The notes under the pieces were generated by a model. It made no database searches. It was not told where the DNA came from and worked only from the letters and a program-made list of their open reading frames with translations. Of a DNA stretch of 64,000 nt, positions 1 to 64,000 are shown in pieces. The number at the start of each line of letters is the position of its first letter. Within the stretch, counting starts at the first letter, position 1. The position numbers were made by a program, and so were the translations under genes. The stretch is from the sequence record MW879341.1; one strand, 5' to 3'.

Positions 1-149
1 AACCCTTTGTACTCACTGAGCATGTCTTACGCTTAGGTCGTGAACTCGGTGAGAACCTGAAAGAACATAAAGCCAAATACCCAGACTTCAATAAGTCTAT
101 TCTTTTACCATATGGAGAAAATCATGGGATTCGAATCATCTTCAAATAG
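1..149 (+). CDS. 3' end of a hypothetical gene running in from the left edge
   Basis: Frame starting at position 3 is open (PFVLTEHVLRLGRELGEN...RIIFK) to TAG at 147-149; not in the ORF track. Confidence 0.5.
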   Translation, partial: PFVLTEHVLRLGRELGENLKEHKAKYPDFNKSILLPYGENHGIRIIFK

Positions 150-798
150 TGGCAGTATCGTATTTAAAGGTAAGCCACTTACGCTTGACCAATTTGCCAA
201 AGTGATTGAGTTGAGTGAGTGTGACGGTAACGCTACAATTGAATCACCTTACGATACCGGCATCGTGCTGCGTGACTTGGTTGAAGCGCTTGACAATCCA
301 GAAGGGTTGGAAATCGTTATTCAGGAACCAACACCAACTGACTGGGGAACGGCTACTTTCATACGCGATGGGGTCGAACTCTATTCAGGCGGCCTGGACG
401 GGGAGATCGGTCTGGTTGATGCTGCACGTATACTGGATGGCGTTGGTGACCTGGAAGTAATGATGGCGGTTCAGGAACAGAGTTGGTCTGGTAGTGAAGT
501 GGGTGGTTGTTCTACATTCCTCTCCCCGCACTACGAACAACACACCGACACTGTAACGGCTCTGGCTGAGGCCAAGGCTATCAGTGATGCAATCGCCGCA
601 GGTGACGATGAAAAGGCCGGAGCGTTGATTGTAGAGCCTCTGTTGCGTAGTCTGAATAACATTCAGGATGAGGATGCTCGTAGCGCAGTTGCGGCGTACG
701 TTTACAGTAACGTGCCGATGGCAATGATGGATAGCTTTATGACGCCAGAAGACATCGAACGTACGATGAACGACGACTGTGGTTTCTCTCAAGACTAA
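124..798 (+). CDS. hypothetical acidic protein
   Basis: ORF 112..798; GGAG RBS favours ATG at 124. Confidence 0.75.
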   Translation: MGFESSSNSGSIVFKGKPLTLDQFAKVIELSECDGNATIESPYDTGIVLRDLVEALDNPEGLEIVIQEPTPTDWGTATFIRDGVELYSGGLDGEIGLVDAARILDGVGDLEVMMAVQEQSWSGSEVGGCSTFLSPHYEQHTDTVTALAEAKAISDAIAAGDDEKAGALIVEPLLRSLNNIQDEDARSAVAAYVYSNVPMAMMDSFMTPEDIERTMNDDCGFSQD

Positions 799-807
799 GA
801 GGTGGCT

Positions 808-1065
808 ATGTTAAAGAAAACGATTAAGGTCAACAAGATCCGACAGATTGTTACAACCTTAGACGGCGATGGTAAGACACCACTGTTCCCTAAGGGTTCT
901 GTGATTGCTGCGGTGTTGATGTATGAGTCTGTCGATTTAACGGACTTCTATAAAGCTGAGTCAGATGGTCCATTGCAGATTGAAACTGAGATCACGCATT
1001 CTGGTCGATTGGTTCAAGCACTCATCTACGGTAAACATACGCAGTTGTTACTTCAACCTAAATAA
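808..1065 (+). CDS. hypothetical protein
   Basis: ORF 802..1065; GAGG RBS favours ATG at 808; followed by a hairpin. Confidence 0.7.
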   Translation: MLKKTIKVNKIRQIVTTLDGDGKTPLFPKGSVIAAVLMYESVDLTDFYKAESDGPLQIETEITHSGRLVQALIYGKHTQLLLQPK

Positions 1066-1070
1066 AGCAA

Positions 1071-1105
1071 ACCCTCACCGTTAATTCGGTGGGGTCTGTT
1101 ATGCC
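1071..1105 (+). terminator. hairpin followed by TTATGC
   Basis: ACCCTCACCG-TTAATT-CGGTGGGGT then CTGTTATGCC and a T-run. Confidence 0.6.
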
Positions 1106-1127
1106 TATTCTTTTTTACACTTTACCG

Positions 1128-1164
1128 GTTTCATTAAATTTTCAGATATATATGACCTTTGTGA
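1128..1164 (+). promoter_or_regulatory. early-promoter-like conserved motif, copy 1
   Basis: GTTTCATTAAATTTTCAGATATATATGACCTTTGTGA, 35/37 identical to 58651..58687; resembles the phiKZ early consensus TATATTAC. Confidence 0.7.
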
Positions 1165-1200
1165 ATAAAGCGAAATAAACCATACGCCCTAGGAGAAATT

Positions 1201-1326
1201 ATGAACAACATGTCCTCTGGAACTATCGTTATTCTGGCCTCACTGGCTAGCTTCACAATTGTCGCTTGTGTCGGTATCGTAGCGCAAGCAATCGAACGTA
1301 CTTCTAAGCAACAAGCAACTAAATAA
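1201..1326 (+). CDS. 41-aa single-TM peptide (missing from the ORF track)
   Basis: AGGAGA RBS, MNNMSSGTIVILASLASFTIVACVGIVAQAIERTSKQQATK*, directly after the promoter motif. Confidence 0.7.
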   Translation: MNNMSSGTIVILASLASFTIVACVGIVAQAIERTSKQQATK

Positions 1327-1359
1327 TAACCACTCCACTTTAAAATAAGGAATACCTAT

Positions 1360-2037
1360 ATGTCATCTAACAACATCAACTGGTTCGGCGTAGCAGTAGC
1401 AGCAGCAGTAACTAGCCTGGGTATCTACGCAATCGTACGTTCATTCGCTGACGACGAGATCGAAGTAAAACCAACCGCGAGTGAAACTAAAACAGACTCA
1501 GTGAAGTCTGAGGTGTATGCTAAACGTGCGGTCAACGATCTCTATCGTGACCTACTGGATTCAGCAAAAGCAATGTACGGTGACCTCCAGAGCGATACCA
1601 CCCTTACTAAAGAAAGTAAGAAAGAGAAGTTCGAAGCACTGATGGTTTCACTGGTAGAAGCACATCTGAACATTAACGACTGCAAGCTGGACGAGAACCG
1701 CACCTACGTTAAGTGGTTGCGTGACATGCGTATCGAGAACCCTGAGTTCTGGGAACGTGTTATCCGTAAATCAGCAGACACTGGTGCAGAAGGCGCTAAG
1801 TCTATCTACGCAATCGTCGTGGCAATTAACTTCAGCAACATGAATGCTCCGGTAGAAGCGGTTGCTTTAACTGTGGCTGACTTAAATACTTGCCTGACTG
1901 TGGAAGATGCTAAAGCGGTTGGTCTGGAGTTACCAGAAGGTGAGTACACCGTTACCGTTGAGAGCATTGTTGATATCCCTGCTAAGGTAGTATTCCTGAG
2001 CAAGACTCACCGTGTTGTAGTTACCGAGACAGTATAA
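1360..2037 (+). CDS. hypothetical protein with N-terminal membrane anchor
   Basis: WFGVAVAAAVTSLGIYAIVR hydrophobic segment; AAGGA RBS. Confidence 0.8.
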   Translation: MSSNNINWFGVAVAAAVTSLGIYAIVRSFADDEIEVKPTASETKTDSVKSEVYAKRAVNDLYRDLLDSAKAMYGDLQSDTTLTKESKKEKFEALMVSLVEAHLNINDCKLDENRTYVKWLRDMRIENPEFWERVIRKSADTGAEGAKSIYAIVVAINFSNMNAPVEAVALTVADLNTCLTVEDAKAVGLELPEGEYTVTVESIVDIPAKVVFLSKTHRVVVTETV

Positions 2038-2044
2038 GGAGAAT

Positions 2045-2353
2045 ATGGAAAAGTTAATACGTGATGGTAAAGTGGCTGTGGTGTTCTCACCAGGCCACTC
2101 TGGTTCTTATGTCTACGACCACCAACTTCCACCGGATGCGTGCTTTAACGTTAAGGTGATTAAGGTTGTGTTGGGTGAGTCACGTACGTCGTTAGAGAAG
2201 ACTCTCAAGAAAGAGTTCCCTGACGCTACGTTCTACTCCCCACCTGAACTAGAGGTGGAGTGGATTGATGTAGGTCGTGAGTTCTTTATCCGCGAGTATG
2301 AGTCAGCGGAAAGTATCATCTACAAAGATACGGTTCCCTGGATCACGGCATAA
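2045..2353 (+). CDS. conserved phage hypothetical protein
   Basis: MEKLIRDGKVAVVFSPG...FFIREYESAES pattern recalled from a widespread small phage family; AGGAGA RBS. Confidence 0.7.
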   Translation: MEKLIRDGKVAVVFSPGHSGSYVYDHQLPPDACFNVKVIKVVLGESRTSLEKTLKKEFPDATFYSPPELEVEWIDVGREFFIREYESAESIIYKDTVPWITA

Positions 2354-2355
2354 CA

Positions 2356-2413
2356 GCATAAAACCCTCACTCCCCTAATCGGGAGTGAGGAGTTTATCGA
2401 CTTCTTTTTTTTT
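2356..2413. terminator. bidirectional terminator between convergent genes
   Basis: GCATAAAA, stem CCTCACTCCC/GGGAGTGAGG, then a T-run. Confidence 0.75.
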
Positions 2414-2426
2414 GTCCGTTTCGAAC

Positions 2427-3299
2427 TTAGTTGTTCGGCGTTACAAAGTTACGAGAAGCTTCGTTGACTTGCTCCGTGTATCCATTGTCGGCAGCCAGTA
2501 CGTCAGCGTCGATAGCGGATACGAAGGCGTCACGCAGGTTCGGGTTGGTACCCGTCAGGTTCATGGATTCCAGAACACGCTGTGCGAAGTTCTGAACACC
2601 AACACCTACCTGAGTGATAGCCGTGAACTCAACAGAGTACGTCAGAGACTCACCGCCCTGAGTAAGGTCACGAGTACCTTCCACCTGGCCGCCAGTTTTC
2701 GGACGCATGTTGGTGCACAACCATGCCTTCTGGATAGTAGTGAACGTTGGGTCTGGCTCGAAGTACAGAACAGTTGCAGACGTGTAGTCTGGCAGCATGT
2801 CAGTAGGACGAGAACTCGCAGAACGAGTCACCACGTTTGCTACTTTGGTGATTGGGTCCATGATCAGGTTAGTGATCCACCCTTCGAGGAATTTGTTAAA
2901 CGGCATGCCGTATTTCTCGATGAGGGTGTGTACCGGCACACTACGCTCACGCGTAACGTTACTGGTATCTTCCTGCATGTTGCCATCACCGCCCATGGCA
3001 TTCTCAACGTTTTCGACGGTGATCGTAGAACGAAGACCTTCGATACGCTGGGAGTGCTTCTCGATGATTGCTTTCAGCGCCTCAACCCAATACTGCGGCG
3101 ACTCCAGATCACGGAAGCCCCGTGGGGCCTCGATCAGGATAGCGACGATATTGCGGCTGACGTATGCGCTGTTATTTACCCAGAAGCGGAAGTCGTTCAT
3201 GTGCCCGTTCTGGGCACCTTCAGCGACGTCGACTACCGGAACGTGCGAGTATTCAGCATAGGCGTGTTTGCCCATGATGGTATCAGCGTGACGTGCCAT
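2427..3299 (-). CDS. phiKZ-type tail tube protein
   Basis: 290 aa, coupled directly behind the sheath gene (shared base at 3299); the sheath-tube order and size match phiKZ-related phages. Confidence 0.8.
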   Translation of the reverse strand: MARHADTIMGKHAYAEYSHVPVVDVAEGAQNGHMNDFRFWVNNSAYVSRNIVAILIEAPRGFRDLESPQYWVEALKAIIEKHSQRIEGLRSTITVENVENAMGGDGNMQEDTSNVTRERSVPVHTLIEKYGMPFNKFLEGWITNLIMDPITKVANVVTRSASSRPTDMLPDYTSATVLYFEPDPTFTTIQKAWLCTNMRPKTGGQVEGTRDLTQGGESLTYSVEFTAITQVGVGVQNFAQRVLESMNLTGTNPNLRDAFVSAIDADVLAADNGYTEQVNEASRNFVTPNN

Positions 3300-5374
3300 T
3301 ATGCGGTAAGCTCCTCTTGACGATGGGCTTCGATCGTGAAGCTACCAACAGTTTTCATGTTGTTAGCGTACACTTTGATATTACAGGTCCAACTGAAGCC
3401 GCGAGCGTCATCCATGTCGGTGTAGTACGTATCCGGGACGATAATCACACGGTTGTCGAAACGACGCTCGGTGAGTTCCAGGATCAGTTCGTTAGAACGC
3501 TGAGCGAACTGTTCGTTCGTCAGGTCACTACGGCCGGTCAGACGAGCCCAAACACGCACACAGACTTTCTCCAGCTCGCCGAAGATCATCATGGTCGGTA
3601 CGCTGTTCAGAACAGACGTATCGTCGTTGTATGCAGTTTGCAGTCCAGGGTAGAACAGTGCATCGTCCTGGTCGAAGGATTCAACCCACACCAAACCGTT
3701 TGACCAGTCCGCATTACGAACGGTTTCGGTTTTGAAGGTGCAGTTGACGTCTTTCAACAGGGTTACGAGGTTGTTCGGGTTAACGTCAGGTGCAGAACCT
3801 GAAGTCAGTGAACCACGAGCGTTACCCGCGTAAGCAGACAGCTTGTCACCCAGGTCAACAGTCATCGGTACCAGCTTACGGTACTTAGAGTTGATCAGGT
3901 GGCCAGAGTGACCCACGATTACCGCACGCATCACAGGAGTACCGTAGTACTCTGACTCTGGGTGCAGGCTAGCCTGCGTTTGCAGAATGGTCGCCATAGA
4001 CGATTCTTCAGCAACGCCGTTCTGAGGCAGCGCGATATCCTGAGTAGAAGCGATAACCGCAATGTCTTTACGGGCAGACAGAACCTGGAACAGCTTGAAC
4101 TTGTTCGTGCTGTCGAAACCAGTGTCATAGATGGTGCTCTGTGGGAACTTCAGGCGGTTGCCCAGCTGCCACGGACCTTCAGCGTAATCTTCGCAGATAT
4201 TACCTACGGAGACATCGAACGCGTCTTTGGACATCGTACCGTCACCACCACCTGCTGCGTAGTACAGCGTGTTTTCGGTTAACGGTGATGCGCCATCGTT
4301 CGCACCCAACACTTCAATGGCGTAATAAGGAATGCCAGAGTAGTGTACGCCGGATACGAAGTTGATCAGGTGGAACGCGTCTGGGTCAGTGGTTACTGCC
4401 AGTTCGGTGTTCACAGGCTGCTCAACAGCGTACAGCATTTTCAGCAGGTCGTTCAGGTTGGTTTCGTACAGGTACGAAGCATTGAACGGACCCCAACGAC
4501 GAGGCTGACCATTCTGCGTGTTCAGGTTACGGTATTTGTCCAGCACGCTGGTTTCAAATCCGAACTCAACACCAGTCTTCGAGTCGACAACGTCGTCACG
4601 GAAACTGAAGTCTACGAACTCAGCGCCTTGCAGGGTACGAACAGTTTTACCTGAAGTACGAGCATTGTCGCGAGCTACGAAACGCAGACGGTACAGCTGA
4701 GCACGCTGATCTTCAACAACACGGCTATTAACCGGAGTGGTTGATTCTACAGTAGGTGCCCACAGTGCCAGGCCACGGTTGTTACCGGCAGCACCGAAGA
4801 AGCTGGTTTGGAATTCCAGGATCGGATAGATCGTGGATTGCTTGTTGTTTTTGTCAGTCAGTTTACCTGCGACTTTCTTGGCCACGCCAAGTTTACCGCC
4901 AGCTGCTGAACTAACAACCCACTGCATGCGAATACCCGGCTGGGTTTTACCCGTTGGGATACGCTTGCCAGCAGCATCGAGTTTGTAGCTACCGTCTGTA
5001 TTACGCGTGTACTGAGTCACGTCGGTTTGCAGAACGTCAAGTGACAGAGTCACAGTAGCTGGATCTGGGGCATCCTCTGGACGGATACGCTGGAAGACCA
5101 TGGCGTTGTTACGCGCGAGCATACGGTCGATCAGCGGCCACTGGTGCTGAGTGTACGCACCGCGCGGCTCAAAGGTCTCCTGCCCATAAAGGTTGTTTGC
5201 GGTAGAGCCAACAACCAGCGTCGGATTCTCTGGACCCCATGCCGCGTAACTGAATACGTGCGGCAAGTGAATCGGAACACTGTTCGATTCGTAGGGGAGA
5301 GTCCGTTTGGACTGGTCATCAACACCCAGCAGGATTGCTCTTGGAAAAGCATTCTGAATCTGAGACATCGACAA
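3299..5374 (-). CDS. phiKZ-type contractile tail sheath protein
   Basis: 691 aa; N-terminal P-x-H-L-P...WGP and C-terminal YDTGF...RKD, YPxLQTAY motifs typical of phiKZ gp29-like sheaths. Confidence 0.85.
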   Translation of the reverse strand: MSMSQIQNAFPRAILLGVDDQSKRTLPYESNSVPIHLPHVFSYAAWGPENPTLVVGSTANNLYGQETFEPRGAYTQHQWPLIDRMLARNNAMVFQRIRPEDAPDPATVTLSLDVLQTDVTQYTRNTDGSYKLDAAGKRIPTGKTQPGIRMQWVVSSAAGGKLGVAKKVAGKLTDKNNKQSTIYPILEFQTSFFGAAGNNRGLALWAPTVESTTPVNSRVVEDQRAQLYRLRFVARDNARTSGKTVRTLQGAEFVDFSFRDDVVDSKTGVEFGFETSVLDKYRNLNTQNGQPRRWGPFNASYLYETNLNDLLKMLYAVEQPVNTELAVTTDPDAFHLINFVSGVHYSGIPYYAIEVLGANDGASPLTENTLYYAAGGGDGTMSKDAFDVSVGNICEDYAEGPWQLGNRLKFPQSTIYDTGFDSTNKFKLFQVLSARKDIAVIASTQDIALPQNGVAEESSMATILQTQASLHPESEYYGTPVMRAVIVGHSGHLINSKYRKLVPMTVDLGDKLSAYAGNARGSLTSGSAPDVNPNNLVTLLKDVNCTFKTETVRNADWSNGLVWVESFDQDDALFYPGLQTAYNDDTSVLNSVPTMMIFGELEKVCVRVWARLTGRSDLTNEQFAQRSNELILELTERRFDNRVIIVPDTYYTDMDDARGFSWTCNIKVYANNMKTVGSFTIEAHRQEELTA

Positions 5375-5402
5375 ATCTCCTGGAAATGAATTCTGAGCCT
5401 AA

Positions 5403-5420
5403 CTCTACACCGGTGTAGAG
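5403..5420. promoter_or_regulatory. perfect 18-bp palindrome in a divergent intergenic region
   Basis: CTCTACACCGGTGTAGAG is its own reverse complement. Confidence 0.5.
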
Positions 5421-5577
5421 AAAAGCCTACTTGCACTACTTACTACTTTTGTGTACACAACCGCCGCCACTCCGGAGTGAGGACACCCTAAGGTGTAAAT
5501 GTTATGGTTCAGGCGATTTATCACACTTCATAGTCATTAGTAAAAAAATACACAGTATTTACATTACCACAGAGGTT

Positions 5578-6513
5578 ATGCTCATGTTTAAAAGTCCTTA
5601 TGATACTACCACCGCTAAGGCATATAACGTCTTAGAGCTGGAACACAGCGTGGAACAAGCTCGCGTTGAAGGCGGTCTGGTCTCTGGCTTGGTAGACGGT
5701 GCGCCTAACGTCTACTGCATTCTGGAAACTGGTTTGGTTGACACCTACCCGCATCCATTGACATTCCAGTCACGCCTGAAGAACGATTTGATTACCGTGA
5801 TTGACCTGACTCCTTTCCGCAGTCAGATTCGTCGCCAGTCGGATTCTAAGCTTGAATTGCCAAGCTCTGGTCCGATTCCATTGGCTCTGATGCGTGGTCG
5901 CTTACAGCAGCTCTGGAGCACTCCAAGCAGTCCTGACCTGTACGGCATCAGCATCTTACCACACGCTGTATTTGCAGCCTGGGTTGGTGACAACGTGTCT
6001 CGCGTACTGTCGCTGGATGCGGAAGCAAGTGTTGCAGTTACTGCTGTTGCTGGTCTGTGGTACTGGTGTCAGTTCCAGGACTACGCTGCCGGTGAAACAT
6101 TCTCAGATCGCGACTTCGTTCAGATCTGTACCGCAATTGAGAAAGCCACGCGCGTGCCGCTGGCTCGCCTGATGGACTACCTTACACACTGGAACAAACC
6201 AATCAACAACGCTACTGACTTTGTAGCTGCTGTGAAGGCATGTTCTAACTCACTGCGTACTGAACGCCTGTCTGTAGGAAGTTTCTATACTTCCATGGTT
6301 GGTGGTTGGTTCGGGTCTCTGGATACTCGTGAGGTTGTGGGTGTTGCCCTGGAGTTCCCACCAACGTTCATTGCGATGGTTTGGAGTTCTATCAACGAAC
6401 GCACTTACCGTAAAACGCCAATCGGTGAGAAAGTCCTGTACCTGGGCAAGAACGGTCTGGACCGTGAGTTTATCAACAGCCTGGGCAAAACGCTGAATCG
6501 CGCTGGGGGTTAA
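5578..6513 (+). CDS. conserved phiKZ-like protein (probably virion-associated)
   Basis: ORF 5431..6513 with GAGG RBS before ATG 5578; syntenic position between sheath and terminase block. Confidence 0.7.
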   Translation: MLMFKSPYDTTTAKAYNVLELEHSVEQARVEGGLVSGLVDGAPNVYCILETGLVDTYPHPLTFQSRLKNDLITVIDLTPFRSQIRRQSDSKLELPSSGPIPLALMRGRLQQLWSTPSSPDLYGISILPHAVFAAWVGDNVSRVLSLDAEASVAVTAVAGLWYWCQFQDYAAGETFSDRDFVQICTAIEKATRVPLARLMDYLTHWNKPINNATDFVAAVKACSNSLRTERLSVGSFYTSMVGGWFGSLDTREVVGVALEFPPTFIAMVWSSINERTYRKTPIGEKVLYLGKNGLDREFINSLGKTLNRAGG

Positions 6514-6516
6514 TGT

Positions 6517-9087
6517 ATGGAGCTGCAAGAGGCACTCCGTCAGTTTGCAGTAAAGAATATCTGGTGCAGTCCTCTTCAGGACCATCAAGCGATTTTTAAA
6601 CTTGCACGACTGACTGATTTCGGCGGTGTATGGAACCGCTTTAAGATTGAGTGGACGACACTGAACTTACCTGAGACTGACGCGCCGTTCCACGTCTATC
6701 AGATCGGTCAGAACTGTCCATTCGATATCGGCTTGTTCCCACAGCGTGGTTTATGGATTAAGCTTTCTGACTTGTGTACTACACGGTCAATGATTGCTGA
6801 CCTATACCTCGACAACGGTGTTCAGATTCCCCGTTCACAAAGTTACGTCTGTCGTACGAGCGATAAGAACTTTATCCTCTGCGTAAAAGAGGTGCTGAGT
6901 ATCTCAGACCTTAATAATGAAACACTGAATCTGCGTTTGTACTCAGACCAGTATTTCTCAAGCAGTCGTGGTGAAGCTCGTCGCAGTAAGTTGGTCTGCA
7001 ATGGGATGCGTATGACTAACATGTCTGACATCAATGCGATGCAGGCTGAAGTACAGGCAATCAAGCCAGCCTTTGGTTACGTGAACATCTGGCACAATGG
7101 TCGTTACGTCAATAATATCTCACCAGCTAAAGTTCAGATCGGTGATTACGTTGAATATCTCTACGACCCATCGATTGCAGCGGTCATCGACTTCCCACTT
7201 TCGTCCTTACCTGCATTCCGCAGTAAACTGGACCAACTGGATAAGTTCATCCTACATCCACCCAAACGCGGTGATGCTTCTATCTACTATCGGGACGATG
7301 TTGACATCTTCTTGATTAAGAAAGAAGCGGGAGATTATGTGAATGGTATCTACTACCACCGTAATAATGAAAACTCCCTCAGGATGCTCACTCATCGTGA
7401 CTACAGCATCCCCTCAGCGTATGTAACGGGTTATGTGAAAGATGACCTGCGTTGGAAGAACAACGCGTCAGGATTGATTGTACGCGTTCAGGTAAGGGAG
7501 TCGGGTTACAGCCGTAAACTGGTTCACGAGATCAACCGCATCCACGAAATCTACAAACTCCCCGATGCGAAGATCTTACGCGCATTCCAGGGATTGGATT
7601 CGACTCTTAAAGAGTGGACTGCTGATTGGTTAGAGTCTGCCAACTATCCGTACGTGATGTCTTGCTGGTATCCTGAAGTCACTCCGGCTAAAGTCATCGA
7701 CGCTATGGGTTACAACAGTATCGCTGAATTTGTTGCTGCTACGCCTACTGCGGTGGTGCATACGAACGAAGGGATTAACTATGTCGACTTACCGTGGGGG
7801 TTGCAAGAAAACGCCACCATGTACGAGTACGATGCAGATGGTCTACTGTTGGGATTCTATTACCATCCGTACGGTGCACGCTACTACACAGAGAATGCTA
7901 ATGCTGAACTGGTAGAGGGTGTTTGTGGGCAGGGGACTCAGGACGTAGAGGCTTATTACGGTAAAGTGCCATTGACACTCGACCCTCTGAAAAGTTATCG
8001 CTTCTATATCTCTGACGTGGCAGGTGGTGGTACGCAGAATAACTGGCGTGAAGTTAAAGAGGCAGATGGCTTCTTTAAGATCGTCGACTCCGTTGTACAG
8101 TGGAGTTACGATGAATCTCGTAAGGTAGGTTGTGTGGTGACGGACTCTAAGTTCTTAGCCTACACTGTTGAACTGGAACAGCCTGACGGCTTCTTCCGTT
8201 TCCACCTGAACTACACCGATGTGCAAGGTGTGGTAATGGAACTGCCGGTTGGTAAGATCGAACTGTGGCTTGGAGGTCCGGGTAAACCGTCTCGCGCTTT
8301 AGTTCCAGGGTTAGACTATTTTGTCAACTACCCTGAGATCGTTATCGTAAACAAGGAATGGTTAAACGTCGATGGTGTAAACCTCGTGACCGTTCGTTGT
8401 ACAGATTGGGCACAAGCCGATGGGAGTATGTTACCTGTCGCTGATGCTGGCTTCGTACAGCATGGCTTACTGTCTAACGATAAGATCTACCAGATTCGCG
8501 ATGACCACGTTATTCGCTGTGTGGCTGACGGACGTACTTTCATTCGTGACAAGTTGGTATTCGCTGAGCAGAAATACGGACTGAAGCTTAAAGATACAGC
8601 AAACGTCTTAGATGGTCGTCCTTACTGGATTACCGACATGCGTATTCCATTCACTGGGATTCCGCAAGCTAAGGTGGAAGCGTTACGTGTCCAAGCAGCA
8701 GACGTAGACAAACGAGCTGGCGATTACCTGGCCAAACAGTTCACCCCACCGACATTCGACCAGCCTCCATTTATTAAATGGCGCTACCGTCTGTACAGTC
8801 CGGTGATCACCAAACTGGTTAGTGATATTATTCGTGGATGGTTCGTACCGCCGCAAATGCCGTGTCCTGACCAGGTTGTGATGGAAAGTTTCAAGGACTA
8901 CGAGTATATCCTGCCATACGATCCTGCTCGTTTGCAGATCACCCAGGAATACGTCACTGTACACCCACACCCGTGGAGTAAAACCCGGACAGTGACACAG
9001 AGTCAGTATCTGTATCTGAAGAAGATTACAGAGCTGTATCTGAACGACCTCGTGGACATCACCCAATTCTTAACAATTAAGGGTTAA
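6517..9087 (+). CDS. large virion structural protein (phiKZ core block, baseplate/tail-associated by synteny)
   Basis: 856 aa; N-terminal NIWCSPxQD motif; second gene upstream of terminase. Confidence 0.7.
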   Translation: MELQEALRQFAVKNIWCSPLQDHQAIFKLARLTDFGGVWNRFKIEWTTLNLPETDAPFHVYQIGQNCPFDIGLFPQRGLWIKLSDLCTTRSMIADLYLDNGVQIPRSQSYVCRTSDKNFILCVKEVLSISDLNNETLNLRLYSDQYFSSSRGEARRSKLVCNGMRMTNMSDINAMQAEVQAIKPAFGYVNIWHNGRYVNNISPAKVQIGDYVEYLYDPSIAAVIDFPLSSLPAFRSKLDQLDKFILHPPKRGDASIYYRDDVDIFLIKKEAGDYVNGIYYHRNNENSLRMLTHRDYSIPSAYVTGYVKDDLRWKNNASGLIVRVQVRESGYSRKLVHEINRIHEIYKLPDAKILRAFQGLDSTLKEWTADWLESANYPYVMSCWYPEVTPAKVIDAMGYNSIAEFVAATPTAVVHTNEGINYVDLPWGLQENATMYEYDADGLLLGFYYHPYGARYYTENANAELVEGVCGQGTQDVEAYYGKVPLTLDPLKSYRFYISDVAGGGTQNNWREVKEADGFFKIVDSVVQWSYDESRKVGCVVTDSKFLAYTVELEQPDGFFRFHLNYTDVQGVVMELPVGKIELWLGGPGKPSRALVPGLDYFVNYPEIVIVNKEWLNVDGVNLVTVRCTDWAQADGSMLPVADAGFVQHGLLSNDKIYQIRDDHVIRCVADGRTFIRDKLVFAEQKYGLKLKDTANVLDGRPYWITDMRIPFTGIPQAKVEALRVQAADVDKRAGDYLAKQFTPPTFDQPPFIKWRYRLYSPVITKLVSDIIRGWFVPPQMPCPDQVVMESFKDYEYILPYDPARLQITQEYVTVHPHPWSKTRTVTQSQYLYLKKITELYLNDLVDITQFLTIKG

Positions 9088-9092
9088 TTTCA

Positions 9093-10805
9093 ATGGTAGA
9101 TAATGTTCAGTATCCACCGATTGGTACCTTAGACCCCAACACGGATACTATCCCGGAACGTGATGCCGAACGTGGTTATCGTTTCTGGCATATTCGTGAG
9201 CGGTACACGGGACCAAAGGGGAAAGGTAAATACGTACCGAATGTGGACGACACGTTCATCGACTACGACAACGGTCTTTACCGTGTGTTAGAAGTCGACT
9301 ACACAACGGGTCAGTCACGCATTGCTCTGTGGCACGCTCCTGCTGCGGTCACCGACGGTACTGACTACGATAAGATCTTGGGTGCAGGTCCTGGCTTGTT
9401 CCAGTCTGAATCACAGCGTATCTATTTCAATGGTGCAGTAATGCCGCACACGTTGAACATCGATCGCCAGCTTTACGTCTACGGTCGTGAAGTGAAGTCC
9501 TGTAAGATCTTCCGTGGTTACGAAATCGGTGAAACCTTAGGGACTGTCATTGGTCTGTGGTTTGATGCCAACGGAACAGGTAAGACGGAGAATATCCCGT
9601 TACAACTGGTTGGTACCAACGACATCACCAATGTCAGCATTCAGACACCACTGCAAGCCTACACCACCGTGACCCTTGAAGAAGGTGAGCCGTGTACTGT
9701 AGTGTTCTACGGTGAAGACGGTAGCGTACTGTCTAAGTCTGTTCTGTATACCTCAGTGACAACCTTCACACGTCCAATCGAGATGGCACAACGTGTCATT
9801 ACCGGTATCGAGTTGATCTCGCCTAACCTGGCTAAGAACGACGCGAGTATCGTAGAGGTTCCTCTGAACACCACAATCGGTGGATTGTTCGTGATGTGTC
9901 GTGTGCATTACAACGACAGCTATCAGGACTTCCCAATCGACGGTGTGAAAGTGAAACTCGACGGTATGGATCAGTACGTTGCGACTATCGACGGTGAGCG
10001 TATTCCGTTGGTGTTGACGTACATCCTCAGTGACGAAGAGTCGTCTGTGGTAGGCAGTGAGAACACCAAACGCTTCATTGCGAAAGCATACAGTGCACGT
10101 ACTGTTGCCGCCGAAGGTGCTTATAGTGTGAAACTCTTCCCGATTCCAGTATGGGTCGACGAATTCACCGGTTGGGAACTCGAATGGTATCTGTATAACG
10201 CAGACCGTAAGCGCGCCTACTATGCAACACCGTACGTTGAGTGGAATCCGAATACCCCGGCCTTCCGCCCACTGAAATACGGTATCGTGCAGGAACTGGG
10301 CGTCTCTGTTGAGTTGTCTAAGATTGACCCGACACTCAAAGCACACCGCCATACCCAAACCTTGGCGATCACCCTGATGGGTAACCCACTCACCAGTACC
10401 GTTCCGTGGCTGATTCGTTACAGTCAAGGTTCTGATGTTGAATACGGTAAGAACTTGTCTGCTGAGTTCACCTTCAACAAAGTGGGTAACTGGAGTCTGA
10501 ACATTGCTTCTGGCTTCACGTCACTGGATCTTTGGTTGGAAGCTGTCTTCTACAATACGCAACCTCTGTTCATTGCTGGTCAAGAACTGAAAGCGCCTAA
10601 ACCAACTCACTTCCGGTTGATCTTGAATGACATCATGATTGATTACCCGATTGCGAGCTGGAACAAAGTGTTGTCTGTGACTACCGGTATGAATGTAGGT
10701 GAGTCTGTGGTTGTACAGTTTATCCAGCGTCTGCCGAACACCGACCTTCAGTTGGGTTCCAGTCCGTTGGTTGTGCATCAGAACGGCGTTACCAAAACAA
10801 GCTAA
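9093..10805 (+). CDS. virion structural protein (phiKZ core block)
   Basis: 570 aa, beta-rich, KYVPNVDD motif, immediately upstream of terminase. Confidence 0.7.
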   Translation: MVDNVQYPPIGTLDPNTDTIPERDAERGYRFWHIRERYTGPKGKGKYVPNVDDTFIDYDNGLYRVLEVDYTTGQSRIALWHAPAAVTDGTDYDKILGAGPGLFQSESQRIYFNGAVMPHTLNIDRQLYVYGREVKSCKIFRGYEIGETLGTVIGLWFDANGTGKTENIPLQLVGTNDITNVSIQTPLQAYTTVTLEEGEPCTVVFYGEDGSVLSKSVLYTSVTTFTRPIEMAQRVITGIELISPNLAKNDASIVEVPLNTTIGGLFVMCRVHYNDSYQDFPIDGVKVKLDGMDQYVATIDGERIPLVLTYILSDEESSVVGSENTKRFIAKAYSARTVAAEGAYSVKLFPIPVWVDEFTGWELEWYLYNADRKRAYYATPYVEWNPNTPAFRPLKYGIVQELGVSVELSKIDPTLKAHRHTQTLAITLMGNPLTSTVPWLIRYSQGSDVEYGKNLSAEFTFNKVGNWSLNIASGFTSLDLWLEAVFYNTQPLFIAGQELKAPKPTHFRLILNDIMIDYPIASWNKVLSVTTGMNVGESVVVQFIQRLPNTDLQLGSSPLVVHQNGVTKTS

Positions 10806-10812
10806 GCCGTAC

Positions 10813-10834
10813 GTGGTGGGGGAAACCCCACCAC
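10813..10834 (+). terminator. GNRA-loop hairpin without a U-tract
   Basis: GTGGTGGGG-GAAA-CCCCACCAC between the virion gene and terminase. Confidence 0.5.
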
Positions 10835-10873
10835 TGTCGGTCACTATGGGACAATGTGCCCGACGGAGTTTAA

Positions 10874-12994
10874 ATGATCCTCTTTCAACAAGACTGGCAC
10901 ATGTACCCTACGGCGACACCGCATTGGGAAACATCTAACCAGTCGTTCCTCGATATGGCAGCAACGTATAAGGCCATGGGCGTTAAGAACTGTCTGTTCA
11001 TGCTTTCTTTATTACAGCCAGAACTACGCTACGTTGACCCGTTTGCAAAAGACCTATCTCAGGATATCAAAAACAAGATTGCCGTGGAGTGTCGTTATAA
11101 CCCATGGTATTACTATCGTGAAATCGTACGCTTTGAAGCTGGTTCGGTACCACGCCGCTTTGTGGCTAACCGTGCCAACATCAGTCTGATCTGGAGCTTC
11201 TATAACCACATCGACTACATGTTGATTCAGCCCCGTCAGACCGGTAAGTCAGGTTCGTCAGATACCATCAGTATCAACCTGATGTACTTCACGATGTATA
11301 AAGGTAAGATCTACCTGATTACAAAGGATGACGCCCTGCGTCGTTCGAACATTGACCGTCTGAAAGCTATCCGTGACTTACTGCCGTCTTACCTCTGGGT
11401 GAAAGACCGCTTAGATGCCGATAACCAATCAGAACTAACTTACAACCTGTTAGGTAATGCTTACGTAACGGGGGTAGCACAGAAAACAGAGTCGGGGGCT
11501 CTTAACCTGGGGCGTGGATCTACGTGTCAGGTAACGCACATCGATGAGGTTCCCTTCTGTGCCAACATAGACATCACCATACCCGCTGCGCTGGCAGCAG
11601 GTACGATGGCGCGTCAAATTGCTCGTGAGAATGATCAACCGTTTTCAAACATCTTTACAACAACTGCTGGTAAGAAAGATACCCGTGAAGGTGCTTACGT
11701 CTACGAGATGCTGACAGACGCTGCTGTCTTTGACGAATCGTTCTATGACGTAAAAGATCAGCAAGTCCTGCGTCAAGTCCTTGAGAAGAAGATCGGGAAG
11801 AAAGGTGCCCGTCTGATGATCAACGGAACGTGGAGCTATCGTCAGTTAGGATTAGACGAAGAGTGGCTGCGTGAAGCACTGCGAAACTCCGGTGCAAAAG
11901 GTGAAGAGGCGGACCGTGACTTCTTCAACCGCTGGACAGCAGGTAGCCTGCGTTCACCACTGACAACTGACCTCAACGAAATCATCCGTAGCTCTGAACG
12001 TGAACCGTTGTGGACTGAGTACCACAAGGACGGCTATGGTATTGGCTGGCATATCCCGAAAGACAAGCATGAGAAGTACATGGAGGGTGCGCACCTTATC
12101 CTCGGTATGGATACCTCAGAAGCTATCGGTCGAGATGCCATCGGTTTAGTGTTCACCGATATTCGTGACATGGGGGTAGTGGGTGCAGGACGGTGTAATG
12201 AAACGAACCTGATTAAGTTCGCTGACTACATTGCAGAGTTACTCGTCAAGTATCCAAATGTCACACTGAACATCGAGCGTAAGTCAACCGCACAAACGAT
12301 TATCGACACACTGTTGTTGCGTCTCCCTATGGCAGGTATCGATCCATTCAAACGTATCTTTAACTGGGTGGTCGAAGAAGCACAGGTTGACAAAAACTAC
12401 AGCGCGATGATCAACACGCCGCTGCGTGCTCGTGGTAACTATTTCTACGACGACATCCGTTCTAAGTTTGGCTTCGTGACAACTGCTGACTCACGTCTGA
12501 CACTGTTTACTGAAGTCTTACAAGAAGCTGCGAAACGTTCTGGTAAATACTGCCGCGATAAACTGCTGGTTGGTGAGATTACCTCACTCGTTGTTAAGAA
12601 CGGACGTATTGACCACAAAGCTTCAGGACACGATGACATGGTAATCAGTTGGCTGCTCTGCTTCTGGTTGGTCATGAAAGGTTCCAACCTTGCACATTAC
12701 GGGATTCCTCGTGGTGCGATTATGTCTCGTAGTTTGGGTGATGCTGCTACACCAGAAGAACGACGTGCTGCACTGGAGCAAGAGCTCCAGAAGCAATATC
12801 GTGAAGAGTTAGATGCCTTAGTGGATGAGTTAAAAAATACTACGAACATGTATGTTGTAAGTAAACTCGAACACAAGCTTAATGTTTTAACTGGTCGAAT
12901 CAAATCGATGGGTGGTGAAAGCTTCTCACTGAACGAACTGTTAGAAGACATCAAAGACTCTCGTTCCAAAGGTATCCGAATGAAACGATTCTAA
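10874..12994 (+). CDS. terL: terminase large subunit
   Basis: Walker A PRQTGKS, Walker B HIDE, RNase H-like nuclease LGMDTSE...HDDMVISW; uninterrupted 706 aa. Confidence 0.93.
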   Translation: MILFQQDWHMYPTATPHWETSNQSFLDMAATYKAMGVKNCLFMLSLLQPELRYVDPFAKDLSQDIKNKIAVECRYNPWYYYREIVRFEAGSVPRRFVANRANISLIWSFYNHIDYMLIQPRQTGKSGSSDTISINLMYFTMYKGKIYLITKDDALRRSNIDRLKAIRDLLPSYLWVKDRLDADNQSELTYNLLGNAYVTGVAQKTESGALNLGRGSTCQVTHIDEVPFCANIDITIPAALAAGTMARQIARENDQPFSNIFTTTAGKKDTREGAYVYEMLTDAAVFDESFYDVKDQQVLRQVLEKKIGKKGARLMINGTWSYRQLGLDEEWLREALRNSGAKGEEADRDFFNRWTAGSLRSPLTTDLNEIIRSSEREPLWTEYHKDGYGIGWHIPKDKHEKYMEGAHLILGMDTSEAIGRDAIGLVFTDIRDMGVVGAGRCNETNLIKFADYIAELLVKYPNVTLNIERKSTAQTIIDTLLLRLPMAGIDPFKRIFNWVVEEAQVDKNYSAMINTPLRARGNYFYDDIRSKFGFVTTADSRLTLFTEVLQEAAKRSGKYCRDKLLVGEITSLVVKNGRIDHKASGHDDMVISWLLCFWLVMKGSNLAHYGIPRGAIMSRSLGDAATPEERRAALEQELQKQYREELDALVDELKNTTNMYVVSKLEHKLNVLTGRIKSMGGESFSLNELLEDIKDSRSKGIRMKRF

Positions 12995-13100
12995 TCCATT
13001 CATGCTCCAACAGCATAAACCCCTAGCCTTTGGTTTTTGGTTCAGAATATAAGTAAGGCGAGTATTTATTTACTCGCCCCTTAACAATGAGGTAATTAAC

Positions 13101-13496
13101 GTGGTAACTCGCAGTGATGTAATGAAAGCAATGTTAGCAGCGGTCATGCCGACGACTAGCACAACCGAGGACACCTACGTTCCTTTACCTAACGCTATCC
13201 CAAAACGTGTCAATATCGAAACCTTCGCTAAGACGCATGGGAAGCCTGTGGTGGTGTTCTGCTTAGAAGGCACAGTGACATTGGGGAAAGGACGATTCGC
13301 TGTTCAGAAGCAAGCACAGAAGCTCTGGTACTGTGATGCTGAGTTCCACACGCAGGAGAACGGTATTCGACGTCAACGTTTGGTCGCCAACCCAGCAATT
13401 ATGTGGCCTACTGTTGTAGTGGGTCAATCGGCAGAGCGAGCGTTGAAGCGGTTTATCTCCAGTTTAGCACGCTCAGGAGTTCCCGTGATGCGTTAA
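13101..13496 (+). CDS. hypothetical protein
   Basis: 131-aa ORF, GAGG RBS, GTG start. Confidence 0.65.
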   Translation: MVTRSDVMKAMLAAVMPTTSTTEDTYVPLPNAIPKRVNIETFAKTHGKPVVVFCLEGTVTLGKGRFAVQKQAQKLWYCDAEFHTQENGIRRQRLVANPAIMWPTVVVGQSAERALKRFISSLARSGVPVMR

Positions 13497-13524
13497 TCTC
13501 TGCCTCCATTGAGGAGGTCGAGTC

Positions 13525-13896
13525 GTGTTGAGGGCACTCTTTAGTAAATTAAAATTACTGTACGAAATAGTACGAGCGACAATACGCAGAAAACGATTAC
13601 CGGTGGTGTTGTATCGGTCTGACGTGCGTTTTCTGCACAGCGTTCGGTTTCTTGGTCAGGACACTCCTGTGGTGGTCACCCTCGTCTGTTACAGACACGA
13701 GTATTATCACCATACTGGGCGTTTGTATAAACCATCCGGTATCTACAAGGACTGGGTAATGTGTTATCAAGATCCAACTACGCCCACTGTGTTAGAGTTA
13801 GAGCCTGTTGTCTATCCTAACGCGCACAATTTCAATGCAATTATTAACCACTATGTAGACTACTTGGGAACAACCTCCCTAAAGGAGTCTAGATGA
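13525..13896 (+). CDS. hypothetical protein
   Basis: 123-aa ORF, GAGGAGG RBS. Confidence 0.65.
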   Translation: MLRALFSKLKLLYEIVRATIRRKRLPVVLYRSDVRFLHSVRFLGQDTPVVVTLVCYRHEYYHHTGRLYKPSGIYKDWVMCYQDPTTPTVLELEPVVYPNAHNFNAIINHYVDYLGTTSLKESR

Positions 13897-13910
13897 GCTA
13901 GGAGGTAGCG

Positions 13911-14534
13911 ATGGACCAGTTCCCATATAACGACTTCGTTAGTATTCCGGTACCCGATGCTCTGAAAGCGGTGGCGGGTGGGTCACAGACGAGTCGTATC
14001 AAAAATACACCGTATCCTGAGGTCTTCCACACTGTCCCTGGTGGTTCAGGAGAGAGTATGAACATCGATCGACAGTTACTGGACGCATGCGACATTGTCG
14101 TTGGCCCAGCAATCTCATTAGCACACGGTTCTGAGCGTAGCCGAGTGTTAACCCTTTCACCCTTTGCTGTACCAATGGAACATGGTATTGCACTATTGAA
14201 GACGCCAGCTGGTACTGCCGTGTTCCACGGGTTGAGCCTTTCAAGCTTAACTGTTGGCATACCACAGTACGTGATGGAATACCTCCAAGGTCGACTGAAG
14301 CGAGAACATAGCGATGGGTGGAATGTCATTGCTTACGACTTATCGTTGACCATTGTGCGAGACAGCCATTGTTGGGTAGCGAGATTAGGGCAACGTAATT
14401 TGTGTGAGTTCCAGGTTGAGCATATTAACGGCTTAGCCACACCGGTCGCTATTCAACTGGTGGATGACTTTGGTGTCTGTAATGTGGACGGGTTTACCGC
14501 ACACCTGGCTGCTTTGATTGCACGCGGTCTGTAA
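13911..14534 (+). CDS. hypothetical protein
   Basis: 207-aa ORF, AGGAGG RBS, hairpin after the stop. Confidence 0.75.
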   Translation: MDQFPYNDFVSIPVPDALKAVAGGSQTSRIKNTPYPEVFHTVPGGSGESMNIDRQLLDACDIVVGPAISLAHGSERSRVLTLSPFAVPMEHGIALLKTPAGTAVFHGLSLSSLTVGIPQYVMEYLQGRLKREHSDGWNVIAYDLSLTIVRDSHCWVARLGQRNLCEFQVEHINGLATPVAIQLVDDFGVCNVDGFTAHLAALIARGL

Positions 14535-14538
14535 TATG

Positions 14539-14570
14539 AGCCTCCCTATCGTGGGAGGCTTATTATGCCC
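14539..14570 (+). terminator. hairpin followed by TTATGCCC
   Basis: AGCCTCCCTA-TCG-TGGGAGGCT-TATTATGCCC. Confidence 0.7.
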
Positions 14571-14578
14571 CATTCCAA

Positions 14579-14600
14579 TTTCAGATATATATTATCTCCG
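14579..14600 (+). promoter_or_regulatory. early-promoter-like motif
   Basis: TTTCAGATATATATTATCTCCG; its last 18 nt are identical to 26482..26499. Confidence 0.65.
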
Positions 14601-14624
14601 TGCTAACTGAAAAGGAGTACAAGA

Positions 14625-15134
14625 ATGAACTTATTCCAAAACTGGAAACAGTGCGTTGAAACGCCTGGCTTCCTTAAACGTGAAGGTAATGTTTGGACCA
14701 ACCCACTAGGAGAGGTTGTTGTGTCCATGGAGAAACCAGAGTGTCCGACTGGTTATAAGCAATGGGCTTTAGTTGCGTTTTATCGAGAGGGATACGAAGG
14801 AGATTTAATCTACTCGCTCCAAGCTTGCGTCCTTGACGAAAGTGTGGGTGAACTGAGTGACCAGTTAGCGACTGTCCTCAAATTAGACTTACCTAAGAAT
14901 ATCGCAGTTGACGTATATGTGGTGGGTGAGTTTGGCATCGAGGACTCGGGAGAGGGTTCACTTTATTTAATTGTAGGTGACACCGAAATTGCTGAACTGT
15001 GGGTTGACCCGGATAGCAAGTACGGTTTTGATAGTGACCTACTGGACGGACCCTCGTTAGACTACCTGTATAATGCAGTTGGGAGTATAACGGATGTTAA
15101 CAGCCCTGAACGATCGCAAACCGGTTGGAAATGA
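14625..15134 (+). CDS. hypothetical acidic protein
   Basis: 169 aa, AAGGAG RBS. Confidence 0.75.
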   Translation: MNLFQNWKQCVETPGFLKREGNVWTNPLGEVVVSMEKPECPTGYKQWALVAFYREGYEGDLIYSLQACVLDESVGELSDQLATVLKLDLPKNIAVDVYVVGEFGIEDSGEGSLYLIVGDTEIAELWVDPDSKYGFDSDLLDGPSLDYLYNAVGSITDVNSPERSQTGWK

Positions 15135-15477
15135 AACACTTGGTATAGTCGATAGTTTCATCATCGATACTATCGTTGGTAATACGCTTTACAGTTCTGA
15201 CGGTGTCAGTATGACACTGAGTGATATTGGTGCAGCAAAGTTAAGGCCAGAGGTTGGAAGTCGCTACTATCTGTTTTCAGGTGGTTTGATTGGCATTCTC
15301 TCAGCTGATGACATTGACGCCGAGCGTACCTTAAATGAGAAAGCACGTTATATTCGTGCTCACGTAGCAGCAAGGCGTAGTGCAATTGAGAGCAAGTATT
15401 GGATTAGGGTTATTCAAGAAGGTGACCTGCATCACTGGTTACCAGCATACCCACTATCTGTGTTACAAATGTCGTAG
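15094..15477 (+). CDS. hypothetical protein
   Basis: 127-aa ORF overlapping the previous gene; start uncertain. Confidence 0.6.
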   Translation: MLTALNDRKPVGNETLGIVDSFIIDTIVGNTLYSSDGVSMTLSDIGAAKLRPEVGSRYYLFSGGLIGILSADDIDAERTLNEKARYIRAHVAARRSAIESKYWIRVIQEGDLHHWLPAYPLSVLQMS

Positions 15478-15483
15478 CGCACA

Positions 15484-15543
15484 CCAACCCCCAGCTCCCC
15501 GCAAAGGGACGCTGAGGGTTGGCTAGCGTGACTTTTCTTTTTA
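15484..15543. terminator. bidirectional terminator
   Basis: Long interrupted stem CCAACCC...GGGTTGG with a GCAA-containing loop and a T-run, between convergent genes. Confidence 0.7.
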
Positions 15544-15545
15544 TG

Positions 15546-16769
15546 TCAGAAATGGTCGCGGGTTAACGTACGCAGTACGATGTACAGTAGCATAGCTCCA
15601 CGTTCAGGAGCCACGACAGCAGACGACCTGCCTGGTGGTAAGATACTGCGAATCAGTTCATCACCAATACGACGCATCTCCAGTACAGCAGGTGAGCTTT
15701 CACGAGAAGCCATATAGGACTTCTTGAGAGTGTCAATCAACAGTGGGAAATCGTTCGTCTTGATGCGCTTCTTAACCATAGTGTCGAATGCATGCAGGAG
15801 TGTCTCTGATGCCATCTTCTCATAGTCAGGATGTTTAGCTGAACCGTAACCCTTAGAGAGTTCTTTCAGTGCAGATTCCACCAACCAATCGCGAGCGGTA
15901 GGCATCTTACCGTTAATGATCTTCAACAAGTCACGCCTAACAAATCCACGTTCGTCATTGATAATCTCAACCAGGTAATTCTGGTATTGTTTTACGGCAC
16001 TGGTCTTATCTTTTAGTACAATGCCTTCTTCGGTGTTGAACATTGCTGAGTCACTACCAATGCCCGTAGCACCTTTGTTGTGTAAGTCGTAGAACACGTT
16101 AGAGATGTTCTTAACTACACTACGCAGACGACCCTGGGTATCTGTAATCCAGTAAAGCACTTTGTCTAAAGGCTCATACTTAACGATCGTTGGTCGGTGT
16201 ATGCCCGTTTTAGAGAGCGTGTCTTCAGAACGGTCGGTGATTAATTTACCCCAGCTACCAGCAACGCGCAGGTCGAACTTACGGGACAGTGCGTTGTAGG
16301 TGGCCAATGACAGAGCCATGCTAGCCTTGTGTGGGTAATAGCGGTACATCAGACTGGACAGGAACTTATATTGGATCAAGTTCAATGCTGCCATCTGTGC
16401 TTCGTGTTTGAACTTCTCAGGTAAGTCCGCTGCGAACAGTAAATGTACACAGAACAACAGCGCGTGGTTCAATTCGTCATTACCACGAACCCCACCCACT
16501 TCGATACCTTTCACACCACGGATGGCCTTACGGAGTTCGATCTCGTCGAGTTCCCCGTTCAACACAACGTCGTAGAATGCATCAGTATCAGACGGCATCC
16601 ATCGTACGGTATAGATACCTACCAGTGCACCGCCAAAGAATGAAACGTGATCTGAGTTCTTATTGACGAATCCATAGGCGAAATCTATCATGCGTTGAGC
16701 AAACGCCTTATCGATAGTCACGCCTTTGAACTGGTCGTCGAGAACGCGCGTAAGCTCGTTAGCCATCAC
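15546..16769 (-). CDS. conserved phiKZ-family protein of unknown function
   Basis: 407-aa minus-strand gene; motifs FVNKNxDHxxFFGG, LSRKFDLRVAGSW and YIVLRT recalled from phiKZ-like core genes. Confidence 0.7.
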   Translation of the reverse strand: MMANELTRVLDDQFKGVTIDKAFAQRMIDFAYGFVNKNSDHVSFFGGALVGIYTVRWMPSDTDAFYDVVLNGELDEIELRKAIRGVKGIEVGGVRGNDELNHALLFCVHLLFAADLPEKFKHEAQMAALNLIQYKFLSSLMYRYYPHKASMALSLATYNALSRKFDLRVAGSWGKLITDRSEDTLSKTGIHRPTIVKYEPLDKVLYWITDTQGRLRSVVKNISNVFYDLHNKGATGIGSDSAMFNTEEGIVLKDKTSAVKQYQNYLVEIINDERGFVRRDLLKIINGKMPTARDWLVESALKELSKGYGSAKHPDYEKMASETLLHAFDTMVKKRIKTNDFPLLIDTLKKSYMASRESSPAVLEMRRIGDELIRSILPPGRSSAVVAPERGAMLLYIVLRTLTRDHF

Positions 16770-16792
16770 AGTGTCCCTAGTTGATCAATGAA

Positions 16793-16813
16793 TTTTGAAA
16801 TACATATTATTTC
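16793..16813 (+). promoter_or_regulatory. degenerate early-promoter-like motif
   Basis: TTTTGAAATACATATTATTTC at the head of a plus-strand block. Confidence 0.45.
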
Positions 16814-16844
16814 AGTGTATAACCTAACGTAAAGGATAACCACT

Positions 16845-17420
16845 ATGTACAATCTCTATTATAACCACTCGCGGAAAACCATGCGATTGGGTCAGTTTGC
16901 CCCACCGAAGAACATCAAGACCACCGTATTCGCTACAGGTGAATTACGCTTCCGCCGTAGTCTTGCCCAAGGTCACTACATTATCGATGTCGGTGATTTC
17001 AAAGACGCACTGTTCTTCTTGCCTACCGTGACCAGTAACAACTTAAACATTCGCGTGTGGTCTCCTACACTGGATGCCTTACCGCTGAGTGAGTATACGC
17101 AACCAATGCGTGCAGCACTGAAGTCTGTGTTGTATAGCGATGAACTTCGTAATCTGATTTGGGACTTCGTTGGTATCGGAGAAGCCGAACAATTCGAGAA
17201 TGCTGTGACCATCCGCACCATTCCAGTTGAAGCACCGTATAACGACGGTGGTGCGCCTTGGCGTCTGTGTGAAGCAACCATGCAACAGAACCGTACGTTC
17301 ATGTTGGCCTGTGATGCTCGACGCAGTATGTACAACATCACACGCTTAGCATTAACGCGTGATGGTGCCAACGTCAGCACTATTTTCCCGGAGCGTCATG
17401 ATACAAAAAGCGCAAGTTGA
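16845..17420 (+). CDS. hypothetical protein
   Basis: 191 aa, AAGGA RBS. Confidence 0.75.
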   Translation: MYNLYYNHSRKTMRLGQFAPPKNIKTTVFATGELRFRRSLAQGHYIIDVGDFKDALFFLPTVTSNNLNIRVWSPTLDALPLSEYTQPMRAALKSVLYSDELRNLIWDFVGIGEAEQFENAVTIRTIPVEAPYNDGGAPWRLCEATMQQNRTFMLACDARRSMYNITRLALTRDGANVSTIFPERHDTKSAS

Positions 17421-17616
17421 GCGAGCGATCGCAAACTACATCGAAGCAAAGAAGTCCAACACACTAGGTAGCGTACATACCGTTCGATTAGACAGTATTC
17501 TACGCTACCACAGATCCCTACTCGTTCCAGAAACAACGGAGCATTACACTATCACGGCGACTAACAAAGAAGCACGCGTGATTCTTGGTGATGAAACATT
17601 CACCTATAAACTTTAA
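17398..17616 (+). CDS. hypothetical protein
   Basis: ORF 17359..17616; GGAG RBS favours ATG at 17398. Confidence 0.6.
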   Translation: MIQKAQVERAIANYIEAKKSNTLGSVHTVRLDSILRYHRSLLVPETTEHYTITATNKEARVILGDETFTYKL

Positions 17617-17627
17617 GGAGTACCACC

Positions 17628-18002
17628 ATGATTACAGCACGCCAACATATCCCAACCCAGGCAGATCGTAAAGTATTGCACGTTTTTCCACTGCAAGATA
17701 AGAACCATGGTAAAGGTGGTCGGATTGAATACAGCGTAGATCGTCGCGCTGCTGAGTTTGTTCGCACTATCCGCGACATCAAAGCTGACCCGATGGTTAC
17801 GTCTACCACCACCACAAAAGAACTGTACGCAATGTATCCTAAGTTGCGTAAGTCGGCTCGTCCGATGTTGTGGAAAACCCTGCGCGATATCAACTGGGAC
17901 CTGGAGTATCCATTGGCCATGATTGGCTGCGTACTGTATCGTGAATCACCGAAGTCCAAAACCGCCTGCATCGATATCGGTAAAACTACCCTGAGGTTCT
18001 GA
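17628..18002 (+). CDS. hypothetical basic protein
   Basis: 124 aa, AAGGAG RBS. Confidence 0.75.
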   Translation: MITARQHIPTQADRKVLHVFPLQDKNHGKGGRIEYSVDRRAAEFVRTIRDIKADPMVTSTTTTKELYAMYPKLRKSARPMLWKTLRDINWDLEYPLAMIGCVLYRESPKSKTACIDIGKTTLRF

Positions 18003-18475
18003 TGTTTCAGTATCGCCACGTTAAAACGTCATCGCGTGAGTTCTTAGAGGCACGAGAGAACAATCGTGTCATACTGAAGTTAGATAAAACTTTCACGGTG
18101 AATAGTATTGTTGCACTGATTCAAACGAATGATGTGCTCACGGCGTTCTCTGTGGAGGACGGACATCGTTATAGCCCAAGTGAGTATACCACGGTAGCAG
18201 ATCACGTACGTAAGTGCGCTGCTGAACTCCCTGGTGGGAAGTTGGTATTGCTCGGACAGTTCTGGATTGCATTAAGCGGTATAAACGTCGCCATTGCAAA
18301 CATTACGCTGGGTGCGATGGGTGAGGATGGATTTCGATTCAGCAACGTGGGTCTGAAAAAGATCAACGCTGTTGGACTGAAAGTGAATAGTCTGGAACGC
18401 GTGCTTTCCAAACCCCTTTACGAGGAAATTGAAAGGTGGAAGACTTCAAACTTGAATACGGCTACAACGAACTGA
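18002..18475 (+). CDS. hypothetical protein
   Basis: 157 aa, TGATG coupling to the previous gene. Confidence 0.7.
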   Translation: MFQYRHVKTSSREFLEARENNRVILKLDKTFTVNSIVALIQTNDVLTAFSVEDGHRYSPSEYTTVADHVRKCAAELPGGKLVLLGQFWIALSGINVAIANITLGAMGEDGFRFSNVGLKKINAVGLKVNSLERVLSKPLYEEIERWKTSNLNTATTN

Positions 18476-19011
18476 TTGACTTGCATCGAATGCACGTCGA
18501 ATTCGATGTTCGTTTTACCGACTCAAACTTCAAGGACATACCGCTGACGGTAGTGCTGGGTAACGATATCCCAGATCCACTGTTCCGCATTGTCTTAGAA
18601 GACGGTACTGTAACCTTAGGGACGTACCGTGCAACAAACAACCGAATCAGACAAGCAATGCGTGTGGCGTGCTTTATGCGACCTGAAATTCTGAAGGGTG
18701 TGTTACTCAATCTGATTAACACGCAAATCTTGGGGTACTATCACTCTAAGGTTATCCCGGTAGAAACACAAGCCATCGCCGTGGACACCCATACGTGCCA
18801 CCGTATCCCTGAGTCTATGGGCATTGGTCTGTATGCCTTCGAGAAGGACGGTCAGCGCTCTCTGCTGCGTTATTCACAGCGAGATGAGAGTGTGGTAGCC
18901 GTTGACGATAACGTTCTGGAGATTACCCCAGAGACCGTTAAACAGGCCGAGGCTATTTTCATAGCGAGACTCACAGCTGCTCAGGAGGCGGGCTATGCTT
19001 TTTACTGTTAA
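18436..19011 (+). CDS. hypothetical protein
   Basis: 191 aa, GAGG RBS, GTG start. Confidence 0.7.
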   Translation: MEDFKLEYGYNELIDLHRMHVEFDVRFTDSNFKDIPLTVVLGNDIPDPLFRIVLEDGTVTLGTYRATNNRIRQAMRVACFMRPEILKGVLLNLINTQILGYYHSKVIPVETQAIAVDTHTCHRIPESMGIGLYAFEKDGQRSLLRYSQRDESVVAVDDNVLEITPETVKQAEAIFIARLTAAQEAGYAFYC

Positions 19012-19705
19012 GGACATTGAGGTTGCCGGTGCAACGGTAGGGGTGAGTGCTGACAAGACTACACGTCGTTACGCATTCACTATCAAATACACCACGCAAA
19101 GTACCCCACACAAAGATCGACACATGGGTGTTGATTTGATCCCGATGTTTAACACGTCTGAAGAAATTCAGTGGGTTGAGCAGTACGTATTGGTGGAAGG
19201 TGCTCGTAGTGGTTACTACGGTATCATCGGGCAAGACAACGTGAGTCTGAAGGCTTACCGCGTTGAACTTGTCAGTAAAGAACGCTGGGCTAACGGTGTA
19301 CACATGGGTAGTTTCCAACTCCCCGTTGCACGCGGCCTGCTGACTGAGAAGATTGGCGACGATCAAAGCGATGCTGCGAACTTCGCAGTGAGTGCTGTGG
19401 GTGACAAGTTTACCCGTGACCTGGTTGCCGCTTTCGCTCAGTTGGGTGCTAAGCAATTCCGTGCGTTGGATTCCGGCCTCTACCTGCTGTTCAATACAGT
19501 AGAGGACGAACACTTCAACCCGCACAACGTTACTGTCAACGAACGTACTGTAGCGATGTTCACGCAATTTGACACTGCGTTGAAATTCCGTCTGGCTGAA
19601 TCTCTGCTGGTGCCTTACGGTCTTTCAGTTGATACTACCAATGGTGTTACTTACTTGGATGAAGCAGGTAACACACTCGTACCAAACTTCTTCAGCTGGC
19701 TGTAA
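18995..19705 (+). CDS. hypothetical protein
   Basis: 236 aa, GGAGG RBS. Confidence 0.75.
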   Translation: MLFTVKDIEVAGATVGVSADKTTRRYAFTIKYTTQSTPHKDRHMGVDLIPMFNTSEEIQWVEQYVLVEGARSGYYGIIGQDNVSLKAYRVELVSKERWANGVHMGSFQLPVARGLLTEKIGDDQSDAANFAVSAVGDKFTRDLVAAFAQLGAKQFRALDSGLYLLFNTVEDEHFNPHNVTVNERTVAMFTQFDTALKFRLAESLLVPYGLSVDTTNGVTYLDEAGNTLVPNFFSWL

Positions 19706-19737
19706 GTCGGCTTAACTGCGCTATTAAGGAATCTCCT

Positions 19738-20199
19738 ATGCAAACTCTTTACCCAAACCACGATCAGATCGAAGCCGTCCGTCACCGTACTGGTGCTTTC
19801 CTGCAACAGAACGGAAATGCTGTTAACCCGAGTCTGTTCCAGTTCACCAACCTGTTGATGGCTATCCCTGGTGTGGCGATGGAAATCCTGCCGGCACCGG
19901 ATAATATCTTCCGTATCTACTGCACCGAAGAAGCCAACCAGCACATCATGAATATCCACCTGGATATGATCGCTCGTTTCAAAGCGATGTTCGGCGGTAA
20001 CTATGACTGGTATCTGCCGGGTGCGTGTAATCTGGTCTGTGCATACTTCCTGTATCCTGGTAAACAGGGTCCAGTCTGGTTCCCGGTTTGGGAAGCGCGT
20101 GTATCGGCTATGGATGATCCACGTACCTCGACTGCGGTAACGCGTGTCTGGGGCGATGCTATCACTGAATACCTGCGTTATAACGGTTTCATCCGCTAA
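19738..20199 (+). CDS. hypothetical protein
   Basis: 153 aa, AAGGA RBS, strongly host-like codon usage. Confidence 0.75.
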   Translation: MQTLYPNHDQIEAVRHRTGAFLQQNGNAVNPSLFQFTNLLMAIPGVAMEILPAPDNIFRIYCTEEANQHIMNIHLDMIARFKAMFGGNYDWYLPGACNLVCAYFLYPGKQGPVWFPVWEARVSAMDDPRTSTAVTRVWGDAITEYLRYNGFIR

Positions 20200-20204
20200 A
20201 ACAC

Positions 20205-20241
20205 GTTTCATCATTTTTTCAGATATATACCACCTCTGCGA
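20205..20241 (+). promoter_or_regulatory. early-promoter-like conserved motif
   Basis: GTTTCATCATTTTTTCAGATATATACCACCTCTGCGA, colinear with the copies at 1128 and 58651. Confidence 0.65.
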
Positions 20242-20311
20242 TAAAGGTAAAACAATGCCTTATCGTAGGGGCTTTTATGCCGTTAATCTTATCCATATAA
20301 GGAACTTCATT

Positions 20312-20527
20312 ATGTCATTCTTCACTCGTAAAAATGCTTTCATCACCGCTGGCGTAGTAACTGCTGTAGCTGTTGTAGGTCTGGGCGTTATGGCTTACAA
20401 TGCACTGTCGGGTAGCAACGCTGACGTCTCTGACGTTGTCGGTGATCTGAAAGACGCTGCAAGCGATGCAGCAGAAACCGTAGCAACCGCTGCTAAAGAT
20501 GTCGCTAACGACGTCAAAGGCGAGTAA
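20312..20527 (+). CDS. 71-aa membrane-anchored protein with an Ala/Asp-rich tail
   Basis: AAGGA RBS before ATG 20312; TM segment FITAGVVTAVAVVGLGVMAY. Confidence 0.75.
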   Translation: MSFFTRKNAFITAGVVTAVAVVGLGVMAYNALSGSNADVSDVVGDLKDAASDAAETVATAAKDVANDVKGE

Positions 20528-20596
20528 GTAAACCCGGTACTATCCAGGGGTAGAAATACCCCATTCAAATTAACTTGTAAAATAAGGATTAAAGAT

Positions 20597-21169
20597 ATGT
20601 CAGCATTCTCTCTGAAAGGCCAGCGTTTCGGTGACGTTACTGTAGCAGACCACATCACTCAGATTAATGATCTGAAGCTGTGCATCTACGAAGATCCAGC
20701 GTTCGGTATCCTGACTGACGGTGTATCAACTGTAGGTCGTGTGGTTGCCGGTGTAGTTGAGAACTTCGATGAACTGAAGCGTCTCACTCCTGGACCGCAT
20801 GGTTACTACGTTATCGAGTCGTTCTCTCGCGATGGCGATAAATGCTTTATTGAGACTGCGTACATGCAACGCGATCTCGCAATTAAAACGCTCGATGGTT
20901 CTGATGATAAAGTCGCGGGTATGATCCGCCTGACTTATCCAACAGCAACCGGTGCAGATGCTAAGATCAAGAAACTGATCGAAGGTCTGCAAGCAATCGA
21001 GGGCATCTCTGTACTTGAGTGCCCACACAAGAAAGACCGCAAAGTAGTAGCGGACGTAACCAACGGTACGATCATTGGTTACATCGAAGGTGACTGGATG
21101 GCAGATCGCCACGTAGTCATCTATGGCGATAACGTAGAACTTGCGAAGAAACTCTTCGAACTAATCTAA
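20597..21169 (+). CDS. hypothetical protein
   Basis: 190 aa, AAGGA RBS. Confidence 0.75.
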   Translation: MSAFSLKGQRFGDVTVADHITQINDLKLCIYEDPAFGILTDGVSTVGRVVAGVVENFDELKRLTPGPHGYYVIESFSRDGDKCFIETAYMQRDLAIKTLDGSDDKVAGMIRLTYPTATGADAKIKKLIEGLQAIEGISVLECPHKKDRKVVADVTNGTIIGYIEGDWMADRHVVIYGDNVELAKKLFELI

Positions 21170-21184
21170 CTTAGGAGTACCGAT

Positions 21185-21547
21185 ATGTACGCATCAAACG
21201 AAATCATCCTGAACACTGAAATGGGTTACGACGCAGCAATCGTTCTGTCTGACGATTATGCTAACGGTAATATGCTAGCCCTGGTTCAACAGGGTGATAC
21301 GTTGAAACTGATGCGTGCATTCCCTGAGTTCGATCCAACTGACACACTGCTGCCAGAGAGCATCATCGAAGCTGGTGCTGAATACTCACGCGCTGGACAC
21401 ACTGACTTTAAAGTGTGGGCGGCTGGTGAACTGAAGTTCGGTAAAGCTGGTGAAGTGTTCGTTGGTAAGCAGTTGGTGGGTATGTACACTGCAACAGGCA
21501 TTGAGCTGTATGGCTTACGTGATCTGATTAAGCGTGCATTCCACTAA
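21185..21547 (+). CDS. hypothetical protein
   Basis: 120 aa, AGGAG RBS. Confidence 0.75.
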   Translation: MYASNEIILNTEMGYDAAIVLSDDYANGNMLALVQQGDTLKLMRAFPEFDPTDTLLPESIIEAGAEYSRAGHTDFKVWAAGELKFGKAGEVFVGKQLVGMYTATGIELYGLRDLIKRAFH

Positions 21548-21581
21548 GCTGTAATTAAAAACAGAAATAAGTAATAATACG

Positions 21582-21633
21582 CCAGTCTACCCCTGTGGGT
21601 AGACTGGTCGCACTAGAGACTCTTTTTTTTTTT
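21582..21633 (+). terminator. intrinsic terminator
   Basis: CCAGTCTACCC-CTGT-GGGTAGACTGG; 11-T run about 15 nt downstream. Confidence 0.65.
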
Positions 21634-22120
21634 GGACGAGGTTTGCACGATGCAGCAGTCACCAGTAGAAAGATCGGATCGGGTAGACTCGTCCGATGGA
21701 TTCGCTACCATTACCGCTGACATCAAATGTGGACAGTTGGTATTTCTGATTAAAGATCACCAGGGCTGCTTTAGCCTCCTGACACTGGATCGTTCTGAGG
21801 ACAAATCCTCAGACAACTATCTGGATCTCTTTAATCGTTGGCTAAACAGTACAAGCTATAACGCTTTGACTGTGATGGGTGCAGGCGAGTTAGCTAAAGA
21901 TGAAACCGACCCAACGTCAGTACAATATTTCATTGACGATCAGCCCTTAGCCTTTGTTACCACCTTCGGTCACTCTGGCGCATTACCCATCTACCGGATA
22001 TCTCAACCTGAGACGTTGTGGTGGTTGACTATCTTCCACCATGCCATCAGCGAGAAAGATCCGATTATAGCGCTGCAAAACCAACTGGCCGTCTGTCACC
22101 TTGCAAAGCCAAAAAGCTGA
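21632..22120 (+). CDS. hypothetical protein (start probably 21650)
   Basis: 162-aa ORF overlapping the convergent gene by 25 nt; GAGG before ATG 21650. Confidence 0.55.
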   Translation: MDEVCTMQQSPVERSDRVDSSDGFATITADIKCGQLVFLIKDHQGCFSLLTLDRSEDKSSDNYLDLFNRWLNSTSYNALTVMGAGELAKDETDPTSVQYFIDDQPLAFVTTFGHSGALPIYRISQPETLWWLTIFHHAISEKDPIIALQNQLAVCHLAKPKS

Positions 22121-22923
22121 CGGATAATGCGCTGGCTTGAAACGTGGTCGTTTGTAAGCTGTGCTTTCTTCCAGGTTGTGTCCAGGTATTCCTGATACAG
22201 TTCTTCGGAGTCAGCGTAGCGGTCAACGATCTCTTTGAACTTCCCGATTTCCATACCGGACCAAAGTTCATTGCGGTCGATGTCGAGTTCCAGATTGTTA
22301 AAGATCCAAGACTTGACAGCCAGCGTACAGAGGTGACCAAATGCGCGATACAACGCAGGTTTGATATTGGAGAACTGTTCATCGTGGGCTAACATTACGT
22401 GAGCACCACCAGTTACCACCAACCCTGAGTTATCGTTAATGAGGATAACGTTCTCACCAATGATTTGCGCATTCGCTGTACTGATCAGTGGGATAGGTCC
22501 GTCTGCATCTTTGACAGCCTTACCTGCACCGAGCAATGGCGAACTACCACATCCTGTAGGTGAGGCGTAGGAGTTCGAGTTAGAACCACCGTAACTCGCC
22601 CACCCCTGTGCAATGTAATAAACTACATCCAACACAGACATTATGGTTCTACCGTTAGTCATCGACTTCGGGACACGGTAAATGTAGCTGTAAGCGTCGG
22701 GTTGGGTTGGTCTCAACTCATTGAGTGGGATCAACATCTGTTGGGCGTTGTGTAGGCTACAGTCAGTCCACACACGCTGAGAAATAACTCGGTCGAGTAT
22801 CACAGAGTCCAAAGAAACTGGAACAATCTTGTGTTGCTCGATGGAGTTAACAAAAGCGCGCTGTAAGATACCCAGGGGAATTTTCGCCCGGATCTCTTGC
22901 AGTGCTTTATCGATAGCGTTCAT
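22096..22923 (-). CDS. conserved phiKZ-family protein, probably virion-associated
   Basis: 275 aa; IPxxILxxAF, GENxILI and LAVKSWIFN motifs; divergent from PhuZ. Confidence 0.65.
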   Translation of the reverse strand: MNAIDKALQEIRAKIPLGILQRAFVNSIEQHKIVPVSLDSVILDRVISQRVWTDCSLHNAQQMLIPLNELRPTQPDAYSYIYRVPKSMTNGRTIMSVLDVVYYIAQGWASYGGSNSNSYASPTGCGSSPLLGAGKAVKDADGPIPLISTANAQIIGENVILINDNSGLVVTGGAHVMLAHDEQFSNIKPALYRAFGHLCTLAVKSWIFNNLELDIDRNELWSGMEIGKFKEIVDRYADSEELYQEYLDTTWKKAQLTNDHVSSQRIIRQLFGFAR

Positions 22924-22969
22924 GATACCTCCAATGGTATGAACAATATGTTAACTAATGAGGCATAAG

Positions 22970-23968
22970 ATGAGTTTAGGCAAAGTGGCTTTATATGGTT
23001 GTGGCGGTTTTGGTATCAACACCGTACGACCTTGGGATATGAGTCTGGAAGCCAACGCTGCTGCCGCTCAGAAGATCGCGGGTCATGCCAACATCCGTGT
23101 AACGTATGTCGATACGTCTCGCCGTAACCTGGTTGGTGACGAGAAAGAAGAGAACGTTTATCTGGCCTCCGGTATTGACGGCGCTGGTAAACTCCGTCGT
23201 GACTCCCACACAGCATTTGCGGAAGAAAACGCCGTTCAGCAGATTCTGGTTGCTCACCCACCTGAAGCACTGAACATCGTTCCATTCAGCCTGTCTGGTG
23301 GTTCCGGTAACACCGTAGGTACCGGTCTGGTCGAAGCTATGCTGAAAGCTGGCCATCGTGTTATTGCTGTCATCGTCGGTAGCTGTGAAAATGCCCTGAC
23401 CATGAAAAACAGCATTGACAGTCTGGTTACTCTGGATGGTAAAGCACGTAAACTGGGCGTACCGTTTGTTGTTGCCTATGAAGACAACGGCGATAACTCA
23501 GAGCGTGCTATCGTTGATGACCGCGTTAAGTCTATCATCGCTAGCCTGGTTGTCCTGTCTGGCCCGAACGTGCGTGAACTGGACGGCGCTGACTTAACCA
23601 ACTGGCTGCGTTACGACCGTATCCCTGGCGTGAACGTTGCACCACAGCTGAGCCTGCTGGAAGTGGTTTCTGATGCTGCGGAACTGAGCGGTATGTCTGA
23701 TCCAATCAGTATCGCGTCTATCATCTCTGACACCTCAGAAACCTTGAAAGGTCTGACCCCAGACTACTCTACCGTTGGCTACCACGCCGAAGGTACCGTA
23801 GGTGCACCTAGCTATCACTACGTCATCTCTGTTGACGCTGTGGCTGGCCTGGCTGGCATGCTGCGCGATCGTCAAGCTGAAGTTGAGAAGCGTCGTCAGG
23901 CGCGTAAGACCCAGCAAGCAATTGCGTCAGAAGCTGACAACATCGGTGATGACGGCTTCGCGTTCTAA
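22970..23968 (+). CDS. phuZ: PhuZ/TubZ phage tubulin
   Basis: YGCGGFGIN, DTS, GAGKLRR, tubulin signature SLSGGSGNTVG, T7-like loop LDGADLTNWL, acidic C-terminal tail DDGFAF. Confidence 0.9.
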   Translation: MSLGKVALYGCGGFGINTVRPWDMSLEANAAAAQKIAGHANIRVTYVDTSRRNLVGDEKEENVYLASGIDGAGKLRRDSHTAFAEENAVQQILVAHPPEALNIVPFSLSGGSGNTVGTGLVEAMLKAGHRVIAVIVGSCENALTMKNSIDSLVTLDGKARKLGVPFVVAYEDNGDNSERAIVDDRVKSIIASLVVLSGPNVRELDGADLTNWLRYDRIPGVNVAPQLSLLEVVSDAAELSGMSDPISIASIISDTSETLKGLTPDYSTVGYHAEGTVGAPSYHYVISVDAVAGLAGMLRDRQAEVEKRRQARKTQQAIASEADNIGDDGFAF

Positions 23969-23973
23969 ACACT

Positions 23974-24000
23974 GTGGGAGGGTTCGCCCTCCCATTTATT
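23974..24000 (+). terminator. UUCG hairpin terminator
   Basis: GTGGGAGGG-TTCG-CCCTCCCAT-TTATT. Confidence 0.65.
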
Positions 24001-24016
24001 CCAAAAGAGGTATTAG

Positions 24017-26434
24017 ATGTCTATTCGTGACGCATTAGCCGCTGAGGGTAACGCACCCTTAGTGTTTATGGGCGGTACGTGTGCTGGACCGAAGTGGCGC
24101 GATCGCTTAGTCTCGCAAGTCTCACAAACCTACCGTTGGTTTAACCCGGTCGTTGATGACTGGACACCTGAAGCAAAAGAAGCCGAGATCGAAGTTCGTT
24201 CCCAGGCTGACGTTCTGCTTTACGGTATCACCCCTTATCAAGAAGGGTGCTACAGTTTCTTAGAAATGACGGAAGATGCCGTACGTTCTGAGAAGCGTGT
24301 AGTTGTGTGTTTCCTGCCTAGCTTTGAAGATAAAGCTTACAGTGAAGCACAGTGGTCTTCTATTATGTCGGCTAAGCAATTACTGGAGCGTCACAACGCT
24401 GTGGTCGTGCTGAGCATGGAAGAACTGATTGCGTGGTTTAATAGCTACAACGTTGCTTCCCCTGACAGTAAGATGATCGACACTCGCGAGTTGGTTCGTA
24501 AAGCGGCCGTCGTTGAGAAGCCAGACTCCCCGGTACAGCAACCATCAACCGCTGCTGATCTGGTTAGCCAAGTTCAGGAAGAACGTCGCGAAGAGTTTTC
24601 TAAACCTGGTCAGGAAGAACCCGGTACCACTGCTGCCAAAATGTTAGGTAACGTTGAGGTAAAGGGTGAAGGGACGCCGGCTGTAGAGAGTCATTCTGAG
24701 CTATCGGTGTCCCAGGAAGGTCTACTCTCATGGTTGGGTAAACTGTTTGGCACGACGTCAGACGACACGCCCGTGGCGAAACCAAACAGTAAACCACGCA
24801 TGGATCTCTGGAAGGTAACCAAAGAGATCAATAAAACGCTGGGTAACGCTGAATGGTTGAAAGAGAACTGGGATGCGGCTGTCGCTAAGCAATTGCAGTG
24901 GTCGTGCTTACTGGTCAACGGTAAGTTAGTCACTAACCCAGAGTCTGCGTTAGGTCGCGTACTGTCGGACGCTAAAACCTATACTCGCCAATCCAAATCC
25001 AAACTGGAACGTTACGCCAAAGAAATCTCTAAGGCTAACGACGCCATTCAGTCTGATTACTCTTCCGATAAACTGGCGGCCGATGATCTGAGTGCTGAAG
25101 TCATTAAGCGCATCGGACCAATCAAGCTGACAGCAGCGCCGGGTGACACTCGTGACAGTTGGGTGGGTGGTGTGACGGCTAAGCTCGTCTTCACTAAAGA
25201 TGGTAGTGGTAATCTGGCTGACAGTGAAGTTGGTAGCGTTTCTTCGGATGAGGTAACGTCTGAACTGTTGGCTGCGTATGTTCGCGGTGTAATGGATATC
25301 GTGGACTCTTACCTGCTGTTGATGACGGAGTGGGAATATGAGTATCCGTTTGACTTCTACGGAATTGATTTGACCGAAGGCTTCTGGCGCAGCGACGCGT
25401 TGTCTTCCGATGCTCACGGTGCTTCTGGTCCACATTACGCTGACGGTCAAGCAGCTGCGTGTACCGATCTGTATCACTACCCGATTCAGATGACAGCCAG
25501 TGCATTAGTGCAGATCTTGAGTAATGCTGACGCGGTGTCCGGTAAAACTATCTCAGTAGAGTCATATGACGACACTGTTGATTTGTTAGCGTCGACTGAA
25601 GGTTTCTTTGACAACATCGTTGGTTTTGTTAAAGGGTACAACAGCGACTCACCGGGTGATTTCAAAGACGGTAAGAAAATCTGGGCAGGTCAGTGGGTTG
25701 ATAAACAACGTGCTGAAATCGCTAAGACTTTCGCTAACCTCGGTTGGATTAAGCATAACTACCACGAACAAAAAGAGTCTATTTCTTACGAGATGGCTTG
25801 TCGTGTATCGTTGGGTGGTAAAGTACTGAAACCTGCTGAGGGTATCCGTGCTGCTATCAAACAGGTTAATGCTTTCTACGATCAGGTTTCTCCTGCTTGT
25901 GTGAAATACCGTAATGACTTGCACGCACTGGAAGACGAAGCTACTCGCCGCGTTAATGCGGGTGAGGACGCCGATAAGGTCGCTGCCGACATGTTAGCCA
26001 AAGGAGTCAAGCTGACCAAACCGATTAAGAACGGTTGGGTGAGTCCTGAGTTCGTTGGTGCGTATGTCATGCAGTTCAGTGACCGCCAACACAGCGTTGA
26101 ATCAATGACAGCTAAGATCAACTATCGACACATGATGGTTGTACCTGAGTTGTCCGTTGAGGACATCCTGGAAGCAGGTAAACTGTTAGCCGATTTTAAT
26201 AAGATCGCTGACCCTCTGTTCGAACGCTGCCCACACATGGGCTTGGGTTGTGACCACGGTGTCTGGGAGAATGGGTCATTCAATTACGACTCTAAGTTGG
26301 GTGAAGATCTCTACCATGAGTTCTACTTCCAATCTGTCCCTGGCAAATATAACGACTTCGCATACGAACCACTGGCGCTGTTCTACCAGTATCTGCGTGA
26401 CGTAGGTCGTTGGTTGCAGTCCTACACCCGTTAA
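24017..26434 (+). CDS. putative processed head (ejection) protein: N-terminal nucleoside 2-deoxyribosyltransferase-like domain plus two tandem head-protein repeats
   Basis: N-terminal VFMGGTC...WR...WFNPVVDDW...SFLE; S-x-E|G motifs at residues 232-235 (SQEG) and 526-529 (STEG), each followed by similar F/W-rich segments and a KTL/FxNxxW motif. Confidence 0.65.
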   Translation: MSIRDALAAEGNAPLVFMGGTCAGPKWRDRLVSQVSQTYRWFNPVVDDWTPEAKEAEIEVRSQADVLLYGITPYQEGCYSFLEMTEDAVRSEKRVVVCFLPSFEDKAYSEAQWSSIMSAKQLLERHNAVVVLSMEELIAWFNSYNVASPDSKMIDTRELVRKAAVVEKPDSPVQQPSTAADLVSQVQEERREEFSKPGQEEPGTTAAKMLGNVEVKGEGTPAVESHSELSVSQEGLLSWLGKLFGTTSDDTPVAKPNSKPRMDLWKVTKEINKTLGNAEWLKENWDAAVAKQLQWSCLLVNGKLVTNPESALGRVLSDAKTYTRQSKSKLERYAKEISKANDAIQSDYSSDKLAADDLSAEVIKRIGPIKLTAAPGDTRDSWVGGVTAKLVFTKDGSGNLADSEVGSVSSDEVTSELLAAYVRGVMDIVDSYLLLMTEWEYEYPFDFYGIDLTEGFWRSDALSSDAHGASGPHYADGQAAACTDLYHYPIQMTASALVQILSNADAVSGKTISVESYDDTVDLLASTEGFFDNIVGFVKGYNSDSPGDFKDGKKIWAGQWVDKQRAEIAKTFANLGWIKHNYHEQKESISYEMACRVSLGGKVLKPAEGIRAAIKQVNAFYDQVSPACVKYRNDLHALEDEATRRVNAGEDADKVAADMLAKGVKLTKPIKNGWVSPEFVGAYVMQFSDRQHSVESMTAKINYRHMMVVPELSVEDILEAGKLLADFNKIADPLFERCPHMGLGCDHGVWENGSFNYDSKLGEDLYHEFYFQSVPGKYNDFAYEPLALFYQYLRDVGRWLQSYTR

Positions 26435-26438
26435 TAAT

Positions 26439-26470
26439 AACCCTCTCCTTCGGGGGAGGGTTTTATGCCC
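26439..26470 (+). terminator. UUCG hairpin followed by TTTTATGCCC
   Basis: AACCCTCTCC-TTCG-GGGGAGGGTT. Confidence 0.7.
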
Positions 26471-26478
26471 ATTGGAAA

Positions 26479-26499
26479 GTTAGATATATATTATCTCCG
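26479..26499 (+). promoter_or_regulatory. early-promoter-like motif
   Basis: GTTAGATATATATTATCTCCG; its last 18 nt match 14583..14600. Confidence 0.65.
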
Positions 26500-26528
26500 G
26501 GTAACAACCACAATTAAGGAATACAATA

Positions 26529-27110
26529 GTGAATCGCGATTTAATTCTGCTGTCTCAAGCGTGGGACGGTAAAGACTCCAGTTTATCTAAACGCTCTTTC
26601 CAGTCAAAGCGCGTATCCATCAGTCGCAACCGCAGTCGCACTACAACGACGATTAAGGACTTCTACGTCTACGTTGATGGTAAGTTAACGTTCTTAGCGC
26701 ACAACACGTTACATCGCGACCAGAAGCCGTGCGCGTGGGTCTATATGAAAGTATCAGAAACCCGCTGGGCTAGCTTCTACCTTTACCAGATAGACAGCAC
26801 TGATATCAAGTTGGAGCGAGTGGCTTACGCCCTGTCTACTTGGTATCATGACTCACGCCAGTCTACTGGATACCGTCCTGTGGTGGCCTATTTCTCCACT
26901 GTACTTGAAATCAGAAAGCACCAGAACTGGGATACATTGTATGCTAAGCACCCATTAGTGCGTAGTTGTTCCAGCTTATTAACTTTCTCCCGTTCTAAGA
27001 AAACAAATATCGATTGGAATGCCACTGGCACGCTGAACTTTTTAGAACAGCTTTATCGGCAGGTAGCAAAGCTCCCCGGTAATAAAGTACAGTTCGTTCC
27101 CATCGTATAG
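26529..27110 (+). CDS. hypothetical basic protein
   Basis: 193 aa, AAGGA RBS, GTG start. Confidence 0.7.
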   Translation: MNRDLILLSQAWDGKDSSLSKRSFQSKRVSISRNRSRTTTTIKDFYVYVDGKLTFLAHNTLHRDQKPCAWVYMKVSETRWASFYLYQIDSTDIKLERVAYALSTWYHDSRQSTGYRPVVAYFSTVLEIRKHQNWDTLYAKHPLVRSCSSLLTFSRSKKTNIDWNATGTLNFLEQLYRQVAKLPGNKVQFVPIV

Positions 27111-27225
27111 ACTACTATAACTTGTCGTTAATAAGGATAACACGTAAGCGACACATACACAGCAATCCTGCTTAAACCTGAACGCATGGCCATCGCTGGG
27201 CCGAAAACGCAAAGGAACTTTTCTA

Positions 27226-27879
27226 ATGAAGCTCGTAATTTCAACTCTGGTAGCACTACTGACGATGTTCGCAGTACTGCCTGCAACAGCTAGTATCTCT
27301 ACGGACTCACCTTATTATCAAGACTGGTCCAAGCACCGCGCCGTTATCGTTAAAGCCTCCGTTCGTGCTAACACGGACCCAGGGAATATGGCCGCTGTTG
27401 CATTTATTGAGTCTAAGTTTAAAGGTAATATCCGTCGAGGGTTGTTCCAATTCGATCAGCCGACCTGGCGTGCAATGTTGAAAGAGTCTGGTGCTAAATA
27501 CGGACTGTCTCAACGTACTAAGATGTCTAACCCAATGGCCAACGCGTTGATGGCCGCAGAGCTTTGGAAAAAGAATCGCGCATTTCTTACAGCGAAACTC
27601 GGACGACCTGTTGCGGACTCCGAAGTTTATATGGCACACTTTTTAGGGAACGGCGGCGCATTAGCCATGTTGAAAGCAAAGCCTGGGCGTCTGGCTCGTG
27701 ACGTAGCGCCTATGCAAGCTAAATACAACCGTTCACTCTTTTACTCGAAAGGGAAGGGATTAACTGTTAGTCAGTTTCGTGTTGCAATGGCGGCAAAACT
27801 GGATGCTCCAAAAAGAACTTTTGGCAGTGAAGCTAGAGCTCGTGCTTTGATGAATCACGATTACGCTTACAATCGATAA
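27226..27879 (+). CDS. lytic transglycosylase (SLT fold, endolysin-like) with a signal peptide
   Basis: AFIESKF (catalytic Glu), GLFQF...TW, YMAHFLGxGGA as in phiKZ gp144-like catalytic domains; N-terminal MKLVISTLVALLTMFAVLPATA. Confidence 0.85.
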   Translation: MKLVISTLVALLTMFAVLPATASISTDSPYYQDWSKHRAVIVKASVRANTDPGNMAAVAFIESKFKGNIRRGLFQFDQPTWRAMLKESGAKYGLSQRTKMSNPMANALMAAELWKKNRAFLTAKLGRPVADSEVYMAHFLGNGGALAMLKAKPGRLARDVAPMQAKYNRSLFYSKGKGLTVSQFRVAMAAKLDAPKRTFGSEARARALMNHDYAYNR

Positions 27880-27884
27880 ACTCC

Positions 27885-27917
27885 GTGGAGGTGGTGACGA
27901 CCACCTCCACTCTATGC
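27885..27917 (+). terminator. hairpin followed by TATGC
   Basis: GTGGAGGTGGT-GACG-ACCACCTCCAC-TCTATGC. Confidence 0.6.
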
Positions 27918-27933
27918 GCTAAGGTAAAAAGCT

Positions 27934-28521
27934 ATGTATGTTTCAAACGAAGACTTCGATGTAAAAGACGGCCACTTCAGAATGATCGGTCGTGTGGGTA
28001 GACATGGTGAAATTGAGTCAGGTACTCTCTGGCATAAAGATCGCCCCATTGTCAGCACTGTTGCAGACATGCACAAAATCCAAGAGTTCGATGGTCTATT
28101 GTTGCTCAACGTACAGGATGAACTCAAACAGATCTCTGGACTTTATTACCACGGTGATATCTGGCCTTTGTCTCGTAAGACACTGGCGGATAACTTTATT
28201 CGCATGGCACATCTAGCCACACAGAAGTCTCGCGGTCAACGTCAGAACATTTTCATGTTGAAACGTTACACAGGTAGTGATGCAATCGTCAGGATTAGCG
28301 ACGGTGAAATCGATCTCTGTAAGGTCATCCATTCAAACATGATCTTACACTCGTCAATGACCAGCCAACTGACCGGCAAGAACTCTAACTACTTGCAGAC
28401 GCAGTTCACCATTATCAATGCGGTGCTGGGTCGTCCTAAGGTGGGAGCTATCAAGTATAGCAAGAAACTGCGTTTGATTAGCAAGCACGAAACGTTCACC
28501 CCGATTCACCCACTGGCATAA
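27934..28521 (+). CDS. hypothetical protein
   Basis: 195-aa ORF. Confidence 0.7.
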   Translation: MYVSNEDFDVKDGHFRMIGRVGRHGEIESGTLWHKDRPIVSTVADMHKIQEFDGLLLLNVQDELKQISGLYYHGDIWPLSRKTLADNFIRMAHLATQKSRGQRQNIFMLKRYTGSDAIVRISDGEIDLCKVIHSNMILHSSMTSQLTGKNSNYLQTQFTIINAVLGRPKVGAIKYSKKLRLISKHETFTPIHPLA

Positions 28522-28579
28522 AAAGAAACTCCTCTACCCCGCAAAGGGTAGAGGGGTCTTTATGCGGCCTTTTTATTTT
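28516..28579. terminator. bidirectional terminator with GCATAAA/TTTATGC arms
   Basis: GCATAAA...CCTCTACCC-CGCAAA-GGGTAGAGG...TTTATGC; the helicase stop codon lies in the 3' arm. Confidence 0.75.
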
Positions 28580-30581
28580 GTGTGAAATACGGTACATCCA
28601 GACCGTAGCAGTTATCCACCATGTTGTTATTCCCACTGAAGGCTTCCATAGAAAGTTCAACAGTGTAGCCAGCCTTGGCACCCATGATAGAGTCAACCTG
28701 ATCTTTAGACCATTTGAGGATATCGACAGTACGACCAGTGATGTTCTCCAGTTTCCCGGTATCGAGCATCATGTTCAACACCTCGGTTGGGGTGTCTTGG
28801 TTGATACGGTCAATACGGCCAACGGCCTGTTGGTAGTCGTGATCGCGGAAGGGTAAGTTCAATGCAACCATTGTAGACGCAGCGACTAAAGGTACGGCAG
28901 TGGAGAGCGACTGGTAGGTAGCAATCAATACACGCACTTTAGGGTTACGTTCAAACTCGTCGGTAATGGCCTTCAAGTTCTTGTTAGTTGCACCGTGTAC
29001 CACCAACGGTTCCAGACCAGCCTTGCGACAGATGTCAGCGGCTAACTCAGCAGCTTCAACATACGAGGTGAAGATAACGGTCTTCTTAGTAGCGCCGTTA
29101 ACAATGTCAGGCAGACGCATGTATGGGATGGTAGCCAACACAGCTTCAGTACGACGACGACCAACGATTCTACCCAGACACTCACCACGCACTTTCAGGT
29201 CCACGTATTTGATAACACTACGCGAATCTTTAAACGGTTGCTTGAGTTGTTGTGGGAGAGTCGGCATGATCTGATTCAACTCGTACTGGTTACAGAAGTG
29301 TGCCTGAGTAACCATGGTAGCTGGATCGTATCCCTTACGAATCATCTTGACGTATTCATTATACTGCTTGAACGTATCCATCTCCGCTTTACTGGAGAGT
29401 GTAGCGTAGTGGATCTCAAGACCACGATCGTAGAGTCGCTCGAACTCTTTGAAGTTCGCCTTGTAGTAATTCATGCGCTCTTTAATGAAGCGCAGCATGT
29501 CATCCTTGAGCTGGTCGAGTGTGAACGGACCTGGGTTTGGAATCTGAACAGGAACGTCAGTGTAACTCGGTTTGGATTTAACCACTTCCACCTTATAAGA
29601 CACCACACCCATTCGGTTGTTGATAATATCGTTGGCCTTGCTACTATTGCGTCCAAAGATATTACGGAAGCGTTGCTCAACGTCCGGGTTAAACAGTGGG
29701 TCAAAGCTACGCAGCATTGGGATCATCTCTGAACCCAGTGCTTTGATTGGGGTAGCGGACAACCAGGCTACAGATACTGGCTGTAGTTGCTTCACACACT
29801 CCAACATCAACTGGGTACGCTCAGACGACAGTTCGTTCAAGTTGTGTGACTCGTCCAGAATGACCATAACCCGTTTACCGGCAAAGGCTTTCAGACACGA
29901 CTGCAAATAACCAAATGCTTCGTAATGGAACATGCAGTATTTCGGTGGCTTCTTAGGCAGAGGCTGGCCGTCACTTGCAGTCCAATAGTTAGCGGGGTTC
30001 TTGAATTCGTCAGTGGCCGTAGGAATCCATACAGTAGCCAACGCACGGCGCGGTGGAAGGATAATGACGTGGTCTACATTCAAACACTCTGCCAAGTAGT
30101 ACGCAGCCATCGTCTTACCCGTACCCACACCCATAGCAACAACGTAGCCGTTTAGGCCATACTGCTGGGTGAGCATATCGTACGCTTCTAAGAACTGGCG
30201 TTGGTGTTTAAGAGGTTGTTTCTTAAACATTGATAACTTGCTGTAGTCGAGAATGGATGGGAATGTCTGATTGATATTCTTCAACCAGGTAAACTCCATC
30301 AACTCTTTACGCAGAGTGTTCAGTGTCCGCAGGGTAGTACGACCAGTGTTCGTCTTACGCAGTTCGTCCAACATATAGAGGAACTCAAGCGCAAAGAACT
30401 TAGGCAGAACGATCTTCGATTTACCTTGGAAACTGAACATATGGGCAGCGATTTTATTCGTGCGCCAATAGCGATAGATATCAGCAGTAATGCTGTCGGC
30501 TGGCAGACCGGTTATGATGACGTTAGAGCCTTCCTCTTTAACGTCTATCACTCCTAGCAATCTGCTGAGGTATTCATTCAT
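28560..30581 (-). CDS. SNF2/DEAD-like superfamily 2 helicase
   Basis: Motif I MGVGTGKT, motif II ILDESHN, motif III LSATP, motif VI QAVGRIDR. Confidence 0.88.
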   Translation of the reverse strand: MNEYLSRLLGVIDVKEEGSNVIITGLPADSITADIYRYWRTNKIAAHMFSFQGKSKIVLPKFFALEFLYMLDELRKTNTGRTTLRTLNTLRKELMEFTWLKNINQTFPSILDYSKLSMFKKQPLKHQRQFLEAYDMLTQQYGLNGYVVAMGVGTGKTMAAYYLAECLNVDHVIILPPRRALATVWIPTATDEFKNPANYWTASDGQPLPKKPPKYCMFHYEAFGYLQSCLKAFAGKRVMVILDESHNLNELSSERTQLMLECVKQLQPVSVAWLSATPIKALGSEMIPMLRSFDPLFNPDVEQRFRNIFGRNSSKANDIINNRMGVVSYKVEVVKSKPSYTDVPVQIPNPGPFTLDQLKDDMLRFIKERMNYYKANFKEFERLYDRGLEIHYATLSSKAEMDTFKQYNEYVKMIRKGYDPATMVTQAHFCNQYELNQIMPTLPQQLKQPFKDSRSVIKYVDLKVRGECLGRIVGRRRTEAVLATIPYMRLPDIVNGATKKTVIFTSYVEAAELAADICRKAGLEPLVVHGATNKNLKAITDEFERNPKVRVLIATYQSLSTAVPLVAASTMVALNLPFRDHDYQQAVGRIDRINQDTPTEVLNMMLDTGKLENITGRTVDILKWSKDQVDSIMGAKAGYTVELSMEAFSGNNNMVDNCYGLDVPYFTQNKKAA

Positions 30582-30651
30582 GATCGACTCCAGCGATTAA
30601 ATAAAATAGGGTTAGTTCATATTATGAAGCCCAATTCAACGAGGACAGACA

Positions 30652-31059
30652 ATGACACTGCGTAGCGTACGCTTGGATGTAGATACACCCCTGAACCTGG
30701 TAGACGCATTCCAGGGTATCGGCTTACATGGAAAATTCGTTTCGGCTGAACCAGAAGTGGCATACGTTGACGGTTCAACGTGTGGATTTATGTTCGACCC
30801 AGTGGCGCGACCAGCGGGCACTACCCGTGAAGACGATAACTACGTCTATACGGACCGTGTGTTTGGTGGTGGTGTTATTTACGGACCGTACGATAACCCG
30901 ATTGAATACACCATTACCGTCACGACTGCCATCGATAAGATCTACCAGCAAGATCGTCCAGAACTTGCCACGGCTACACTCACAGTGAAGAGTGAGTCCG
31001 GCTCGTACCCGTTCGACGAACTGTTCGTAATGATCTCCGCAGAATTCAGTGACATTTGA
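30652..31059 (+). CDS. hypothetical protein
   Basis: 135 aa, GAGG RBS. Confidence 0.7.
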   Translation: MTLRSVRLDVDTPLNLVDAFQGIGLHGKFVSAEPEVAYVDGSTCGFMFDPVARPAGTTREDDNYVYTDRVFGGGVIYGPYDNPIEYTITVTTAIDKIYQQDRPELATATLTVKSESGSYPFDELFVMISAEFSDI

Positions 31060-31164
31060 GGTATACATTATAAAGGTGATGGGTTCGAAAGAATCCCTCA
31101 CCTTAGTATGCTGTTTTAAATTACACAGCAGCATTATCATTTAGACTTAATAAGGAGTGTCAGC

Positions 31165-31608
31165 ATGGAAAACCAAAAACCGTTAATGTCCCCGTTTGAA
31201 CCGTTCCTCGCAAAAGCCGCAGTAGAGTGGGTAGAGAAAAACAATGGTCAACCGCATCTGGTCGTTCACGCAGCGGGTGTGGGTGAGCGTGCGCTTATCG
31301 ACACAGCGAATGAGACTGGTTCAGCGTTCCTGAATATCGCTCCTAATGCCATCGGTGGTATTGAGTATGGTGACGAGTATATCACCCTACAATGTGCATT
31401 CCGTGGTCGCCGTACAACTCTCTTCATCTATTACGCCTACCTGCTGGGTGTGTTGGATAAATCGAATGGTGCCTTCGTCGCTATTACCGACATGGCTATC
31501 GCACAGGCTGTCTACGAAACCGGCGGTCCTGAAAATATCACCCATATGGAAGTGGTTCCTAACGAACCTGTTAAAGCTTCTCGTCCGAAACTCACTATCG
31601 TTAAATAA
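31165..31608 (+). CDS. sspB: SspB-like ClpXP adaptor
   Basis: PFLAKAAVEW...PHLVV, LNIAPNAIGGIE...F-x-G and C-terminal RPKLTIVK, which parallels the E. coli SspB ClpX-binding tail RPALRVVK. Confidence 0.85.
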   Translation: MENQKPLMSPFEPFLAKAAVEWVEKNNGQPHLVVHAAGVGERALIDTANETGSAFLNIAPNAIGGIEYGDEYITLQCAFRGRRTTLFIYYAYLLGVLDKSNGAFVAITDMAIAQAVYETGGPENITHMEVVPNEPVKASRPKLTIVK

Positions 31609-31617
31609 GGTAGAGTA

Positions 31618-32532
31618 ATGAAAACCACTGTTGTCAATACCGCCCGCTATACCAAAGAAACCCTCGCTGCTGCGGTAGCTGAATTTAACCGTCGCGATTC
31701 TGCTTATCGTGCTGGTGAAAACATGATCACCGGTTATCGGTCAAAAGACAACATTGATAAATTCCGTGTTGTCGAACAAGAGAACGTGGTTGCACGCAAC
31801 GTTCAACTGACCATTGAAGCGGATGGTAGCGTGACTGCGGATTTGGACCTCGATCCTCGCTTTGTGGAAATGACCACTAAGTACGGTATCGGTTTCGGCA
31901 TTCGCGGTATCACCGACGTGACGTCAAACGAAAACCGCCTGGAAGCAATTGTTGCTATCGACCTGGTTCACTATGATGACCTGCGCACCCCAAAGGAGAA
32001 CGTGGGGTTGGTGTTGGAGTGGTCAGCCGCGCGTGGTATCTTGGCAAACGGTAAAATTGCCACCCAGAACTCCAAGTTCTACGAAGAGTCAGGTGAACTG
32101 GCCCTCGGTATCTGTAAGTCAAAGCTGCCACTGATCAAAGACAGTATCGGTGACGCTCTGGTTGTTATGACCAATATCCTGGGTATCGCCAAGTGCGATC
32201 TGCGTGACCACCTGACTCGTGCTGAACGTGAGTACGATGAAGTGGCTGATGGTCAGACCATCCTGTCTGATGACGCACACGAACTGCTGAACATTGCCTT
32301 CGAGCACTCCACTATGGTTTGCCAGAAGTTCCGTCTGCATCGTGGTCGTCTGGCTGAACGCCTGGCTAAAGAAGACCTGCATTACTTCCTGCTGGCGATG
32401 TACGATCTGGCTATCGTTTACGGTACCAGTGTGGGTGAGTGTATGTCAGCCGCCTACTACGAGATCAAAGATCGTCGTGGTTTCCTGTCTGCTGATGGTG
32501 TGTTCATCAAAGAAGCTGACGTTCAGGCGTAA
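31618..32532 (+). CDS. MazG-like NTP pyrophosphohydrolase with an extra N-terminal domain
   Basis: EWSAARGI...KFYEESGELA...DSIGDALVV and C-terminal AYYEIKDRRG...GVFIKE. Confidence 0.75.
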   Translation: MKTTVVNTARYTKETLAAAVAEFNRRDSAYRAGENMITGYRSKDNIDKFRVVEQENVVARNVQLTIEADGSVTADLDLDPRFVEMTTKYGIGFGIRGITDVTSNENRLEAIVAIDLVHYDDLRTPKENVGLVLEWSAARGILANGKIATQNSKFYEESGELALGICKSKLPLIKDSIGDALVVMTNILGIAKCDLRDHLTRAEREYDEVADGQTILSDDAHELLNIAFEHSTMVCQKFRLHRGRLAERLAKEDLHYFLLAMYDLAIVYGTSVGECMSAAYYEIKDRRGFLSADGVFIKEADVQA

Positions 32533-32625
32533 GTGTTGTCGCACGGCGTTATAATCCAAGAGGCTGCAGACCTCGACCGATAGATAGCGTCGTGCACCGC
32601 TGAGTTATCTACTTGAGGAGAGCAT

Positions 32626-32853
32626 ATGCTAGGCGATGAACTTTCAGGCGCAGCACTCGATACGCTGTATGCGTTATTTTGGTTTGGTCCTCGTGAAGCT
32701 GGAGAACTACCAGCCAAGTCGGGTGAGGCAGAACTGCGTGAATTAGGTTACAGTAAGCGCGTGGATTTCCCTGCTACGCCGATGGGTAAAGATACTCACC
32801 TTGCTGTACTAACTCCTGAGGGCTACGCGTTCGCGTTGACGCAGTACAGTTAA
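32626..32853 (+). CDS. small hypothetical protein
   Basis: 75 aa, GAGGAG RBS, GPxxxGxLPxKSGxxELxxxG pattern. Confidence 0.7.
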   Translation: MLGDELSGAALDTLYALFWFGPREAGELPAKSGEAELRELGYSKRVDFPATPMGKDTHLAVLTPEGYAFALTQYS

Positions 32854-33230
32854 TGTCATTCCAACCCGTTCGCCCTAAGTACGAGCCACTACCCGAAGAA
32901 CCGGAGTTTGTCAGTTTCCGTGTAGAGGGTGCGATGTATCTAAGTCAGAGTTTACGACTCGCCATAGAGGCCACGGATGCAACCCACCTCGAAGTTGAGT
33001 ATGATAACGTTGATAAACGACTTCGCTTCAAACCTGCCTACACTGGTATCCGATTAAGATATAACCTGATCGGACTATCAAAAGAAACTGTGAGACCATT
33101 TACCTACTACAGTGACTTGGGTGTGTATCGCACACGTCGTCACAAGGTAGAGTTGTCTACTGACGGTTGGTGGTATGTCATTAACAGTCCTAGAACCTGG
33201 AGAGAATCCCGTGGGTTGGGTAAAGACTAA
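32853..33230 (+). CDS. hypothetical protein, paralog A
   Basis: Shares LEVEYDxxxKRLRFKP and DGWWY with the next gene. Confidence 0.7.
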   Translation: MSFQPVRPKYEPLPEEPEFVSFRVEGAMYLSQSLRLAIEATDATHLEVEYDNVDKRLRFKPAYTGIRLRYNLIGLSKETVRPFTYYSDLGVYRTRRHKVELSTDGWWYVINSPRTWRESRGLGKD

Positions 33231-33555
33231 AAATATACCTGAGGACGCACCTGCTGATCGCGAGTGTACCATCAGTGTTAATAAATGGTCTGGCGTTCGT
33301 ATCAACATTGAAGTCTATACTCGCATGGGTTCGCCTAAGTGGGTAGAGATCGAATATGATGCGGATGCTAAACAGCTGCGCATTAAACCGTCGGATGAGC
33401 GCACTGGCGTTGAAGTCATTGCTAACATCGTCAAAGTACCAAACTCAGTGCGTAGTGTAATGTCCTCGCCTAAGAACCGCGTGGGCGCTACACAGCGCTA
33501 TTTGGTAGAGTATCGTGCTGATGGTTGGTGGTACACCACCAAGCCAACTAAATAA
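33175..33555 (+). CDS. hypothetical protein, paralog B
   Basis: VEIEYDADAKQLRIKP and DGWWY. Confidence 0.7.
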   Translation: MSLTVLEPGENPVGWVKTKNIPEDAPADRECTISVNKWSGVRINIEVYTRMGSPKWVEIEYDADAKQLRIKPSDERTGVEVIANIVKVPNSVRSVMSSPKNRVGATQRYLVEYRADGWWYTTKPTK

Positions 33556-33602
33556 CCGCTAGTACTGACAACTAGCCAACTCCCTATTTAAGGAATATCG
33601 TA

Positions 33603-34952
33603 ATGAGCTATGAATCTTATCTGGACAGTGAACTGAAACTGGCCGGTATCGAACTGGAATCTGGTGAGCGTGAGCGTCTGGTCAATATCTTCAAAATTAT
33701 CGACGAGCAGGGCCACAGTGGCGGTAGTATCAGTATCCTGCTACCTATCATGCGCAACGAACTGGAGCGTGACATTAAAGCGCCTCAGCCTTCTGACGCA
33801 CCTGAGATCTTCAATGCGGACACCTTCGCTGAAGGGTTGTCTAAACCAGTCTTCCAGGAACTGAACGGTCTGACGCTTAACCGCGCCATCGTGGTTGCAG
33901 AGTTGGCATTGAAAGCTGTTGGCTTCATTCCGTTTACCCCACTGACCGGTGAAGACGATGAGTGGTTTGAACCATTCCACGACACCCTGCAAAGCAAACG
34001 CATGGGTGCGGTATTCAAAGACCCTGAAACTGGTAAAGCATACTGGCTGGATGCCAACCGCCTGAACTACCCCTCCGCGTGGAATGATCATGCTACCTGG
34101 TCTGCATACGGTCGTCGTGGTTTCCTGAAGTTCCCATTCGACCCGAGTGTAGGAACTACTGACTACTACTACACCACTGAGTCCCTGCGTCATCACATCG
34201 TCGTTGACCCGAACCCGAATCGTGCGTTCTTGACTCAGGCTATGTTGACCACAGCTGCCGGTGGCGCAGCTAACGACGTACTGCTCTCACCTGTACTGGA
34301 GACGGTGGGTCCTGACGTTGGTAAGTCGCTGATTGCCGCCTTCACTGAGTTCTGGGGTGCGGTTATCGATTCGGAAGACCTGGCTAACGCTAAGTCATTC
34401 CCATACAAAGCACACCACGTTGCACTGAACGGACTGCGTCACGCTACCGAGTATGAAGTCGATTCGGATAAACCTAACAATGGTAAGCCGGACAACGTAA
34501 CTGTGTTTGGTCTGAACGTACCATATGAAGCCATCCCGCATCTGGCACGTATGGTAAGTTTCTTACCTGAATCCACCTACGTCAAAGAAGGTCGTCTGGT
34601 TCACCCGTATGACGATAATCTGACCGGTCAATTCGTTACAGTACCTGTCTTCACTGTGAGCGAAGACAGTCAGCGTTGGGAGCAACTGCCTGACCTGGTA
34701 TCCGTTATCTGGAATGACTCGCTGGTGCTGACCGGTAAAGTCAACATCGTCACTGCCGATCGTGGCGTTGAGATCGTTTCTGGTGATGAGGATGATTGGT
34801 TGTGGCGTTTCCGCGAACGTCATGGTATCGCACACCCAGAACGTAAGTCTACGTTTGACGGTGTTCTGAACGAAGCGCAGGCAGTTGCCTCCTCCAATGA
34901 TAACCTGACCGACCCGGCAGACGTTATCGACCCTGACGCTCCAACAGCATAA
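33603..34952 (+). CDS. hypothetical protein with GHSGxS and PLTGEDDEW motifs
   Basis: 449 aa; motifs recalled from a widespread uncharacterised phage family. Confidence 0.75.
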   Translation: MSYESYLDSELKLAGIELESGERERLVNIFKIIDEQGHSGGSISILLPIMRNELERDIKAPQPSDAPEIFNADTFAEGLSKPVFQELNGLTLNRAIVVAELALKAVGFIPFTPLTGEDDEWFEPFHDTLQSKRMGAVFKDPETGKAYWLDANRLNYPSAWNDHATWSAYGRRGFLKFPFDPSVGTTDYYYTTESLRHHIVVDPNPNRAFLTQAMLTTAAGGAANDVLLSPVLETVGPDVGKSLIAAFTEFWGAVIDSEDLANAKSFPYKAHHVALNGLRHATEYEVDSDKPNNGKPDNVTVFGLNVPYEAIPHLARMVSFLPESTYVKEGRLVHPYDDNLTGQFVTVPVFTVSEDSQRWEQLPDLVSVIWNDSLVLTGKVNIVTADRGVEIVSGDEDDWLWRFRERHGIAHPERKSTFDGVLNEAQAVASSNDNLTDPADVIDPDAPTA

Positions 34953-34990
34953 ACCCCCACGACCCAGGGCACTAGCCTTGGGTCTTTTAT
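34947..34990 (+). terminator. hairpin with a GCATAAA 5' arm
   Basis: GCATAAA...GACCCAGGGC-ACTA-GCCTTGGGTC-TTTTAT. Confidence 0.65.
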
Positions 34991-35004
34991 TAGGATTGAA
35001 AAGC

Positions 35005-35679
35005 ATGGTACTGGTAGAAATTCCAAAAGATAATAATAGCATTGAGGTAGACGATACTTTGATGGCTCGTTACGGTGACGCAGTCCGTTTCGTAATCGAG
35101 AACAATGATTCTAAGGGCGCATATCACACTACCCATCATCTGTTGGGTGTGGCAACCATTCTGTGCTCTATGTTCAATCGCCTCTCTCCTGACGCATTGA
35201 CGCAAGTACAACGTGATACTTTGGTCTATGCGGCGCTGTTCCACGATTTCGATCATCCCGGTACTGGCGATGACGTTCTGAACATCAAGACTACCATCGA
35301 TGCCCTGTATGCAAAAGATGCCTGGTCTGTCATTCCTAAAGAGTTATCACTCGATGTGTATAACGCCATCAATGAGACACTCTGGCCGGCCCCTGCTGAT
35401 TTAGTAATCAGTGATGTTAACTGGTATCTCCGTGACGCCGATCAACTCTACGCGACCGTTTACCTGACGCCTGAGTTAAGTCGTGAGTTGTTTAAAGAAC
35501 TCGGCCCTCGTTTTAATGTACCTACGTACAGCCAGTGGTTATTCCGTAACGTTGAGTACGTTATGTCACTGCCTGGTGCATTGCACTACGAGTGTGCGAA
35601 GTACGTCTACGACTGTCACTTACCGAAGTCATTGAAAATCCATTTCGCTGAATTGTATAAGCAAATCGATGGAGAGTAA
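35005..35679 (+). CDS. HD-domain phosphohydrolase with class I cyclic-nucleotide PDE-like motifs
   Basis: YHTTHH, LFHDFDHPG and RDAD motifs. Confidence 0.75.
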   Translation: MVLVEIPKDNNSIEVDDTLMARYGDAVRFVIENNDSKGAYHTTHHLLGVATILCSMFNRLSPDALTQVQRDTLVYAALFHDFDHPGTGDDVLNIKTTIDALYAKDAWSVIPKELSLDVYNAINETLWPAPADLVISDVNWYLRDADQLYATVYLTPELSRELFKELGPRFNVPTYSQWLFRNVEYVMSLPGALHYECAKYVYDCHLPKSLKIHFAELYKQIDGE

Positions 35680-35682
35680 CAA

Positions 35683-36168
35683 ATGTACGACGTTAGTCTG
35701 CGGTTGGATACCAGTAGTAGTACTTGCCCGGGTCTGATTGCTACAGTCAAGACGATCACGGCAGCACAGAGTCTGAACGATACCATGCGGAGTCAACTTA
35801 TCCGCACGTTCAATCCTGCTACCAACCCCGTTATCTTCAAAGCAGTAGAAAACAACGGTCAGGAAGTACCGGCTGATTTCCTTTGTGTGCCGCTCTATGA
35901 CGGGACGTCTATGTCACTGGTAACCTTGGATGCCTCGGGTTGCTTTGAGCGCATACAGAAGACCACAGACATGATTCTGAACTGTAGCGAGCGTTACCCG
36001 ATTACCATAGACCCTGAAATCGATGCAGTGTCTCGTGCTAATCTCTGTGCTCTCTATTACGGTGAGCCTGGCTTGGCTTGGGTGACGTGTATGGAGGCTG
36101 GTATTCTAACAGCCGAAGACGTTCAGGGTATGTGTACAACTGCCGGCGTTCCAAAAACCTGGTATTAA
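35683..36168 (+). CDS. hypothetical protein
   Basis: 161 aa, GGAG RBS. Confidence 0.7.
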   Translation: MYDVSLRLDTSSSTCPGLIATVKTITAAQSLNDTMRSQLIRTFNPATNPVIFKAVENNGQEVPADFLCVPLYDGTSMSLVTLDASGCFERIQKTTDMILNCSERYPITIDPEIDAVSRANLCALYYGEPGLAWVTCMEAGILTAEDVQGMCTTAGVPKTWY

Positions 36169-36172
36169 TTTG

Positions 36173-36200
36173 GGTAGGGCTTCGGCTCTACCTTTTATGC
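36173..36200 (+). terminator. UUCG hairpin followed by TTTTATGC
   Basis: GGTAGGGC-TTCG-GCTCTACC-TTTTATGC. Confidence 0.7.
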
Positions 36201-36217
36201 TGTTAAGGATAAGAGAT

Positions 36218-37042
36218 ATGTCAGAAAAGATTCCATTGGTGTTGTTCTCAGGTGGTCTGGATTCAACGGTGATGTTGTAGAAATACCTCCAAACTACACC
36301 TGTTGATGTTCTGTATGCGGATGGTGGTCAACACCCACTCAAGATCGAGAAAGAGTTAGAGTGCCGTAAACGCACAATCGAGTTCTTGAACCGCGTGATG
36401 CCTTATAAAGTCCAGACTGACCTTCGTACGGATAATAACGTTTCCTTCGCAAGTGGTCCTGGTAATAAGTACTCACAGCCAATGGCCTGGATGGTGGCTG
36501 CACTATCCGTATTAGATCCAGCCCGACACAAATCGCTGTCAGTTGGGTATGTAGGTGATGATGGTGGTTTCCTTCGCTACATCCCTAACCTCTACAGTGC
36601 CTGGGAGAATATGCAGATTCTCAGTAAGGTCGGTGAACCCGTACCGCTGGTATTCCCCGTCGTCGACAATCGTAAAGTTGACTTGTTGGGTGCAATGCCC
36701 ACTGAACTGTTAGACAGTATCTGGGTGTGTGAGATGCCTAAGTCTGAAGACGGTGTTGTACGTGCCTGTAAGAAATGTACACCGTGTAAGTTAGGTGCGA
36801 GTGTCCTTCATCAGTTCGAGCAGGAGAATGGCTACAGCATCTATAGTAAGCGCTTAGTGAAGCAACTTCGTACTGCTGAGGAAGACAGCATTCGTCCTTG
36901 GAAAGGTCGTGACCTATTCGCACACCAGACTCGTCGGGTAGCAGGGGATTGGACTAAGGACTCAAGTGATCCATGGTACTACCGTCACCCTAAGAAGGCT
37001 GACGAAGAAGAACCCGAATTGAAGCTCACCGATAGTAATTAA
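36218..37042 (+). pseudogene. QueC-like PP-loop ATPase interrupted by an in-frame TAG at codon 21
   Basis: ATG 36218 reads MSEKIPLVLFSGGLDSTVML, TAG at 36278-36280, then the same frame continues into track ORF 36386..37042, which has the Zn motif CEMP...CKKCTPC. Confidence 0.8.
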
Positions 37043-37095
37043 ATACTGAGAGCGGGGATATTGTGTATCCCCCTTAACTACAAGGTTTAACAGCA

Positions 37096-38238
37096 ATGAC
37101 TATTCTTTCCAACCACGAGGTTCGCGTCATTTGTTTGGCGAATGGATTCAAAACCAAAGAGCAGGCTGACGGGGCTATGGATTTAAACCCCTACGTCTTT
37201 AGTGCTGCTAACGCGTTAGTAGAAGCTGCTCTGGCTAAGACCTTGGTTGTATCGCGCCCTGGTATTCATGAGGTCCTTAAACGTTCCCCAAGTAGCGTGC
37301 TGACCTACGGTGACTATAACAAACCTTGCGCACAGTACGTCGAAGACTTCGCTCGTCTGGAGCGCCTGTGTGACGCACTGCAAGCATCAATCGTCAGTCG
37401 TCAGATCAACTCAACCAAACTCTGGAATGTCGTGGTTGTTGATAAGCACAGCGCACCATTGGCCGGCAGCTTGAATGTCCCACTGGGTGTTGCTATGGGT
37501 TCACTGACTGCTGAAATCGGTATATTGGTGGCAGAGGCTCAACGTGTTCCTAACGAACCGTTCTTCAAAGAGCCTGTGTTCACCGACATGCGTCACTTTA
37601 CCGTTGAGTTAAATGAACTCACACAGATGGCGCGTTTGGCTCAGACTGAAATCAAAATCAATAACCACCTTCCTGATGACAAGTTCACAGTGACTGTGGC
37701 TGGTGATGACGTGAAAGGTGTGAGTGTGTGTGACACGATTAACCGTGCTATCGCCATCGTTAAAATCCGTCTGGGCTACCGTGACCCGAATGCCTTAATT
37801 GGCGTTATCGCTGAAACCTGTCGTCGTCGTGGATACGGACTCGTCGTATCTGAAGCGAACCCACCGGTCAGTACCTATCGTATCGACGTCAACGGTGTAT
37901 CTGTTCAGTGTATCGGTGGCGAGTTAGAAACACAACGTGCTGCGTTGTTAGTGGCTAACTTGGCTAACTTCGACTTCGTAGCAAATGGTGAGTGCGAGCA
38001 GAAGCCAATTGAGGGTCTGGGTAAATACTTCATCACTCCTGTGATCGATGACGATAGCGGTCATCACAAAGCGTGGTGGGAGATTGTCCAGATTGCTGAG
38101 TCGTTGGATATACCGGTTAAGTATACCAAAGGACCTCAGACCTCCGTAGTTCACGTAAGCGACATCACGTTGACTGGTCCGACTGCTCATGTGTTAGCCG
38201 CCACGCAGGCTGTGTTAATCAGGAGTATTAAATGCTAG
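37096..38238 (+). CDS. hypothetical protein
   Basis: 380 aa; N-terminal FKxKEQxDGxMDLNPYV motif. Confidence 0.75.
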   Translation: MTILSNHEVRVICLANGFKTKEQADGAMDLNPYVFSAANALVEAALAKTLVVSRPGIHEVLKRSPSSVLTYGDYNKPCAQYVEDFARLERLCDALQASIVSRQINSTKLWNVVVVDKHSAPLAGSLNVPLGVAMGSLTAEIGILVAEAQRVPNEPFFKEPVFTDMRHFTVELNELTQMARLAQTEIKINNHLPDDKFTVTVAGDDVKGVSVCDTINRAIAIVKIRLGYRDPNALIGVIAETCRRRGYGLVVSEANPPVSTYRIDVNGVSVQCIGGELETQRAALLVANLANFDFVANGECEQKPIEGLGKYFITPVIDDDSGHHKAWWEIVQIAESLDIPVKYTKGPQTSVVHVSDITLTGPTAHVLAATQAVLIRSIKC

Positions 38239-39578
38239 ACCTCTTTCTATCCTGGTATCAGACTCTACTGGACTCAGCTAAACAATGGCCTGCCGCTCAA
38301 GCTGCCATCGTTACAACGAGTTCTGTAGCCGCCGCTGGTGCTGTGGGTTTCTTACTCTGGAAACTCCCGTCCCGCCTGATTCATTTCTTTAAGACCCAAT
38401 GTACCACAAAGCTGAGTTTCTCTACAGCATCGACATCGTGGTCAAGCTATAACAGCACGCAGTACATCGCGTTCTTACGTTGGTTCTCGAAGAACAGTTG
38501 GTTCAACTGGAGTCGTGTCATCACACTCGATGGTAATGATTCCAGTAACGGTGCAGTTGGTCCAGGTGTGGGCAATCACTTCTTCGTTTTTAAACGTAGA
38601 CTGTTTGTGTTCACCATCGCTGAAGATCAAGCCAACCAATCGGGTCAGGCAAAGTATCGTATTAGTATCACCACACTGGGACGTAGTAAAGGTCCTCTCT
38701 ATAAACTGATGTCTGAGTTTATGGAGAAAGATACCCACGGTGAGATGATTACGGTCTTTGAGAATAGTAAGTCCGATTGGAACTGGGTTGCTCAAACTCA
38801 CAAACGTGACCTCAGTACGGTTATCTATCCTCCGAACATTCAGGACGAACTGATCGACCCTATCTTAAAGTTCACTGAATCCCGTGACTGGTATCTGAAG
38901 CGTGGATTGAACTATAAGGTAGCCATCTTACTATATGGTCCTCCCGGTACGGGTAAGAGTTCTTTGGCGTTGGCGATTGCCAGCCTCTTAGGTCGCAACC
39001 TCTATATCTTGAAGCCTGACGGTAGCTGCTCTTACAACGCATTGTTCCAAGGGGCAAAGGGTGGTTTGGTGTTGATGGAAGATATCGACACCTATGGCAT
39101 CTCTCGTTCTCGCGACAACAACGGTACTGATGCCAAACTGGGTGTTGTTAAGTTGAAGGAGTCGAAGAAAGAAGAGGTTGAGGCTATACCGGTTGCTCCG
39201 GGCGGTGCGTCTACCCACGACTCGCTCTCTGAGTATATGTCAGGTAGTTTGTCCGAACTGTTAAATGGTTTAGACGGCGTGTTGGGGTTAGATGATGTAG
39301 TTGTGCTGATGACAGCTAACCACCCAGAGGTTTTAGACGAAGCACTGATTCGCGATGGTCGCGTAGACCTACGTGTTGAGGTTCCGTATCTGGGTAACGC
39401 TGAGATTCACCGCTATATCCAAATGATGTTCCCTAACGAGCCGTACGACGCTACACGCGTCTTTGGGTCATTACCGGGAGCAACTGTACAGAAACAATTT
39501 AAACTCAATACAACGAGTTTGAGTGGGTTTGTTAACGCACTGCATAAAGAAGTAGAGAAAAGGGAAAAGGTAGCATAG
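38232..39578 (+). CDS. BCS1-like membrane-anchored AAA+ ATPase
   Basis: N-terminal TM, BCS1_N-like GxGxHFF...ITTLGR, WYxxRG...LLYGPPGTGKSS, MEDID, LLNGLDG, TANHPExLDxALIRDGRVD. Confidence 0.85.
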   Translation: MLDLFLSWYQTLLDSAKQWPAAQAAIVTTSSVAAAGAVGFLLWKLPSRLIHFFKTQCTTKLSFSTASTSWSSYNSTQYIAFLRWFSKNSWFNWSRVITLDGNDSSNGAVGPGVGNHFFVFKRRLFVFTIAEDQANQSGQAKYRISITTLGRSKGPLYKLMSEFMEKDTHGEMITVFENSKSDWNWVAQTHKRDLSTVIYPPNIQDELIDPILKFTESRDWYLKRGLNYKVAILLYGPPGTGKSSLALAIASLLGRNLYILKPDGSCSYNALFQGAKGGLVLMEDIDTYGISRSRDNNGTDAKLGVVKLKESKKEEVEAIPVAPGGASTHDSLSEYMSGSLSELLNGLDGVLGLDDVVVLMTANHPEVLDEALIRDGRVDLRVEVPYLGNAEIHRYIQMMFPNEPYDATRVFGSLPGATVQKQFKLNTTSLSGFVNALHKEVEKREKVA

Positions 39579-39841
39579 TGAATGTGAAAAAGATTGTAGG
39601 TGTTGCTGTTTTGTGTGCAGTGGTTACGTTTGTCCCTGTGGCAAATGCGGCTACCGTGATAATCGTAACTACGGCAGCTGCGGTGGCTTCGTCTAACGCC
39701 GCCATTGCCGCGTCTAATGCGGCACGGGTGGCAGCCCAGGCAGCAGAAGCAGAAAACACCGCACGCATCCAGCGTGAACAAACTCATCGCGCGGCTGAAC
39801 AGAATCAGTACACGCAAAAGAAACTGATCGAAAAGAAATAA
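39578..39841 (+). CDS. small exported Ala-rich protein
   Basis: Signal-peptide-like MNVKKIVGVAVLCAVVTFVPVANA, then AASNAA repeats. Confidence 0.7.
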   Translation: MNVKKIVGVAVLCAVVTFVPVANAATVIIVTTAAAVASSNAAIAASNAARVAAQAAEAENTARIQREQTHRAAEQNQYTQKKLIEKK

Positions 39842-39852
39842 GGACGACCACC

Positions 39853-40245
39853 ATGAAAAAGTTACTCATTGCCATTGCCTTCCTCCTGCCAGTAGTTGCT
39901 CAAGCCGGCACCGCAGAAACTGGCTATAACACACCAGACGCAGCGTACGTTCGTGCCTGTGTGAAGGATGCTCGCGATAAGATTAAAGTTATCGGTACGG
40001 TTTACTCTACAGCGGCAGGTTACGACTATCCTGCTGATGCCGGTAGTGTACAGCCAACCTTCCCTAAAGCCTTCCGTAACCCAGTACGCAACGAACAGTT
40101 TATCCACCCGATTGAGTTCCAACAAACCTTCGTGCGTGGTTTCTCTACTCGTGTGCGTGTGATGTATTCCAGTGCAACCAAGAACGATCCGAACAGCTGT
40201 GTGTTCCAGGGTATCGAGTTCCTTGACCAAACTGACGCAAACTAA
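39853..40245 (+). CDS. exported protein with two Cys
   Basis: Classical signal peptide MKKLLIAIAFLLPVVAQA. Confidence 0.75.
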   Translation: MKKLLIAIAFLLPVVAQAGTAETGYNTPDAAYVRACVKDARDKIKVIGTVYSTAAGYDYPADAGSVQPTFPKAFRNPVRNEQFIHPIEFQQTFVRGFSTRVRVMYSSATKNDPNSCVFQGIEFLDQTDAN

Positions 40246-40305
40246 CCCCAGCCAGTGTACCTTCGGGTACACTGGTTTCTTATGTTCTTTTTTAGGATGA
40301 CAAAC

Positions 40306-40821
40306 ATGTTCGAACTTGTATGGCGTAATCTGTTCTGGATTTTCATTGCAATGGGTTGCTTGCAGCTTATCGGTACGGTGTGTATCTTGCGCGTCGCTTA
40401 TCTGGCTAGCAATTACCGCATTAAGCGTGACAAAATCCGTGAGTTAAATCGCCTGTTGAAAGAGGTACATCTCACAGCTCCGTACTTCACTGACTACAGT
40501 AAACCTGAGCGTGCTGTAGCTGCCTTAAATAGCCTGGTAGAAAATAATTGCCACGCCTTATCTACTGTAGAGTTGTATGGGCAGTTGATGACCGTCGAAG
40601 CAGTTGACTACGCACCACATTTCGTGACGCATTTAACTGCTGGCGTGAGTGGTGCTGCCTTGCTTTATGCGCGTGACCTGCTGCTGGGCGGTAAACTCAG
40701 TAAAGCTCAGTCTACTGAGGTGATGCGTCGTCTGGATATATTCATGACCACCCGTACTACAGCTCTTTACAAAGAACTCCAACAGTTAACCAAACCTAAT
40801 AAAGGATCGAATCCATGGTAG
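40306..40821 (+). CDS. membrane-anchored hypothetical protein
   Basis: ORF 40255..40821; AGGA RBS favours 40306; N-terminal TM. Confidence 0.65.
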   Translation: MFELVWRNLFWIFIAMGCLQLIGTVCILRVAYLASNYRIKRDKIRELNRLLKEVHLTAPYFTDYSKPERAVAALNSLVENNCHALSTVELYGQLMTVEAVDYAPHFVTHLTAGVSGAALLYARDLLLGGKLSKAQSTEVMRRLDIFMTTRTTALYKELQQLTKPNKGSNPW

Positions 40822-41531
40822 AGCAAAAGGCACTTCCGTTCGACTACCCAACCCTGACTATCGCTAAGGCAGTCTATCGTTCCATTGCCAGTGCAGAAAT
40901 GCCGCCGGAAGTATTCGTTAAAGCGACGATGGATCTTTCTGCCATGGTTGGTGTGGAAACCACCGAAGAAGCAACAATCCCGGCAGTTGACTTTGTTAAC
41001 CGCCTGGCCTGTACGTACGGTCATTTCTCCCCACTGCAAACCGTAATGGCACAGCTGTTGGATAGCCCGGACTATTTCCCAGAGAACCCGGAAGATTTCA
41101 AAGTGCTGGTTGGCGCAGAGTCTGAACTGAATGAGTACCACAGTGCTCTCTTTACTTTCTGGAAACAGTTCTCGACCCACCACTACGCACACGTCGCTAT
41201 CAACCAATCCGCTAAAGCGTTCGGTGCGGCTAACTCACAGGTCTTCTCTGACGACAAGTGGCCGTGCCTGTATCATCGCGGGATGGTAGATGTTCGCCCT
41301 GACGTGAAAGGTCTGGTCGATCTGTACGATCTGTATAAACACTGGGCCGGCGTAAGTCCAGCTATTCCACCATACTCATCGACACTGTCCACCCAGGACT
41401 CGCTGATCATCGATGTTGAGAGCGGACGCTTCTTAGTGTCAGCAGCAACACTCGCCGGTCGTATCTGGTTCGAAGGCGTGTCTCAAGATCCGTCTACGCT
41501 GGGTGGTAACGCTGCACCGAAAGGCGTCTAA
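40815..41531 (+). CDS. hypothetical protein
   Basis: 238 aa, AAGGA RBS. Confidence 0.75.
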   Translation: MVEQKALPFDYPTLTIAKAVYRSIASAEMPPEVFVKATMDLSAMVGVETTEEATIPAVDFVNRLACTYGHFSPLQTVMAQLLDSPDYFPENPEDFKVLVGAESELNEYHSALFTFWKQFSTHHYAHVAINQSAKAFGAANSQVFSDDKWPCLYHRGMVDVRPDVKGLVDLYDLYKHWAGVSPAIPPYSSTLSTQDSLIIDVESGRFLVSAATLAGRIWFEGVSQDPSTLGGNAAPKGV

Positions 41532-41533
41532 CG

Positions 41534-42220
41534 ATGCGTCTTGTCGTGAAACAACCGCTGGAGCAATACCAGCGGGTTTACGGTCAGGACTACCGGCGTG
41601 TGTATATCGTGGGTGACATTCACGGACAGTTAACTAAACTACTGAAGCAGTTAGACTCGGTAGGTTTTGACTATGCTCAAGACTTGTTAATTTCCGTGGG
41701 TGACCTCATTGACCGTGGTCCAGAATCCAAAGAGATGTTGTCTTTGCTGGACGAGTCTTGGTTCATGTGCGTTCGTGGTAATCACGAAGACCTCGCCACC
41801 TCAGCCGTAGAGCAATTGGAAGATCACTCAGTTGCCTTGTGGTTGCAGAATGGCGGTACGTGGATACTGAAGACAGAGTTAGGTGAGGAACGTAATTGGT
41901 GTATCGCTCAATTGATGAAAACAGCTGACTTGCCGTTTGTCATTGAGTTGATTACCAAAGATCACCTAATCGTCATTGCACACGGTTGCTACCCTGAGCG
42001 TGAATACGAGTACGGGAAGAAGATAGACGGTTTCAAGGTGACTTGGGATCGCGACCTTTACCTTGCTCGACGCGCGGGTGACGAAAGACACACCTTCGGT
42101 GCAGATCTGTTCTTCCACGGACACAACCACGTCAAGGAAGCAGCAGTATACGGCAACCACCACTACATTGCGACAGGAGCATATGGTCCTGAACCATTTA
42201 CAATTGTGAGGGTACAATAA
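41534..42220 (+). CDS. calcineurin-like Ser/Thr protein phosphatase (lambda NinI/PphA type)
   Basis: GDIHG, GDLIDRG, RGNHE, NGGxW, HG and HGH motifs. Confidence 0.9.
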   Translation: MRLVVKQPLEQYQRVYGQDYRRVYIVGDIHGQLTKLLKQLDSVGFDYAQDLLISVGDLIDRGPESKEMLSLLDESWFMCVRGNHEDLATSAVEQLEDHSVALWLQNGGTWILKTELGEERNWCIAQLMKTADLPFVIELITKDHLIVIAHGCYPEREYEYGKKIDGFKVTWDRDLYLARRAGDERHTFGADLFFHGHNHVKEAAVYGNHHYIATGAYGPEPFTIVRVQ

Positions 42221-42684
42221 TGGGACAAAGTTTATCCGGGCGCGCTCAGCGCCTGGTTAACGGGGTATGGGAAAACCTACCCATCGAAATCGACGGTGTG
42301 CGACATGAGGATAATGTCGGGTGGCGTGAATTAGTCGGTGTGGAGAATCGCGGTCATCTGGGCTATGTCCAGTATGAGTTTCTCCTGTCCGGTGACGACG
42401 GTAATGAAGATGACTTCAAAACTGTTGAGGTTCCTGTATTCATCAAACCTCGCGGGTTCCCGCCGGAGTATGTGGAAACACTCAACATGGATGGTTACCA
42501 CGACCATCCAGAATACGAGAACGGACCAATCACTTGGTTCTTAATCGATGAGTTCCTAAACTTCCCGTTCGATCAGTTTTATCACGAAGGCTTTACAGCC
42601 CGCCAGATTATCGGCCAAGCCTGTATCGATTACTTCCAATCACTAAAAGACCAAGGTGCTGAAAGAATCGTACTTTGGTTATAA
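42220..42684 (+). CDS. hypothetical acidic protein
   Basis: 154 aa, PRGFP motif, TAATG coupling. Confidence 0.7.
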   Translation: MGQSLSGRAQRLVNGVWENLPIEIDGVRHEDNVGWRELVGVENRGHLGYVQYEFLLSGDDGNEDDFKTVEVPVFIKPRGFPPEYVETLNMDGYHDHPEYENGPITWFLIDEFLNFPFDQFYHEGFTARQIIGQACIDYFQSLKDQGAERIVLWL

Positions 42685-42696
42685 AGGAATACCACT

Positions 42697-43212
42697 ATGT
42701 TCAAGCCTGCCCTTTTGACACCATCTCAACAATTAGCACACGCCAACCTACCCTGGCCTTTCCTAGAGGAGGGTGAGCAGTATCGCTTACCTGAACCGAC
42801 GCAACGTCAGATGATCGTTAGCGCGACTATTGCACGTACTCGCGACGACTTCGAGAGTATCCGCGAGCAACTGATTCCCAAGATGGCGGTGAAGTGTACC
42901 CCTAAGGATATTTCTGACGTCATCAATTGTGGCTTCTGCCATGTATTTGCAAGGATAGTCAGTAACCGTGTGGCTGGGGCAGGTATTGAACTTAAATACA
43001 CAGGTGACCCTTTCCACGTTTGGCTCTACGACACGTTAGACGACATCAACTATGATAGCTTCTACGCTATGGGTACGTACTACCGTGACGAGTTGGATGG
43101 TGGTTATGGGTTAGGTCGTGTGGTGGATTGGGATTTAGATCGTGTGCGTGTTGAGTACCCGTTGCACGATGAACTCTACGCTGAAGTCTCGGCACTCATT
43201 AAAGGAAAGTGA
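42697..43212 (+). CDS. hypothetical protein with a possible papain-like Cys-His-Asp triad
   Basis: INCGFCHVFA...FHVWL...NYDS. Confidence 0.5.
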   Translation: MFKPALLTPSQQLAHANLPWPFLEEGEQYRLPEPTQRQMIVSATIARTRDDFESIREQLIPKMAVKCTPKDISDVINCGFCHVFARIVSNRVAGAGIELKYTGDPFHVWLYDTLDDINYDSFYAMGTYYRDELDGGYGLGRVVDWDLDRVRVEYPLHDELYAEVSALIKGK

Positions 43213-43520
43213 ATATGTCCGTTGTTACCTTCGAAGAACTGGTTGCACTCGACGTACCGAACCATGAGAGTGGTGAAAGTGTAGTGTGGACTTTAGGTGG
43301 TGGTGTAGACCTTAAACAGATTGCGTCAGTTGGTACTTTCAGTGTCGCTGATCGTTTCTCCCACGCCAACTTCAACATCCGTTTCCACCATGCTGAAAAA
43401 CAGCTGGTCGAATCATCGAACACTACGGTTGTGCGTAAGCTGCATGCCGCATTAGTTATGGTCTGGGTGAAATACAGCCGCGATCAGTCAATCAACCCAC
43501 TGTTAGACTTTAAGGAATAA
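43209..43520 (+). CDS. hypothetical protein
   Basis: 103-aa ORF in a tight operon. Confidence 0.65.
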   Translation: MNMSVVTFEELVALDVPNHESGESVVWTLGGGVDLKQIASVGTFSVADRFSHANFNIRFHHAEKQLVESSNTTVVRKLHAALVMVWVKYSRDQSINPLLDFKE

Positions 43521-43523
43521 AAG

Positions 43524-43988
43524 ATGAACTATGTATTTTGGTTAGTCGCGCCAATTGAAAACCTGCCAACCCTTACCATGCTGATGTCTGACGATGGCGA
43601 ACATCCTGTCGCTATCCCAGGTCTGGGCTTCGAAGTGGGTGTGCGTAAAGACGGCGTAATTAAGTCTGGCGCAGGTGAAGAGTATGATCATACCGGTCGC
43701 TTCATTGATGCTGAGAACCAACAGGCCGAGTGGACTAAGTCGTTGGAGTTCAACAACGCGTACATTAACCTCAGTACGTACATCCAACGTGTTCCGCATC
43801 ACATCGCACAGATGTTGGCCATTCCGTTCAACCAGAACTTCAATGAACGTGGCTTTGCTATCGTCACTGTCAACGGTCGCTGGAAACTGGTAGAACTCCA
43901 CAGCATCCTCGACAGCGAGTTGGCTAAAGAAACCTACCACTTCCACCACCATGGGGTAGCACCGGGTGAGCAACAACAACCAGAGTAA
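43524..43988 (+). CDS. hypothetical protein
   Basis: 154 aa, AAGGA RBS. Confidence 0.7.
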   Translation: MNYVFWLVAPIENLPTLTMLMSDDGEHPVAIPGLGFEVGVRKDGVIKSGAGEEYDHTGRFIDAENQQAEWTKSLEFNNAYINLSTYIQRVPHHIAQMLAIPFNQNFNERGFAIVTVNGRWKLVELHSILDSELAKETYHFHHHGVAPGEQQQPE

Positions 43989-44235
43989 CTACAGTCACAT
44001 TGCAGGTGGTCTGTATATCGTACGCACACAGGCTGGCTTCATGTCAGCCATCCATCATCGTCTTGACGCACTACACCAATCGACAAGACCTACGGAATAC
44101 CACCACAACTACCCTAAGACATATCCGTCCCTGGTGAGTATCGACGTTGGTTATCGTGGTTACGACTGCCTTGAGATTTCTTGCGCGCATCTTAATGTCG
44201 TAAAAGAAGCAATCGAAAAGAGTGAGCAACAATGA
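43966..44235 (+). CDS. hypothetical protein
   Basis: 89 aa, YPKTYPSLV motif, overlaps the thyA start. Confidence 0.6.
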
Positions 44236-45086
44236 AACAGTATTTAGACTTAGTTCGCCGTGTAGTAAATGAAGGCGAGTGGGTAGAGAACCAGCGTACC
44301 GGTACGCGTTGCCTGACATTGATCGGTGCGACGATGGAATACGATGTTGGTAACAACGTGTTACCACTACCAACCACGCGTAAGGTTGCTTTCCGTCCTT
44401 TGGTTGCAGAACTCCTGGGTTACCTGCGTGGTCTGGATAATGCAGCAGAATTCCGTGCTCTGGGTTGTAAGACCTGGGACGCTAACGCCAATGAAAACGA
44501 AGCGTGGTTGGCTAACCCGCACCGTAAAGGTACAGACGACATGGGTCGTGTGTATGGCGTACAGGGTCGTCACTGGCGTAAACCGGACGGTAGTGAACTG
44601 GACCAACTCCAGAAGATCTACGATAACCTGAAAGCAGGTAAAGACGACCGTGGTGAAATCCTGACGTTCTGGAACCCGGGTGAGTTTGAGGAAGGTTGTC
44701 TGCGTCCGTGCATGCATACTCACCAATTCAGTCTGCTGAACGGCGTACTGTATCTGGACTCAATGCAAAGGAGTTCTGATATCCTGCTGGGGACGTGCTT
44801 TAACATGTCTCAGTGTTTTGTATTGCTGGCACTGATGGCACAGATCACTGGACACAAGCCGGGTAAGGTCAGTCATCGTAATGTGAACGTACACATCTAC
44901 GACAACCAGTACGAAGTGTTAATGGCTCAGGGTCAGTTGGATCGTGAACCTCGTCAGTCGCCTTCTCTCTGGATCAACCCAGCGATCAAAACGCTGGAAG
45001 ACGTGATGACGTGGGTGACTGTTGATGACTTCAAGGTTATCGGGTATGACCCACACGCACCAATCGTTTATCCATTCTCCGTATGA
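44232..45086 (+). CDS. thyA: thymidylate synthase
   Basis: RTGT, TWDANA, MGxVYGxQxR, catalytic RPCM, QRSSD, FN and HIYDNQ motifs. Confidence 0.95.
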
Positions 45087-45253
45087 CCTATCGTCGTCGA
45101 GTTAAGCAACTCTTAACAGGGGCTGGACTGGGGATACTCTCCCTGGTAAGTCTCTACATCGCAGCAACTTATCCAAATATCAGAGCAGTGACGTCTGTCG
45201 TGATGTTGGGTAGCTTTATCGCTGCTATGGTATCGTTATTAACAATTCAGTAG
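45083..45253 (+). CDS. 56-aa two-TM membrane protein (missing from the ORF track)
   Basis: ATGA overlap with the thyA stop; [56 protein letters not shown]. Confidence 0.65.
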
Positions 45254-45259
45254 GTAATC

Positions 45260-45472
45260 ATGCGTAAACTTTTACTGTTAGCACTGCTTGCTTGTAGTTC
45301 AACTGTAGTCGCTTCTGTGGACTACCCTGATGCGGGTCGGTTCACCTACTACGGACTTCCAGATACCGGCGGTAGTCGCATACTGGTGGATAATAAAACA
45401 GGGTGTGAGTACTTGGCACCCTATAGCGGCGGATACACGCTGGTTGAAGGTACCTGCAAAGTTCAGAAGTAA
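45260..45472 (+). CDS. small exported protein or lipoprotein
   Basis: MRKLLLLALLAC lipobox-like; ILVDxKTGCEYL motif. Confidence 0.7.
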   Translation: MRKLLLLALLACSSTVVASVDYPDAGRFTYYGLPDTGGSRILVDNKTGCEYLAPYSGGYTLVEGTCKVQK

Positions 45473-45474
45473 GT

Positions 45475-45495
45475 GAAATATATATTACCTCTGTG
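45475..45495 (+). promoter_or_regulatory. early-promoter-like motif containing exact TATATTAC
   Basis: GAAATATATATTACCTCTGTG; TATATTAC at 45481-45488. Confidence 0.65.
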
Positions 45496-45582
45496 TGATA
45501 GCAGGGGTAATTCCACTATGCTTGCGTATAAAAGTACAACCCGTTTCTATGCTATAGAACTTACACATTCGGAGCAACGAAA

Positions 45583-46269
45583 ATGACCGATATTGCAGAC
45601 GCGTACTGGCCTGATCACATGCAGGTGGATGACGTCATCTTTAACAAAGGCGACGATCAACTGCGTGATGAAATGGGTATGGGATATCTGGAGTTCGATG
45701 AGAAGGGTAAGATCAAAAACGTTGACGCTTCTTCGAGCTGCTACACTGACGGACCCAAAGACCCAGAAGCATTTAATAAACAGCTGGCTAACTTTACGGG
45801 GATACTCGACCTGATTGACATTGGGTTGTGTATGGTTCGTGGTCAGCTGGTCTTTGGCTATGCCGTCGGTATGCCAACTGTTTTGCAAATCCTCAACGCA
45901 CATTACCGAACTGACGGTGGTCGCCTGGAGGATAATCACACTATCACAACCCCACTGTCAGAGGAAAGCGTAGACGATTTCATTCAGATCGTTAAGCACC
46001 TGGAAGAGGCAATGTTTAAACCGCTTAACCAACCTCTGACTATGGAAGACCTGCTGCTCACCGACAACCCGCTTTATGTGGAAGGTCGCTGTGTACACGG
46101 GCCTGACTATTGGTTGGACCTCATGTCTAAGTTGCGTGAGCATTTCCAAACCGGATTCGTAGAAGATGACGACTACGGTATCGATGGGTGGTATCGCAGT
46201 TCGGCTATACACGCCCGTAGCTTCCCACCGACCAGGAGTTCACTGTGGCAGGACTCGACTACAACATAG
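45583..46269 (+). CDS. hypothetical acidic protein
   Basis: 228 aa, GGAG RBS. Confidence 0.75.
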   Translation: MTDIADAYWPDHMQVDDVIFNKGDDQLRDEMGMGYLEFDEKGKIKNVDASSSCYTDGPKDPEAFNKQLANFTGILDLIDIGLCMVRGQLVFGYAVGMPTVLQILNAHYRTDGGRLEDNHTITTPLSEESVDDFIQIVKHLEEAMFKPLNQPLTMEDLLLTDNPLYVEGRCVHGPDYWLDLMSKLREHFQTGFVEDDDYGIDGWYRSSAIHARSFPPTRSSLWQDSTTT

Positions 46270-46335
46270 TCGGTATATTGGTGGCTGCAATCGCAGCCTA
46301 CCTTCTTATTTAAAGACTCTTAAAGGTAAAACAAA

Positions 46336-47106
46336 ATGAACGAGAAAATGACTATTCCTACTGGCCTGGGTAAAACTCCTCCGGCTACCATCAGTATTGA
46401 CGTGCGCTCTGATCGCGTACACTCTGGTAAAACTACCGTCTGCCGCCTGATTGCAAAAGCACTGCGTGACGCTGGTTTGGATACACCGGAGAATCCAATC
46501 ACCATTAACAACCAGGACCAGGACCTGCCTTATAGCGCTATTGCTACGGAAGAGTTCCAGAACGTACTGGATGCTGGCCTGGACGCGTTACGCGCTAAAC
46601 AGAAAGCTAAATCTCTCCACTTCCACCTGGCAGATACCAACCTGCGCCCGCTGGCTAAGCCGTACGAGTTCACTCGCTTCCACTACGAGTTCCGTGAGCG
46701 TAATGCTCAGGGTTACTGGTCTGGTTGGAAAGGGTGCACACTGCCTGAAGTGAGTGACATGCATCGTCAGAACAATGAGTCTGGCGAGGTTCGCTTTGAA
46801 ACTCGTAGCATCTTCCAACGTGAGGGTGGTACTCAACTGCGTGTTCCTGAGAACTGGCTGTCTGGCATTATCACGGACATCAAGAACCTCAACGCGTTAG
46901 TTGAACATATCGACTATAACGATCCAGTACACGGTAAGATCCGCTCTGCGGTATCTGACCTGATTGTAAACGTATCGAGCTTCGCTGCCCCTATCTGGGT
47001 AGAGGGTGACCGTTTGCGTGACATGTTAGCCGGCAAGGTTAAAGACGGCGATTTCTTCAATCAGTGGACACTGGCAGACGATCAACCAGAACAAGGGGAC
47101 AACTAA
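46336..47106 (+). CDS. hypothetical protein with a degenerate P-loop-like N-terminus
   Basis: RVHSGKTTVCRLIAKALRDAG. Confidence 0.6.
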   Translation: MNEKMTIPTGLGKTPPATISIDVRSDRVHSGKTTVCRLIAKALRDAGLDTPENPITINNQDQDLPYSAIATEEFQNVLDAGLDALRAKQKAKSLHFHLADTNLRPLAKPYEFTRFHYEFRERNAQGYWSGWKGCTLPEVSDMHRQNNESGEVRFETRSIFQREGGTQLRVPENWLSGIITDIKNLNALVEHIDYNDPVHGKIRSAVSDLIVNVSSFAAPIWVEGDRLRDMLAGKVKDGDFFNQWTLADDQPEQGDN

Positions 47107-47888
47107 TGGATTTACGTACACTACGCAATACCATCGACGCATTGATCGAATCTGGCGTACCAGACACCACACCTGTAGTGGTGCCAATGTTTGATCACAA
47201 TAGCGGTGACGTTATTATGGTACCAGGCGAAGTATTGTCACTGGAAGTTCGTGATAATGAACACCACCATTACGATAACTCACCGTGCTGCTCTGTTAAC
47301 TACCGTACTGGCACAGTGGTAGCCATTAACACGCTGGGTAACGACGAATGGCAGAACTGGTCAAACGGAACCGAGCGCGAGATCGAACTGTCTAATGAAG
47401 ACATCGAAGCAGGTGACGAACGTAAATTGTCTGCTAAGCGCTGGGATGCTTTTATGTCAGCGCCTGCGTTCCGTGTGTTGGGCCATGCTGGACTGCACGA
47501 GCGTCCTGAGTATCCAATCTATGCACATTTCGGCATGGAGTTCTGGACCATGCATGGCGGTCGTACCCGCGATCACGAATCTAGCGTAGATGGTCGTCGT
47601 GTGGTGACTCGCTACGCTGACGTCATGATTCGTAATAACGAACTGGCTAAGGTCATGGGTGTAATTGAAGTAGTAGAAGGTGAAGTTCGTTACGGGACGG
47701 CTGAGTTCCGTGGTGAAGGTGTAGCCATGGATGTTAATAAAGAGATGGCAGAGACCATCCTTTCTAAGCCTGCATCGCTTCGCAGCGATACGGCTAAATT
47801 GTTAGCGCGTGAGTATGGGATTTGCACCCCTGTCAAACTGGTCATCGACGTAAACAAACTTAAAGGTAAAAAGAATGAAAGTAACTAA
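47106..47888 (+). CDS. hypothetical protein
   Basis: ORF 47064..47888; TAATG coupling gives start 47106. Confidence 0.7.
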   Translation: MDLRTLRNTIDALIESGVPDTTPVVVPMFDHNSGDVIMVPGEVLSLEVRDNEHHHYDNSPCCSVNYRTGTVVAINTLGNDEWQNWSNGTEREIELSNEDIEAGDERKLSAKRWDAFMSAPAFRVLGHAGLHERPEYPIYAHFGMEFWTMHGGRTRDHESSVDGRRVVTRYADVMIRNNELAKVMGVIEVVEGEVRYGTAEFRGEGVAMDVNKEMAETILSKPASLRSDTAKLLAREYGICTPVKLVIDVNKLKGKKNESN

Positions 47889-48567
47889 GCGTGTAGGTAT
47901 CGACATCGCCCTCGATGGTGGCGTAGTTCTCCAGTTAGACAAGATCAACGCGTTCGCGATGTATCTGTGGGTCTCTGGTGTGGCGTGGAGTCATGAAGGC
48001 ATTATGTCTTTCCATGGCCGCACCGTGGAACCATTCACGCTTTCTGATCCGACTTCAGCGTGGGGTCCTTTACAGACCAACCGCTTCCAGGTAATACATG
48101 AAGCAGGTCGTAGCGACGAGGTTATCTTTACCCTCGGTCCGCAGATTGATCAGTTTATCACCGTTGATCGTGTGGAACTCTACCTGGCGCTGAAAAACTT
48201 TGTGCTGACTGAGATCTCGGCACTGCTGGAAATCCCCGAGCAGTTGCAACCGTTCGCTTCCTGTAACGATGAAGGCATTGCGATTAATCAGAGTTGGCCG
48301 ACTGGTCACGAGCACGAAGGCGTGTCTATCGATGTCACCATCCATCAGGGTCACCTGAGCTTCACCCGCAATCTGCCACACGCATCCCGCTCTGAAGTTG
48401 CTAGCTACAATCTGTTCTTCAGCAACCAGAACCTGCCACGTCCTGCGCATATCAAATATCTGGGTATGCCAATGGCGCTGTACACTGGCGGTTATCGCGG
48501 TAAGGAAACGGAAGCCCAAGTTCTGGTGTGGCTCGGTGACAACAAACCTGTCTTGATGGAAATGTAA
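47875..48567 (+). CDS. hypothetical protein
   Basis: 230 aa. Confidence 0.7.
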   Translation: MKVTKRVGIDIALDGGVVLQLDKINAFAMYLWVSGVAWSHEGIMSFHGRTVEPFTLSDPTSAWGPLQTNRFQVIHEAGRSDEVIFTLGPQIDQFITVDRVELYLALKNFVLTEISALLEIPEQLQPFASCNDEGIAINQSWPTGHEHEGVSIDVTIHQGHLSFTRNLPHASRSEVASYNLFFSNQNLPRPAHIKYLGMPMALYTGGYRGKETEAQVLVWLGDNKPVLMEM

Positions 48568-49052
48568 TGAAATCTCTACTAAGCAGTATCATGCATGCAC
48601 CGGTAGCACATCCATCCAACTTTATCGATGAACCTGAAATCGCATTGGACGACTTAATCAATCGTCCTGGCATTCTCTCAGTGTTCCTGGCTAAACAGAT
48701 AACGGACATCAATGCTTTCGACGCTATTACTGAGGCCACCTTTAAACGGGTGGTCGATATCGCTAAGACAGCAGAGCGTGGTTGCGTTATGGGTGCGGAT
48801 GCGGCTGTCTACGACGACAGTACTCGCGGGAAACTCCACATCATCACTGGTAGCTATAGTGACGACGGTTCGTCTTATCGTGTCAACCACATCGACAACG
48901 GTGTGTCTGTTCGTAAAGCGATGTTCGGCACTACGATGGCACTGTTCGTTTCCGGTGAATCCCTCAAGCTCATGCGTCTGAAGATCGGTAGCCTGAGCAC
49001 AGTCGTTACTATACCTGCGGAGGTAGAAGAACATGCAGATACAGAAGAGTGA
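48567..49052 (+). CDS. hypothetical protein
   Basis: 161 aa, TAATG coupling. Confidence 0.7.
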   Translation: MKSLLSSIMHAPVAHPSNFIDEPEIALDDLINRPGILSVFLAKQITDINAFDAITEATFKRVVDIAKTAERGCVMGADAAVYDDSTRGKLHIITGSYSDDGSSYRVNHIDNGVSVRKAMFGTTMALFVSGESLKLMRLKIGSLSTVVTIPAEVEEHADTEE

Positions 49053-49503
49053 TCTTGCCAGTAAACCATTAAAGCCGCGTCTTGCGAGCATTGGTTTACT
49101 CTCACTGATCGAACCACGTCGTGTGCAGAAATTACTCTGTGTGGTCTCTGATGAACCAGGTAGTGATCTACCTACAGCGTTGGCTAACCACGAGAAACTG
49201 CTGGCCAGTATTGCCGAGTTCCGTCCGGTTGAACTGGTGCGCGATGCGGTAATGGAACGACTGGACTATGCTGACGATATGGATGTGGAGCAAATCCCAC
49301 TGCAAGTATCTCAGGCTATCTCAGTTCCGTCTAAAACCATCGGTCGTGTGTTTAAGTCGGTTCACTATCTCGCCGATGACGGTAATCCGTTAGGTTCCCG
49401 TACGTCTTTCATTGTTGATGTCGCAATCATCACCAATGCTGAAGGGTACCGTTTATTACGCGGTCCCCAATACCCGTCAGGCATTCCAGTGCTGCTTGAC
49501 TAA
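49033..49503 (+). CDS. hypothetical protein
   Basis: 156 aa, GGAGG RBS. Confidence 0.7.
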   Translation: MQIQKSDLASKPLKPRLASIGLLSLIEPRRVQKLLCVVSDEPGSDLPTALANHEKLLASIAEFRPVELVRDAVMERLDYADDMDVEQIPLQVSQAISVPSKTIGRVFKSVHYLADDGNPLGSRTSFIVDVAIITNAEGYRLLRGPQYPSGIPVLLD

Positions 49504-49526
49504 TTCCAAACCAAAAGGAGCAAACT

Positions 49527-50003
49527 ATGGCCCACGTTGATTATAACGTAGTGGTGCAAGAGCTGCTTAAAGGTCTAGCGCCTTTAGACAGTCCGATCGT
49601 TAAAGCTGCATGCATGACTCGCGCAGCTCAGCTGTCTGAATATCGAACAATTCGTTTCGGTGGTGGTCGTCAGACTGGTAAGACTAAGGCGGTGATTGAC
49701 ATTGCAGCCAAGTCACCAGACACGACACTGATCATCAGCCCAGACCGTACGCTGGGTAGCGATCTTGTTCGACGCTGGCGTGAAGAATGTGGGGACTTGC
49801 CATTCCCTACAATGTGGACCAATGCTTTCTATGATGAAAATGGTCGTCGTGGTCGTTCACCTATGATCGTGGACGGTCCGCACTTCGATACAATCATCAT
49901 TGACGAAGCGGGTCTTTACTTTGCCCACTATAAACACGCCTCTACCTATAAAGGGTTAGCCGGTGTGTCTCGTGATAATGCCGTTGTGTATCTGGTGGGG
50001 TAA
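49527..50003 (+). CDS. small P-loop NTPase (single helicase/terminase-like domain)
   Basis: Walker A GGGRQTGKT and Walker B IIIDEA. Confidence 0.75.
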   Translation: MAHVDYNVVVQELLKGLAPLDSPIVKAACMTRAAQLSEYRTIRFGGGRQTGKTKAVIDIAAKSPDTTLIISPDRTLGSDLVRRWREECGDLPFPTMWTNAFYDENGRRGRSPMIVDGPHFDTIIIDEAGLYFAHYKHASTYKGLAGVSRDNAVVYLVG

Positions 50004-50279
50004 GTGATGTCACAGAGTATCTTTCCAGGCAATTCAGCATTCGAACTGAAAGCCACTCACGGATTACCGTTGGACCAAGTCTTCCACGAGGTTCTGGTAA
50101 AACGCAAGATGGTGATTGATTGGGTTGGTTTCTTGAAAGCGGCCAGAAGTAATAACCGTTGGGACTTCCAGACGTTACCAGACATCGAACTCTCGTTGTC
50201 TGATGCTGGGGTTGATCAAGAAACTATTCAGGCTATCCTACAGCGCTGTAAGTTGTGGGTTCTGAATAACCCCATGTAA
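50004..50279 (+). CDS. standalone fragment resembling the alanyl-tRNA synthetase helical region
   Basis: GNSAFELKATHGLPLD...IDWVGFLKAA parallels AlaRS GxxAFxLYDTYGFPxD...VDxxGFxxA. Confidence 0.6.
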   Translation: MMSQSIFPGNSAFELKATHGLPLDQVFHEVLVKRKMVIDWVGFLKAARSNNRWDFQTLPDIELSLSDAGVDQETIQAILQRCKLWVLNNPM

Positions 50280-50285
50280 ATTATA

Positions 50286-50304
50286 GGCGGACTTCGTGTC
50301 CGCC
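50286..50304 (+). terminator. short hairpin
   Basis: GGCGGAC-TTCGT-GTCCGCC. Confidence 0.45.
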
Positions 50305-50320
50305 AGTTTAGGGATGGTAA

Positions 50321-51382
50321 ATGGGAATCTATTGGTTTCTAATCGTTGTGCCCTCTTTACTGGTAGTGTTGGTGAGTCGATGGATATGGCCACACCAAAT
50401 CACCCTTAAAGAGTGGGGATTGCAGTTTGGTGCTTTATTTTTGACTACGTTGATTTGTATCATGTTCCTGACTCTGGGTAAATATGCTCATCTGTCAGAC
50501 TTTGATATCCTCAACGGGATAGTAACAAGCAAAGACTCAGAACATGTCACCTGTGAGCACGAGTATGTTTGTGGGCAGACTTGTAGTGGAAGTGGTAAGC
50601 ATCGTTCCTGTAGACCGAAGTATTGTAAGCTACATGCTTACGATGTTGATTGGCACGTTGAGTCTACCGTAGGACAAAGCACTATCGATCGTGTGGACTC
50701 CCGTGGATTAACACCACCACCGCGTTGGTTAGAAGCAAAGATTGGTGAATTGGCTACCAGTGAAGAATCTGTTACCAGTTATCTTTTGGTTGATCCTGAC
50801 CGCTTCAAAACCACTGAGGCAATTCGTGCGAAATATAAAGACGTCGAACTCCCGGACTACCCGAGAGTTAAAGACTACTACCGTTTCGACCGTATTGTAA
50901 ATGAGACACCGAACGACTACAGCACTATCCGGGAGTATCTGGATAACGCGCTGAAGAATGACGGTGTTAAATACCAACTGAATGTAACAGTCCTCGTTAC
51001 GAATAAGGATGACGATTATTTCAATCTAATCAATGAATATTGGTCTGGTGTGCGTAAGAATGACGTGGTGTTGGTTTACGGTGTAGACGACGCGTCTAAG
51101 ATGCGTTGGTTCCAAGCAATGACGTACGGTGATGGACAGGGTAATCAAATCTTACTCTCCAAACTCGATACGTTAGCGCGTGGACAGACACTGGACCTGG
51201 AATTAGTAACAAAGCAGTACAGTGAAATCACTGAGGACTACAAACGCCTACCCGCTAAAACTTTCGCGTATCTGGAAGACAGTTACCAACCAGAGTGGTG
51301 GCAGGTGTTGTTATTTGTAGTTCTGAACTTAGCATTAAGTATCTGGGTGACCTGGTACTTAAAAGAAAACGATGTAGTTTAA
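50321..51382 (+). CDS. multi-TM membrane protein with a Cys-rich loop and a TPM-like soluble domain
   Basis: Two N-terminal TMs, CEHEYVCGQTC...SC...YC, WSGVRKNDVVLVYG, C-terminal TM. Confidence 0.65.
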   Translation: MGIYWFLIVVPSLLVVLVSRWIWPHQITLKEWGLQFGALFLTTLICIMFLTLGKYAHLSDFDILNGIVTSKDSEHVTCEHEYVCGQTCSGSGKHRSCRPKYCKLHAYDVDWHVESTVGQSTIDRVDSRGLTPPPRWLEAKIGELATSEESVTSYLLVDPDRFKTTEAIRAKYKDVELPDYPRVKDYYRFDRIVNETPNDYSTIREYLDNALKNDGVKYQLNVTVLVTNKDDDYFNLINEYWSGVRKNDVVLVYGVDDASKMRWFQAMTYGDGQGNQILLSKLDTLARGQTLDLELVTKQYSEITEDYKRLPAKTFAYLEDSYQPEWWQVLLFVVLNLALSIWVTWYLKENDVV

Positions 51383-51392
51383 AGGAAAAGAC

Positions 51393-51986
51393 ATGAACGA
51401 CCAGCAGAACAAAAAGAAAGGCATTAGCGGTTTAGTTATCGGCCTGATCATCATCCTCTCTTTGGTGGTGTTGTCCGTAGTGGGTGTGGTAACCGCTTAC
51501 GTCAGTGCTGCGAACTCAGGCGCGCGCATTGAAGCGAACATCGAGGCGTTGAACCAGGACAGTGAGAACGTGTTGTCTACTGTTACCACTAACATCAAAG
51601 AGCAAGCCGGTATCGTGGGCGTCTACTCCAAAGACTTCCAAGACTCGCTGGCTAAAGCGATGGGTGGGCGTTATGGTGCAGAAGGTAGTAAGGCTACCAT
51701 GCAATGGATTAAAGAGCAGAACCCTACTCTCGACTCCAGTCTGTATGCTAAAGTGCAGGACATCATTAACGGTGGGCGTAAAGAGTTCCAAATCTCACAG
51801 ACTCGTAAACTCGAAGTCTGCCGCGATTACAAAGCTCGCCTGAATTACGTTATCGGTGGGGCGTTCATGCGTATGGCTGGTTATCCTAAAACTGACCTGG
51901 CCAAAGAGTGTCGTGTCGTTTCAGACAGTGACTCTCGTGAAGCCTTTGACACTGGGCTGAACAAACCAGTATCTTTCAACCGTTAA
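51393..51986 (+). CDS. single-TM helical protein, LemA-like
   Basis: Basic N-terminus, TM, then helical body ending ...RDYKARL...FMRMAGYP. Confidence 0.55.
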   Translation: MNDQQNKKKGISGLVIGLIIILSLVVLSVVGVVTAYVSAANSGARIEANIEALNQDSENVLSTVTTNIKEQAGIVGVYSKDFQDSLAKAMGGRYGAEGSKATMQWIKEQNPTLDSSLYAKVQDIINGGRKEFQISQTRKLEVCRDYKARLNYVIGGAFMRMAGYPKTDLAKECRVVSDSDSREAFDTGLNKPVSFNR

Positions 51987-52002
51987 CTCGTCGGGGGGTT
52001 AA

Positions 52003-52476
52003 ATGGAAAACCTTGAACTGCGCAAATTCCTTGAACCGTACATTGGTGACTTACACGTAATGACGCCGGGTATGCGGATGGATACCAGGGCGCGTGTGGA
52101 AGCGTTAGCGCACTTCCGTACGGTAAAGAACACATACCTACAGCGCGAGAAAGCCAAACAGTTCATACTGGAGTTATCGAAAGTACACCCCAATGGTACG
52201 CTTTTGATATCTGGTAACCGTGACCTGTCTACACACTGGGCCATAGAACTGGCCCAAACTACGGTTAAAGGAAATAGACCAGCCCTGTGGAATGGTCCTT
52301 TCTATAATAACGGTGGTAAGCGGGGCAAGTCGCCGGAGAGTCTACTCAATGGTAAATACGATGTGGTTGTCTTCCTTGATTCAGATAACTACTTCGCTAA
52401 GTACATATCGAGTCGAACATACACCAACCTTGATCGTTTCGTTAACCCCGATGTAGTCATTTTGAAACTTAATTAA
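52003..52476 (+). CDS. degenerate paralog of the 49527 P-loop protein
   Basis: Shares FRTV/YRTI, TLLIS/TLIIS, FYxxxGKRGKSP and YFAxY; Walker A and B are lost. Confidence 0.65.
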   Translation: MENLELRKFLEPYIGDLHVMTPGMRMDTRARVEALAHFRTVKNTYLQREKAKQFILELSKVHPNGTLLISGNRDLSTHWAIELAQTTVKGNRPALWNGPFYNNGGKRGKSPESLLNGKYDVVVFLDSDNYFAKYISSRTYTNLDRFVNPDVVILKLN

Positions 52477-52480
52477 ATGT

Positions 52481-52507
52481 GGAGGACTTCGGTCCTCCCT
52501 TTTATGC
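52481..52507 (+). terminator. GGAGGAC-TTCG-GTCCTCC hairpin, copy 1
   Basis: Followed by CTTTTATGC; the same 18-mer occurs at 55185 and 62380. Confidence 0.75.
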
Positions 52508-52565
52508 AGTTTTAATTTACACCGTTTGTCTATCTATTGAATCGAAACACAACGGAGCATTATAA

Positions 52566-53441
52566 ATGAAAGTGAAGTTTGATGGTTGTTCAATTGAGTT
52601 GAAAACATTCGGATTCCCGGGTGGTGAGCGTCACGTTCGCCTGGAGAATCTGGACGACTACTTCAATGGCTGGGATCGCTTTCAAGATTCGGCGTCTATC
52701 GATCACGTAGAAGTGTTAATGGACTTCCGTGGTTCAGATGACATTGTAGACCTGATGTTGGTCACCGATGCTATCCGTCGTCTCCCGTTTGTTACTAAGA
52801 ACACAGTACACACGCTGGTCATGCCGTACATGCCGTTTGCACGTCAAGACCGCGCTGCTGAAGTCGGTGAACCGCACTCCGCAAAAGTCATGGGTACTGT
52901 ACTGAACCTGCTGGCGTATGACAACGTGGTTATTGGTGATGCGCATAGCGATGTCACTGGTGCTGTGGTTGACAACGTGCAGTTGGTATCTCAGGCCAAA
53001 CTCGTCAACCGTCATCTCGGTGGTGAGATTGTAGCAGGTGGTTGGGTACTGTGTGCTCCCGATACTGGCGCTACTAAGAAAGTAGACCAACTGGCGCAAC
53101 TGCTGAAAGTGGTTGATGTCGTACAAGGTGTCAAACACCGCGATACTTTAACCGGTAAACTCACTGGCTTCGATTGCTATGGTGACGTGTCTGGTAAGAA
53201 GGTCATGATCGTTGATGACATCTGTGACGGTGGTGGTACCTTCCTGGGTCTGGCACAGGTCCTGCGTGACAAAGGTGCTGTCAGTGTAGGACTGTTCGTT
53301 ACACACGGCATTTTCTCCAAAGGGTTGGAAGTGTTCGATGGGTTAATCGATCATCTCTACACTGTTAACGTGTGGTCTAACAATGCGGTAGCTACCCCTA
53401 CCAACAATCTGACAGTTTTCAAAGATAAGGATTTTAACTAA
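52566..53441 (+). CDS. prs: ribose-phosphate pyrophosphokinase-like protein (candidate NARP1 ADPR-PP synthetase)
   Basis: FPGGE, MPYMPFARQDR, DAHS, APDxGA, IVDDICDGGGTF. Confidence 0.9.
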   Translation: MKVKFDGCSIELKTFGFPGGERHVRLENLDDYFNGWDRFQDSASIDHVEVLMDFRGSDDIVDLMLVTDAIRRLPFVTKNTVHTLVMPYMPFARQDRAAEVGEPHSAKVMGTVLNLLAYDNVVIGDAHSDVTGAVVDNVQLVSQAKLVNRHLGGEIVAGGWVLCAPDTGATKKVDQLAQLLKVVDVVQGVKHRDTLTGKLTGFDCYGDVSGKKVMIVDDICDGGGTFLGLAQVLRDKGAVSVGLFVTHGIFSKGLEVFDGLIDHLYTVNVWSNNAVATPTNNLTVFKDKDFN

Positions 53442-55171
53442 TGCAGAACCTCGACCCGAAATACTTCACTGAAGACCCACTGGTATTCCTGCTGTGTGAC
53501 GCCTACAAAACTGGCCACATCAATCAACAGCCGGTTGGTACTCAGAGTTTCTTTGAAAACCTGACCGCACGTAGCCACACGTACTTCAACACCCCGCTGG
53601 ACTTTGACGGTTCTGTATTCTTCGGTATGCAGCGTCTGCTTCTGCGTTGGTTGGTTGGTAGCTTCTCGAACTTCTTTAGCAAGCCGTTTGATGAGTCTGA
53701 AGCCGAGTACCTTCAGTACATGGATGGTGTGCTGGGTAAAGGTGTGGTTAAAGCCGATCACCTGCGTGCACTGCACGAACTGGGTTACCTGCCACTGGAA
53801 ATCCGTGCTGTTCCTGAAGGTTCACTGGTACCTATTCGTGTGCCATTCCTGACCATCGAAAATACCGTTGACGGTTTTGGCTGGCTGACAGGTTACTTCG
53901 AAGACCTGTGGAGCAACGAACTGTGGAAGCCGTGTGTACTGGCAACCAAAGCACTGCACTTCCGCCGTGTACTGGAACAGTACGCTGCTGAGACGGGTGC
54001 AAGCCAGGGCTTCATTGACTATCAGTCACACAACTTCGCACTGCGCGGTATGTCTGGTATGTTCGACGATGCTAACAGTTCTATGGGTCAGCTGCTGTAC
54101 TTCAAAGGTAGTGATAGCTTCCCATCTATCTGGTCAATGAACCGTTACTACAACCTGGACAAAAGCGTCACCATCGGCGAGATCGCTAACTCCGTTCCTG
54201 CGACAGAGCACAGCGTTACCTGTCTGAACATTGCTGTCTATGCGAAACAACTGCGTGCCACTAAAGAGTACGCACTGGCCAGCGAAGACGTTGTACTGTC
54301 TAAGGCAGAAGAGATGTTCATGGCTCACCTGTTAGGTGTAGTGTATCCGTCAGGCGTGTTCAGTTTCGTATCTGACACCAATGACTTCTGGGACACCATC
54401 CGTAACAAAGCGGTGGCAAACAAAGCACTGATCATGGAACGCGATGGCAAAACTGTCTTCCGTCCTGACTCTGGTAACCCAACCCGTATCCTGGCCGGTT
54501 ATCGTTGGGATGGCGTACACTACGCTACCCGCTACGAAGCAGAGCAGAACGCTGACCTGATTCCTTACGAAGCTATCTACATCCACGATAAGTGCTATCG
54601 TATTGTAGAAGGTGAAGTGATTCCAGAGATCGACTACGAGCAACCGCTGGAGCTGCACGAAGTGAAAGGCGCGGTAGAGTGTCTGTGGGAGATCTTTGGT
54701 GGTGTGGTTAACGGAGCTGGCTTCCGTGAAGTCGATTCACACGTTGGCCTGATCTACGGTGATGCTATTACCCTGGTTCGCATGACCGATATCCTGAAAC
54801 GTCTGAAAGAGAAAGGTTATTGCAGCTCTAACGTCGTATTCGGTGTGGGTAGCTTCGAGTTCCAGTTCGTGACTCGTGACACCCTGGGCATCGCTATGAA
54901 AGCCACTGCCGGTAAAGTCAACGATGAGCACTACTCTATCGCTAAGAATCCGAAGACCGATGACGGTACGAAGAAGTCTGCGAAAGGGTACCTGCTGGTG
55001 ACCTATGGTGAGAACGGCAAGCTGGAACTGGTTGATAACCTGACCCGCGATCAGTACGAAGCCATGCGTGGTAGTGACATCGATGCAATGCGTACCGTTT
55101 ATAAAGACGGTAACGTGCTGGTCTTTGAAAATGTCAAGTCTATTCGTGAGCGCGCTGCTCAGTGGATCTAA
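53441..55171 (+). CDS. nadV: nicotinamide phosphoribosyltransferase-like protein (candidate NARP1 nicotinamide ADPR-transferase)
   Basis: DAYKxGH, PLEIRAVPEG, HNFALRG, SVPATEHS, RPDSG, GLIYGDAIT, FGVGS, FVTRDT, KxSAKG. Confidence 0.9.
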   Translation: MQNLDPKYFTEDPLVFLLCDAYKTGHINQQPVGTQSFFENLTARSHTYFNTPLDFDGSVFFGMQRLLLRWLVGSFSNFFSKPFDESEAEYLQYMDGVLGKGVVKADHLRALHELGYLPLEIRAVPEGSLVPIRVPFLTIENTVDGFGWLTGYFEDLWSNELWKPCVLATKALHFRRVLEQYAAETGASQGFIDYQSHNFALRGMSGMFDDANSSMGQLLYFKGSDSFPSIWSMNRYYNLDKSVTIGEIANSVPATEHSVTCLNIAVYAKQLRATKEYALASEDVVLSKAEEMFMAHLLGVVYPSGVFSFVSDTNDFWDTIRNKAVANKALIMERDGKTVFRPDSGNPTRILAGYRWDGVHYATRYEAEQNADLIPYEAIYIHDKCYRIVEGEVIPEIDYEQPLELHEVKGAVECLWEIFGGVVNGAGFREVDSHVGLIYGDAITLVRMTDILKRLKEKGYCSSNVVFGVGSFEFQFVTRDTLGIAMKATAGKVNDEHYSIAKNPKTDDGTKKSAKGYLLVTYGENGKLELVDNLTRDQYEAMRGSDIDAMRTVYKDGNVLVFENVKSIRERAAQWI

Positions 55172-55174
55172 CGG

Positions 55175-55210
55175 CATAAAACGAGGAGGACTTCGGTCCT
55201 CCTCTTATGC
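55175..55210 (+). terminator. GGAGGAC-TTCG-GTCCTCC hairpin, copy 2, with GCATAA/TTATGC arms
   Basis: GCATAAAACGAGGAGGACTTCGGTCCTCCTCTTATGC. Confidence 0.75.
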
Positions 55211-55229
55211 GGCTAATAAGGAATGTAGT

Positions 55230-55610
55230 ATGTCTGCACTCGATAAACTTAAAGTCTGGGTTGATGCTAATCCAGCAGCCCCGGACTGGTTCCAAAGAGA
55301 GTTCCCTGACGATATAAAGGATGAGTTGTCAGCAGAGTACCTCAAAGATCCAGAAGGCTTTAAAACGGCAATTAAGGATCATTACCAGTGGACTTATAAA
55401 GAGGCCAAGGATAACGACGACGATAAATACGGATTTATCCTTATTATCTGCACGCACCATGGTGAGGTTACAGCTTACGCCGATAAAGAAGTATTTAAGT
55501 CCATGGGTGAAAGCGTTAGCTTGTTCACTAAACTGAACGCAACGTGGTATGGTCGACTTTGGTTGAAGATCACCTTTACTATCTATAACTGGAGAAACGG
55601 TAACAAATGA
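55230..55610 (+). CDS. hypothetical protein with a C-terminal hydrophobic segment
   Basis: ORF 55068..55610; AAGGA RBS gives ATG 55230. Confidence 0.7.
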   Translation: MSALDKLKVWVDANPAAPDWFQREFPDDIKDELSAEYLKDPEGFKTAIKDHYQWTYKEAKDNDDDKYGFILIICTHHGEVTAYADKEVFKSMGESVSLFTKLNATWYGRLWLKITFTIYNWRNGNK

Positions 55611-56011
55611 AACTTAAAGAACTACGCCCAGAAGTATTCGGACTTTACTTAGATCAACCTCTGGTATTGGACGCTATGATCTCGTCGGCGATCCTGTTAA
55701 ACGAACGTGAGTTACTGTATCCGTTAATGGGTGACCTGGCGGCGCATGAAACATTCAATCAAGTGGATGGTGACGTTGATCGTTATGCCTACTGGTTTGG
55801 TGTCGGTGGTCATGTCAAAACCATGATGCCAGACCTACCACCGCCGTTAGACCGTAACGTGAACCCCATCGCACAGTACGAACCTGAAACTGTTAGCGAT
55901 ATCCTCCGCTATATCGAAGGTACTGCAACCAAGATGGGTAACGATACCAAAGCACTGCGTGAAGCTACCACACGCTTCTTTAAACTGTTTGGGAGCGCTG
56001 GGTTACAGTAG
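55607..56011 (+). CDS. hypothetical protein
   Basis: 134 aa, ATGA overlap. Confidence 0.7.
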   Translation: MKLKELRPEVFGLYLDQPLVLDAMISSAILLNERELLYPLMGDLAAHETFNQVDGDVDRYAYWFGVGGHVKTMMPDLPPPLDRNVNPIAQYEPETVSDILRYIEGTATKMGNDTKALREATTRFFKLFGSAGLQ

Positions 56012-56018
56012 ATCATCT

Positions 56019-56462
56019 ATGGTATCTATTAGACAACTGTCCGGACCGAGTGAGATGGGGTTGGTTTTACCGGCTCTATTAACTCTGGACCAGTACTATC
56101 CTAACATCGGCGATTGGTTTGAACGTAAGGTCCTCTCAGACTCCACAGGAAGCTCTGTAGCGATCGGTGCGTTTGAATCCGACACGTTGGTTGGGTTTGT
56201 TTTAGGTAAGCGTGGTGACGAGTCTAAGCTCCGCTGTGTGCGTGTAGCTGAATCTCATCAAAACTCGGGATTGGGTTTGAAATTGTTAGAACGCGGTATG
56301 GATTTGCTGGAATGCGAACAACCGCTGGTTACAGTATCCGAAGAACTGCTAGGACAGTACAGTAGGATATTCGTTAACCGTTACGGGTACTCACTCGACC
56401 AAGTAGTTAAAGGGGCTTACCGTCGTGGTAAGTTAGAATACGTATTTAATGGGGCACTCTAA
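56019..56462 (+). CDS. GNAT-family acetyltransferase
   Basis: KLRCVRVAESHQNSGLGLKL (acetyl-CoA motif A); likely start ATG 56019. Confidence 0.8.
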   Translation: MVSIRQLSGPSEMGLVLPALLTLDQYYPNIGDWFERKVLSDSTGSSVAIGAFESDTLVGFVLGKRGDESKLRCVRVAESHQNSGLGLKLLERGMDLLECEQPLVTVSEELLGQYSRIFVNRYGYSLDQVVKGAYRRGKLEYVFNGAL

Positions 56463-56975
56463 ATGTCACACAGTTTTGTAGCACTGAATAACGCAACTGA
56501 TGGCACAACTGTCGCGGTTGCAGAAAACAAGAGCGGTGATAGTGAGTGGTACGGGAGACCTTTACGTCTTCTCATTATCCAGGCACCGACTAACGACATC
56601 GAAACACATGTCAACGGTATTCTCGAACGTGGGGAGCAGTACCTTATCGGTTGTTCGTACACTGAGACTTATCGTCTCACTGCTCTGGTTGTACAGGAAG
56701 ATCGCACTGAGTTCGTCACTGTCCGACACGGTGTGGTGGCGATCGAGGACTCTCCTGAACATATGCTGGACATCAGTGATCTAACGACGACTATCGTTAC
56801 ACCGATGCTTATGGAAAGGCAGAGTAATTCACTGGTTGGTAAACTGACTAACCATATCGTATTAGGTTTGATGTCTGGCGTTACACCTGGCGATCTGTTT
56901 GATCGTTTCACACCAGCGGCACCTAAAAGCAAGAACGTCTTCATTCGCCTTTGGAGGGCTGTGTTCCATGACTAA
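56463..56975 (+). CDS. hypothetical protein
   Basis: 170 aa, abutting the GNAT gene. Confidence 0.7.
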   Translation: MSHSFVALNNATDGTTVAVAENKSGDSEWYGRPLRLLIIQAPTNDIETHVNGILERGEQYLIGCSYTETYRLTALVVQEDRTEFVTVRHGVVAIEDSPEHMLDISDLTTTIVTPMLMERQSNSLVGKLTNHIVLGLMSGVTPGDLFDRFTPAAPKSKNVFIRLWRAVFHD

Positions 56976-57363
56976 CGAAACCCGTGTTGAGTTAACTGCA
57001 CCTGCCGGCACCAACGTTGAACCACTTCGCGTAGGAAAAGGTGTGGGTGAGATTGGTGACACTACTGGCCCAACACACAGCTTCAGTGTAGTAGATGACC
57101 GTAATAAATCCCGTGACGACCTGCCGGTGATTGTTACTATCTTCGGAAACGGTCGACGTTATCCGTTGGAGCGGATGTTCATTGAGAAAGTGGTTCGTGA
57201 GTTTGATGACGACTCTGTAGCTGAATCTTTTGAAACCACGCTGCTCTATCTTGCGGAACGTTACGAGATTAGCGGTAAGATTCTGGTCTTGCTGTCTAAC
57301 CCGCCAGTCACTAAGAAAGGTAAACCTGTTAGGAGGTTACGTGGGACAAAAAAGACTCGATAA
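56968..57363 (+). CDS. hypothetical protein
   Basis: ORF 56899..57363; GGAGG RBS gives ATG 56968. Confidence 0.65.
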   Translation: MTNETRVELTAPAGTNVEPLRVGKGVGEIGDTTGPTHSFSVVDDRNKSRDDLPVIVTIFGNGRRYPLERMFIEKVVREFDDDSVAESFETTLLYLAERYEISGKILVLLSNPPVTKKGKPVRRLRGTKKTR

Positions 57364-57553
57364 GAAACGTGCGGATAAACGCATCCCGATGAGGTTCCGT
57401 GGTAGACGGAAATACATCGAACTCGTTAGACAGACATACCTGGTCAACGTTGTTGCTGAGTTGACAGACGCCAGTCGTCCGGTGGATTGGGAAAGTATTA
57501 TCTCACCGCCAGTACTGTTCGCTCCAGCGGGACCACACCACCACCCCTACTGA
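57341..57553 (+). CDS. small basic hypothetical protein
   Basis: AGGAGG RBS before GTG 57341. Confidence 0.55.
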   Translation: MGQKRLDKKRADKRIPMRFRGRRKYIELVRQTYLVNVVAELTDASRPVDWESIISPPVLFAPAGPHHHPY

Positions 57554-57609
57554 CATACTGACGGCCCTACTCTGGGTAATTGTGTGGATAAACTACAGGA
57601 GTAATAATC

Positions 57610-58122
57610 GTGAGTTTAATGTTTCATCAACTCTACCCAGAGATTCGTGACCTGATGGTTGAAGAGATCGAGAATGACATACGTCGTCGAGGTCTCTACT
57701 ACAGTCGTCGTCTTTCTGCTAACGGGTTTAATCTTTGGCCTGACGTGTTGTTAGACGCTGCTTATGGTGGTGATGACGAAACCCTTACCCAAACACTACT
57801 GGACAGACAAATGCTGATCACAACCGGCACTGCTGTTGATGGTAGAGTATTGGGACACGGGTACGCTCAGACACTCGCAGAAGGGGAATTTAATCGCTAC
57901 TACATTCGCGGCATTTGTGCTGCTGCTGTGGAAGGCGATATTCCCTTTGTCACTGTGTATCGTGCTAAACGTGCGTGGGCACCACGACCAGAGTCTGACG
58001 CTATGTTAGGGAGTCGCATTGACTCTCTTTCATTATTAAACGATCTGCGCAATAACGTAGGGCGGGAAACGCAATACGGTATACCCAATGGTCCAAACAG
58101 TGGTTTAACTGTGGAATACTAA
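57610..58122 (+). CDS. conserved hypothetical protein of a family recalled from bacteria
   Basis: LYYSRRL, LAEGEFNRYYIRG, VYRAK, GPNSGL motifs; AGGAG RBS. Confidence 0.75.
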   Translation: MSLMFHQLYPEIRDLMVEEIENDIRRRGLYYSRRLSANGFNLWPDVLLDAAYGGDDETLTQTLLDRQMLITTGTAVDGRVLGHGYAQTLAEGEFNRYYIRGICAAAVEGDIPFVTVYRAKRAWAPRPESDAMLGSRIDSLSLLNDLRNNVGRETQYGIPNGPNSGLTVEY

Positions 58123-58123
58123 A

Positions 58124-58639
58124 ATGTTACTCACTACTGATGACTATGTCTTCTTCTATTATGGGGACGACGTTTACAGTAACTTCTATCGTCAGAAGTT
58201 TGAAATGGCAGGACAAACGTTCTTCTGTTCCGAACAGGCGATGATGTACTGTAAGGCTATGTTCTTCCGTGATTACGCGACGGCTGCTAAAATCATGGCA
58301 GTCAATCCCGATACACGTCGTGCACCCTTCGACTGTAAGATGTTAGGTCGTGAGGTTACGCCGTACAATGACGAGCAGTGGGCGTCTGTTCGGTACGATG
58401 TGATGTGTAAGATCGTGTTGGCTAAATTCAGTTCTACAGATGAAATGCGTTGGCATCTCGTCAGGACTGGAAACCGTGTGTTGGTAGAAGCAAGCCCTAC
58501 TGATGTTATCTGGGGCGTTGGTATGGACGTAGATCACCCAGACATCCTAGACTCAACCTGTTGGCGCGGATTGAACCTTTTAGGTAATGCGTTAATGTGG
58601 GCTAGAGACCGTCTGGTTGACGAAAAGCGACTACCTTAG
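58124..58639 (+). CDS. NADAR (YbiA-like) family hydrolase
   Basis: SNFY, SEQAMMYxKA, KxLGR, LVEASPxDxxWGxG, GxNLLGxALM. Confidence 0.92.
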   Translation: MLLTTDDYVFFYYGDDVYSNFYRQKFEMAGQTFFCSEQAMMYCKAMFFRDYATAAKIMAVNPDTRRAPFDCKMLGREVTPYNDEQWASVRYDVMCKIVLAKFSSTDEMRWHLVRTGNRVLVEASPTDVIWGVGMDVDHPDILDSTCWRGLNLLGNALMWARDRLVDEKRLP

Positions 58640-58650
58640 TGCTTTAGTCC

Positions 58651-58687
58651 GTTTCATTAAATTTTCAGATATATACTACCTTTGTGA
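58651..58687 (+). promoter_or_regulatory. early-promoter-like conserved motif
   Basis: GTTTCATTAAATTTTCAGATATATACTACCTTTGTGA, 35/37 identical to 1128..1164. Confidence 0.7.
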
Positions 58688-58732
58688 TTTAAGTAAGATA
58701 ATCCAATCAATTAACTCATTAAGGAAGTCACT

Positions 58733-58945
58733 ATGTCTACTACTAACAACGAAAACACCGCTGCAAACGAAGCTAAAGCAACTGCTAAAAGCTGGATGGC
58801 TAACCCATGGGTCAAATGGGGTCTGGTAGCCACAGCAGTGGTGGTAGTCACCGCAGTCGCTGTACCACTCATCCGTAAAGTGAGTGAGCCTCTGGCAGAC
58901 GAGATCGTAGAGATCGCCAAAGAGCACAGCGAACCAGAAGCATAA
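58733..58945 (+). CDS. 70-aa single-TM protein with an acidic tail
   Basis: WVKWGLVATAVVVVTAVAVPLIRK; AAGGA RBS. Confidence 0.75.
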   Translation: MSTTNNENTAANEAKATAKSWMANPWVKWGLVATAVVVVTAVAVPLIRKVSEPLADEIVEIAKEHSEPEA

Positions 58946-58986
58946 GTGAAGTAAAGGTGGGAGTAGAACTCCCACCTGTTATGCCC
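58940..58986 (+). terminator. hairpin with GCATAA/TTATGC arms
   Basis: GCATAA...AGGTGGGAG-TAGAA-CTCCCACCT-GTTATGC. Confidence 0.65.
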
Positions 58987-59033
58987 GTAGTACAAAAACA
59001 CATTCAATCATTTTACTATTAAGGAATACCATT

Positions 59034-59561
59034 ATGTCAAACATTACTCTGAAACTGATCACTGCAAACATCAACATCGCTGTAAACGGTAATGCTGGTT
59101 CCATCAGTGTCCTTGACGCTAACGGTAACGTTACCAGTGCTGTACCGATCATCAACCATCGCCCATACGACCAAGATCGTAAAGCGCTGGTGCGTGCTCT
59201 GTATGTACAGTCCTTCAACAGTGAGTTGGTGTTAGACGATGCAGATCGTGAACTGTATCGTAAGCTGGCTCTGAAGTTAGCTTCTGAAGTTAAAGACGCT
59301 GACAACGATTTCTACGTTGGTGAGTACTGCGAAGTTCGTGAAAACAATAACGGCATTATCGGCTGGGTTGACGTTAGTCGTCAGGGTGATAAAGTCGTTA
59401 GCATTGGTGTTGGCATGGAACTGGGTACAGACTCATGGACTCATCACTACGATGTGTCTAACGGTCCAGTACCTTTCAACGCACCACTGTATACCGATAG
59501 CGAGTTCTTATCGTTCATGGGTAAAGTGACTAACTACGCAATCGCTAACCAGATGTTTTAA
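59034..59561 (+). CDS. hypothetical protein
   Basis: 175 aa, AAGGA RBS. Confidence 0.75.
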   Translation: MSNITLKLITANINIAVNGNAGSISVLDANGNVTSAVPIINHRPYDQDRKALVRALYVQSFNSELVLDDADRELYRKLALKLASEVKDADNDFYVGEYCEVRENNNGIIGWVDVSRQGDKVVSIGVGMELGTDSWTHHYDVSNGPVPFNAPLYTDSEFLSFMGKVTNYAIANQMF

Positions 59562-59564
59562 TAT

Positions 59565-59606
59565 GACGGGACCTTCGGGTCCCGTTGTCCCCATGTTTCT
59601 TTTTTG
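59565..59606 (+). terminator. UUCG hairpin terminator
   Basis: GACGGGACC-TTCG-GGTCCCGTT, T-run downstream. Confidence 0.65.
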
Positions 59607-59658
59607 TAAAAAACTACAGGATGCCCCAATCTAATGTCTATCACTAAGGAGTACGAGA

Positions 59659-60018
59659 ATGAGCACAGAACTGTTAGTCGTCAGTACTATTACAGCATAC
59701 CACCTCCGCCCTGAGAATGTGGCCAAATGGCTAAAGGCTGAGTGTCTGGTCAACCATCCAGCAAACAGTTTGATTGATGCAGTTACCTGGTCGTCAAACG
59801 AACGCACGCAGGTCGTTCACTGTGAGGTCATTCTGAAGAACGGTCACATCTTGACCGCTGTCTCTCGTCCAATCGATCCAAAAGACTACCTGTTACAAAC
59901 CGGTCTGTCTGCATCATTCCGTAACGCTCGTGATGAGTTCTTTAAATATGCGGCCTTCATGGCCAAAGAGACCAACAACCCTCACTATTTAAAAGATCTC
60001 CCTAAAAACGCTGAGTAG
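59659..60018 (+). CDS. Gp49-like (Phage_gp49_66-type) protein, candidate nucleotide-signal sponge
   Basis: HCEVILKNGHILTAVSRPIDPKDY...G...A..NA matches the CxxxLxNGxxxxGxSxxxDPxxF...G...A..NA pattern. Confidence 0.6.
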   Translation: MSTELLVVSTITAYHLRPENVAKWLKAECLVNHPANSLIDAVTWSSNERTQVVHCEVILKNGHILTAVSRPIDPKDYLLQTGLSASFRNARDEFFKYAAFMAKETNNPHYLKDLPKNAE

Positions 60019-60023
60019 CAATT

Positions 60024-62027
60024 ATGATTCGTGATTACTACGACGAACTACAAAATCGTCTAAAGGGTTACAACACTCTTTACCATAACGGTGAATCTAC
60101 CGTCAGTGATGCCACGTATGACTCGTTAATGCGTACGTTGATCTCACTGGAAGCAGAGCACCCGGAATGGGTAACGCCGGAGAGCATGACGCAACTTGTG
60201 TCTGTTCGTGAAGCAGGTGATGACAAAATCCCACATATGTCCAAGATGTATAGTCTGGATAATATCTTCGATGAGGCAGAGCTAGTTAAGTGGTTGGCTT
60301 CTAAGAAGGGTGTGTTGACGCCTAATGCTCTCTGTACGTTAGAGTGGAAGATGGATGGGTTAGCCATTAACTTGATCTATCGCAACGGTGTTCTGGAAAC
60401 AGCGAGCACTCGTGGGGACGGTGAGGTAGGAAAGGACGTTACTCGCAATGCTGGTAATGTCATTGGTATTCCGTTGAAACTCAATATGGATAAACCGCCT
60501 GAGTTGTTAGAAGTACGTGGTGAGGTGTACATGCCTCGCCCTATCTTTGAAGCACTCAGAGAGAAAGCATTCCAACCTGGTATGGCTGGGATGTTCTTCA
60601 CCAACCCTCGTAATGCAGCGGCTGGCAGTCTGAGACTGAAAGATCCAGCAGCGGTGTTAGAACGTGGACTCGTCTTCAATGCCTACGGTGTGGGTACAGG
60701 ACGTGAAAATGTTCCAGCTAACTTCCAACACGAGATCTACTATTGGCTGAACCAGGTAGGTTTTGCAGTGTCGGCAGGGGTGGTGACAGTACCACTCAAA
60801 CTTGAAAGCATCATGCAACAGTATAACTCGCTGATTGCTGAGCGTGATCGCTTAGAGTTAGAAATTGATGGTATGGTTATCAAGGTATCTAACCTGAGGG
60901 CTCAAGACGACTTGGGCTTTACAAGTCGGGCACCTAAGTGGGCCATTGCCTTCAAGTTCCCAGCCGAAGAACGTGAAACCGTCATGCAGCACATTGACTA
61001 TCAGGTTGGTCGAACTGGTGTGATAACACCGGTAGCCGTCTTCGAACCTGTATCGTTGTCTGGTGCTATGGTCAGTGCAGCCACACTTCACAATGAGGAG
61101 CACATTCGTAAACTGGATCTGTGGTGGGGCGACACTGTTGTAGTAAGACGCAGTGGTGACGTAATCCCGCAGATACTGTACGCAATACCATCCTTCCGTC
61201 AACCAGATGCTAAACCGTTTGTGTTCCCCACTGAGTGTCCTGAGTGTGGTAACAAGTTGGTGAAGGTTGAAGGTGAAGCCGCTGTTCGTTGTCCAGCTAC
61301 AACTACGTGTCATGCTCAAGTGTTGGCAGGATTAGAACACTTCGTATCTCGTGGTGGCATGAGTATCGACGGTCTGGCCTATGCTACCCTCGCCACACTG
61401 ACTGACTGTGAGTTAGTAAAAGGTGTTGAGGATATCTATAAGCTCACGAAAGAGCAAATGGTTAGTGTAGCAGGACTGGGTGATAAGGTAGCGGATAACT
61501 TGGTTCGTTCTATTGAGCGCTCTAAGGCTGTACCGTTGGCGAAGTTTATCTATGCACTGGGTATTCCAGGTGTGGGTGAAGGAACCTCACTGCGCTTAGC
61601 AAAAGTGTACGATGACGTATTTACACTGATGCAGGCCAGTAGCGACGACTTAGCTAAAATACCAGACATCGGTGAGATGACTGCTGATGCTATATCAGAC
61701 TGGTCTCTCGTAGAGGGTAATGTGTCAATGATCCACGAACTTATTGGTTCTGGTATCCGACCCATCCCGCTTCCTAAACCGACTGTCACGGTTGGACCGT
61801 TTGTAGGTAAGGCTGTATGTATCACTGGTAGTTTCGCGGGTTACAAACGCGACGAACTGAAAGAGATCATCCGTATGTTGGGTGGTAAAGCGGTAAGTAG
61901 CGTGTCGGCTAAAACTGACTTGCTGATTGCTGGTGAAAATGCTGGCACTAAGCGTGAAGACGCTGAACGCCTGAAGATTGAAATCATTGACGAAGCGGAA
62001 TTTGTCCGTCGTCTCGAAGCCAAATAA
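60024..62027 (+). CDS. ligA: NAD+-dependent DNA ligase
   Basis: YH...VSDxxYD, KMYSLDN, EWKMDG, EVRGE, NPRNAAAGSL, Cys4 zinc finger, HhH repeats, BRCT (CITGSF). Confidence 0.96.
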   Translation: MIRDYYDELQNRLKGYNTLYHNGESTVSDATYDSLMRTLISLEAEHPEWVTPESMTQLVSVREAGDDKIPHMSKMYSLDNIFDEAELVKWLASKKGVLTPNALCTLEWKMDGLAINLIYRNGVLETASTRGDGEVGKDVTRNAGNVIGIPLKLNMDKPPELLEVRGEVYMPRPIFEALREKAFQPGMAGMFFTNPRNAAAGSLRLKDPAAVLERGLVFNAYGVGTGRENVPANFQHEIYYWLNQVGFAVSAGVVTVPLKLESIMQQYNSLIAERDRLELEIDGMVIKVSNLRAQDDLGFTSRAPKWAIAFKFPAEERETVMQHIDYQVGRTGVITPVAVFEPVSLSGAMVSAATLHNEEHIRKLDLWWGDTVVVRRSGDVIPQILYAIPSFRQPDAKPFVFPTECPECGNKLVKVEGEAAVRCPATTTCHAQVLAGLEHFVSRGGMSIDGLAYATLATLTDCELVKGVEDIYKLTKEQMVSVAGLGDKVADNLVRSIERSKAVPLAKFIYALGIPGVGEGTSLRLAKVYDDVFTLMQASSDDLAKIPDIGEMTADAISDWSLVEGNVSMIHELIGSGIRPIPLPKPTVTVGPFVGKAVCITGSFAGYKRDELKEIIRMLGGKAVSSVSAKTDLLIAGENAGTKREDAERLKIEIIDEAEFVRRLEAK

Positions 62028-62038
62028 AGGAAAACGTA

Positions 62039-62365
62039 ATGAAAATCTCTATCAAAGAAACTCTGAAATCTCTGCTGCTGAAAGAAGGTCAGGAATCTGG
62101 CGTTGACTTCGCAGGTACCACTGTCGAAACCACCGTTACCGAAATCAAAGCAGGTGTGGCTTCCCTGTCTGGTATCGACGGCGTGACTGTGCCGGGTAAA
62201 GTGAGCTACTCAGACGGCGAATCTCCACTGACCGTGGGCGACGTACTGAAGATCCAACTGGACACTGGTCTGGTTGCTGAGCGCACTGTGGTTAAAGCGC
62301 CAACTGACCGCAAACGTAACGGCACCGGTAGCCCAGACTACAGCATGAAATCTCAGGGTATCTAA
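62039..62365 (+). CDS. hypothetical beta-rich protein
   Basis: 108 aa, AAGGA RBS. Confidence 0.7.
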   Translation: MKISIKETLKSLLLKEGQESGVDFAGTTVETTVTEIKAGVASLSGIDGVTVPGKVSYSDGESPLTVGDVLKIQLDTGLVAERTVVKAPTDRKRNGTGSPDYSMKSQGI

Positions 62366-62379
62366 ACCCAAAACCTTCA

Positions 62380-62405
62380 GGAGGACTTCGGTCCTCCTTT
62401 TATGA
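62380..62405 (+). terminator. GGAGGAC-TTCG-GTCCTCC hairpin, copy 3
   Basis: Followed by TTTTATG. Confidence 0.75.
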
Positions 62406-62425
62406 CGTCTTTAAGGAATTGAGCT

Positions 62426-62923
62426 ATGACAACGATTGTGTATCGTGATGGTGTACTGGCAGCAGACTGTCAGATGTTGGTAGCTGGGGACAGCGCTAAC
62501 CGTTACTACTTCAAGGGCACTAAGATCTACCGCCCCGCTTGTAAAACGCTCGTGTATGCTTCCACGGGTATGAACTATGATGCCACTACGCAGGCACTGT
62601 TAACCAACGCGCTGAAGATGGGTATTGCCGAATTAGCCGCCGACGGAATCACCCCACGCGTACGTAAACTGATTTATGAACTGTTTACCAAAGAGACCAT
62701 TGTCTGTACCAAGACAAAGGTTTACCACATTCGCAAAGGCGATATGGTTGAACTGTCCCCTGAGATTCCGTGGTTAACTGTAGGGTCCGGTACGTGCTTC
62801 TCAGGACTGGCCTTACAGAAAGGTTTAAACGCTAAAGCCTCCGTTGAGTTCGCAAACAAAATGGACGTACTCTCTGGCTTCGGTGTAGAAACTGTACTTT
62901 TAAATAAACTGCGTAAATCATAA
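62426..62923 (+). CDS. Ntn-hydrolase, HslV/proteasome beta-like peptidase
   Basis: N-terminal MTT nucleophile, GVLAAD, GSG motif, C-terminal AxxxD..SG. Confidence 0.75.
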   Translation: MTTIVYRDGVLAADCQMLVAGDSANRYYFKGTKIYRPACKTLVYASTGMNYDATTQALLTNALKMGIAELAADGITPRVRKLIYELFTKETIVCTKTKVYHIRKGDMVELSPEIPWLTVGSGTCFSGLALQKGLNAKASVEFANKMDVLSGFGVETVLLNKLRKS

Positions 62924-62935
62924 GGACTAACAGCT

Positions 62936-63439
62936 ATGTCAAACTTCTATCTGTTTAAAGGTAACAAGATCGCCATCACAATGGGCGGTTGTCGTTCCAA
63001 TGGTCTGTTTGCTCCAACTAACATCGAAAATCTGATTACCGCGCACGGTTTATTAATCCCGGTGTCTTCTAGCTTTATGAACGTATTGGACATGTTGGAA
63101 GACACAACCCCCGCTCCTGCCCGTGCTGTAGACAGTTGGTGCTGTAGCATCCTCGACTATGAAGGCGTGCTGCGTGACTTTTACGTCGATTCAAGTGACG
63201 GGGAGTCCACCATTAAATACGAGCGTCAGATGACAGGTCCTGGTTGTACCGGTGCGCGTTCACGCTGGTTAGAGGTAGAGGAGCGTGCTATGGCCTCATT
63301 GGCTCTCTGTGAGACTGTGGAAGAAGCGCTGGACCTGATCGTGCAACATAACGGCTACAAGCGTGAGTGGTATAAGATCTTCGAAATTCCTGAACTGTTG
63401 AAAATGATGGGAGCTAGCAAAGGTGAAAGTCGAACATAA
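62936..63439 (+). CDS. hypothetical protein, possibly an inactive Ntn-fold partner
   Basis: Same size as the upstream gene, similar strand and late-helix pattern (TVEEALDL), no N-terminal Thr. Confidence 0.5.
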   Translation: MSNFYLFKGNKIAITMGGCRSNGLFAPTNIENLITAHGLLIPVSSSFMNVLDMLEDTTPAPARAVDSWCCSILDYEGVLRDFYVDSSDGESTIKYERQMTGPGCTGARSRWLEVEERAMASLALCETVEEALDLIVQHNGYKREWYKIFEIPELLKMMGASKGESRT

Positions 63440-63893
63440 GGCACTACTCTACGTACCACACGATGACCCACGATCAGTTACCCCTGTGGTTGTGGTTGGG
63501 CAAGTGGGTGACCACTGGTTTAAAGTTGCTATGTGTGGTGAGTTTATTACCGTACATGAAACTGAACTACACAAAGACTACGTGCCTGAAGAAGTCGTTG
63601 AAGAATCAATGTTGTTGTTAGACATTCCAGAAATGGCTGGCTTGCAGATGAGTCGCGACGGATTTATCAAGATGACTATTGACGGTAGTCCGCGAGTGTT
63701 CAACATTCGTGATGTCTATGACCTGACGCTCGATCGCGACGACGAGTACCCAGACCAGTGGCGTGTTAAGATGTCATGTGCGGCGCACAGTAACTGGGTA
63801 CGTTCTAAGTCGCAACAGACTATGATTGCGGTATACGGCACTCTCATTCAAGCTCGTGATTATTTCACTGGCTTCTCTAAAACTCTCCTCTGA
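63423..63893 (+). CDS. hypothetical protein
   Basis: 156 aa, AAGG RBS, GTG start. Confidence 0.7.
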   Translation: MKVEHKALLYVPHDDPRSVTPVVVVGQVGDHWFKVAMCGEFITVHETELHKDYVPEEVVEESMLLLDIPEMAGLQMSRDGFIKMTIDGSPRVFNIRDVYDLTLDRDDEYPDQWRVKMSCAAHSNWVRSKSQQTMIAVYGTLIQARDYFTGFSKTLL

Positions 63894-63907
63894 CAAGGGT
63901 TACTTAA

Positions 63908-64000
63908 ATGTTCCGCAAAGGCAATTTCCGTTTTGGTATCTACACCTTCAACGACGACCATGGTTATTCATGGTTGGTGATTGGCTTACTGGCTCTACAG
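63908..64000 (+). CDS. 5' end of a gene running off the right edge
   Basis: ATG 63908 open to the window end; AAGGG upstream. Confidence 0.5.
   Translation, partial: MFRKGNFRFGIYTFNDDHGYSWLVIGLLALQ

Follow-up and report, generated by a model that had tools for sequence, protein, structure and literature searches.

Gene organization and genomic context

The window, i.e. the whole stretch of DNA analysed here, comprises 64,000 nucleotides of sequence record MW879341.1 from Erwinia phage pEa_SNUABM_54, a jumbo phage of the nucleus-forming type (giant fire-blight phage). On its plus strand, an open reading frame at positions 24017..26434 encodes a protein of 805 aa (P0001; precursor mass 89.5 kDa) that is exactly QXO10977.1, annotated as 'hypothetical protein'. 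The product is laid out as a Nuc_deoxyri_tr2 domain, i.e. a nucleoside 2-deoxyribosyltransferase-like (NDT-like) domain, followed by an acidic linker that is disordered and by two units of ~280 aa that are homologous but diverged.

The gene of the PhuZ tubulin (22958..23968, plus strand) is located immediately 5' of this gene, and the synteny with PhuZ and DUF7484 is kept in all relatives examined. A GGGAGGG-TTCG-CCCTCCC hairpin (23976..23993, plus strand) is placed between the PhuZ stop codon and the ribosome-binding site of the gene, and a UUCG-loop hairpin with a subsequent T-run resembles a terminator immediately past the stop codon (26441..26466, plus strand). The neighbourhood also contains, on the minus strand, a gene (28560..30581) homologous to gp203, the packaged helicase of phiKZ. 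The position of the gene next to PhuZ and amid non-structural genes, with a hairpin on either side, was counted against the explanation that we prefer below.

The NDT-like domain

The NDT-like domain spans residues ~11-145 (24047..24451, plus strand) according to Pfam, alignment and fold comparison. Residues 15-98 match profile positions 3-101 of 105 of PF15891 (Nuc_deoxyri_tr2) with 35.9 bits (E 1e-8) at a gathering cut-off of 30 bits and belong to this family by HMM score, as do P0025 with 33.5 bits and P0026 with 31.1 bits. An earlier note on this DNA had proposed an NDT- and TIR-related fold. The NDT-like part of this proposal was borne out by the HMM search; for the link to TIR, the search gave a TIR_2 match below threshold only. 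Strands and helices are predicted to alternate in residues 15-143. In the structural comparison with VIA, for which residues 11-148 had to be cut from a poor full-length AF2 prediction (mean pLDDT 44.8; 52-79 in this region), the best rows were YtoQ, a putative NDT, an NDT and human DNPH1 with Z 10.0-10.9, rmsd 3.3-3.4 A and 122-127 residues aligned, but P-loop GTPases followed without a clear gap at Z 9-10. Foldseek of the same poor model yielded E values of 0.018-0.037. Neither the domain nor the NDT profile matched a PDB sequence, and the NDT profile found nothing in phiKZ, RAY, Goslar, PhiPA3 and Moabite. A residue-level alignment to a solved NDT or DNPH1 was sought and none obtained, and the catalytic residue was not placed.

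Within alignment A4, the invariant residues are G19-G20-T21, R28, N43-P44, W49, I71-T72-P73, G77, Y79-S80, E83, E86, S115 and N142, with E83 and E86 following the G77-x-Y-S80 loop. The domain is 75-80% identical between relatives whose units share just 33-50%, which indicates that it is strongly constrained. These data bear on the possibility that the domain is inactive as an enzyme and serves a purely structural or ligand-binding, sponge-like role without N-glycosidase or transferase activity. We regard this as rather doubtful. The Pfam score exceeds the cut-off by just 6 bits, no solved NDT or DNPH1 is matched by sequence, and the fold match does not stand apart from generic Rossmann-like GTPases, all of which would fit an inactive domain. 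However, E83, E86, S80, Y79, R28, N43 and N142 are invariant in fused and stand-alone phage homologues alike, and the retention of these acidic and polar residues at 32-80% identity suggests an active site.

The domain is preceded by an N-terminal extension (residues 1-10; 24017..24046, plus strand) that ends in L-A-A-E|G. It is invariant in P0001-P0012, not conserved in P0025 and P0026, and absent from the stand-alone phage NDT homologues of Psa21, D6 and phiCD418. With low confidence, it is possibly an additional leader or cleavage site.

Two gp303-like units and their family

Unit A (residues 235-515; 24719..25561) and unit B (residues 529-805; 25601..26431), both on the plus strand, are gp303-like modules that would have masses of 30.5 and 31.5 kDa if released. 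The two similar units of ~280 aa described in the earlier note were recovered by self-comparison, in which residues 230-525 and 526-805 shared 25% identity across 147 aa (E 2e-6), and by the family profile, which spans each unit end to end with 349 bits for A and 412 bits for B. Stand-alone relatives of unit A occur in LPKP23 and Moabite, and those of unit B are P0013, P0014 and a protein of Eowyn. An exhaustive search extended the family to 86 representative proteins with 105 unit starts. The boundary motif [V/I/L]-[S/A]-x-E|G-hydrophobic-hydrophobic-D is present at 102 of these starts, and the columns V13, S14, E16 and G17 of alignment A2 are almost invariant; unit A of P0004 is an exception with V-S-R-G-G in place of S-x-E-G. 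In stand-alone units, the motif is preceded by a leader of 10-30 aa. Its conservation extends past P1 into G-hydrophobic-hydrophobic-D, possibly owing to a structural role of the motif.

Searching the phiKZ genome with the A2 profile retrieved residues 362-557 of gp303 (E 5e-13; profile positions 11-217 of 296), a match that begins exactly at V-S-N-E|G and that gave 1.9e-15 in a local hmmsearch. PHROG 24656 ('virion structural protein'), which contains gp303, was not matched by P0001, and the stand-alone unit of Eowyn matched it weakly with 7.8e-4. Given that the PHROG model itself is unmatched, we consider the units to be a sister group of PHROG 24656 rather than members. P0001 and its separate parts had no match among the PHROGs at E up to 0.1-1, and the NCBIfam search returned nothing meaningful. 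In other genomes, the unit profile found nothing in Goslar and PhiPA3, and E 0.2 only in RAY.

The AF2 model of unit B is confident (pLDDT 82.5, pTM 0.80), and its fold matches in BFVD include jumbo-phage entries named 'internal head protein' and 'virion structural protein'. No relative of unit B or its family with a solved structure was found in the PDB by sequence, where the unit profile had no match, by Foldseek or by VIA. The best Foldseek match to the PDB (IpaD/SipD, E 0.7, TM 0.2-0.28) and the generic helical matches of a wide VIA search (best Z 5.7) were not taken as kinship.

Unit B also differs between close relatives. An 875-bp stretch reaching from just past I-S-V-E-S to the stop codon (25564..26438, plus strand) is missing from the relative L003, which is 85-87% identical and carries 45 bp in its place. 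This difference is a clean modular indel at the junction.

Across the family, gp303-like units occur singly, in tandem or joined to enzymes. The same NDT subfamily is located N-terminal to units in P0025 and P0026 and C-terminal to units in P0017, P0019, P0021, P0024 and P0033, and the NDT-unit junctions in those fusions also bear S/A-x-E|S/G sites. P0082 combines a unit with a gp203-like packaged helicase. A gene annotated as DprA-like (SLOG superfamily) and located 5' of the stand-alone unit in Moabite was considered as a conserved pairing and rejected, as it showed no NDT similarity and no Pfam match.

Junction sites and the prohead protease

The linker (residues 146-234; 24452..24718, plus strand) is acidic, Ser/Pro-rich and disordered. 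With 13 Glu in 90 residues (~145-234), a richness in Ser and Pro and low model confidence, it corresponds to the charged linker of the earlier note. It contains the candidate sites A-V-E|S (residues 222-225; 24680-24691, plus strand) and S-Q-E|G (residues 232-235; 24710-24721, plus strand). The junction between the units (25553..25603, plus strand) bears the candidate sites S-V-E|S (513-516) and S-T-E|G (526-529); these two and S-Q-E|G are indeed found where they had been reported before. Residues 513-529 are disordered in the AF2 model of unit B (pLDDT 27-42), whereas the remainder of the model is confident. The whole protein contains 19 S/A/G-x-E triplets, so that the mere presence of such a triplet says little; the weight of the evidence comes from the conservation of the junction sites throughout the family.

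The phage encodes a homologue of the phiKZ protease gp175 (MW879341 102674-103375; 36% identity, E 3.5e-31 with gp175 as query), which bears G-x-E|S motifs close to the C-terminus. Pfam Peptidase_S77 (PF03420) had no match in the phage record. The published specificity of chimallivirus prohead proteases is S/A/G-x-E, with which the boundary motif is compatible. For SPN3US gp245, cleavage after A-X-E with a preference for Val at P4 and Ser at P1' has been described, and V-S-Q-E|G, A-V-E|S and S-V-E|S agree with this preference.

All substrate cleavages reported for SPN3US remove N-terminal propeptides, and the N-terminal NDT part could therefore be discarded as well. The NDT-like domain and the linker would then be a propeptide only, degraded and expelled after the domain had acted in the cytoplasm or prohead (in targeting, folding or a pre-packaging reaction), and the units alone would stay in the head without any enzyme being delivered. 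In line with this, the SPN3US propeptides carry several internal cleavage motifs, and the NDT-like domain has S/A/G-x-E triplets of its own at residues 53-55, 102-104 and 133-135, followed by the acidic, disordered linker. Nevertheless, we consider this explanation unlikely: the NDT subfamily is located C-terminal to the units in five representatives, where an N-terminal propeptide is impossible, the domain is the best-conserved part of the protein, and leaders of 10-30 aa suffice for stand-alone units.

Proposed function of the protein

In the earlier note, a place in the head and cleavage by the prohead protease had been guessed from motifs. This guess now has indirect support from several independent sides, namely by the homology of the units to the processed head protein gp303, by a junction motif that is almost invariant in 86 representatives and preceded by leaders in the stand-alone proteins, by the disorder around this motif in a model that is otherwise confident, and by the presence of a gp175-like protease in the phage. 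We hypothesize, with about even confidence for and against, that the gene encodes an internal head polyprotein that is processed by the prohead protease, with an enzyme as the cargo that its units carry or accompany. According to this hypothesis, the precursor would be taken into the prohead and cut after Glu by the gp175-type protease, at A-V-E224|S and/or S-Q-E234|G and at S-V-E515|S and/or S-T-E528|G. The predicted products are an NDT-like domain with an acidic tail (~24 kDa) and, from the units, a pair of gp303-like modules of the inner head, ~30 kDa each. The units would be the head-resident part. The NDT-like domain would be the functional cargo. It is most likely an enzyme that binds nucleotides or acts on them as an N-glycosidase; carried in the capsid, it would probably enter the cell with the DNA and may act ahead of all phage gene expression. 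For pEa_SNUABM_54 itself, we infer that the protein is packaged and cleaved and that its NDT-like domain is retained, ejected and active.

Alternatively, the protein might stay outside the virion as an uncleaved multidomain protein of the cytoplasm or associated with the phage nucleus that is co-expressed with PhuZ, with V-S-x-E-G capping the unit structurally or mediating an interaction rather than being a protease site. The conserved synteny with PhuZ and DUF7484, the gap to the PhuZ gene, in which a hairpin and ~20 nt leave no evident promoter, the conservation of the motif on the P' side and the failure of P0001 to match any PHROG or Pfam virion family would fit this view. It appears unlikely given the homology to gp303, the agreement of the motif with the protease specificity in disordered sequence, the leaders ahead of it in stand-alone units, the fusion of a unit to the packaged gp203-type helicase and the dispersal of structural genes in phiKZ-like genomes, where, for example, the head protein gp35 is encoded near PhuZ gp39.

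Going beyond this gene, the proposed head polyprotein may exemplify a wider principle, which we put forward tentatively and as possible rather than probable: chimalliviruses would possess a modular family of gp303-like carriers, each unit led by a [VIL]-[SA]-x-E|G site, that loads variable enzymes into the head, where the protease would free the cargoes, and the ejected NDT would act on host nucleotides or on immune signals derived from nucleotides before the nucleus is formed. The cargoes would be the NDT-like domain here, and a gp203-type helicase and a RyR-domain protein elsewhere. If this holds true, the ejected NDT-like enzyme would work in the first minutes of infection, ahead of the phage nucleus. 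Injected virion proteins are prime candidates for the protection of nucleus-forming jumbo phages between DNA injection and nucleus assembly, and the NDT-like domain is a concrete, strongly conserved candidate cargo with predicted cleavage products. The tandem recurrence of units and their enzyme fusions suggest a general route for loading enzymes into chimallivirus capsids. If the units are packaging modules, foreign proteins might be loaded into jumbo-phage heads, comparable to the use of the T4 capsid-targeting sequence.

Comparison with known systems

Among the closest known counterparts is phiKZ gp303, which now has a family and a defining junction motif. This protein is annotated as a structural head protein and has been reported to be packaged in the head, proteolytically processed and non-essential in phiKZ; its semi-tryptic cleavages have been mapped, with an enrichment of the motif L-S-x-E. 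A FLAG-tagged gp303 has been blotted, and it is not among the validated injected proteins. In gp303, V-S-N-E|G-L-I-D opens the region homologous to the units, which is C-terminal (residues 362-557 or beyond), a long N-terminal part lies ahead of the unit, and close gp303-like proteins have 2-3 motif-led segments. In contrast to the protein studied here, gp303 has no NDT domain and is devoid of any Pfam domain.

[quoted passage not shown] With E ~1e-3, the unit B model resembled BFVD entries named 'internal head protein' and the protein of Ea35-70 that is orthologous to RAY gp295, and five members of the unit family matched one region of the PF12699 profile below threshold (16-21 bits vs 27), while P0001 had no match to this profile. 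Membership in phiKZ_IP is unproven, as hhalign of the units against phiKZ gp92-97 and RAY gp295-298 gave a probability of 1.7-5.1%, and any relationship would be remote.

In T4, the internal proteins and Alt carry a capsid-targeting sequence that is cut by gp21 after Glu. The stand-alone units resemble them in that a short leader at the N-terminus runs into a motif of the cleavage type that ends in Glu, and the idea of cargo proteins that are put into the head and then trimmed is the same. The protease specificities differ, however (S/A/G-x-E here vs L/I-x-E in T4), and unlike the T4 targeting sequence, the units are modules of ~280 aa that occur in tandem or as fusion partners and whose role in targeting is putative.

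With the NDT superfamily (NDT, DNPH1/Rcl, the CMP N-glycosidases MilB/BcmB, YtoQ), the domain shares the Pfam match, and its poor AF2 model may be compatible with their fold (Z 9.2-10.9, 110-127 residues, 3.1-3.8 A, 9-20% identity). It differs in being fused to a virion module and in lacking detectable sequence similarity to solved members. A precedent for packaged counter-defence is phiKZ gp184 (Tad1), a virion protein that is injected.

Nucleotide- and NAD-processing domains on head components have been described for MuF and portal fusions and for polyvalent proteins (Iyer et al., PMC9503650, PMC7824862), and for the enzyme domains of such head fusions, packaging and early injection have been predicted (PMC9503650, PMC7824862). 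The present gene, a candidate for such a head-packaged enzyme fusion, differs from the MuF and portal fusions in that the carrier is a chimallivirus gp303-like module and that protease sites are located between the domains, and an NDT-like domain in head fusions is not mentioned in these two surveys (PMC9503650, PMC7824862). New here are the homology of the units to gp303, the family of 86 representative proteins, the boundary motif, the gp175-type protease of the phage, the NDT and helicase fusions and the unit B indel.

Results

The 805-aa protein is encoded at window positions 24017-26434 (+) and was identified by a 100% match as QXO10977.1, a 'hypothetical protein' of Erwinia phage pEa_SNUABM_54 (MW879341.1, 272,635 bp; window positions equal record positions minus 124,000). 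The gene lies directly downstream of that of the PhuZ tubulin, and because of this neighbourhood we regard pEa_SNUABM_54 as a nucleus-forming jumbo phage (chimallivirus). A DUF7484 gene (22096-22923, (-); PF24302, 264 bits) stands next to PhuZ in divergent orientation. Downstream of the 805-aa gene follow genes for an SLT-type transglycosylase of 217 aa (27226-27879, (+)) and an SF2 helicase (28560-30581, (-)). The order DUF7484, PhuZ, 805-aa-type gene, 193-aa gene, SLT, 195-aa gene and helicase was kept at every locus examined.

Several features of this neighbourhood are recorded in their own right. RAY gp209 and Goslar_00202, matched by placement alone, resemble the DUF7484 gene in size and have an equivalent position and orientation by PhuZ; this gene may be a conserved PhuZ neighbour. 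Matches of the transglycosylase were to the lytic domain found in giant tail-associated proteins (phrog_4067 and phrog_3201), and the enzyme may serve as an endolysin on its own or as a lysin of the virion. The 193-aa and 195-aa genes flanking it gave no family matches. Two G+C-rich UUCG-tetraloop hairpins flank the 805-aa gene, one after PhuZ (23976-23993, followed by ATTTATT) and one after the gene itself (26441-26466, followed by a T-run).

An earlier note had read the protein as an NDT-like, TIR-related domain, a charged linker and two similar units that start at protease sites, and its sequence-level claims all held. Nuc_deoxyri_tr2 of Pfam matched residues 15-98 (35.9 bits, cut-off 30), whereas TIR_2 was reached below threshold only. 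The stretch 145-234 is acidic, contains many Ser and Pro residues and is modelled with low confidence. The two halves align with each other by BLAST (25% identity over 147 aa, E 2e-6), and the family profile spans each of them end to end (349 and 412 bits). The sites were found at the positions proposed, namely A-V-E|S (222-225), S-Q-E|G (232-235), S-V-E|S (513-516) and S-T-E|G (526-529). Since the protein contains 19 S/A/G-x-E triplets, the conservation of a site counts here and its mere presence does not.

Such conservation was evident throughout the family. An exhaustive HMMER search of 1.84 billion representatives with the unit profile yielded 86 proteins at E <=1e-3, half of them (43) at E 1e-10 or better. 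Most are 280-310 aa long and their unit begins at residue 10-30, and a substantial minority carries two to four units. The V-S-x-E-G columns at the unit N-terminus were nearly invariant in an alignment of 12 units, and 102 of 105 unit starts show [V/I/L]-[S/A]-x-E followed by G, two hydrophobic residues and Asp. The motif is preceded in stand-alone unit proteins by a leader of 15-22 aa. Another S/A-x-E|S site lies 6-12 residues ahead of many unit starts, including those of the 805-aa protein. In the model of unit B (pLDDT 82.5, pTM 0.80) the first 17 residues, from S-V-E-S to S-T-E-G, are disordered and helix 1 begins directly after the Gly. A conserved short motif in a modelled disordered stretch at a domain boundary looks like a processing site, and we infer that the family junction motif is where cleavage occurs.

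A candidate protease for these sites is encoded by the same phage. The homologue of the phiKZ prohead protease gp175 (MW879341 102674-103375, outside the window; locus L021, 1486-2262) shows 36% identity (E 3.5e-31) and comprises 258 aa with G-L-E|S, M-G-E|S and G-N-E|S near its C-terminus; as sequence motifs, these would fit self-processing of its C-terminus at this type of site. In SPN3US the homologous enzyme cleaves after A-X-E, with Val favoured at P4 and Ser at P1', and the junction sites of the 805-aa protein match this pattern. The cleavages reported for the SPN3US enzyme take off N-terminal propeptides.

The unit itself leads to a known head protein. Searched against whole phage records, its profile matched phiKZ at 274435-275022 (-) (E 5e-13), within PHIKZ303, annotated 'structural head protein', and the match starts at V-S-N-E|G-L-I-D (gp303 residues 362-369). 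According to a 2025 preprint, gp303, whose function is unknown, is proteolytically processed, packaged in the head and tolerant of transposon insertions. Semi-tryptic cleavages have been mapped to gp303 with enrichment of an L-S-x-E motif (Fossati et al. 2023), which agrees with the S/A/G-x-E rule for gp175. However processed, gp303 is not among the validated injected phiKZ proteins. Sequence and fold searches of solved structures found no relative of the unit. In BFVD, the fold of unit B matched the stand-alone unit of Eowyn (E 1.5e-11, TM 0.68). Weaker matches (E 1e-4 to 1e-1) comprised many entries from jumbo phages labelled 'internal head protein' or 'virion structural protein', one being the Ea35-70 orthologue of RAY gp295, a strong PF12699 member. 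Five family members gave sub-threshold PF12699 matches in a common profile region. Because profile-profile comparison of the units with PF12699-type internal head proteins did not support homology (1.7-5% probability), we call the units gp303-like; they may form a distant branch of the internal head protein superfamily.

A word-based search retrieved 11 full-length relatives, all with the NDT domain. Most have 507-546 aa and a single unit, which resembles residues 235-515 (type A) or residues 529-805 (type B); only P0004 (804 aa, 48% identical) also has A followed by B. The closest relative, locus L003, is collinear at 85-87% nucleotide identity, and unit B is a clean indel against it (25564-26438, 875 bp versus 45 bp in L003) spanning from just past I-S-V-E-S to the stop codon. 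The junction is thus a point where an entire unit is added or dropped as a module. Stand-alone units occur in the chimalliviruses Eowyn, LPKP23, Centimanus and the Moabite/2050HW group and in two metagenomic proteins. The Moabite unit is encoded by CPT_Moabite_093, and the gene immediately before it is annotated as DprA-like (SLOG superfamily; L006, 4190-5735); no similarity of this DprA-like gene to the NDT domain was detected, and the pairing is an unproven parallel to the NDT-unit fusion. On a 93-kb contig (L009, 5421-6897), the stand-alone unit B relative P0014 directly follows a dihydrofolate reductase gene and adjoins two tailspike-like genes (Head_binding, Phage_tail_beta). The unit family may thus occur away from the locus linked to PhuZ, and perhaps outside the chimalliviruses.

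Discussion

Within the same protein pairs the NDT domain is 75-80% identical, as against 33-50% for the units, and is therefore the most constrained part. The G-G-T loop, R28, N-P, I-T-P, G77, Y-S, E83, E86, S115 and N142 are invariant across fused and stand-alone phage homologues, and the G-x-x-S-x-x-E pattern makes E83 a candidate nucleophile. In a VIA fold comparison, based on a weak model, YtoQ, a putative NDT, an NDT and DNPH1 scored Z 10.0-10.9 (rmsd 3.3-3.4 A over 122-127 residues) and CMP N-glycosidases Z ~9.2-9.5, with P-loop GTPases within one Z unit of the top. Sequence and profile searches of the PDB gave no residue-level alignment to a solved enzyme; the NDT-like assignment is suggested by the Pfam match, the invariant residues and a compatible fold.

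Longer family members carry the same NDT subfamily (Pfam scans; 34-60% identical by BLAST to the NDT domain of the 805-aa protein) either N-terminal to the units (P0025, P0026) or C-terminal to them (P0017, P0019, P0021, P0024, P0033), and S/A-x-E|S/G sites mark the NDT-unit junctions in both arrangements. That the NDT part is a mere N-terminal pro-piece is argued against by this occurrence in both orders, which argues for a functional partnership of the two parts. Other domains are joined to units as well. In the metagenomic P0082 (1151 aa), P-S-F-E|G lies between a helicase and the unit that follows it at the C-terminus; this helicase is 38% identical to the window helicase, itself a homologue of phiKZ gp203 (36% identity, E 1e-137), which is processed and packaged in the head (2025 preprint). 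P0094 (709 aa) combines a unit with an RyR domain (PF02026, 46 bits), and P0047 (1393 aa) has four unit-like segments and hydrophobic stretches.

We propose that the prohead takes in the 805-aa precursor and that the gp175-type protease would cut it at two double sites, yielding the NDT domain with its acidic tail (~24-25 kDa), unit A (30.5 kDa), unit B (31.5 kDa) and small junction peptides. The units would stay in the head as internal head proteins, and the NDT enzyme might either be kept and leave the capsid together with the DNA, or be discarded. We consider it probable that the 805-aa product is a head protein that undergoes processing; that processing also releases a functional NDT product has about even chances, and delivery of the NDT part into the host is a tentative idea with the odds against it. 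Injection of a virion protein is known from phiKZ gp184 (Tad1).

In a limited literature search we found no account of gp303-like units as a family that a junction motif defines, of their tandem and cargo-fusion architectures, or of an NDT-like domain as head cargo. Internal head proteins trimmed by a protease, and enzymes joined to parts of the head, are already known. MuF and portal fusions and polyvalent proteins, whose enzyme domains are predicted to be packaged and to act early (Iyer et al., PMC9503650, PMC7824862), provide the frame in which the NDT-unit fusion can be viewed.

Follow-up and report, generated by a model that had tools for sequence, protein, structure and literature searches.

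A private amber codon interrupts the QueC-like gene of Erwinia phage pEa_SNUABM_54

The QueC-like gene of Erwinia phage pEa_SNUABM_54 is interrupted at codon 21 by an in-frame amber stop that is private to this phage, all close relatives having TGG (Trp) at that codon. The stop probably arose recently by nonsense mutation of TGG to TAG, which would leave a dispensable accessory gene with a null or near-null allele. We regard the case as a commonplace recent loss of function, or else as an error in the sequence, and not as recoding. The intact protein, known from the relatives, is probably not a preQ0 synthase.

The window, by which we mean the whole 64,000-nt stretch of DNA analyzed, is 100% identical to the record of pEa_SNUABM_54 (MW879341.1), a soil-derived jumbo phage of 272,635 bp isolated on the fire-blight bacterium Erwinia amylovora. 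Positions are given in window coordinates, obtained by subtracting 124,000 from the record coordinate (window 36279 is record 160279). The features of the locus are as follows.

36172..36193, + strand: terminator-like hairpin with a UUCG loop just 5' of the QueC-like gene, called by the terminator scan (9-pair stem with 5 G-C pairs, T-rich tail)
36205..36209, + strand: ribosome-binding site AAGGA, 8 nt ahead of the ATG, read from the sequence
36218-37042, + strand: QueC-like frame, 274 codons plus TAA, with one in-frame TAG
36218..36277, + strand: codons 1-20 of the gene, MSEKIPLVLFSGGLDSTVML, the same N-terminus as in the intact proteins P0001 and P0163
36248..36265, + strand: PP-loop ATP-binding motif SGGLDS, codons 11-16, aligning with SGGQDS of E. 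coli QueC
36278..36280, + strand: amber TAG, codon 21, TGG (Trp) in relatives; the changed base is 36279, A here and G in relatives
36281..37042, + strand: rest of the frame, codons 22-274 plus TAA, with the Rossmann-like core, the Zn-Cys region and a low-confidence C-terminal tail
36398..37042, + strand: GenBank CDS QXO10991.1 (the same as P0162), 214 aa, N-terminally truncated and without the PP-loop
36728..36787, + strand: Zn-binding cysteine cluster C171-x12-C184-x2-C187-x2-C190, a spacing variant of the QueC C(x)8CxxCxxC
37054..37072, + strand: hairpin GGGGATA-TTGTG-TATCCCC just past the stop codon, read from the sequence and not called by the terminator scan (no T run follows)

The two pieces on either side of the stop are one gene, as the first-pass annotation had proposed, because the Pfam QueC match (residues 7-58, E 6e-5, 23 bits against a cut-off of 22) crosses it. 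That annotation had also described a good ribosome-binding site, a PP-loop and a TAG at 36278-36280, and the sequence agrees on each point. Its 254 in-frame codons past the TAG should read 253 sense codons, all open, followed by TAA at 37040-37042. The Zn-Cys cluster with which it had the protein end is indeed present, but a low-confidence tail of 84 residues follows C190. Its remark that the shorter ORF lacks SGGLDS applies to the GenBank CDS, whose internal ATG (36398) has no Shine-Dalgarno-like sequence upstream. The same holds for the other two of the next in-frame starts past the TAG, TTG at 36386 and GTG at 36395; on an AlphaFold2 model all three fall downstream of the PP-loop and of the first helices, so that a restart product would lack the ATP site. 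The annotation of QXO10991.1 from the internal ATG conceals both the PP-loop and the amber codon, and the MW879341.1 entry should therefore be marked as an interrupted gene. For the phage itself the matter is mostly one of annotation, the deposited 214-aa CDS being a truncated call of a 274-codon gene with a private amber.

A search of 5.8 billion proteins retrieved four full-length relatives, P0001, P0002, P0003 and P0004, at 99%, 87%, 79% and 65% identity; column 21 is Trp in each of them and another residue in more distant members of the family. The 90% cluster of the closest relative holds three forms, namely the truncated GenBank product, P0001 (99%) and the intact P0163. The last of these is encoded on 17 Logan metagenome contigs of up to 246 kb and differs from the phage read-through translation only at W21 and at A128V. 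The DNA comparison likewise finds TGG in the relative where the phage has TAG. The base at 36279 is G in contigs from three runs of two studies, ~97.5% identical to the phage; two of these runs are food-metagenome samples of one study and the other is a gut metagenome, while a fourth compared run missed the site. By megablast and blastn no close relative was found among deposited phage genomes, and close relatives occur only in metagenome assemblies. The first-pass annotation had named an intact codon in relatives as one mark of a simple pseudogene, and this is what the orthologs carry. The ~97.5%-identical phages, compared over window positions 35700-37700 in runs X1, X3 and X5, thus come from food metagenomes and an animal-gut metagenome, and one food-metagenome contig reaches 246 kb, nearly genome length.

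Substitution patterns date the stop. Against the relative contig L004 (11 kb), the QueC-like gene shows 33 synonymous and 3 non-synonymous codon differences, the stop being one of the 3. In a three-way comparison, the changes private to the phage branch are 12 synonymous, 0 missense and 1 nonsense, which indicates purifying selection on the gene for essentially the whole of that branch; the stop is therefore either very recent or a base-call error. Had the second been the case, the phage would truly have TGG and the deposited A at 36279 would be a wrong consensus base. We consider such a sequencing or assembly error unlikely, and less likely than a recent null mutation, though several observations agree with it: the stop is the sole non-synonymous difference in the gene that is private to MW879341.1, all other assemblies have G at 36279, and none of the public sequencing runs searched holds the phage's own reads (the best run contained 0.51 of the sampled words). 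Against it, none of the 9 other genes that align gap-free to L004 has an internal stop, and the remaining three genes are intact CDSs in the annotation. Moreover, single-base substitution errors are rare in the high-coverage consensus of a cultured phage, whereas G-to-A is the commonest kind of spontaneous mutation. The base call is thus probably real, and the favored reading is a single recent G-to-A transition at 36279 that would have replaced the Trp21 codon (TGG) by an amber stop. Ribosomes beginning at the proper start would then terminate after 20 residues, and a product restarted downstream would be missing the first strand as well as the PP-loop and the initial helices. Since neither the truncated nor the restart product would have an ATP site, the allele would be null or at best strongly hypomorphic, and its product is presumably inactive. 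That the gene is dispensable on the laboratory host we infer solely from the fact that pEa_SNUABM_54 was isolated and propagated there and evidently grows.

The remaining explanations take the TAG as real and as decoded. Of the three options offered by the first-pass annotation, a recent nonsense mutation is thus favored, a sequencing error is less likely, and regulated readthrough is not supported: the stop is not conserved, no tRNA gene was found, and frames show no excess of openness past TAG. No tRNA genes were detected by ARAGORN in the window or with the Rfam tRNA model in the whole record, positive controls being included, so the genome-wide search for a suppressor tRNA that the first-pass annotation had suggested came back empty. 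It had judged genome-wide recoding unlikely from the frequency of TAG as a terminator, rightly so, for TAG terminates 13/91 long ORFs in the window and 4/27 annotated CDSs nearby. The open frame past TAG stops has a median of 6 codons and a maximum of 50, and is not longer than that past TAA or TGA. On stop usage and this frame-extension control we reject TAG recoding in pEa_SNUABM_54. Two further TAGs ahead of long frames, at 5416 and 18962, proved to be ordinary gene boundaries and not recoding sites. The idea that TAG is decoded by design in the phage or in the gene, through programmed recoding or reassignment, has in its favor only an in-frame stop inside a conserved gene; with many genes ending in TAG, frames that do not run on past other TAGs, no suppressor tRNA in the phage and TGG in the relatives, we give it next to no chance. 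Neither a stop conserved in relatives nor a decoding device, which would characterize programmed readthrough or recoding, was found. Leaky readthrough, in which near-cognate decoding or a host amber suppressor would supply enough full-length enzyme for the gene to stay useful, we hold to be highly improbable. The frame is perfectly preserved apart from the stop, and the base 3' of the stop is A; UAG followed by A is a context that permits some suppression in E. coli. The amber allele could accordingly yield some full-length protein. Yet basal UAG readthrough is usually well under 1%, the stop is kept in no relative, the phage has no tRNA gene, and frame preservation is equally expected under a very recent mutation.

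The intact protein belongs to phrog_1550, annotated "QueC-like", which the QueC-like gene matches over residues 4-203 (E 1.2e-24). Exhaustive phmmer with the intact relative retrieved 739 cluster representatives at E <= 0.001. Across a 118-sequence alignment, residues G13, D15, S16, E46, K153, C171, P174, C184, C187 and C190 are invariant, and P6, L7, L9, S11, G12, Y33, K42, Q87, W91, H104, Y111, D115, W129, P147, W169 and E172 are conserved in at least 90% of sequences. Pfam QueC (PF06508) is matched by 115/118 members. The phage copy, with X in place of the stop, scores 23 bits, narrowly above the gathering cut-off of 22, and P0001 scores 24.5 bits. The family has the N-terminal SGGxDS on a Rossmann-like fold that defines N-type ATP pyrophosphatases, and a four-cysteine Zn motif in the variant form C(x)12CxxCxxC, with 4/4 cysteines invariant and aligned to those of E. 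coli QueC. The AlphaFold2 model, built for the intact relative at 99% identity, has a pLDDT of 89.3 and is confident to about residue 225 but not in the tail. Foldseek ranks QueC (2pg3, 3bl5) and Cap9 (9nto_B) at the top for this model, and VIA-align gives Z scores of 16.3 for Cap9, 15.9 and 15.7 for QueC, 14.7 for E. amylovora YcfA and 13.1 for QatC; fold matches to QueC, Cap9, ThiI, TilS and LarE lie at Z 11-16. YcfA (PDB 9kq7), a 6-thioguanine enzyme of E. amylovora, is thus among the closer structural neighbors of the P0001 model, but its alignment ends before the Zn-Cys region, and the likeness is therefore probably generic PP-loop similarity.

The family looks virus-restricted and seems to occur mainly in jumbo phages. 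We found 32 loci of the phrog_1550 family in IMG/VR, mostly on contigs of 150-325 kb, and the nearest Atlas clusters are 67-100% viral. A pattern-based scan of species genomes, of limited sensitivity, confirmed no cellular homologs. Longer family members show no informative domain fusions. In the literature no function is assigned to phage singleton QueC-like proteins, and the PhageMaP mention concerns QatC only.

These proteins lack the substrate motifs of canonical QueC. The canonical signature comprises SGGxDS, YxQxHxxE, VPxRN, YPDC, K165 and C(x)8CxxCxxC, and assays found Y35, R99, Y131 and Y189 essential (Libby et al. 2026, PMC13329287). The family aligns to E. coli QueC (b0444) by hhalign with 97.2% probability and shares with it the PP-loop, the Lys (QueC K165, K153 in the family) and the four cysteines. 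In this profile alignment, which is not a superposed structure, QueC Y35 falls on Gly36 of the family, only the Gln of YxQxHxxE is kept, and the columns opposite VPGRN and YPDC are variable. Glu follows the first Zn cysteine where QueC has Tyr189, and the cysteine spacing is x12 as against x8. With the canonical QueC equivalog model TIGR00364, P0001 scores 16 bits and three other members 17-21 bits, against a cut-off of 150.3. Pathway partners are missing as well: FolE, QueD, QueE (radical SAM) and Tgt/DpdA, sought as PF01227, PF01242, PF04055 and PF01702 with positive controls, have no match in the whole 272,635-bp record. The first-pass annotation had noted the absence of queD, queE, folE and dpdA from the window, which extends to the complete phage, and the role apart from deazaguanine DNA modification that it suggested is plausible. 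The remodeled substrate pocket makes preQ0 synthesis unlikely.

The ~740 cluster representatives are routinely labeled "queuosine biosynthesis" or "7-cyano-7-deazaguanine synthase"; as the family fails the experimentally defined QueC signature and lacks pathway partners, the label is probably wrong. By analogy with other N-type ATP pyrophosphatases, the intact protein would most likely adenylate a carboxylate or carbonyl oxygen of its substrate and pass it to a nucleophile that displaces AMP, for a product other than preQ0. The four cysteines would build a structural Zn site, as in QueC, Cap9 and QatC. Our leading guess, held with low confidence, is a substrate of nucleobase or nucleotide type. 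Conjugation of a nucleobase to proteins is a recently demonstrated activity of the QueC fold in bacterial immunity, and type IV CBASS and Qat rely on 7-carboxy-7-deazaguanine-dependent protein modification. Given this activity of the fold and the remodeled pocket of the phage proteins, the phage branch is worth assaying. One idea, which we rate as a long shot, is that the virus-restricted singletons carry out undescribed chemistry on the QueC scaffold. This might be counter-defense, by interception of the 7-carboxy-7-deazaguanine-dependent protein modification of type IV CBASS and Qat, or nucleobase or nucleotide modification together with the HD, dCTP-deaminase-like and Tad3-like genes. If it were true, pEa_SNUABM_54 would be a ready-made natural knockout; with the TGG-carrying relatives it forms a natural mutant/wild-type pair for a test of function.

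The neighborhood gives a hint of nucleotide metabolism or counter-defense, and points to no defined system. Upstream of the QueC-like gene lie genes for a Tad3-domain protein, an HD/PDEase_I protein and a 161-aa protein without assignment; downstream follow a 380-aa protein without assignment and a BCS1-like AAA ATPase. The first of these (33603-34949, + strand, 449 aa) matches Pfam Tad3, a type I Thoeris inhibitor, over its first ~160 residues (E 7e-20, 71 bits against a cut-off of 27); its remaining ~290 residues are unassigned. The protein is conserved in close relatives and in one IMG/VR contig. The HD-domain protein (34978-35676, + strand) also scores above the Pfam threshold for PDEase_I, the 3'5'-cyclic nucleotide phosphodiesterase. 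The AAA ATPase (38232-39578, + strand) has BCS1_N, matches phrog_7485 (E 6e-118) and is homologous to the PHIKZ208-like gene of PA1C; BCS1-like AAA genes probably stand beside QueC-like genes through shared jumbo-phage synteny. No conserved operon partner of the QueC-like gene emerged from 8 loci, nor then from 41 loci drawn from annotated phages, Logan contigs and IMG/VR, many of them related to one another. Genes recurring in the 41 loci are QueC-like (40), BCS1-like AAA (10), HD (8), dCTP deaminase-like (7) and Tad3-like (6). In three divergent IMG/VR jumbo-phage contigs, the gene immediately downstream of the QueC-like one is dCTP deaminase-like (PF22769; L029:6022-6909, L035:6841-7629 and L036:6076-6987). 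Such a gene also occurs in PA1C, at a distance of 3 kb, and phiMAM1 encodes a dCMP deaminase with a distance of one gene; a DCD gene is absent from pEa_SNUABM_54.

Among known systems, canonical QueC (PDB 2pg3, 3bl5) shares the Rossmann-like fold at Z 15.7-15.9, and the best structural match is Cap9 of type IV CBASS (PDB 9nto_B; Z 16.3, 174 residues aligned). Two sequence features recur in both Cap9 and the family, a P(x)5K element and the 'CE' at the first Zn cysteine. Unlike Cap9, the phage gene has no CD-NTase or Cap10 nearby and is phage-encoded, not part of a defense island; the RN and YxDC motifs of Cap9 are absent from the family, and Cap9 has ~185 aa as against 274 aa here. The missing neighbors and motifs, together with the lack of a conserved partner in the 41 loci, exclude identity with Cap9. 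QatC of qatABCD likewise has a QueC-derived fold with a remodeled pocket (Z 13.1), but its N- and C-terminal extensions are absent from the phage protein. The QatC model NF041925 gives 11.7 bits against a cut-off of 280, and the PADLOC QatC model does not match P0001 and gives two other members only 15.3-15.7 bits (E ~1e-3). With model scores far below cut-off and no qatA, qatB or qatD neighbors, QatC identity is rejected too. Of the link to Qat and type IV CBASS that the first-pass annotation had raised, the shared fold thus stands and membership in either family does not.

As a mutation, the stop resembles those of classical phage amber mutants, which likewise differ by one G-to-A change from Trp to amber in a gene dispensable on the host. 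Unlike these, the pEa_SNUABM_54 stop would be spontaneous, in an environmental isolate or a laboratory stock, with no suppressor host known to be involved. As a protein, the nearest counterparts are the singleton QueC-like proteins of other phages, which probably form another N-type ATP pyrophosphatase subfamily, those of ECML-4 and Muddy having been flagged as singletons (Hutinet et al. 2019, PMC6884629). PA1C QBX32403.1, RSF1 ORF153, SP-15 gp114 and phiMAM1 MAM_175 belong to the same family (25-39% identity by tblastn), and like the pEa_SNUABM_54 gene they stand alone without other que/dpd genes, mostly in jumbo phages. Unlike them, the pEa_SNUABM_54 copy is amber-interrupted and belongs to a clade with an extra low-confidence C-terminal tail of ~70 residues.

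Follow-up and report, generated by a model that had tools for sequence, protein, structure and literature searches.

The interval at positions 52481-63439 of the window, the 64,000-nucleotide stretch of DNA that we analysed, corresponds at 100% identity to 176481-187439 of MW879341.1, the genome of Erwinia phage pEa_SNUABM_54. It holds 17 genes, all on the plus strand and all labelled 'hypothetical protein' in GenBank, and the ORF starts given in the first-pass annotation agree with the GenBank calls. The phage is a phiKZ-like jumbo phage of Erwinia that encodes PhuZ. As to its presumed membership of Chimalliviridae, the genome encodes a PhuZ-like tubulin, and neither of two chimallin queries (0/2) matched it. 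The edges of the interval do not mark natural limits: base 52481, where it starts, already opens a terminator-like hairpin, and beyond the edges there are more anti-defence genes, namely a Tad3-like gene 19 kb upstream (33603-34952) and Acb1, 4 kb downstream and just beyond the window end.

Unit borders are marked by three identical 18-nt hairpins and three others of like design, all five described here lying on the plus strand. The 18-nt hairpin occurs three times without change in the window, each time within the interval, against a chance expectation of 0.04. The first (52481-52498; UUCG loop, then a T-run and TATGC; -13.9 kcal/mol, z -3.6) is kept in the relatives L013, L014 and L018. The second (55183-55204; 9-bp stem, UUCG loop; -17.9 kcal/mol, z -4.2) has stem variants in L013 and L018 that still pair, and the third stands at 62379-62398 ahead of an HslV-like unit. 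Among those of like design, an intergenic hairpin at 58956-58976 has an 8-bp stem followed by TGTTATGCC (-17.8 kcal/mol, z -5.1), and another at 59566-59585 combines a UUCG loop with a weaker T-tail (-17.8 kcal/mol, z -3.1). The conserved hairpins split the interval into at least five units. They presumably act as transcription-unit borders, and may fail to terminate the phage's own RNA polymerases.

The NARP1 pair

A pair of genes stands alone between the first two hairpins, which form its left and right borders. The first gene (52566-53441, 291 aa) is Adps-like, a predicted Prs-family ADP-ribose pyrophosphokinase by its family profiles and its Namat neighbour. It matches TIGR01251 at 1.5e-35, covering only profile positions 60-253 of 309, as well as the Pfam Prs domains, and its top PDB matches are Prs enzymes (3e-20). 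Its stop overlaps by 1 nt the start of the second gene (53441-55171, 576 aa), a NAMPT-family protein whose closest solved structures are those of SpbetaL1 Namat, a nicotinamide ADP-ribose transferase (9W5X/9W5W, 386 bits, 2e-114), against about 135 bits (4e-38) for classical NAMPTs. The protein retains the catalytic His257 and Arg341 along with Phe472 and Phe476, the aromatics of the clamp helix, and two insertions (residues 264-293 and 354-408) distinguish it from the SpbetaL1 enzyme. This NARP1 is already known from the supplementary tables of Osterman et al. ('Phages reconstitute NAD+ to counter bacterial immunity'), where MW879341_00189 figures as a Namat-associated Adps homologue and MW879341_00190 as an 'Adps-associated' Namat. 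By these profiles, scores and residues, and by that listing, the Prs-like and NAMPT-like genes constitute NARP1, as first proposed. It shares with the published systems the overlapping adjacent genes, the Namat-type score, the catalytic His/Arg and the clamp aromatics; it differs in that its activity is a prediction and its Adps lacks a close relative, none among deposited phages exceeding about 40% identity.

By homology, Adps would pyrophosphorylate ADP-ribose and Namat would join the product to nicotinamide, thereby restoring NAD+ cut by NADase defences; here as for every protein of the interval, the biochemical activity is inferred. The Namat protein is 72% identical to that of the Maaswegvirus Klebsiella phage FBKp24, where the core-gene median is 34%, which places it 5.4 sd above the core genes, and it therefore looks exchanged. 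Adps (37%) and Namat (72%) are the only two of the 17 genes that FBKp24 shares, and its NARP1 adjoins a DHFR gene.

The NADAR unit

A run of small genes follows the second hairpin. The first (55230-55610, 126 aa) has no match in Pfam, PHROG or NCBIfam and a patchy occurrence: it is missing in L013 and L014, and L021 and L022 have it at 40-43% identity. The next (55607-56011, 134 aa), without a match in family searches, is 77-87% identical in L013, L014 and L018 and missing in L021. It is followed by the GNAT acetyltransferase already named in the first reading (56019-56462; PF00583 1.6e-5, phrog_13728 'acetyltransferase' 1.9e-37), and by three overlapping ORFs spanning 56463-57553 (56463-56975, 56968-57363 and 57341-57553), for which family searches gave no match and identity in close relatives is 72-82%; the GNAT gene and this trio are all missing in L021.

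The best new lead of the region is the conserved 170-aa protein encoded at 57610-58122 (phrog_30545, 8e-30). It belongs to a large unannotated family with 15 invariant residues, borne by mobile elements that include phages and prophages; all 1,716 homologues lack a Pfam domain. Its AF2 model (pLDDT 90.4) had no match among PDB folds (best E 0.15, TM 0.22), and its matches in BFVD were weak ones to MuF-type 'minor capsid / head morphogenesis' proteins. The gene had been described as coupled to the NADAR gene. It is conserved, and its stop lies 1 nt ahead of NADAR; however, the bacterial and IMG/VR members of the family were never found with a NADAR neighbour, and in L013, L021 and L022 one extra gene stands between the two.

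The NADAR itself (58124-58639) is an ADP-ribosyl glycohydrolase homologue of the YbiA / stand-alone type (PF08719 1.5e-40; TIGR02464 2.3e-41). Its top PDB match is the Phytophthora NADAR 8BAU (1.4e-22), then YbiA 2B3W (6e-7), it retains the family Glu in the last strand, and its closest phage homologues, from unrelated 355-kb phages, are just 47% identical. [quoted passage not shown] The profile match, the retained Glu and the activities of homologues support the earlier view of this protein as a plausible DNA de-ADP-ribosylase. Like AdfN and other phage NADARs regarded as orphan DarG1-like antitoxins, it is stand-alone and carries the catalytic Glu, but it falls in the YbiA type (TIGR02464, 8BAU) rather than the gp30.3 or DarG1-like clade. 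It also differs from the chimallivirus protein AdfM, the DNA de-ADP-ribosylase that nucleus-forming phages need, which is a macrodomain protein targeting DarT2 marks.

The NARP1 pair and NADAR could instead serve the NAD+ and riboflavin-type metabolism of a large phage that has an NAD+-dependent ligase, rather than counter-defence. NCBIfam names the three products ribose-phosphate diphosphokinase, nicotinate phosphoribosyltransferase and 'riboflavin biosynthesis intermediates N-glycosidase', Namat can produce NMN from PRPP in vitro, and a link to riboflavin metabolism has been drawn for YbiA-type NADARs. However, the 53441-55171 protein groups with Namat and not with NAMPT by score and clamp aromatics, an Adps-clade gene beside Namat is the defining NARP1 signature under which this phage is listed, and the table of Osterman et al. 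records for it no Nmnat partner, only 'Adps-associated'. Among solved structures the nearest to the NADAR is 8BAU, and all four assayed subtypes acted on guanine-linked ADP-ribose. We hold this metabolic role to be very unlikely.

Two further genes lie between NADAR and the Acb4-like gene. A 70-aa gene called by GenBank (58733-58945) gives only sub-threshold Pfam matches and is 50-76% identical in L013 and L014; a 175-aa gene (59034-59561), without a match in family searches, occupies a hairpin-bounded unit of its own, with 70% identity in L013, no counterpart in L014 and 25% in L021.

The Acb4-like gene, the ligase and the HslV-like unit

The 119-aa protein encoded at 59659-60018, called Gp49-like in the first-pass annotation, is probably a divergent nucleotide-sponge homologue of the Acb4 family (PF13876). 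Its match to PF13876 (E 5e-4) is under the Pfam gathering cut-off. We place it in the family because its profile matches the Acb4 structure 9E4W in the PDB (1.4e-5) and because its AF2 model (pLDDT 84.3) has the corresponding fold, the top 13 Foldseek PDB matches all being 9E4W chains (prob 0.99-1.00, TM 0.61-0.74); the assignment to a known sponge family thus appears sound. It resembles SPO1 Acb4 in fold, in size and in being encoded amid other anti-defence genes, and departs from it in its low Pfam score, in an extra N-terminal strand and in retaining only about 2/10 of the ligand-contact residues. Just 6 homologues were found among 1.8 billion representatives. The ligands that Acb4 proteins sequester are the cyclic dinucleotides of CBASS rather than the Thoeris signal, which sits upstream of NAD+ depletion, and few contacts are retained in this copy; the proposal that this sponge blocks a signal upstream of NAD+ loss is not supported.

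Five nt downstream begins LigA (60024-62027), as first read a NAD+-dependent DNA ligase, and a complete one (PF01653 2.3e-74, with adenylation, OB, Zn finger, HhH and BRCT domains and a weak Nlig-Ia match), whose closest phage relatives are in the Moabite/Totoro group (43-45% identity). The adjacency is held in L013, L014 and L021. A 108-aa gene (62039-62365) without a match in family searches, 86-94% identical in L013 and L014 and 37% in L021, ends the unit.

Some coupling may exist on a smaller scale, the 57610-like protein acting with NADAR, and/or the Acb4-like protein binding a nucleotide that matters for the ligase or for a defence aimed at it. Both neighbourhoods are held in L013, L014 and L021, and the first also in L022, down to about 35-60% protein identity; their persistence could reflect function rather than inherited order. 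Moreover, the Acb4-like gene and LigA share one hairpin-bounded unit, and the ligand pocket is unlike that of SPO1 Acb4 at about 8/10 contact positions. However, these relatives all belong to one collinear lineage, in which the linkage may simply be inherited. The intervening gene in three of them and the lack of NADAR beside the 57610 family elsewhere also argue against it, as does the failure to detect a PF13876 gene upstream of Moabite LigA. We therefore judge such coupling unlikely.

The last unit begins with an HslV-family (Ntn-type) peptidase homologue (62426-62923; phrog_1040 'peptidase HslV family', 8.5e-13), with a Thr right after the initiator Met and a Lys33 invariant in the alignment; Pfam and a sequence profile against the PDB gave no match. 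For its Moabite homologue the depositors based their annotation on HHpred, which matched it to an HslV structure; it bears the name 'ATP-dependent protease subunit' in one source. The following gene (62936-63439; phrog_8172, 1.4e-10) is 26% identical to Moabite gp098, likewise 3' of an HslV-like gene, carries no detectable protease signature and has no similarity to the 62426-62923 protein. Of the Ntn-protease pair announced earlier, the HslV-family member stands by PHROG, whereas the second is a conserved neighbour.

Distribution in relatives and the modular reading

The identities of the genes, the borders of the units and the presence or absence of each gene in relatives are shown by the analysis. 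Our phage is collinear with L013, L014 and L018, at about 80-86% nt identity, apart from small genes gained or lost. L021 retains, in order, the 57610-like gene, NADAR, the 59034-like gene, the Acb4-like gene, LigA, and the 62039-like and HslV-like genes; absent from it at this locus are Adps, Namat, the GNAT gene and four unknown genes. In Moabite, LigA and the HslV pair are present, with neither NARP1 nor NADAR within 10 kb. The neighbourhood conservation that the first-pass annotation had proposed as a check fails beyond genus level, where the genes are scattered (L021, FBKp24, Moabite).

That annotation had joined the genes into one circuit, in which NADAR frees ADP-ribose, NARP1 converts it to NAD+ for the ligase of the phage, and a sponge intercepts the signal upstream. 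All the named parts do sit on one strand within 11 kb, NAD+ is consumed by LigA, and an accessory enzyme supplying ADP-ribose to NARP1 has precedents following the same logic: the Macro-domain phosphatase Adpp, encoded within the NARP1 operon in NARP1-AP, and the RyDEP glycosidase, which fuels NARP1 in an extended pathway. However, the NADAR here lies nine genes off behind a hairpin, in the next unit, relatives do not keep it linked to NARP1, and the interval yielded no gene with a Macro or RyR domain. A census of NARP1 operons counts the Macro-domain phosphatase among the commonest accessory genes and does not mention NADAR. At this locus L021 carries NADAR, the Acb4-like gene and LigA but not NARP1, and FBKp24 has NARP1 without any of these three. 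Taken with the CBASS dinucleotides as Acb4 ligands, and with the amount of ADP-ribose on DNA lesions, which would be stoichiometrically trivial for NAD+ synthesis, this makes the single circuit very unlikely.

Four independent modules inside 9.5 kb have a P of about 2e-4 with the whole 272-kb genome as background, and of about 0.065 when the background is the ~37-kb same-strand accessory array that holds them. The genome-wide value, obtained for four NAD+/nucleotide-related modules, counts against a side-by-side arrangement. The clustering is real, yet as expected from accessory arrays. [quoted passage not shown]

The region is, as first noted, rich in counter-defence genes, with small genes turning over between close relatives. 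In this it resembles the anti-defence clusters of other phage accessory regions, such as the SPO1 region with Acb4, where unrelated counter-defence families lie amid small unknown genes that also turn over; it differs in being interleaved with LigA and the peptidase pair, from the older backbone of the lineage.

We consider it probable that independent modules, rather than a single pathway, are gathered here in a same-strand accessory array. The first would be the two-gene NARP1 operon between its two identical hairpins, a lineage-specific, horizontally exchanged addition. The second would comprise the small-gene run, the GNAT, the 57610-58122 protein and the YbiA-type NADAR, which most likely strips ADP-ribose off guanine of phage DNA, against DarT1-type toxins. 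In the third a divergent Acb4-type sponge would be co-transcribed with a replicative NAD+-dependent ligase, and the fourth would begin with the HslV-like peptidase and its partner gene. These modules would adjoin one another since phages amass accessory genes in such arrays.

Gene families of the interval

The interval 52481-63439 matches Erwinia phage pEa_SNUABM_54 at 100% identity; the record (MW879341.1) counts 272,635 bp, the host is Erwinia amylovora, and record coordinates minus 124,000 give the coordinates used here. All CDS of this record were deposited as 'hypothetical protein', and the ORF starts quoted in the first-pass annotation are the deposited gene calls. Family searches bore out most of the genes that it had named, i.e. 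a Prs-family protein (Adps, 52566-53441), a NAMPT-family protein (Namat, 53441-55171), a GNAT (56019-56462), a NADAR (58124-58639), a weak match to PF13876 'Gp49/gene 66' (59659-60018), a complete LigA (60024-62027) and, by PHROG, an HslV-family peptidase (62426-62923); the assignment that did not stand is that of 62936-63439 as a second Ntn-hydrolase. Eight or nine small genes of the interval gave no family match in these searches. Every recognisable part is a member of an already described family. Directly to the left of the interval, 51393-51986 carries a 'virion structural protein' PHROG.

Membership of the phage in the Chimalliviridae is plausible. Among the window genes are a PhuZ-like tubulin (PF22334, with 31% identity to the PhuZ of Klebsiella phage FBKp24) and sheath, terminase and helicase genes of phiKZ-like type, while the record is classed as unclassified Caudoviricetes. 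A tblastn search of MW879341 with the chimallins of FBKp24 and Serratia phage Moabite, which match each other at 35% identity, found no match. Directly downstream of the tubulin gene (22958-23968) lies 24017-26434, whose 805-aa product carries a nucleoside 2-deoxyribosyltransferase-like domain (PF15891, 1e-8) at its N-terminus and has a remainder without match.

The identification of the Prs-like and NAMPT-like pair as NARP1 is correct and was already known: the supplementary tables of Osterman et al. include both genes, MW879341_00189 (Adps homologue, Namat-associated) and MW879341_00190 (Namat, 'Adps-associated'). The two genes are immediately adjacent, the adps stop and the namat start sharing 1 nt. 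Namat scores 386 bits (2e-114) to the crystal structures 9W5X/9W5W, which according to the structure paper are the SpbetaL1 Namat, but only about 135 bits to classical NAMPTs. The printed alignment shows that the catalytic residues are kept (catalytic His = His257; Arg341 = R306), as are the aromatics of the clamp helix (Phe472 = F392, Phe476 = Y396), and it is the presence of aromatics at both of these positions that distinguishes Namat from NAMPT. Two insertions explain the extra length of the protein. Adps enzymes differ from Prs by a specific PP loop, a catalytic Lys in the beta-hairpin and the lack of the Prs C-terminal helices; in the Adps of the window the Prs match is limited to the central part of the model (positions 60-253 of 309), as would be expected if the C-terminus is divergent. 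From ADP-ribose, nicotinamide and ATP, NARP1 produces NAD+, and the pEa_SNUABM_54 copy is predicted to do the same.

The NADAR (PF08719, 1.5e-40) passes the YbiA-type model TIGR02464 with 141.6 bits for a cut-off of 73.7, and its only PDB matches are the stand-alone Phytophthora NADAR 8BAU, which is the best, and then E. coli YbiA. Moreover, the Glu of the last strand is kept in the alignment to 8BAU and 2B3W, and Glu, rather than Asp or His, is the mark of the YbiA family. By these observations the pEa_SNUABM_54 protein falls outside the gp30.3/AdfN and DarG1-like clades. Its closest phage homologues are 47% identical and belong to unrelated 355-kb phages. What could such an enzyme do for the phage? 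In vitro, all the NADAR subtypes tested, bacterial and phage and including YbiA, strip guanine of its ADP-ribose. Among phage NADARs, several that are unrelated counter DarTG1, in-cell protection depending on the particular NADAR, and phages that form a nucleus depend on a DNA de-ADP-ribosylase, AdfM, which is a macrodomain protein. From this literature, an anti-DarT1-type role is our best guess.

The NAD+-dependent ligase proved to have the complete domain set, with adenylation, OB, Zn-finger, HhH and BRCT domains and the N-terminal NAD+-binding Ia domain; the latter is weak in the window copy (1.3e-3) and carries no such mark in the close relatives L013 and L014. The closest LigA proteins, 43-45% identical, are found in the Moabite group. 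The two genes further downstream had been taken for an Ntn-protease pair, which they are not. The first, 62426-62923, is of the HslV family by PHROG (phrog_1040, 8.5e-13), with a Thr right after the initiator Met and an invariant Lys33; it has no match in Pfam, nor in the PDB by sequence-profile search, and a protein search with its alignment recovered few homologues, none with a Pfam domain. The second, 62936-63439, shows neither a protease signature nor similarity to 62426-62923. Since the same two families lie side by side in Moabite, we regard it as a conserved neighbour.

The Gp49-like gene at 59659-60018 was first suspected to be a Tad2. This identity was rejected, as both the profile and the Foldseek matches place the protein in PF13876, the Acb4 family. 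The PF13876 threshold itself is missed (20.9 bits for a cut-off of 27, E 5e-4), and the homologue in L021, a more distant relative, reaches 24.2 bits (5e-5). Only 6 homologues were found among 1.8 billion representatives, and a profile built from the protein and its few relatives matches Acb4 9E4W at 1.4e-5 over 80 residues. In the AlphaFold model of the monomer (pLDDT 84), the top 13 Foldseek matches in the PDB are all chains of 9E4W (TM 0.61-0.74). The modelled protein has the Acb4 fold. The founder of the family, SPO1 Acb4, assembles as a tetramer and sequesters 3'3'-cGAMP together with related CBASS signals; although the fold is alike, the residues contacting the cyclic dinucleotide are mostly not conserved. 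Indeed, when the ten SPO1 ligand contacts (K36, F48, E49, V56, Y57, F62, N63, I66, T70, K81) were mapped by hand from the printed alignment, only two proved to be kept, K81 (as Lys96) and an aromatic at F62 (as Tyr77). The re-modelled pocket may fit another nucleotide signal, which would make this protein, after that of 57610-58122 (see below), the second candidate for a new counter-defence factor. The idea of a sponge is retained in so far as the protein is a distant member of a sponge family; the part that is not supported is the block of the signal upstream of NAD+ depletion, because the targets of Acb4 are CBASS signals, not the Thoeris signal that precedes NAD+ depletion.

Hairpin-bounded units and their distribution among relatives

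The 64-kb window has exactly three copies of an 18-nt hairpin, GGAGGACTTCGGTCCTCC, for a chance expectation of 0.04, and all of them lie within the interval (52481, 55185 and 62380), the first base of the interval being the first base of the first copy. The elements share a design, a GC-rich stem followed by a T-run and TATGC, and are found at 52481-52498, 55183-55204, 58956-58976, 59566-59585 and 62379-62398, with one more just past the window end (L001:19339-19356, in a stretch of the same record); the loop is UUCG in five of the six, the exception being that at 58956. They are kept at the same places in the relatives and, in the post-Namat copies of L013 and L018, the changes in the stem preserve pairing. 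The hairpins cut the region into five units: Adps-Namat; 55230 to 58945, with the GNAT, the 57610 gene and the NADAR; 59034-59561; the Acb4-like gene, LigA and 62039; and the HslV-like gene with what follows. The element probably marks the borders of transcription units, and we infer that transcripts end at the hairpins. The TATG that follows them may resemble the short promoter motif reported for the own polymerase of phiKZ. A scan for sigma-70 promoters returned 8 sites versus 16.5 in shuffles and is uninformative where a phage has its own polymerases; no Rfam family or tRNA was found in 50-64 kb.

Are the units held together in related phages? The close relatives L013, L014 and L018 exist only in metagenome or read-archive assemblies, at about 80-86% nucleotide identity, and are collinear with the window over 20 kb, so that conservation at such a distance says little. 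Small genes nevertheless turn over between phages about 80-85% identical. Gene 55230 (55230-55610) is missing from L013 and L014 and finds no match in the short L018 contig, gene 59034 (59034-59561) is missing from L014, a 218-aa gene (L013:5622-6278) is present in L013 and L014 and absent from the window phage, a 105-aa gene (L013:8134-8451) is present only in relatives, and in L013 an additional gene separates the 57610 homologue from the NADAR.

The more distant relatives L021 and L022 have core proteins 50-70% identical. In L021 the order is 57610-like gene, one small gene, NADAR, 59034-like gene, one small gene, Acb4-like gene, LigA, 62039-like gene and HslV-like gene, and neither Adps, Namat and the GNAT nor homologues of 55607, 56463, 56968 and 57341 are found at the locus. 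FBKp24, searched over its whole genome, has phiKZ-like core genes in common with the window phage (median 34% identity) and, of the interval genes, only Adps (37%) and Namat (72%), mutually adjacent and beside a DHFR gene; with NARP1 alone in common in the region and core genes about 34% identical, it was rejected as a close synteny relative. Far away from its NARP1 operon, FBKp24 also encodes NadR, PnuC and two macro-domain proteins (our FBKp24 loci L007:300-2366, L004:6891-7337 and L006:32173-32646), the NAD+/ADP-ribose genes being scattered in this phage too. In Moabite the HslV-like pair lies 4 kb upstream of LigA, and neither NARP1 nor NADAR was found within 10 kb of them.

The interval is a mosaic, as this distribution in relatives shows. 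The NARP1 block, flanked by a hairpin element on both sides, appears to be a cassette moving between jumbo-phage lineages. Its two genes differ in this respect: Namat is 72% identical to the protein of the Maaswegvirus (FBKp24) group, i.e. 5.4 standard deviations above the core genes, whereas the adjacent Adps, at 37%, is close to the core-gene median of 34% and reaches at most about 40% identity in any deposited phage. This contrast suggests that either Namat alone was exchanged recently or the adps/namat junction is a recombination joint. In the scenario that we propose, the 57610 gene, the NADAR, the Acb4-like gene, LigA and the HslV-like gene would form an older backbone, to which the hairpin-flanked NARP1 cassette and some of the small genes would have been added more recently.

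These results bear directly on the first-pass annotation, which had drawn the interval as one NAD+/ADP-ribose circuit, with the NADAR freeing ADP-ribose, NARP1 recycling it to NAD+, NAD+ supplying the ligase and a sponge acting upstream. A single integrated circuit is not supported: the genes are distributed over hairpin-bounded units, and NARP1, NADAR, sponge and ligase are no longer linked in L021, FBKp24 and Moabite.

Counter-defence genes around the interval

Further counter-defence genes lie outside the interval, as shown by a scan that covered about 30 genes upstream in the window and 5 genes past its end. Upstream, 33603-34952 encodes 449 aa, of which the first 160 residues match Pfam Tad3 (PF25185, 7.2e-20), and it is directly followed by an HD/cyclic-nucleotide-phosphodiesterase-like gene (34978-35679, about 3e-6). 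Tad3 binds and blocks ThsB, the signal synthase of type I Thoeris. From this match, the likeliest blocker of Thoeris signalling in the phage would be the Tad3-like gene, outside the interval and 19 kb upstream of it, and the two genes could make up a second anti-signalling pair. Downstream, 3.7 kb past the interval and about 3 kb beyond the window end, lies a homologue of the anti-CBASS phosphodiesterase Acb1 (PF23474, 4.6e-14, above cut-off; record 191128-191595, L001:20648-21115), then a thymidine kinase gene; this Acb1 is conserved in L013 and L014.

The description of the region as rich in counter-defence genes is a fair one. Is the clustering itself exceptional? Four modules within 9.5 kb have a P of about 2e-4 on the whole genome, but of about 0.065 inside the same-strand accessory array of about 37 kb, where they are unremarkable. 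Each of the three genes NadV, NADAR and LigA is common in jumbo phages; the figures reported are 33% for NadV and 32% for LigA and, for medium-sized and jumbo phages together, 48% for NADAR. The array also holds a calcineurin-like phosphoesterase (41534-42220), a thymidylate synthase (44232-45086) and a BCS1-type AAA ATPase (38232-39578).

The 57610 family and the biology of the phage

The protein encoded at 57610-58122 (170 aa) has a family that comprises at least 1,716 clustered proteins, about 175 aa long, without a Pfam domain and with 15 invariant residues, which in many cases are charged or polar. AlphaFold models the protein with confidence (pLDDT 90.4, pTM 0.88), and the model found no fold match among PDB structures (best E 0.15, TM 0.22), and a sequence-profile search of the PDB with the family returned nothing. 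Against predicted viral structures the matches are weak and mostly to minor capsid or head-morphogenesis proteins of the MuF type (best E 1e-3, TM 0.59), a resemblance between models that we treat as a lead only.

The first-pass annotation had coupled this gene to the NADAR. In the lineage of the window phage the gene does stay by the NADAR, whereas elsewhere copies of the family stand alone on prophages, transposon-like elements and jumbo phages. Among deposited phages, no homologue was found besides pEa_SNUABM_54 itself, and the two IMG/VR loci of the family have no NADAR neighbour. Members in bacteria stand alone on mobile elements, next to a prophage capsid gene or to an integrase fragment and a GNAT; other settings are an element with HNH, repressor, recombinase and ParA genes, an IS1595 transposase with a SocA gene, and a resolvase. 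As a NADAR neighbour was found in none of the bacterial members examined, the coupling is a feature of the phage lineage, not of the family. The protein could be a new enzyme or inhibitor directed against an ADP-ribose-based or other defence. That the array hides at least one new counter-defence factor we consider rather improbable, 57610-58122 being the best candidate for it.

In conclusion, no new pathway is revealed by this analysis. A record deposited as entirely hypothetical gains annotation for NARP1 (catalogued already), a YbiA-type NADAR, a divergent Acb4-family protein, Acb1, a Tad3-like protein, LigA and an HslV-like peptidase. Three leads are worth keeping, namely the 57610 family with its unmatched fold, the altered pocket of the Acb4-like protein and the repeated hairpin-plus-TATGC border element. 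For the biology of the phage, the picture is that of a fire-blight phage of the phiKZ-like group which combines several counter-defence families, directed at defences of the NAD+-depleting, ADP-ribosylating and cyclic-nucleotide kinds.

Follow-up and report, generated by a model that had tools for sequence, protein, structure and literature searches.

A divergent member of the Acb4 (PF13876) family encoded directly upstream of ligA in Erwinia phage pEa_SNUABM_54, and its possible role as a cyclic-dinucleotide sponge

Erwinia phage pEa_SNUABM_54 (MW879341.1) has a genome of 272.6 kb and Erwinia amylovora as its host. The window analysed here is a stretch of 64,000 nucleotides of that record, which it matches at 100% identity (record position = window position x + 124000). 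Directly 5' of the gene for an NAD-dependent DNA ligase (ligA), the window carries a short gene, here called gp49-like, whose product is annotated in GenBank as a hypothetical protein. A search of the record found this to be its only PF13876-like copy. Two metagenomic contigs, L003 and L007, carry close relatives and serve below to judge conservation. The features of the locus, in window coordinates, are as follows.

59563..59588, + strand: stem-loop with an 11-bp stem and a UUCG loop, followed by a T-rich run (RNA fold dG -17.8 kcal/mol, z -3.2)
59596..59619, + strand: 24-nt T/A-rich element (TTTCTTTTTTGTAAAAAACTACAG) after the UUCG hairpin, invariant in the alignment of the window, L003 and L007
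59646..59651, + strand: Shine-Dalgarno sequence AAGGAG, found by reading the sequence, 7 nt before the ATG and conserved in L003 and L007
59659..60018, + strand: divergent Acb4/PF13876 (N4 gp49) family gene pEaSNUABM54_00204, 119 aa, ATG start
59725..59967, + strand: Acb4-homologous core, residues about 23-103, delimited by HMM alignment to 9e4w_A residues 10-88, hhalign over 78 columns, AF2 secondary structure and the VIA-align range 20-115
60024..62027, + strand: NAD-dependent DNA ligase (LigA), 667 aa, with a Pfam DNA_ligase_aden match of 250 bits and OB, zinc-finger, HhH and BRCT domains

The reading frame of the gp49-like gene is intact and its ribosome site is strong. The initial annotation had placed the gene immediately upstream of ligA, and its stop codon does lie 5 nt before the ligA ATG. 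No terminator was found between the two genes, and ligA is probably co-transcribed with the gp49-like gene. On the other side, the stem of the UUCG hairpin is conserved in the alignment with both relatives. The stem-loop probably terminates the upstream gene, so that a new transcription unit would begin after it; as it occurs once in the window, a repeated element was rejected. A scan for consensus promoters and terminators returned nothing specific near the gp49-like gene, and the stem-loop is absent from its list. The 24-nt element, which also occurs once in the window, is unchanged in the three phages despite near-saturated synonymous sites in the gp49-like gene (dS about 2), and may serve the gp49-like/ligA unit as a promoter or 5' leader element. 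From this arrangement we infer an order of terminator, promoter or leader, gp49-like gene and ligA.

As is common for Acb4 family genes, several genes around the locus may counter host defence. The genes of this context that lie upstream in the window are listed here.

52566-53441, + strand: PRPS-like gene, with Pribosyl_synth and Pribosyltran matches
53441-55171, + strand: NAMPT/NAPRTase-like gene, 576 aa, directly after the PRPS-like gene
56019-56462, + strand: GNAT-family acetyltransferase (Acetyltransf_1, E 1.2e-5), between the preceding pair and the NADAR gene
58124-58639, + strand: NADAR-domain protein (139.5 bits), 1 kb upstream of the gp49-like gene

The PRPS-like and NAMPT-like genes lie 4.5-7 kb upstream of the gp49-like gene and are found as a pair in L003 and L007 as well. 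The NAD+ reconstitution pathway NARP1 consists of Adps and Namat, and the order of the two genes is, judged from sequence, that of the gene pair expected for NARP1, so that we refer to the pair as NARP1-like. The NADAR protein may reverse ADP-ribosylation as a counter-defence. Its sequence is also a match to PDC-M42C, a candidate model in PADLOC (E 1e-36), and it has counterparts of 60-95% identity in all four contigs compared here. An Acb1 protein of 155 aa, by its Pfam match an anti-CBASS phosphodiesterase (PF23474, 52.8 bits, E 4.6e-14), is encoded 3.1 kb beyond the window end, at positions 191128-191595 of record MW879341.1 (L001:15129-15596). The distance from the gp49-like gene to Acb1, to the NARP1-like pair and to NADAR is in each case no more than about 8 kb. 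According to a published survey, no counter-defence genes are commoner in Erwinia phages than acb1 and NARP1, and some E. amylovora strains carry CBASS type I. NARP1 and acb1 are reported as strongly anti-correlated among Erwinia phages, with a rho of -0.85 (PMC13480210); pEa_SNUABM_54 seems, by Pfam-level evidence, to carry both. Downstream of ligA, two adjacent genes for proteins of 165 and 167 aa (62426-63439, + strand) gave no Pfam match at E up to 0.01, and their products are 30-35% identical to those of distant relatives.

The initial annotation had drawn a link between the Gp49-like family and the CBASS sponge Acb4, and the literature bears it out: SPO1 Acb4 (PDB 9E4W) belongs to PF13876, a family of 1,331 homologs (bioRxiv 10.1101/2024.12.30.630793). 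Searches with the single sequence reach this family with difficulty. The direct match to PF13876 scores 20.9 bits (E 5e-4, HMM positions 22-79 of 82) against a Pfam gathering score of 27, which is a curation threshold and not a biological feature, and phrog_322 is matched at E 2.6e-7. Single-sequence phmmer against the PDB gave nothing at E up to 10, and PADLOC gave nothing for this protein. Relatives are few. A word-index protein search returned only two, of 91% and 80% identity, and when 1.84 billion representatives were scanned exhaustively with HMMER, the six hits added only P0003 (35%), P0004 (28%) and P0007 as new relatives; P0005 and P0006, being rich in repeats and devoid of any PF13876 signal, were treated as spurious. 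Scanning IMG/VR with the alignment yielded one weak locus, L009, which was set aside. The close relatives score 23.3-23.5 bits against PF13876 and P0003 scores 19.2, while P0004 passes the cut-off at 30.8 and P0007 reaches 88.5 bits; phmmer links the gp49-like protein to P0007 at E 7.5e-4.

Profiles bring the relationship out more clearly. A five-member subfamily profile that contains no canonical member has SPO1 Acb4 as its best PDB match (9e4w_A, E 4.6e-5, about 80 residues), and adding P0007 to the profile takes this to E 6e-8 with the register unchanged. Aligned by hhalign to seven canonical members (P0007 and proteins of Moo19, phiEaP-8, epsilon15, phiPA1-3, KP8 and VP17802), the subfamily matches over 78 columns (probability 97.3%, E 2.2e-11). 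The best ten named clusters in the ESM-Atlas, which compares language-model features, are all PF13876, with the top three scoring 0.92-0.93. In a 12-sequence alignment with canonical members, the core residues C55, S69 and G82 are invariant and A90 is nearly so. Matched by tblastn with a canonical PF13876 member were 556 phage records, 18 of them from Erwinia phages; the gp49-like protein is absent among the Erwinia entries in the accessible part of the published 1,331-homolog table.

The AlphaFold2 model, predicted from a shallow alignment of six sequences (pLDDT 84, pTM 0.77), begins with a short strand, which is followed by two helices, three strands, a long helix and, at the C-terminus, a short one (H18-27, H34-38, E39-47, E53-59, E64-69, H79-105, H110-117). 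Apart from the first strand, these agree with the elements of an Acb4 protomer: N-terminal helices, three antiparallel strands, an extended beta3-alpha4 loop, alpha4 and alpha5. The Acb4-homologous core takes in the helices, the three beta strands, the beta3-alpha4 loop (S69-T81) and the long helix alpha4. A different predicted fold had been named as evidence against a Gp49-like protein, and what the model resembles is Acb4. The top ten Foldseek matches are all chains of 9E4W (probability 0.99-1.00, with E values of only about 1e-2), and VIA-align gives 9E4W a Z of 9.7 (rmsd 3.0 over 87 residues), the next entry having Z 5.6. A search independent of Foldseek, against 48,161 representative chains, found 9e4w_A at Z 8.8 as the sole hit with Z of at least 8. 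Weaker structural matches (Z 4-5.6) are release-factor domains, ribosome hibernation factors and dsRBDs; the same three kinds of fold neighbour, dsRNA-binding domains among them, are listed for Acb4 by its authors (bioRxiv 10.1101/2024.12.30.630793). On this model, the gp49-like protein is predicted to have the Acb4 fold. Since the profile searches, the profile-profile comparison, the predicted fold and the language-model features all lead to the same place, we assign the protein with great confidence to the Acb4 family, on homology and shared fold, as a divergent member. It represents a small divergent subfamily, missed by the Pfam cut-off, of a known and well-studied family.

The sequence motif on which the assignment had first been made is present for the most part: C55-x3-L59KNG62, S69-x3-D73P74-x2-Y77, G82 and N89A90 are all found, and only the spacing of the remaining alanine needs correction, as it lies at A85 and gives A-x3-NA instead of A-x2-NA. 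Two departures from the canonical pattern were also read correctly. 'TAVS' (T66-S69) replaces G-x-S, and there is no LEGY, the sequence 'KYAAF' (96-100) standing where canonical Gram-negative members have x-L-E-G-Y. The initial annotation took these departures to mean that the protein may bind a different signal. They are weak grounds for this, because A67, the residue behind 'TAVS', is private to pEa_SNUABM_54, the glycine being kept in the 91% and 80% relatives; because SPO1 Acb4 likewise does without LEGY and has K-F-L-A-Y opposite K-Y-A-A-F; and because neither position contacts the ligand in 9E4W. An altered ligand may still be proposed, on pocket differences elsewhere, at H63 and R70-P71.

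The pocket was compared with that of SPO1 Acb4 by mapping the contact list of the Acb4 paper through the HMM alignment to 9E4W (chain index = residue number + 1). The ten SPO1 contacts and their counterparts in the gp49-like protein are given below.

K36 (guanine-reading): Q51
F48 (stacking): H63
E49 (guanine-reading): I64
V56: P71
Y57: I72
F62: Y77
N63 (backbone contact): L78
I66: T81
T70: A85
K81 (phosphate-contacting): K96, identical

Only the last of the ten contacts is thus identical. Canonical Gram-negative members are likewise without K36 and E49, and 3'3'-cGAMP was bound by all eight of the Acb4 homologs tested, with 3'3'-cAA bound too by those from phages of Gram-negative hosts (bioRxiv 10.1101/2024.12.30.630793). 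For c-di-AMP, the Kd of N4 Acb4 is 111 nM. As canonical binders also lack K36 and E49, the lost SPO1 contacts are no argument against binding of cyclic dinucleotides.

Two changes are invariant in the subfamily: H63 replaces the conserved aromatic residue after N-G, and S-R-P (R70-P71) replaces S-A-C in the pocket loop. These residues lie in or beside the pocket-forming elements and, together with the absence of the base-specific contacts of SPO1 Acb4, they would fit a protein of the same fold and sponge mechanism in a subfamily re-tuned to a ligand other than the usual CBASS dinucleotides, with the NAD-derived Thoeris signals gcADPR and His-ADPR, cyclic trinucleotides and 2'3'-cAA as candidates. 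The NAD-centred neighbours (the NARP1-like pair, NADAR and the NAD-dependent ligase) would fit as well, as would the fact that cGAMP-type signals are already handled by the phage's Acb1. However, pocket residues vary widely among members that all bind 3'3'-cGAMP, and synteny is inherited region-wide, so that the neighbours say little on the ligand. Moreover, there is no report of a PF13876 member whose Acb4 domain itself binds an ADPR-derived signal; gcADPR binding by the Ab09 fusion is ascribed to its Sequestin part. We consider a change of ligand unlikely on this balance, if worth keeping in view. It is quite unlikely, in our estimate, that in the jumbo-phage 'S-R-P / His' subfamily the Acb4 pocket, with its invariant H63, R70, P71 and R91, has been re-tuned to sequester a signal other than the usual CBASS dinucleotides, for example an NAD-derived one of the Thoeris type. 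If true, this would be the first ligand-class change within the Acb4 fold, and the gp49-like gene, the NARP1-like pair, NADAR and the NAD-dependent ligase would form an NAD-centred counter-defence island.

The position of the gene next to ligA has to be weighed against its wider context. In the metagenomic contigs L003, L004, L005 and L007, as in the window, NADAR is followed by one or two small genes, then by the gp49-like gene, LigA and more small genes. Two of these contigs are distant (LigA 52-55% identical), and the gap between the gp49-like gene and ligA is 2-9 nt in all five phages. This tight and conserved coupling could point to another, nucleic-acid-linked role, in which the protein would be no sponge and would instead be a dsRBD/YfiA-like nucleic-acid-binding or ligase-accessory protein working with LigA in replication or repair. 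Its place directly 5' of ligA in all five phages, even where LigA is only 52-55% identical, agrees with such a role, as does the kinship of the Acb4 fold with dsRNA-binding domains, ribosome hibernation factors and release-factor domains. Yet the whole 10-kb region is collinear in the related phages, and for this reason the ligA neighbourhood is most simply inherited gene order; we judged the adjacency weak as a sign of functional linkage. The match to Acb4 (Z 8.8-9.7 together with sequence homology) stands far above that to any nucleic-acid binder, and canonical members occur in phages without LigA. No member of the Acb4 family is known to bind DNA or RNA. A ligase-accessory role is in our view very unlikely.

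The gp49-like gene is under purifying selection, with dN/dS values of 0.03 and 0.15 against the two close relatives (0.05 for LigA), and has been kept in five phages, whose proteins share 20 invariant positions although identity falls to 28%. A decaying or functionless Acb4 remnant might be suspected from the Pfam score under the cut-off and from the loss of the G-x-S glycine to A67 in pEa_SNUABM_54 only. Against this stand the low dN/dS, the retention of the gene with its invariant positions, the intact frame and strong ribosome site, and the confident fold prediction, which together make a remnant extremely improbable. Faster evolution than that of the neighbouring genes, a sign of an arms race, was considered and rejected. 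The long-range divergence of the gp49-like protein is like that of its small neighbours (28-34% vs 30-43% identity) and the short-range pattern is a mosaic: in L003 the gp49-like protein is 91% identical and LigA 73%, while in L007 the figures are 80% for the gp49-like protein, 91% for LigA and 95% for NADAR. The mosaic suggests recombination, with breakpoints around the gp49-like gene. Just 5' of it, a gene for 175 aa (59034-59561, + strand) marks a variable slot. It has no called counterpart or blastp match in L007, and its protein, which has no Pfam match, is 27-30% identical in distant relatives.

We favour the reading that the gp49-like protein is a divergent Acb4 member acting as an oligomeric sponge for cyclic dinucleotides, and give this statement as a whole a probability of about 0.6. 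By analogy with the Acb4 proteins of SPO1, N4 and Ab09, the 119-aa protein would form a homo-oligomer, expected to be a tetramer like the pinwheel assembly of Acb4, with pockets between subunits made up of the beta3-alpha4 loop of one subunit and alpha4/alpha5 of another. These pockets would sequester the cyclic-dinucleotide signals made by host CBASS-type cyclases, and the effector would never be switched on. We infer from these family members that the protein oligomerises and binds a ligand, and likewise what that ligand would be. The gene would open a transcription unit that runs into the NAD-dependent ligase, and the sponge would be made early, with the ligase. It would complement the Acb1 nuclease and act beside the NARP1-like pair for rebuilding NAD+; T4 likewise combines Acb1 with Acb2. 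Many sponge pockets are basic, and the near-neutral charge of the gp49-like protein (pI about 7) counts against the sponge reading.

With this protein, the phage appears to stack counters to signalling and NAD-depleting defences: Acb1, an Acb4-like sponge, NARP1-like rebuilding of NAD+ and NADAR. Such stacked counter-measures matter when phages are chosen for fire-blight biocontrol, and for predicting which guard systems (Panoptes, PanDA) would detect such phages. The PF13876 family extends beyond what the Pfam cut-off captures, into a clade of giant Erwinia-type phages in which the product of the gene is labelled hypothetical. The altered pocket of the subfamily offers a natural test case for the evolution of sponge specificity. 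The known picture of how sponges work is left unchanged by the gp49-like gene.

Among the closest known systems is SPO1 Acb4 (9E4W), the founding member of PF13876. Both are small phage proteins of a common fold (VIA-align Z 8.8-9.7), with about 80 residues aligned and no indels in the beta3-alpha4 pocket loop. C55, S69, G82, D92 and K96 correspond to SPO1 C40, S54, G67, D77 and K81, and the K-Y-A-A-F at the end of alpha4 resembles the K-F-L-A-Y of SPO1. The two differ in that identity is about 18% and nine of the ten ligand contacts are changed, and in that the gp49-like protein is 23 residues longer and has an additional beta strand near its N-terminus (residues 11-16). With the canonical Acb4 proteins of phages of Gram-negative, partly Erwinia, hosts (N4, Bas69, Moo19, KP8, Erwinia phiEaP-8 and Frozen), the gp49-like protein shares the pattern C-x3-L-x-N-G ... 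S ... D-P-x2-[FY] ... G ... N-A. Where these have F/Y/W after N-G, S-A-C and W-x-L-E-G-Y, however, it has His, S-R-P and F-K-Y-A-A-F. Many of them carry a C-terminal Cys-rich tail or fused Sequestin/Tad2 domains, which the gp49-like protein does not, and they are located in the N4-like anti-signalling hot spot and not beside a ligase. Acb2, Tad1, Tad2 and Sequestin have unrelated folds, and none was among the structural matches from Foldseek, VIA-align or the 48,161-chain search; the likeness to these sponges lies in the expected action, by analogy that of a short homo-oligomeric phage protein with pockets at its subunit interfaces.
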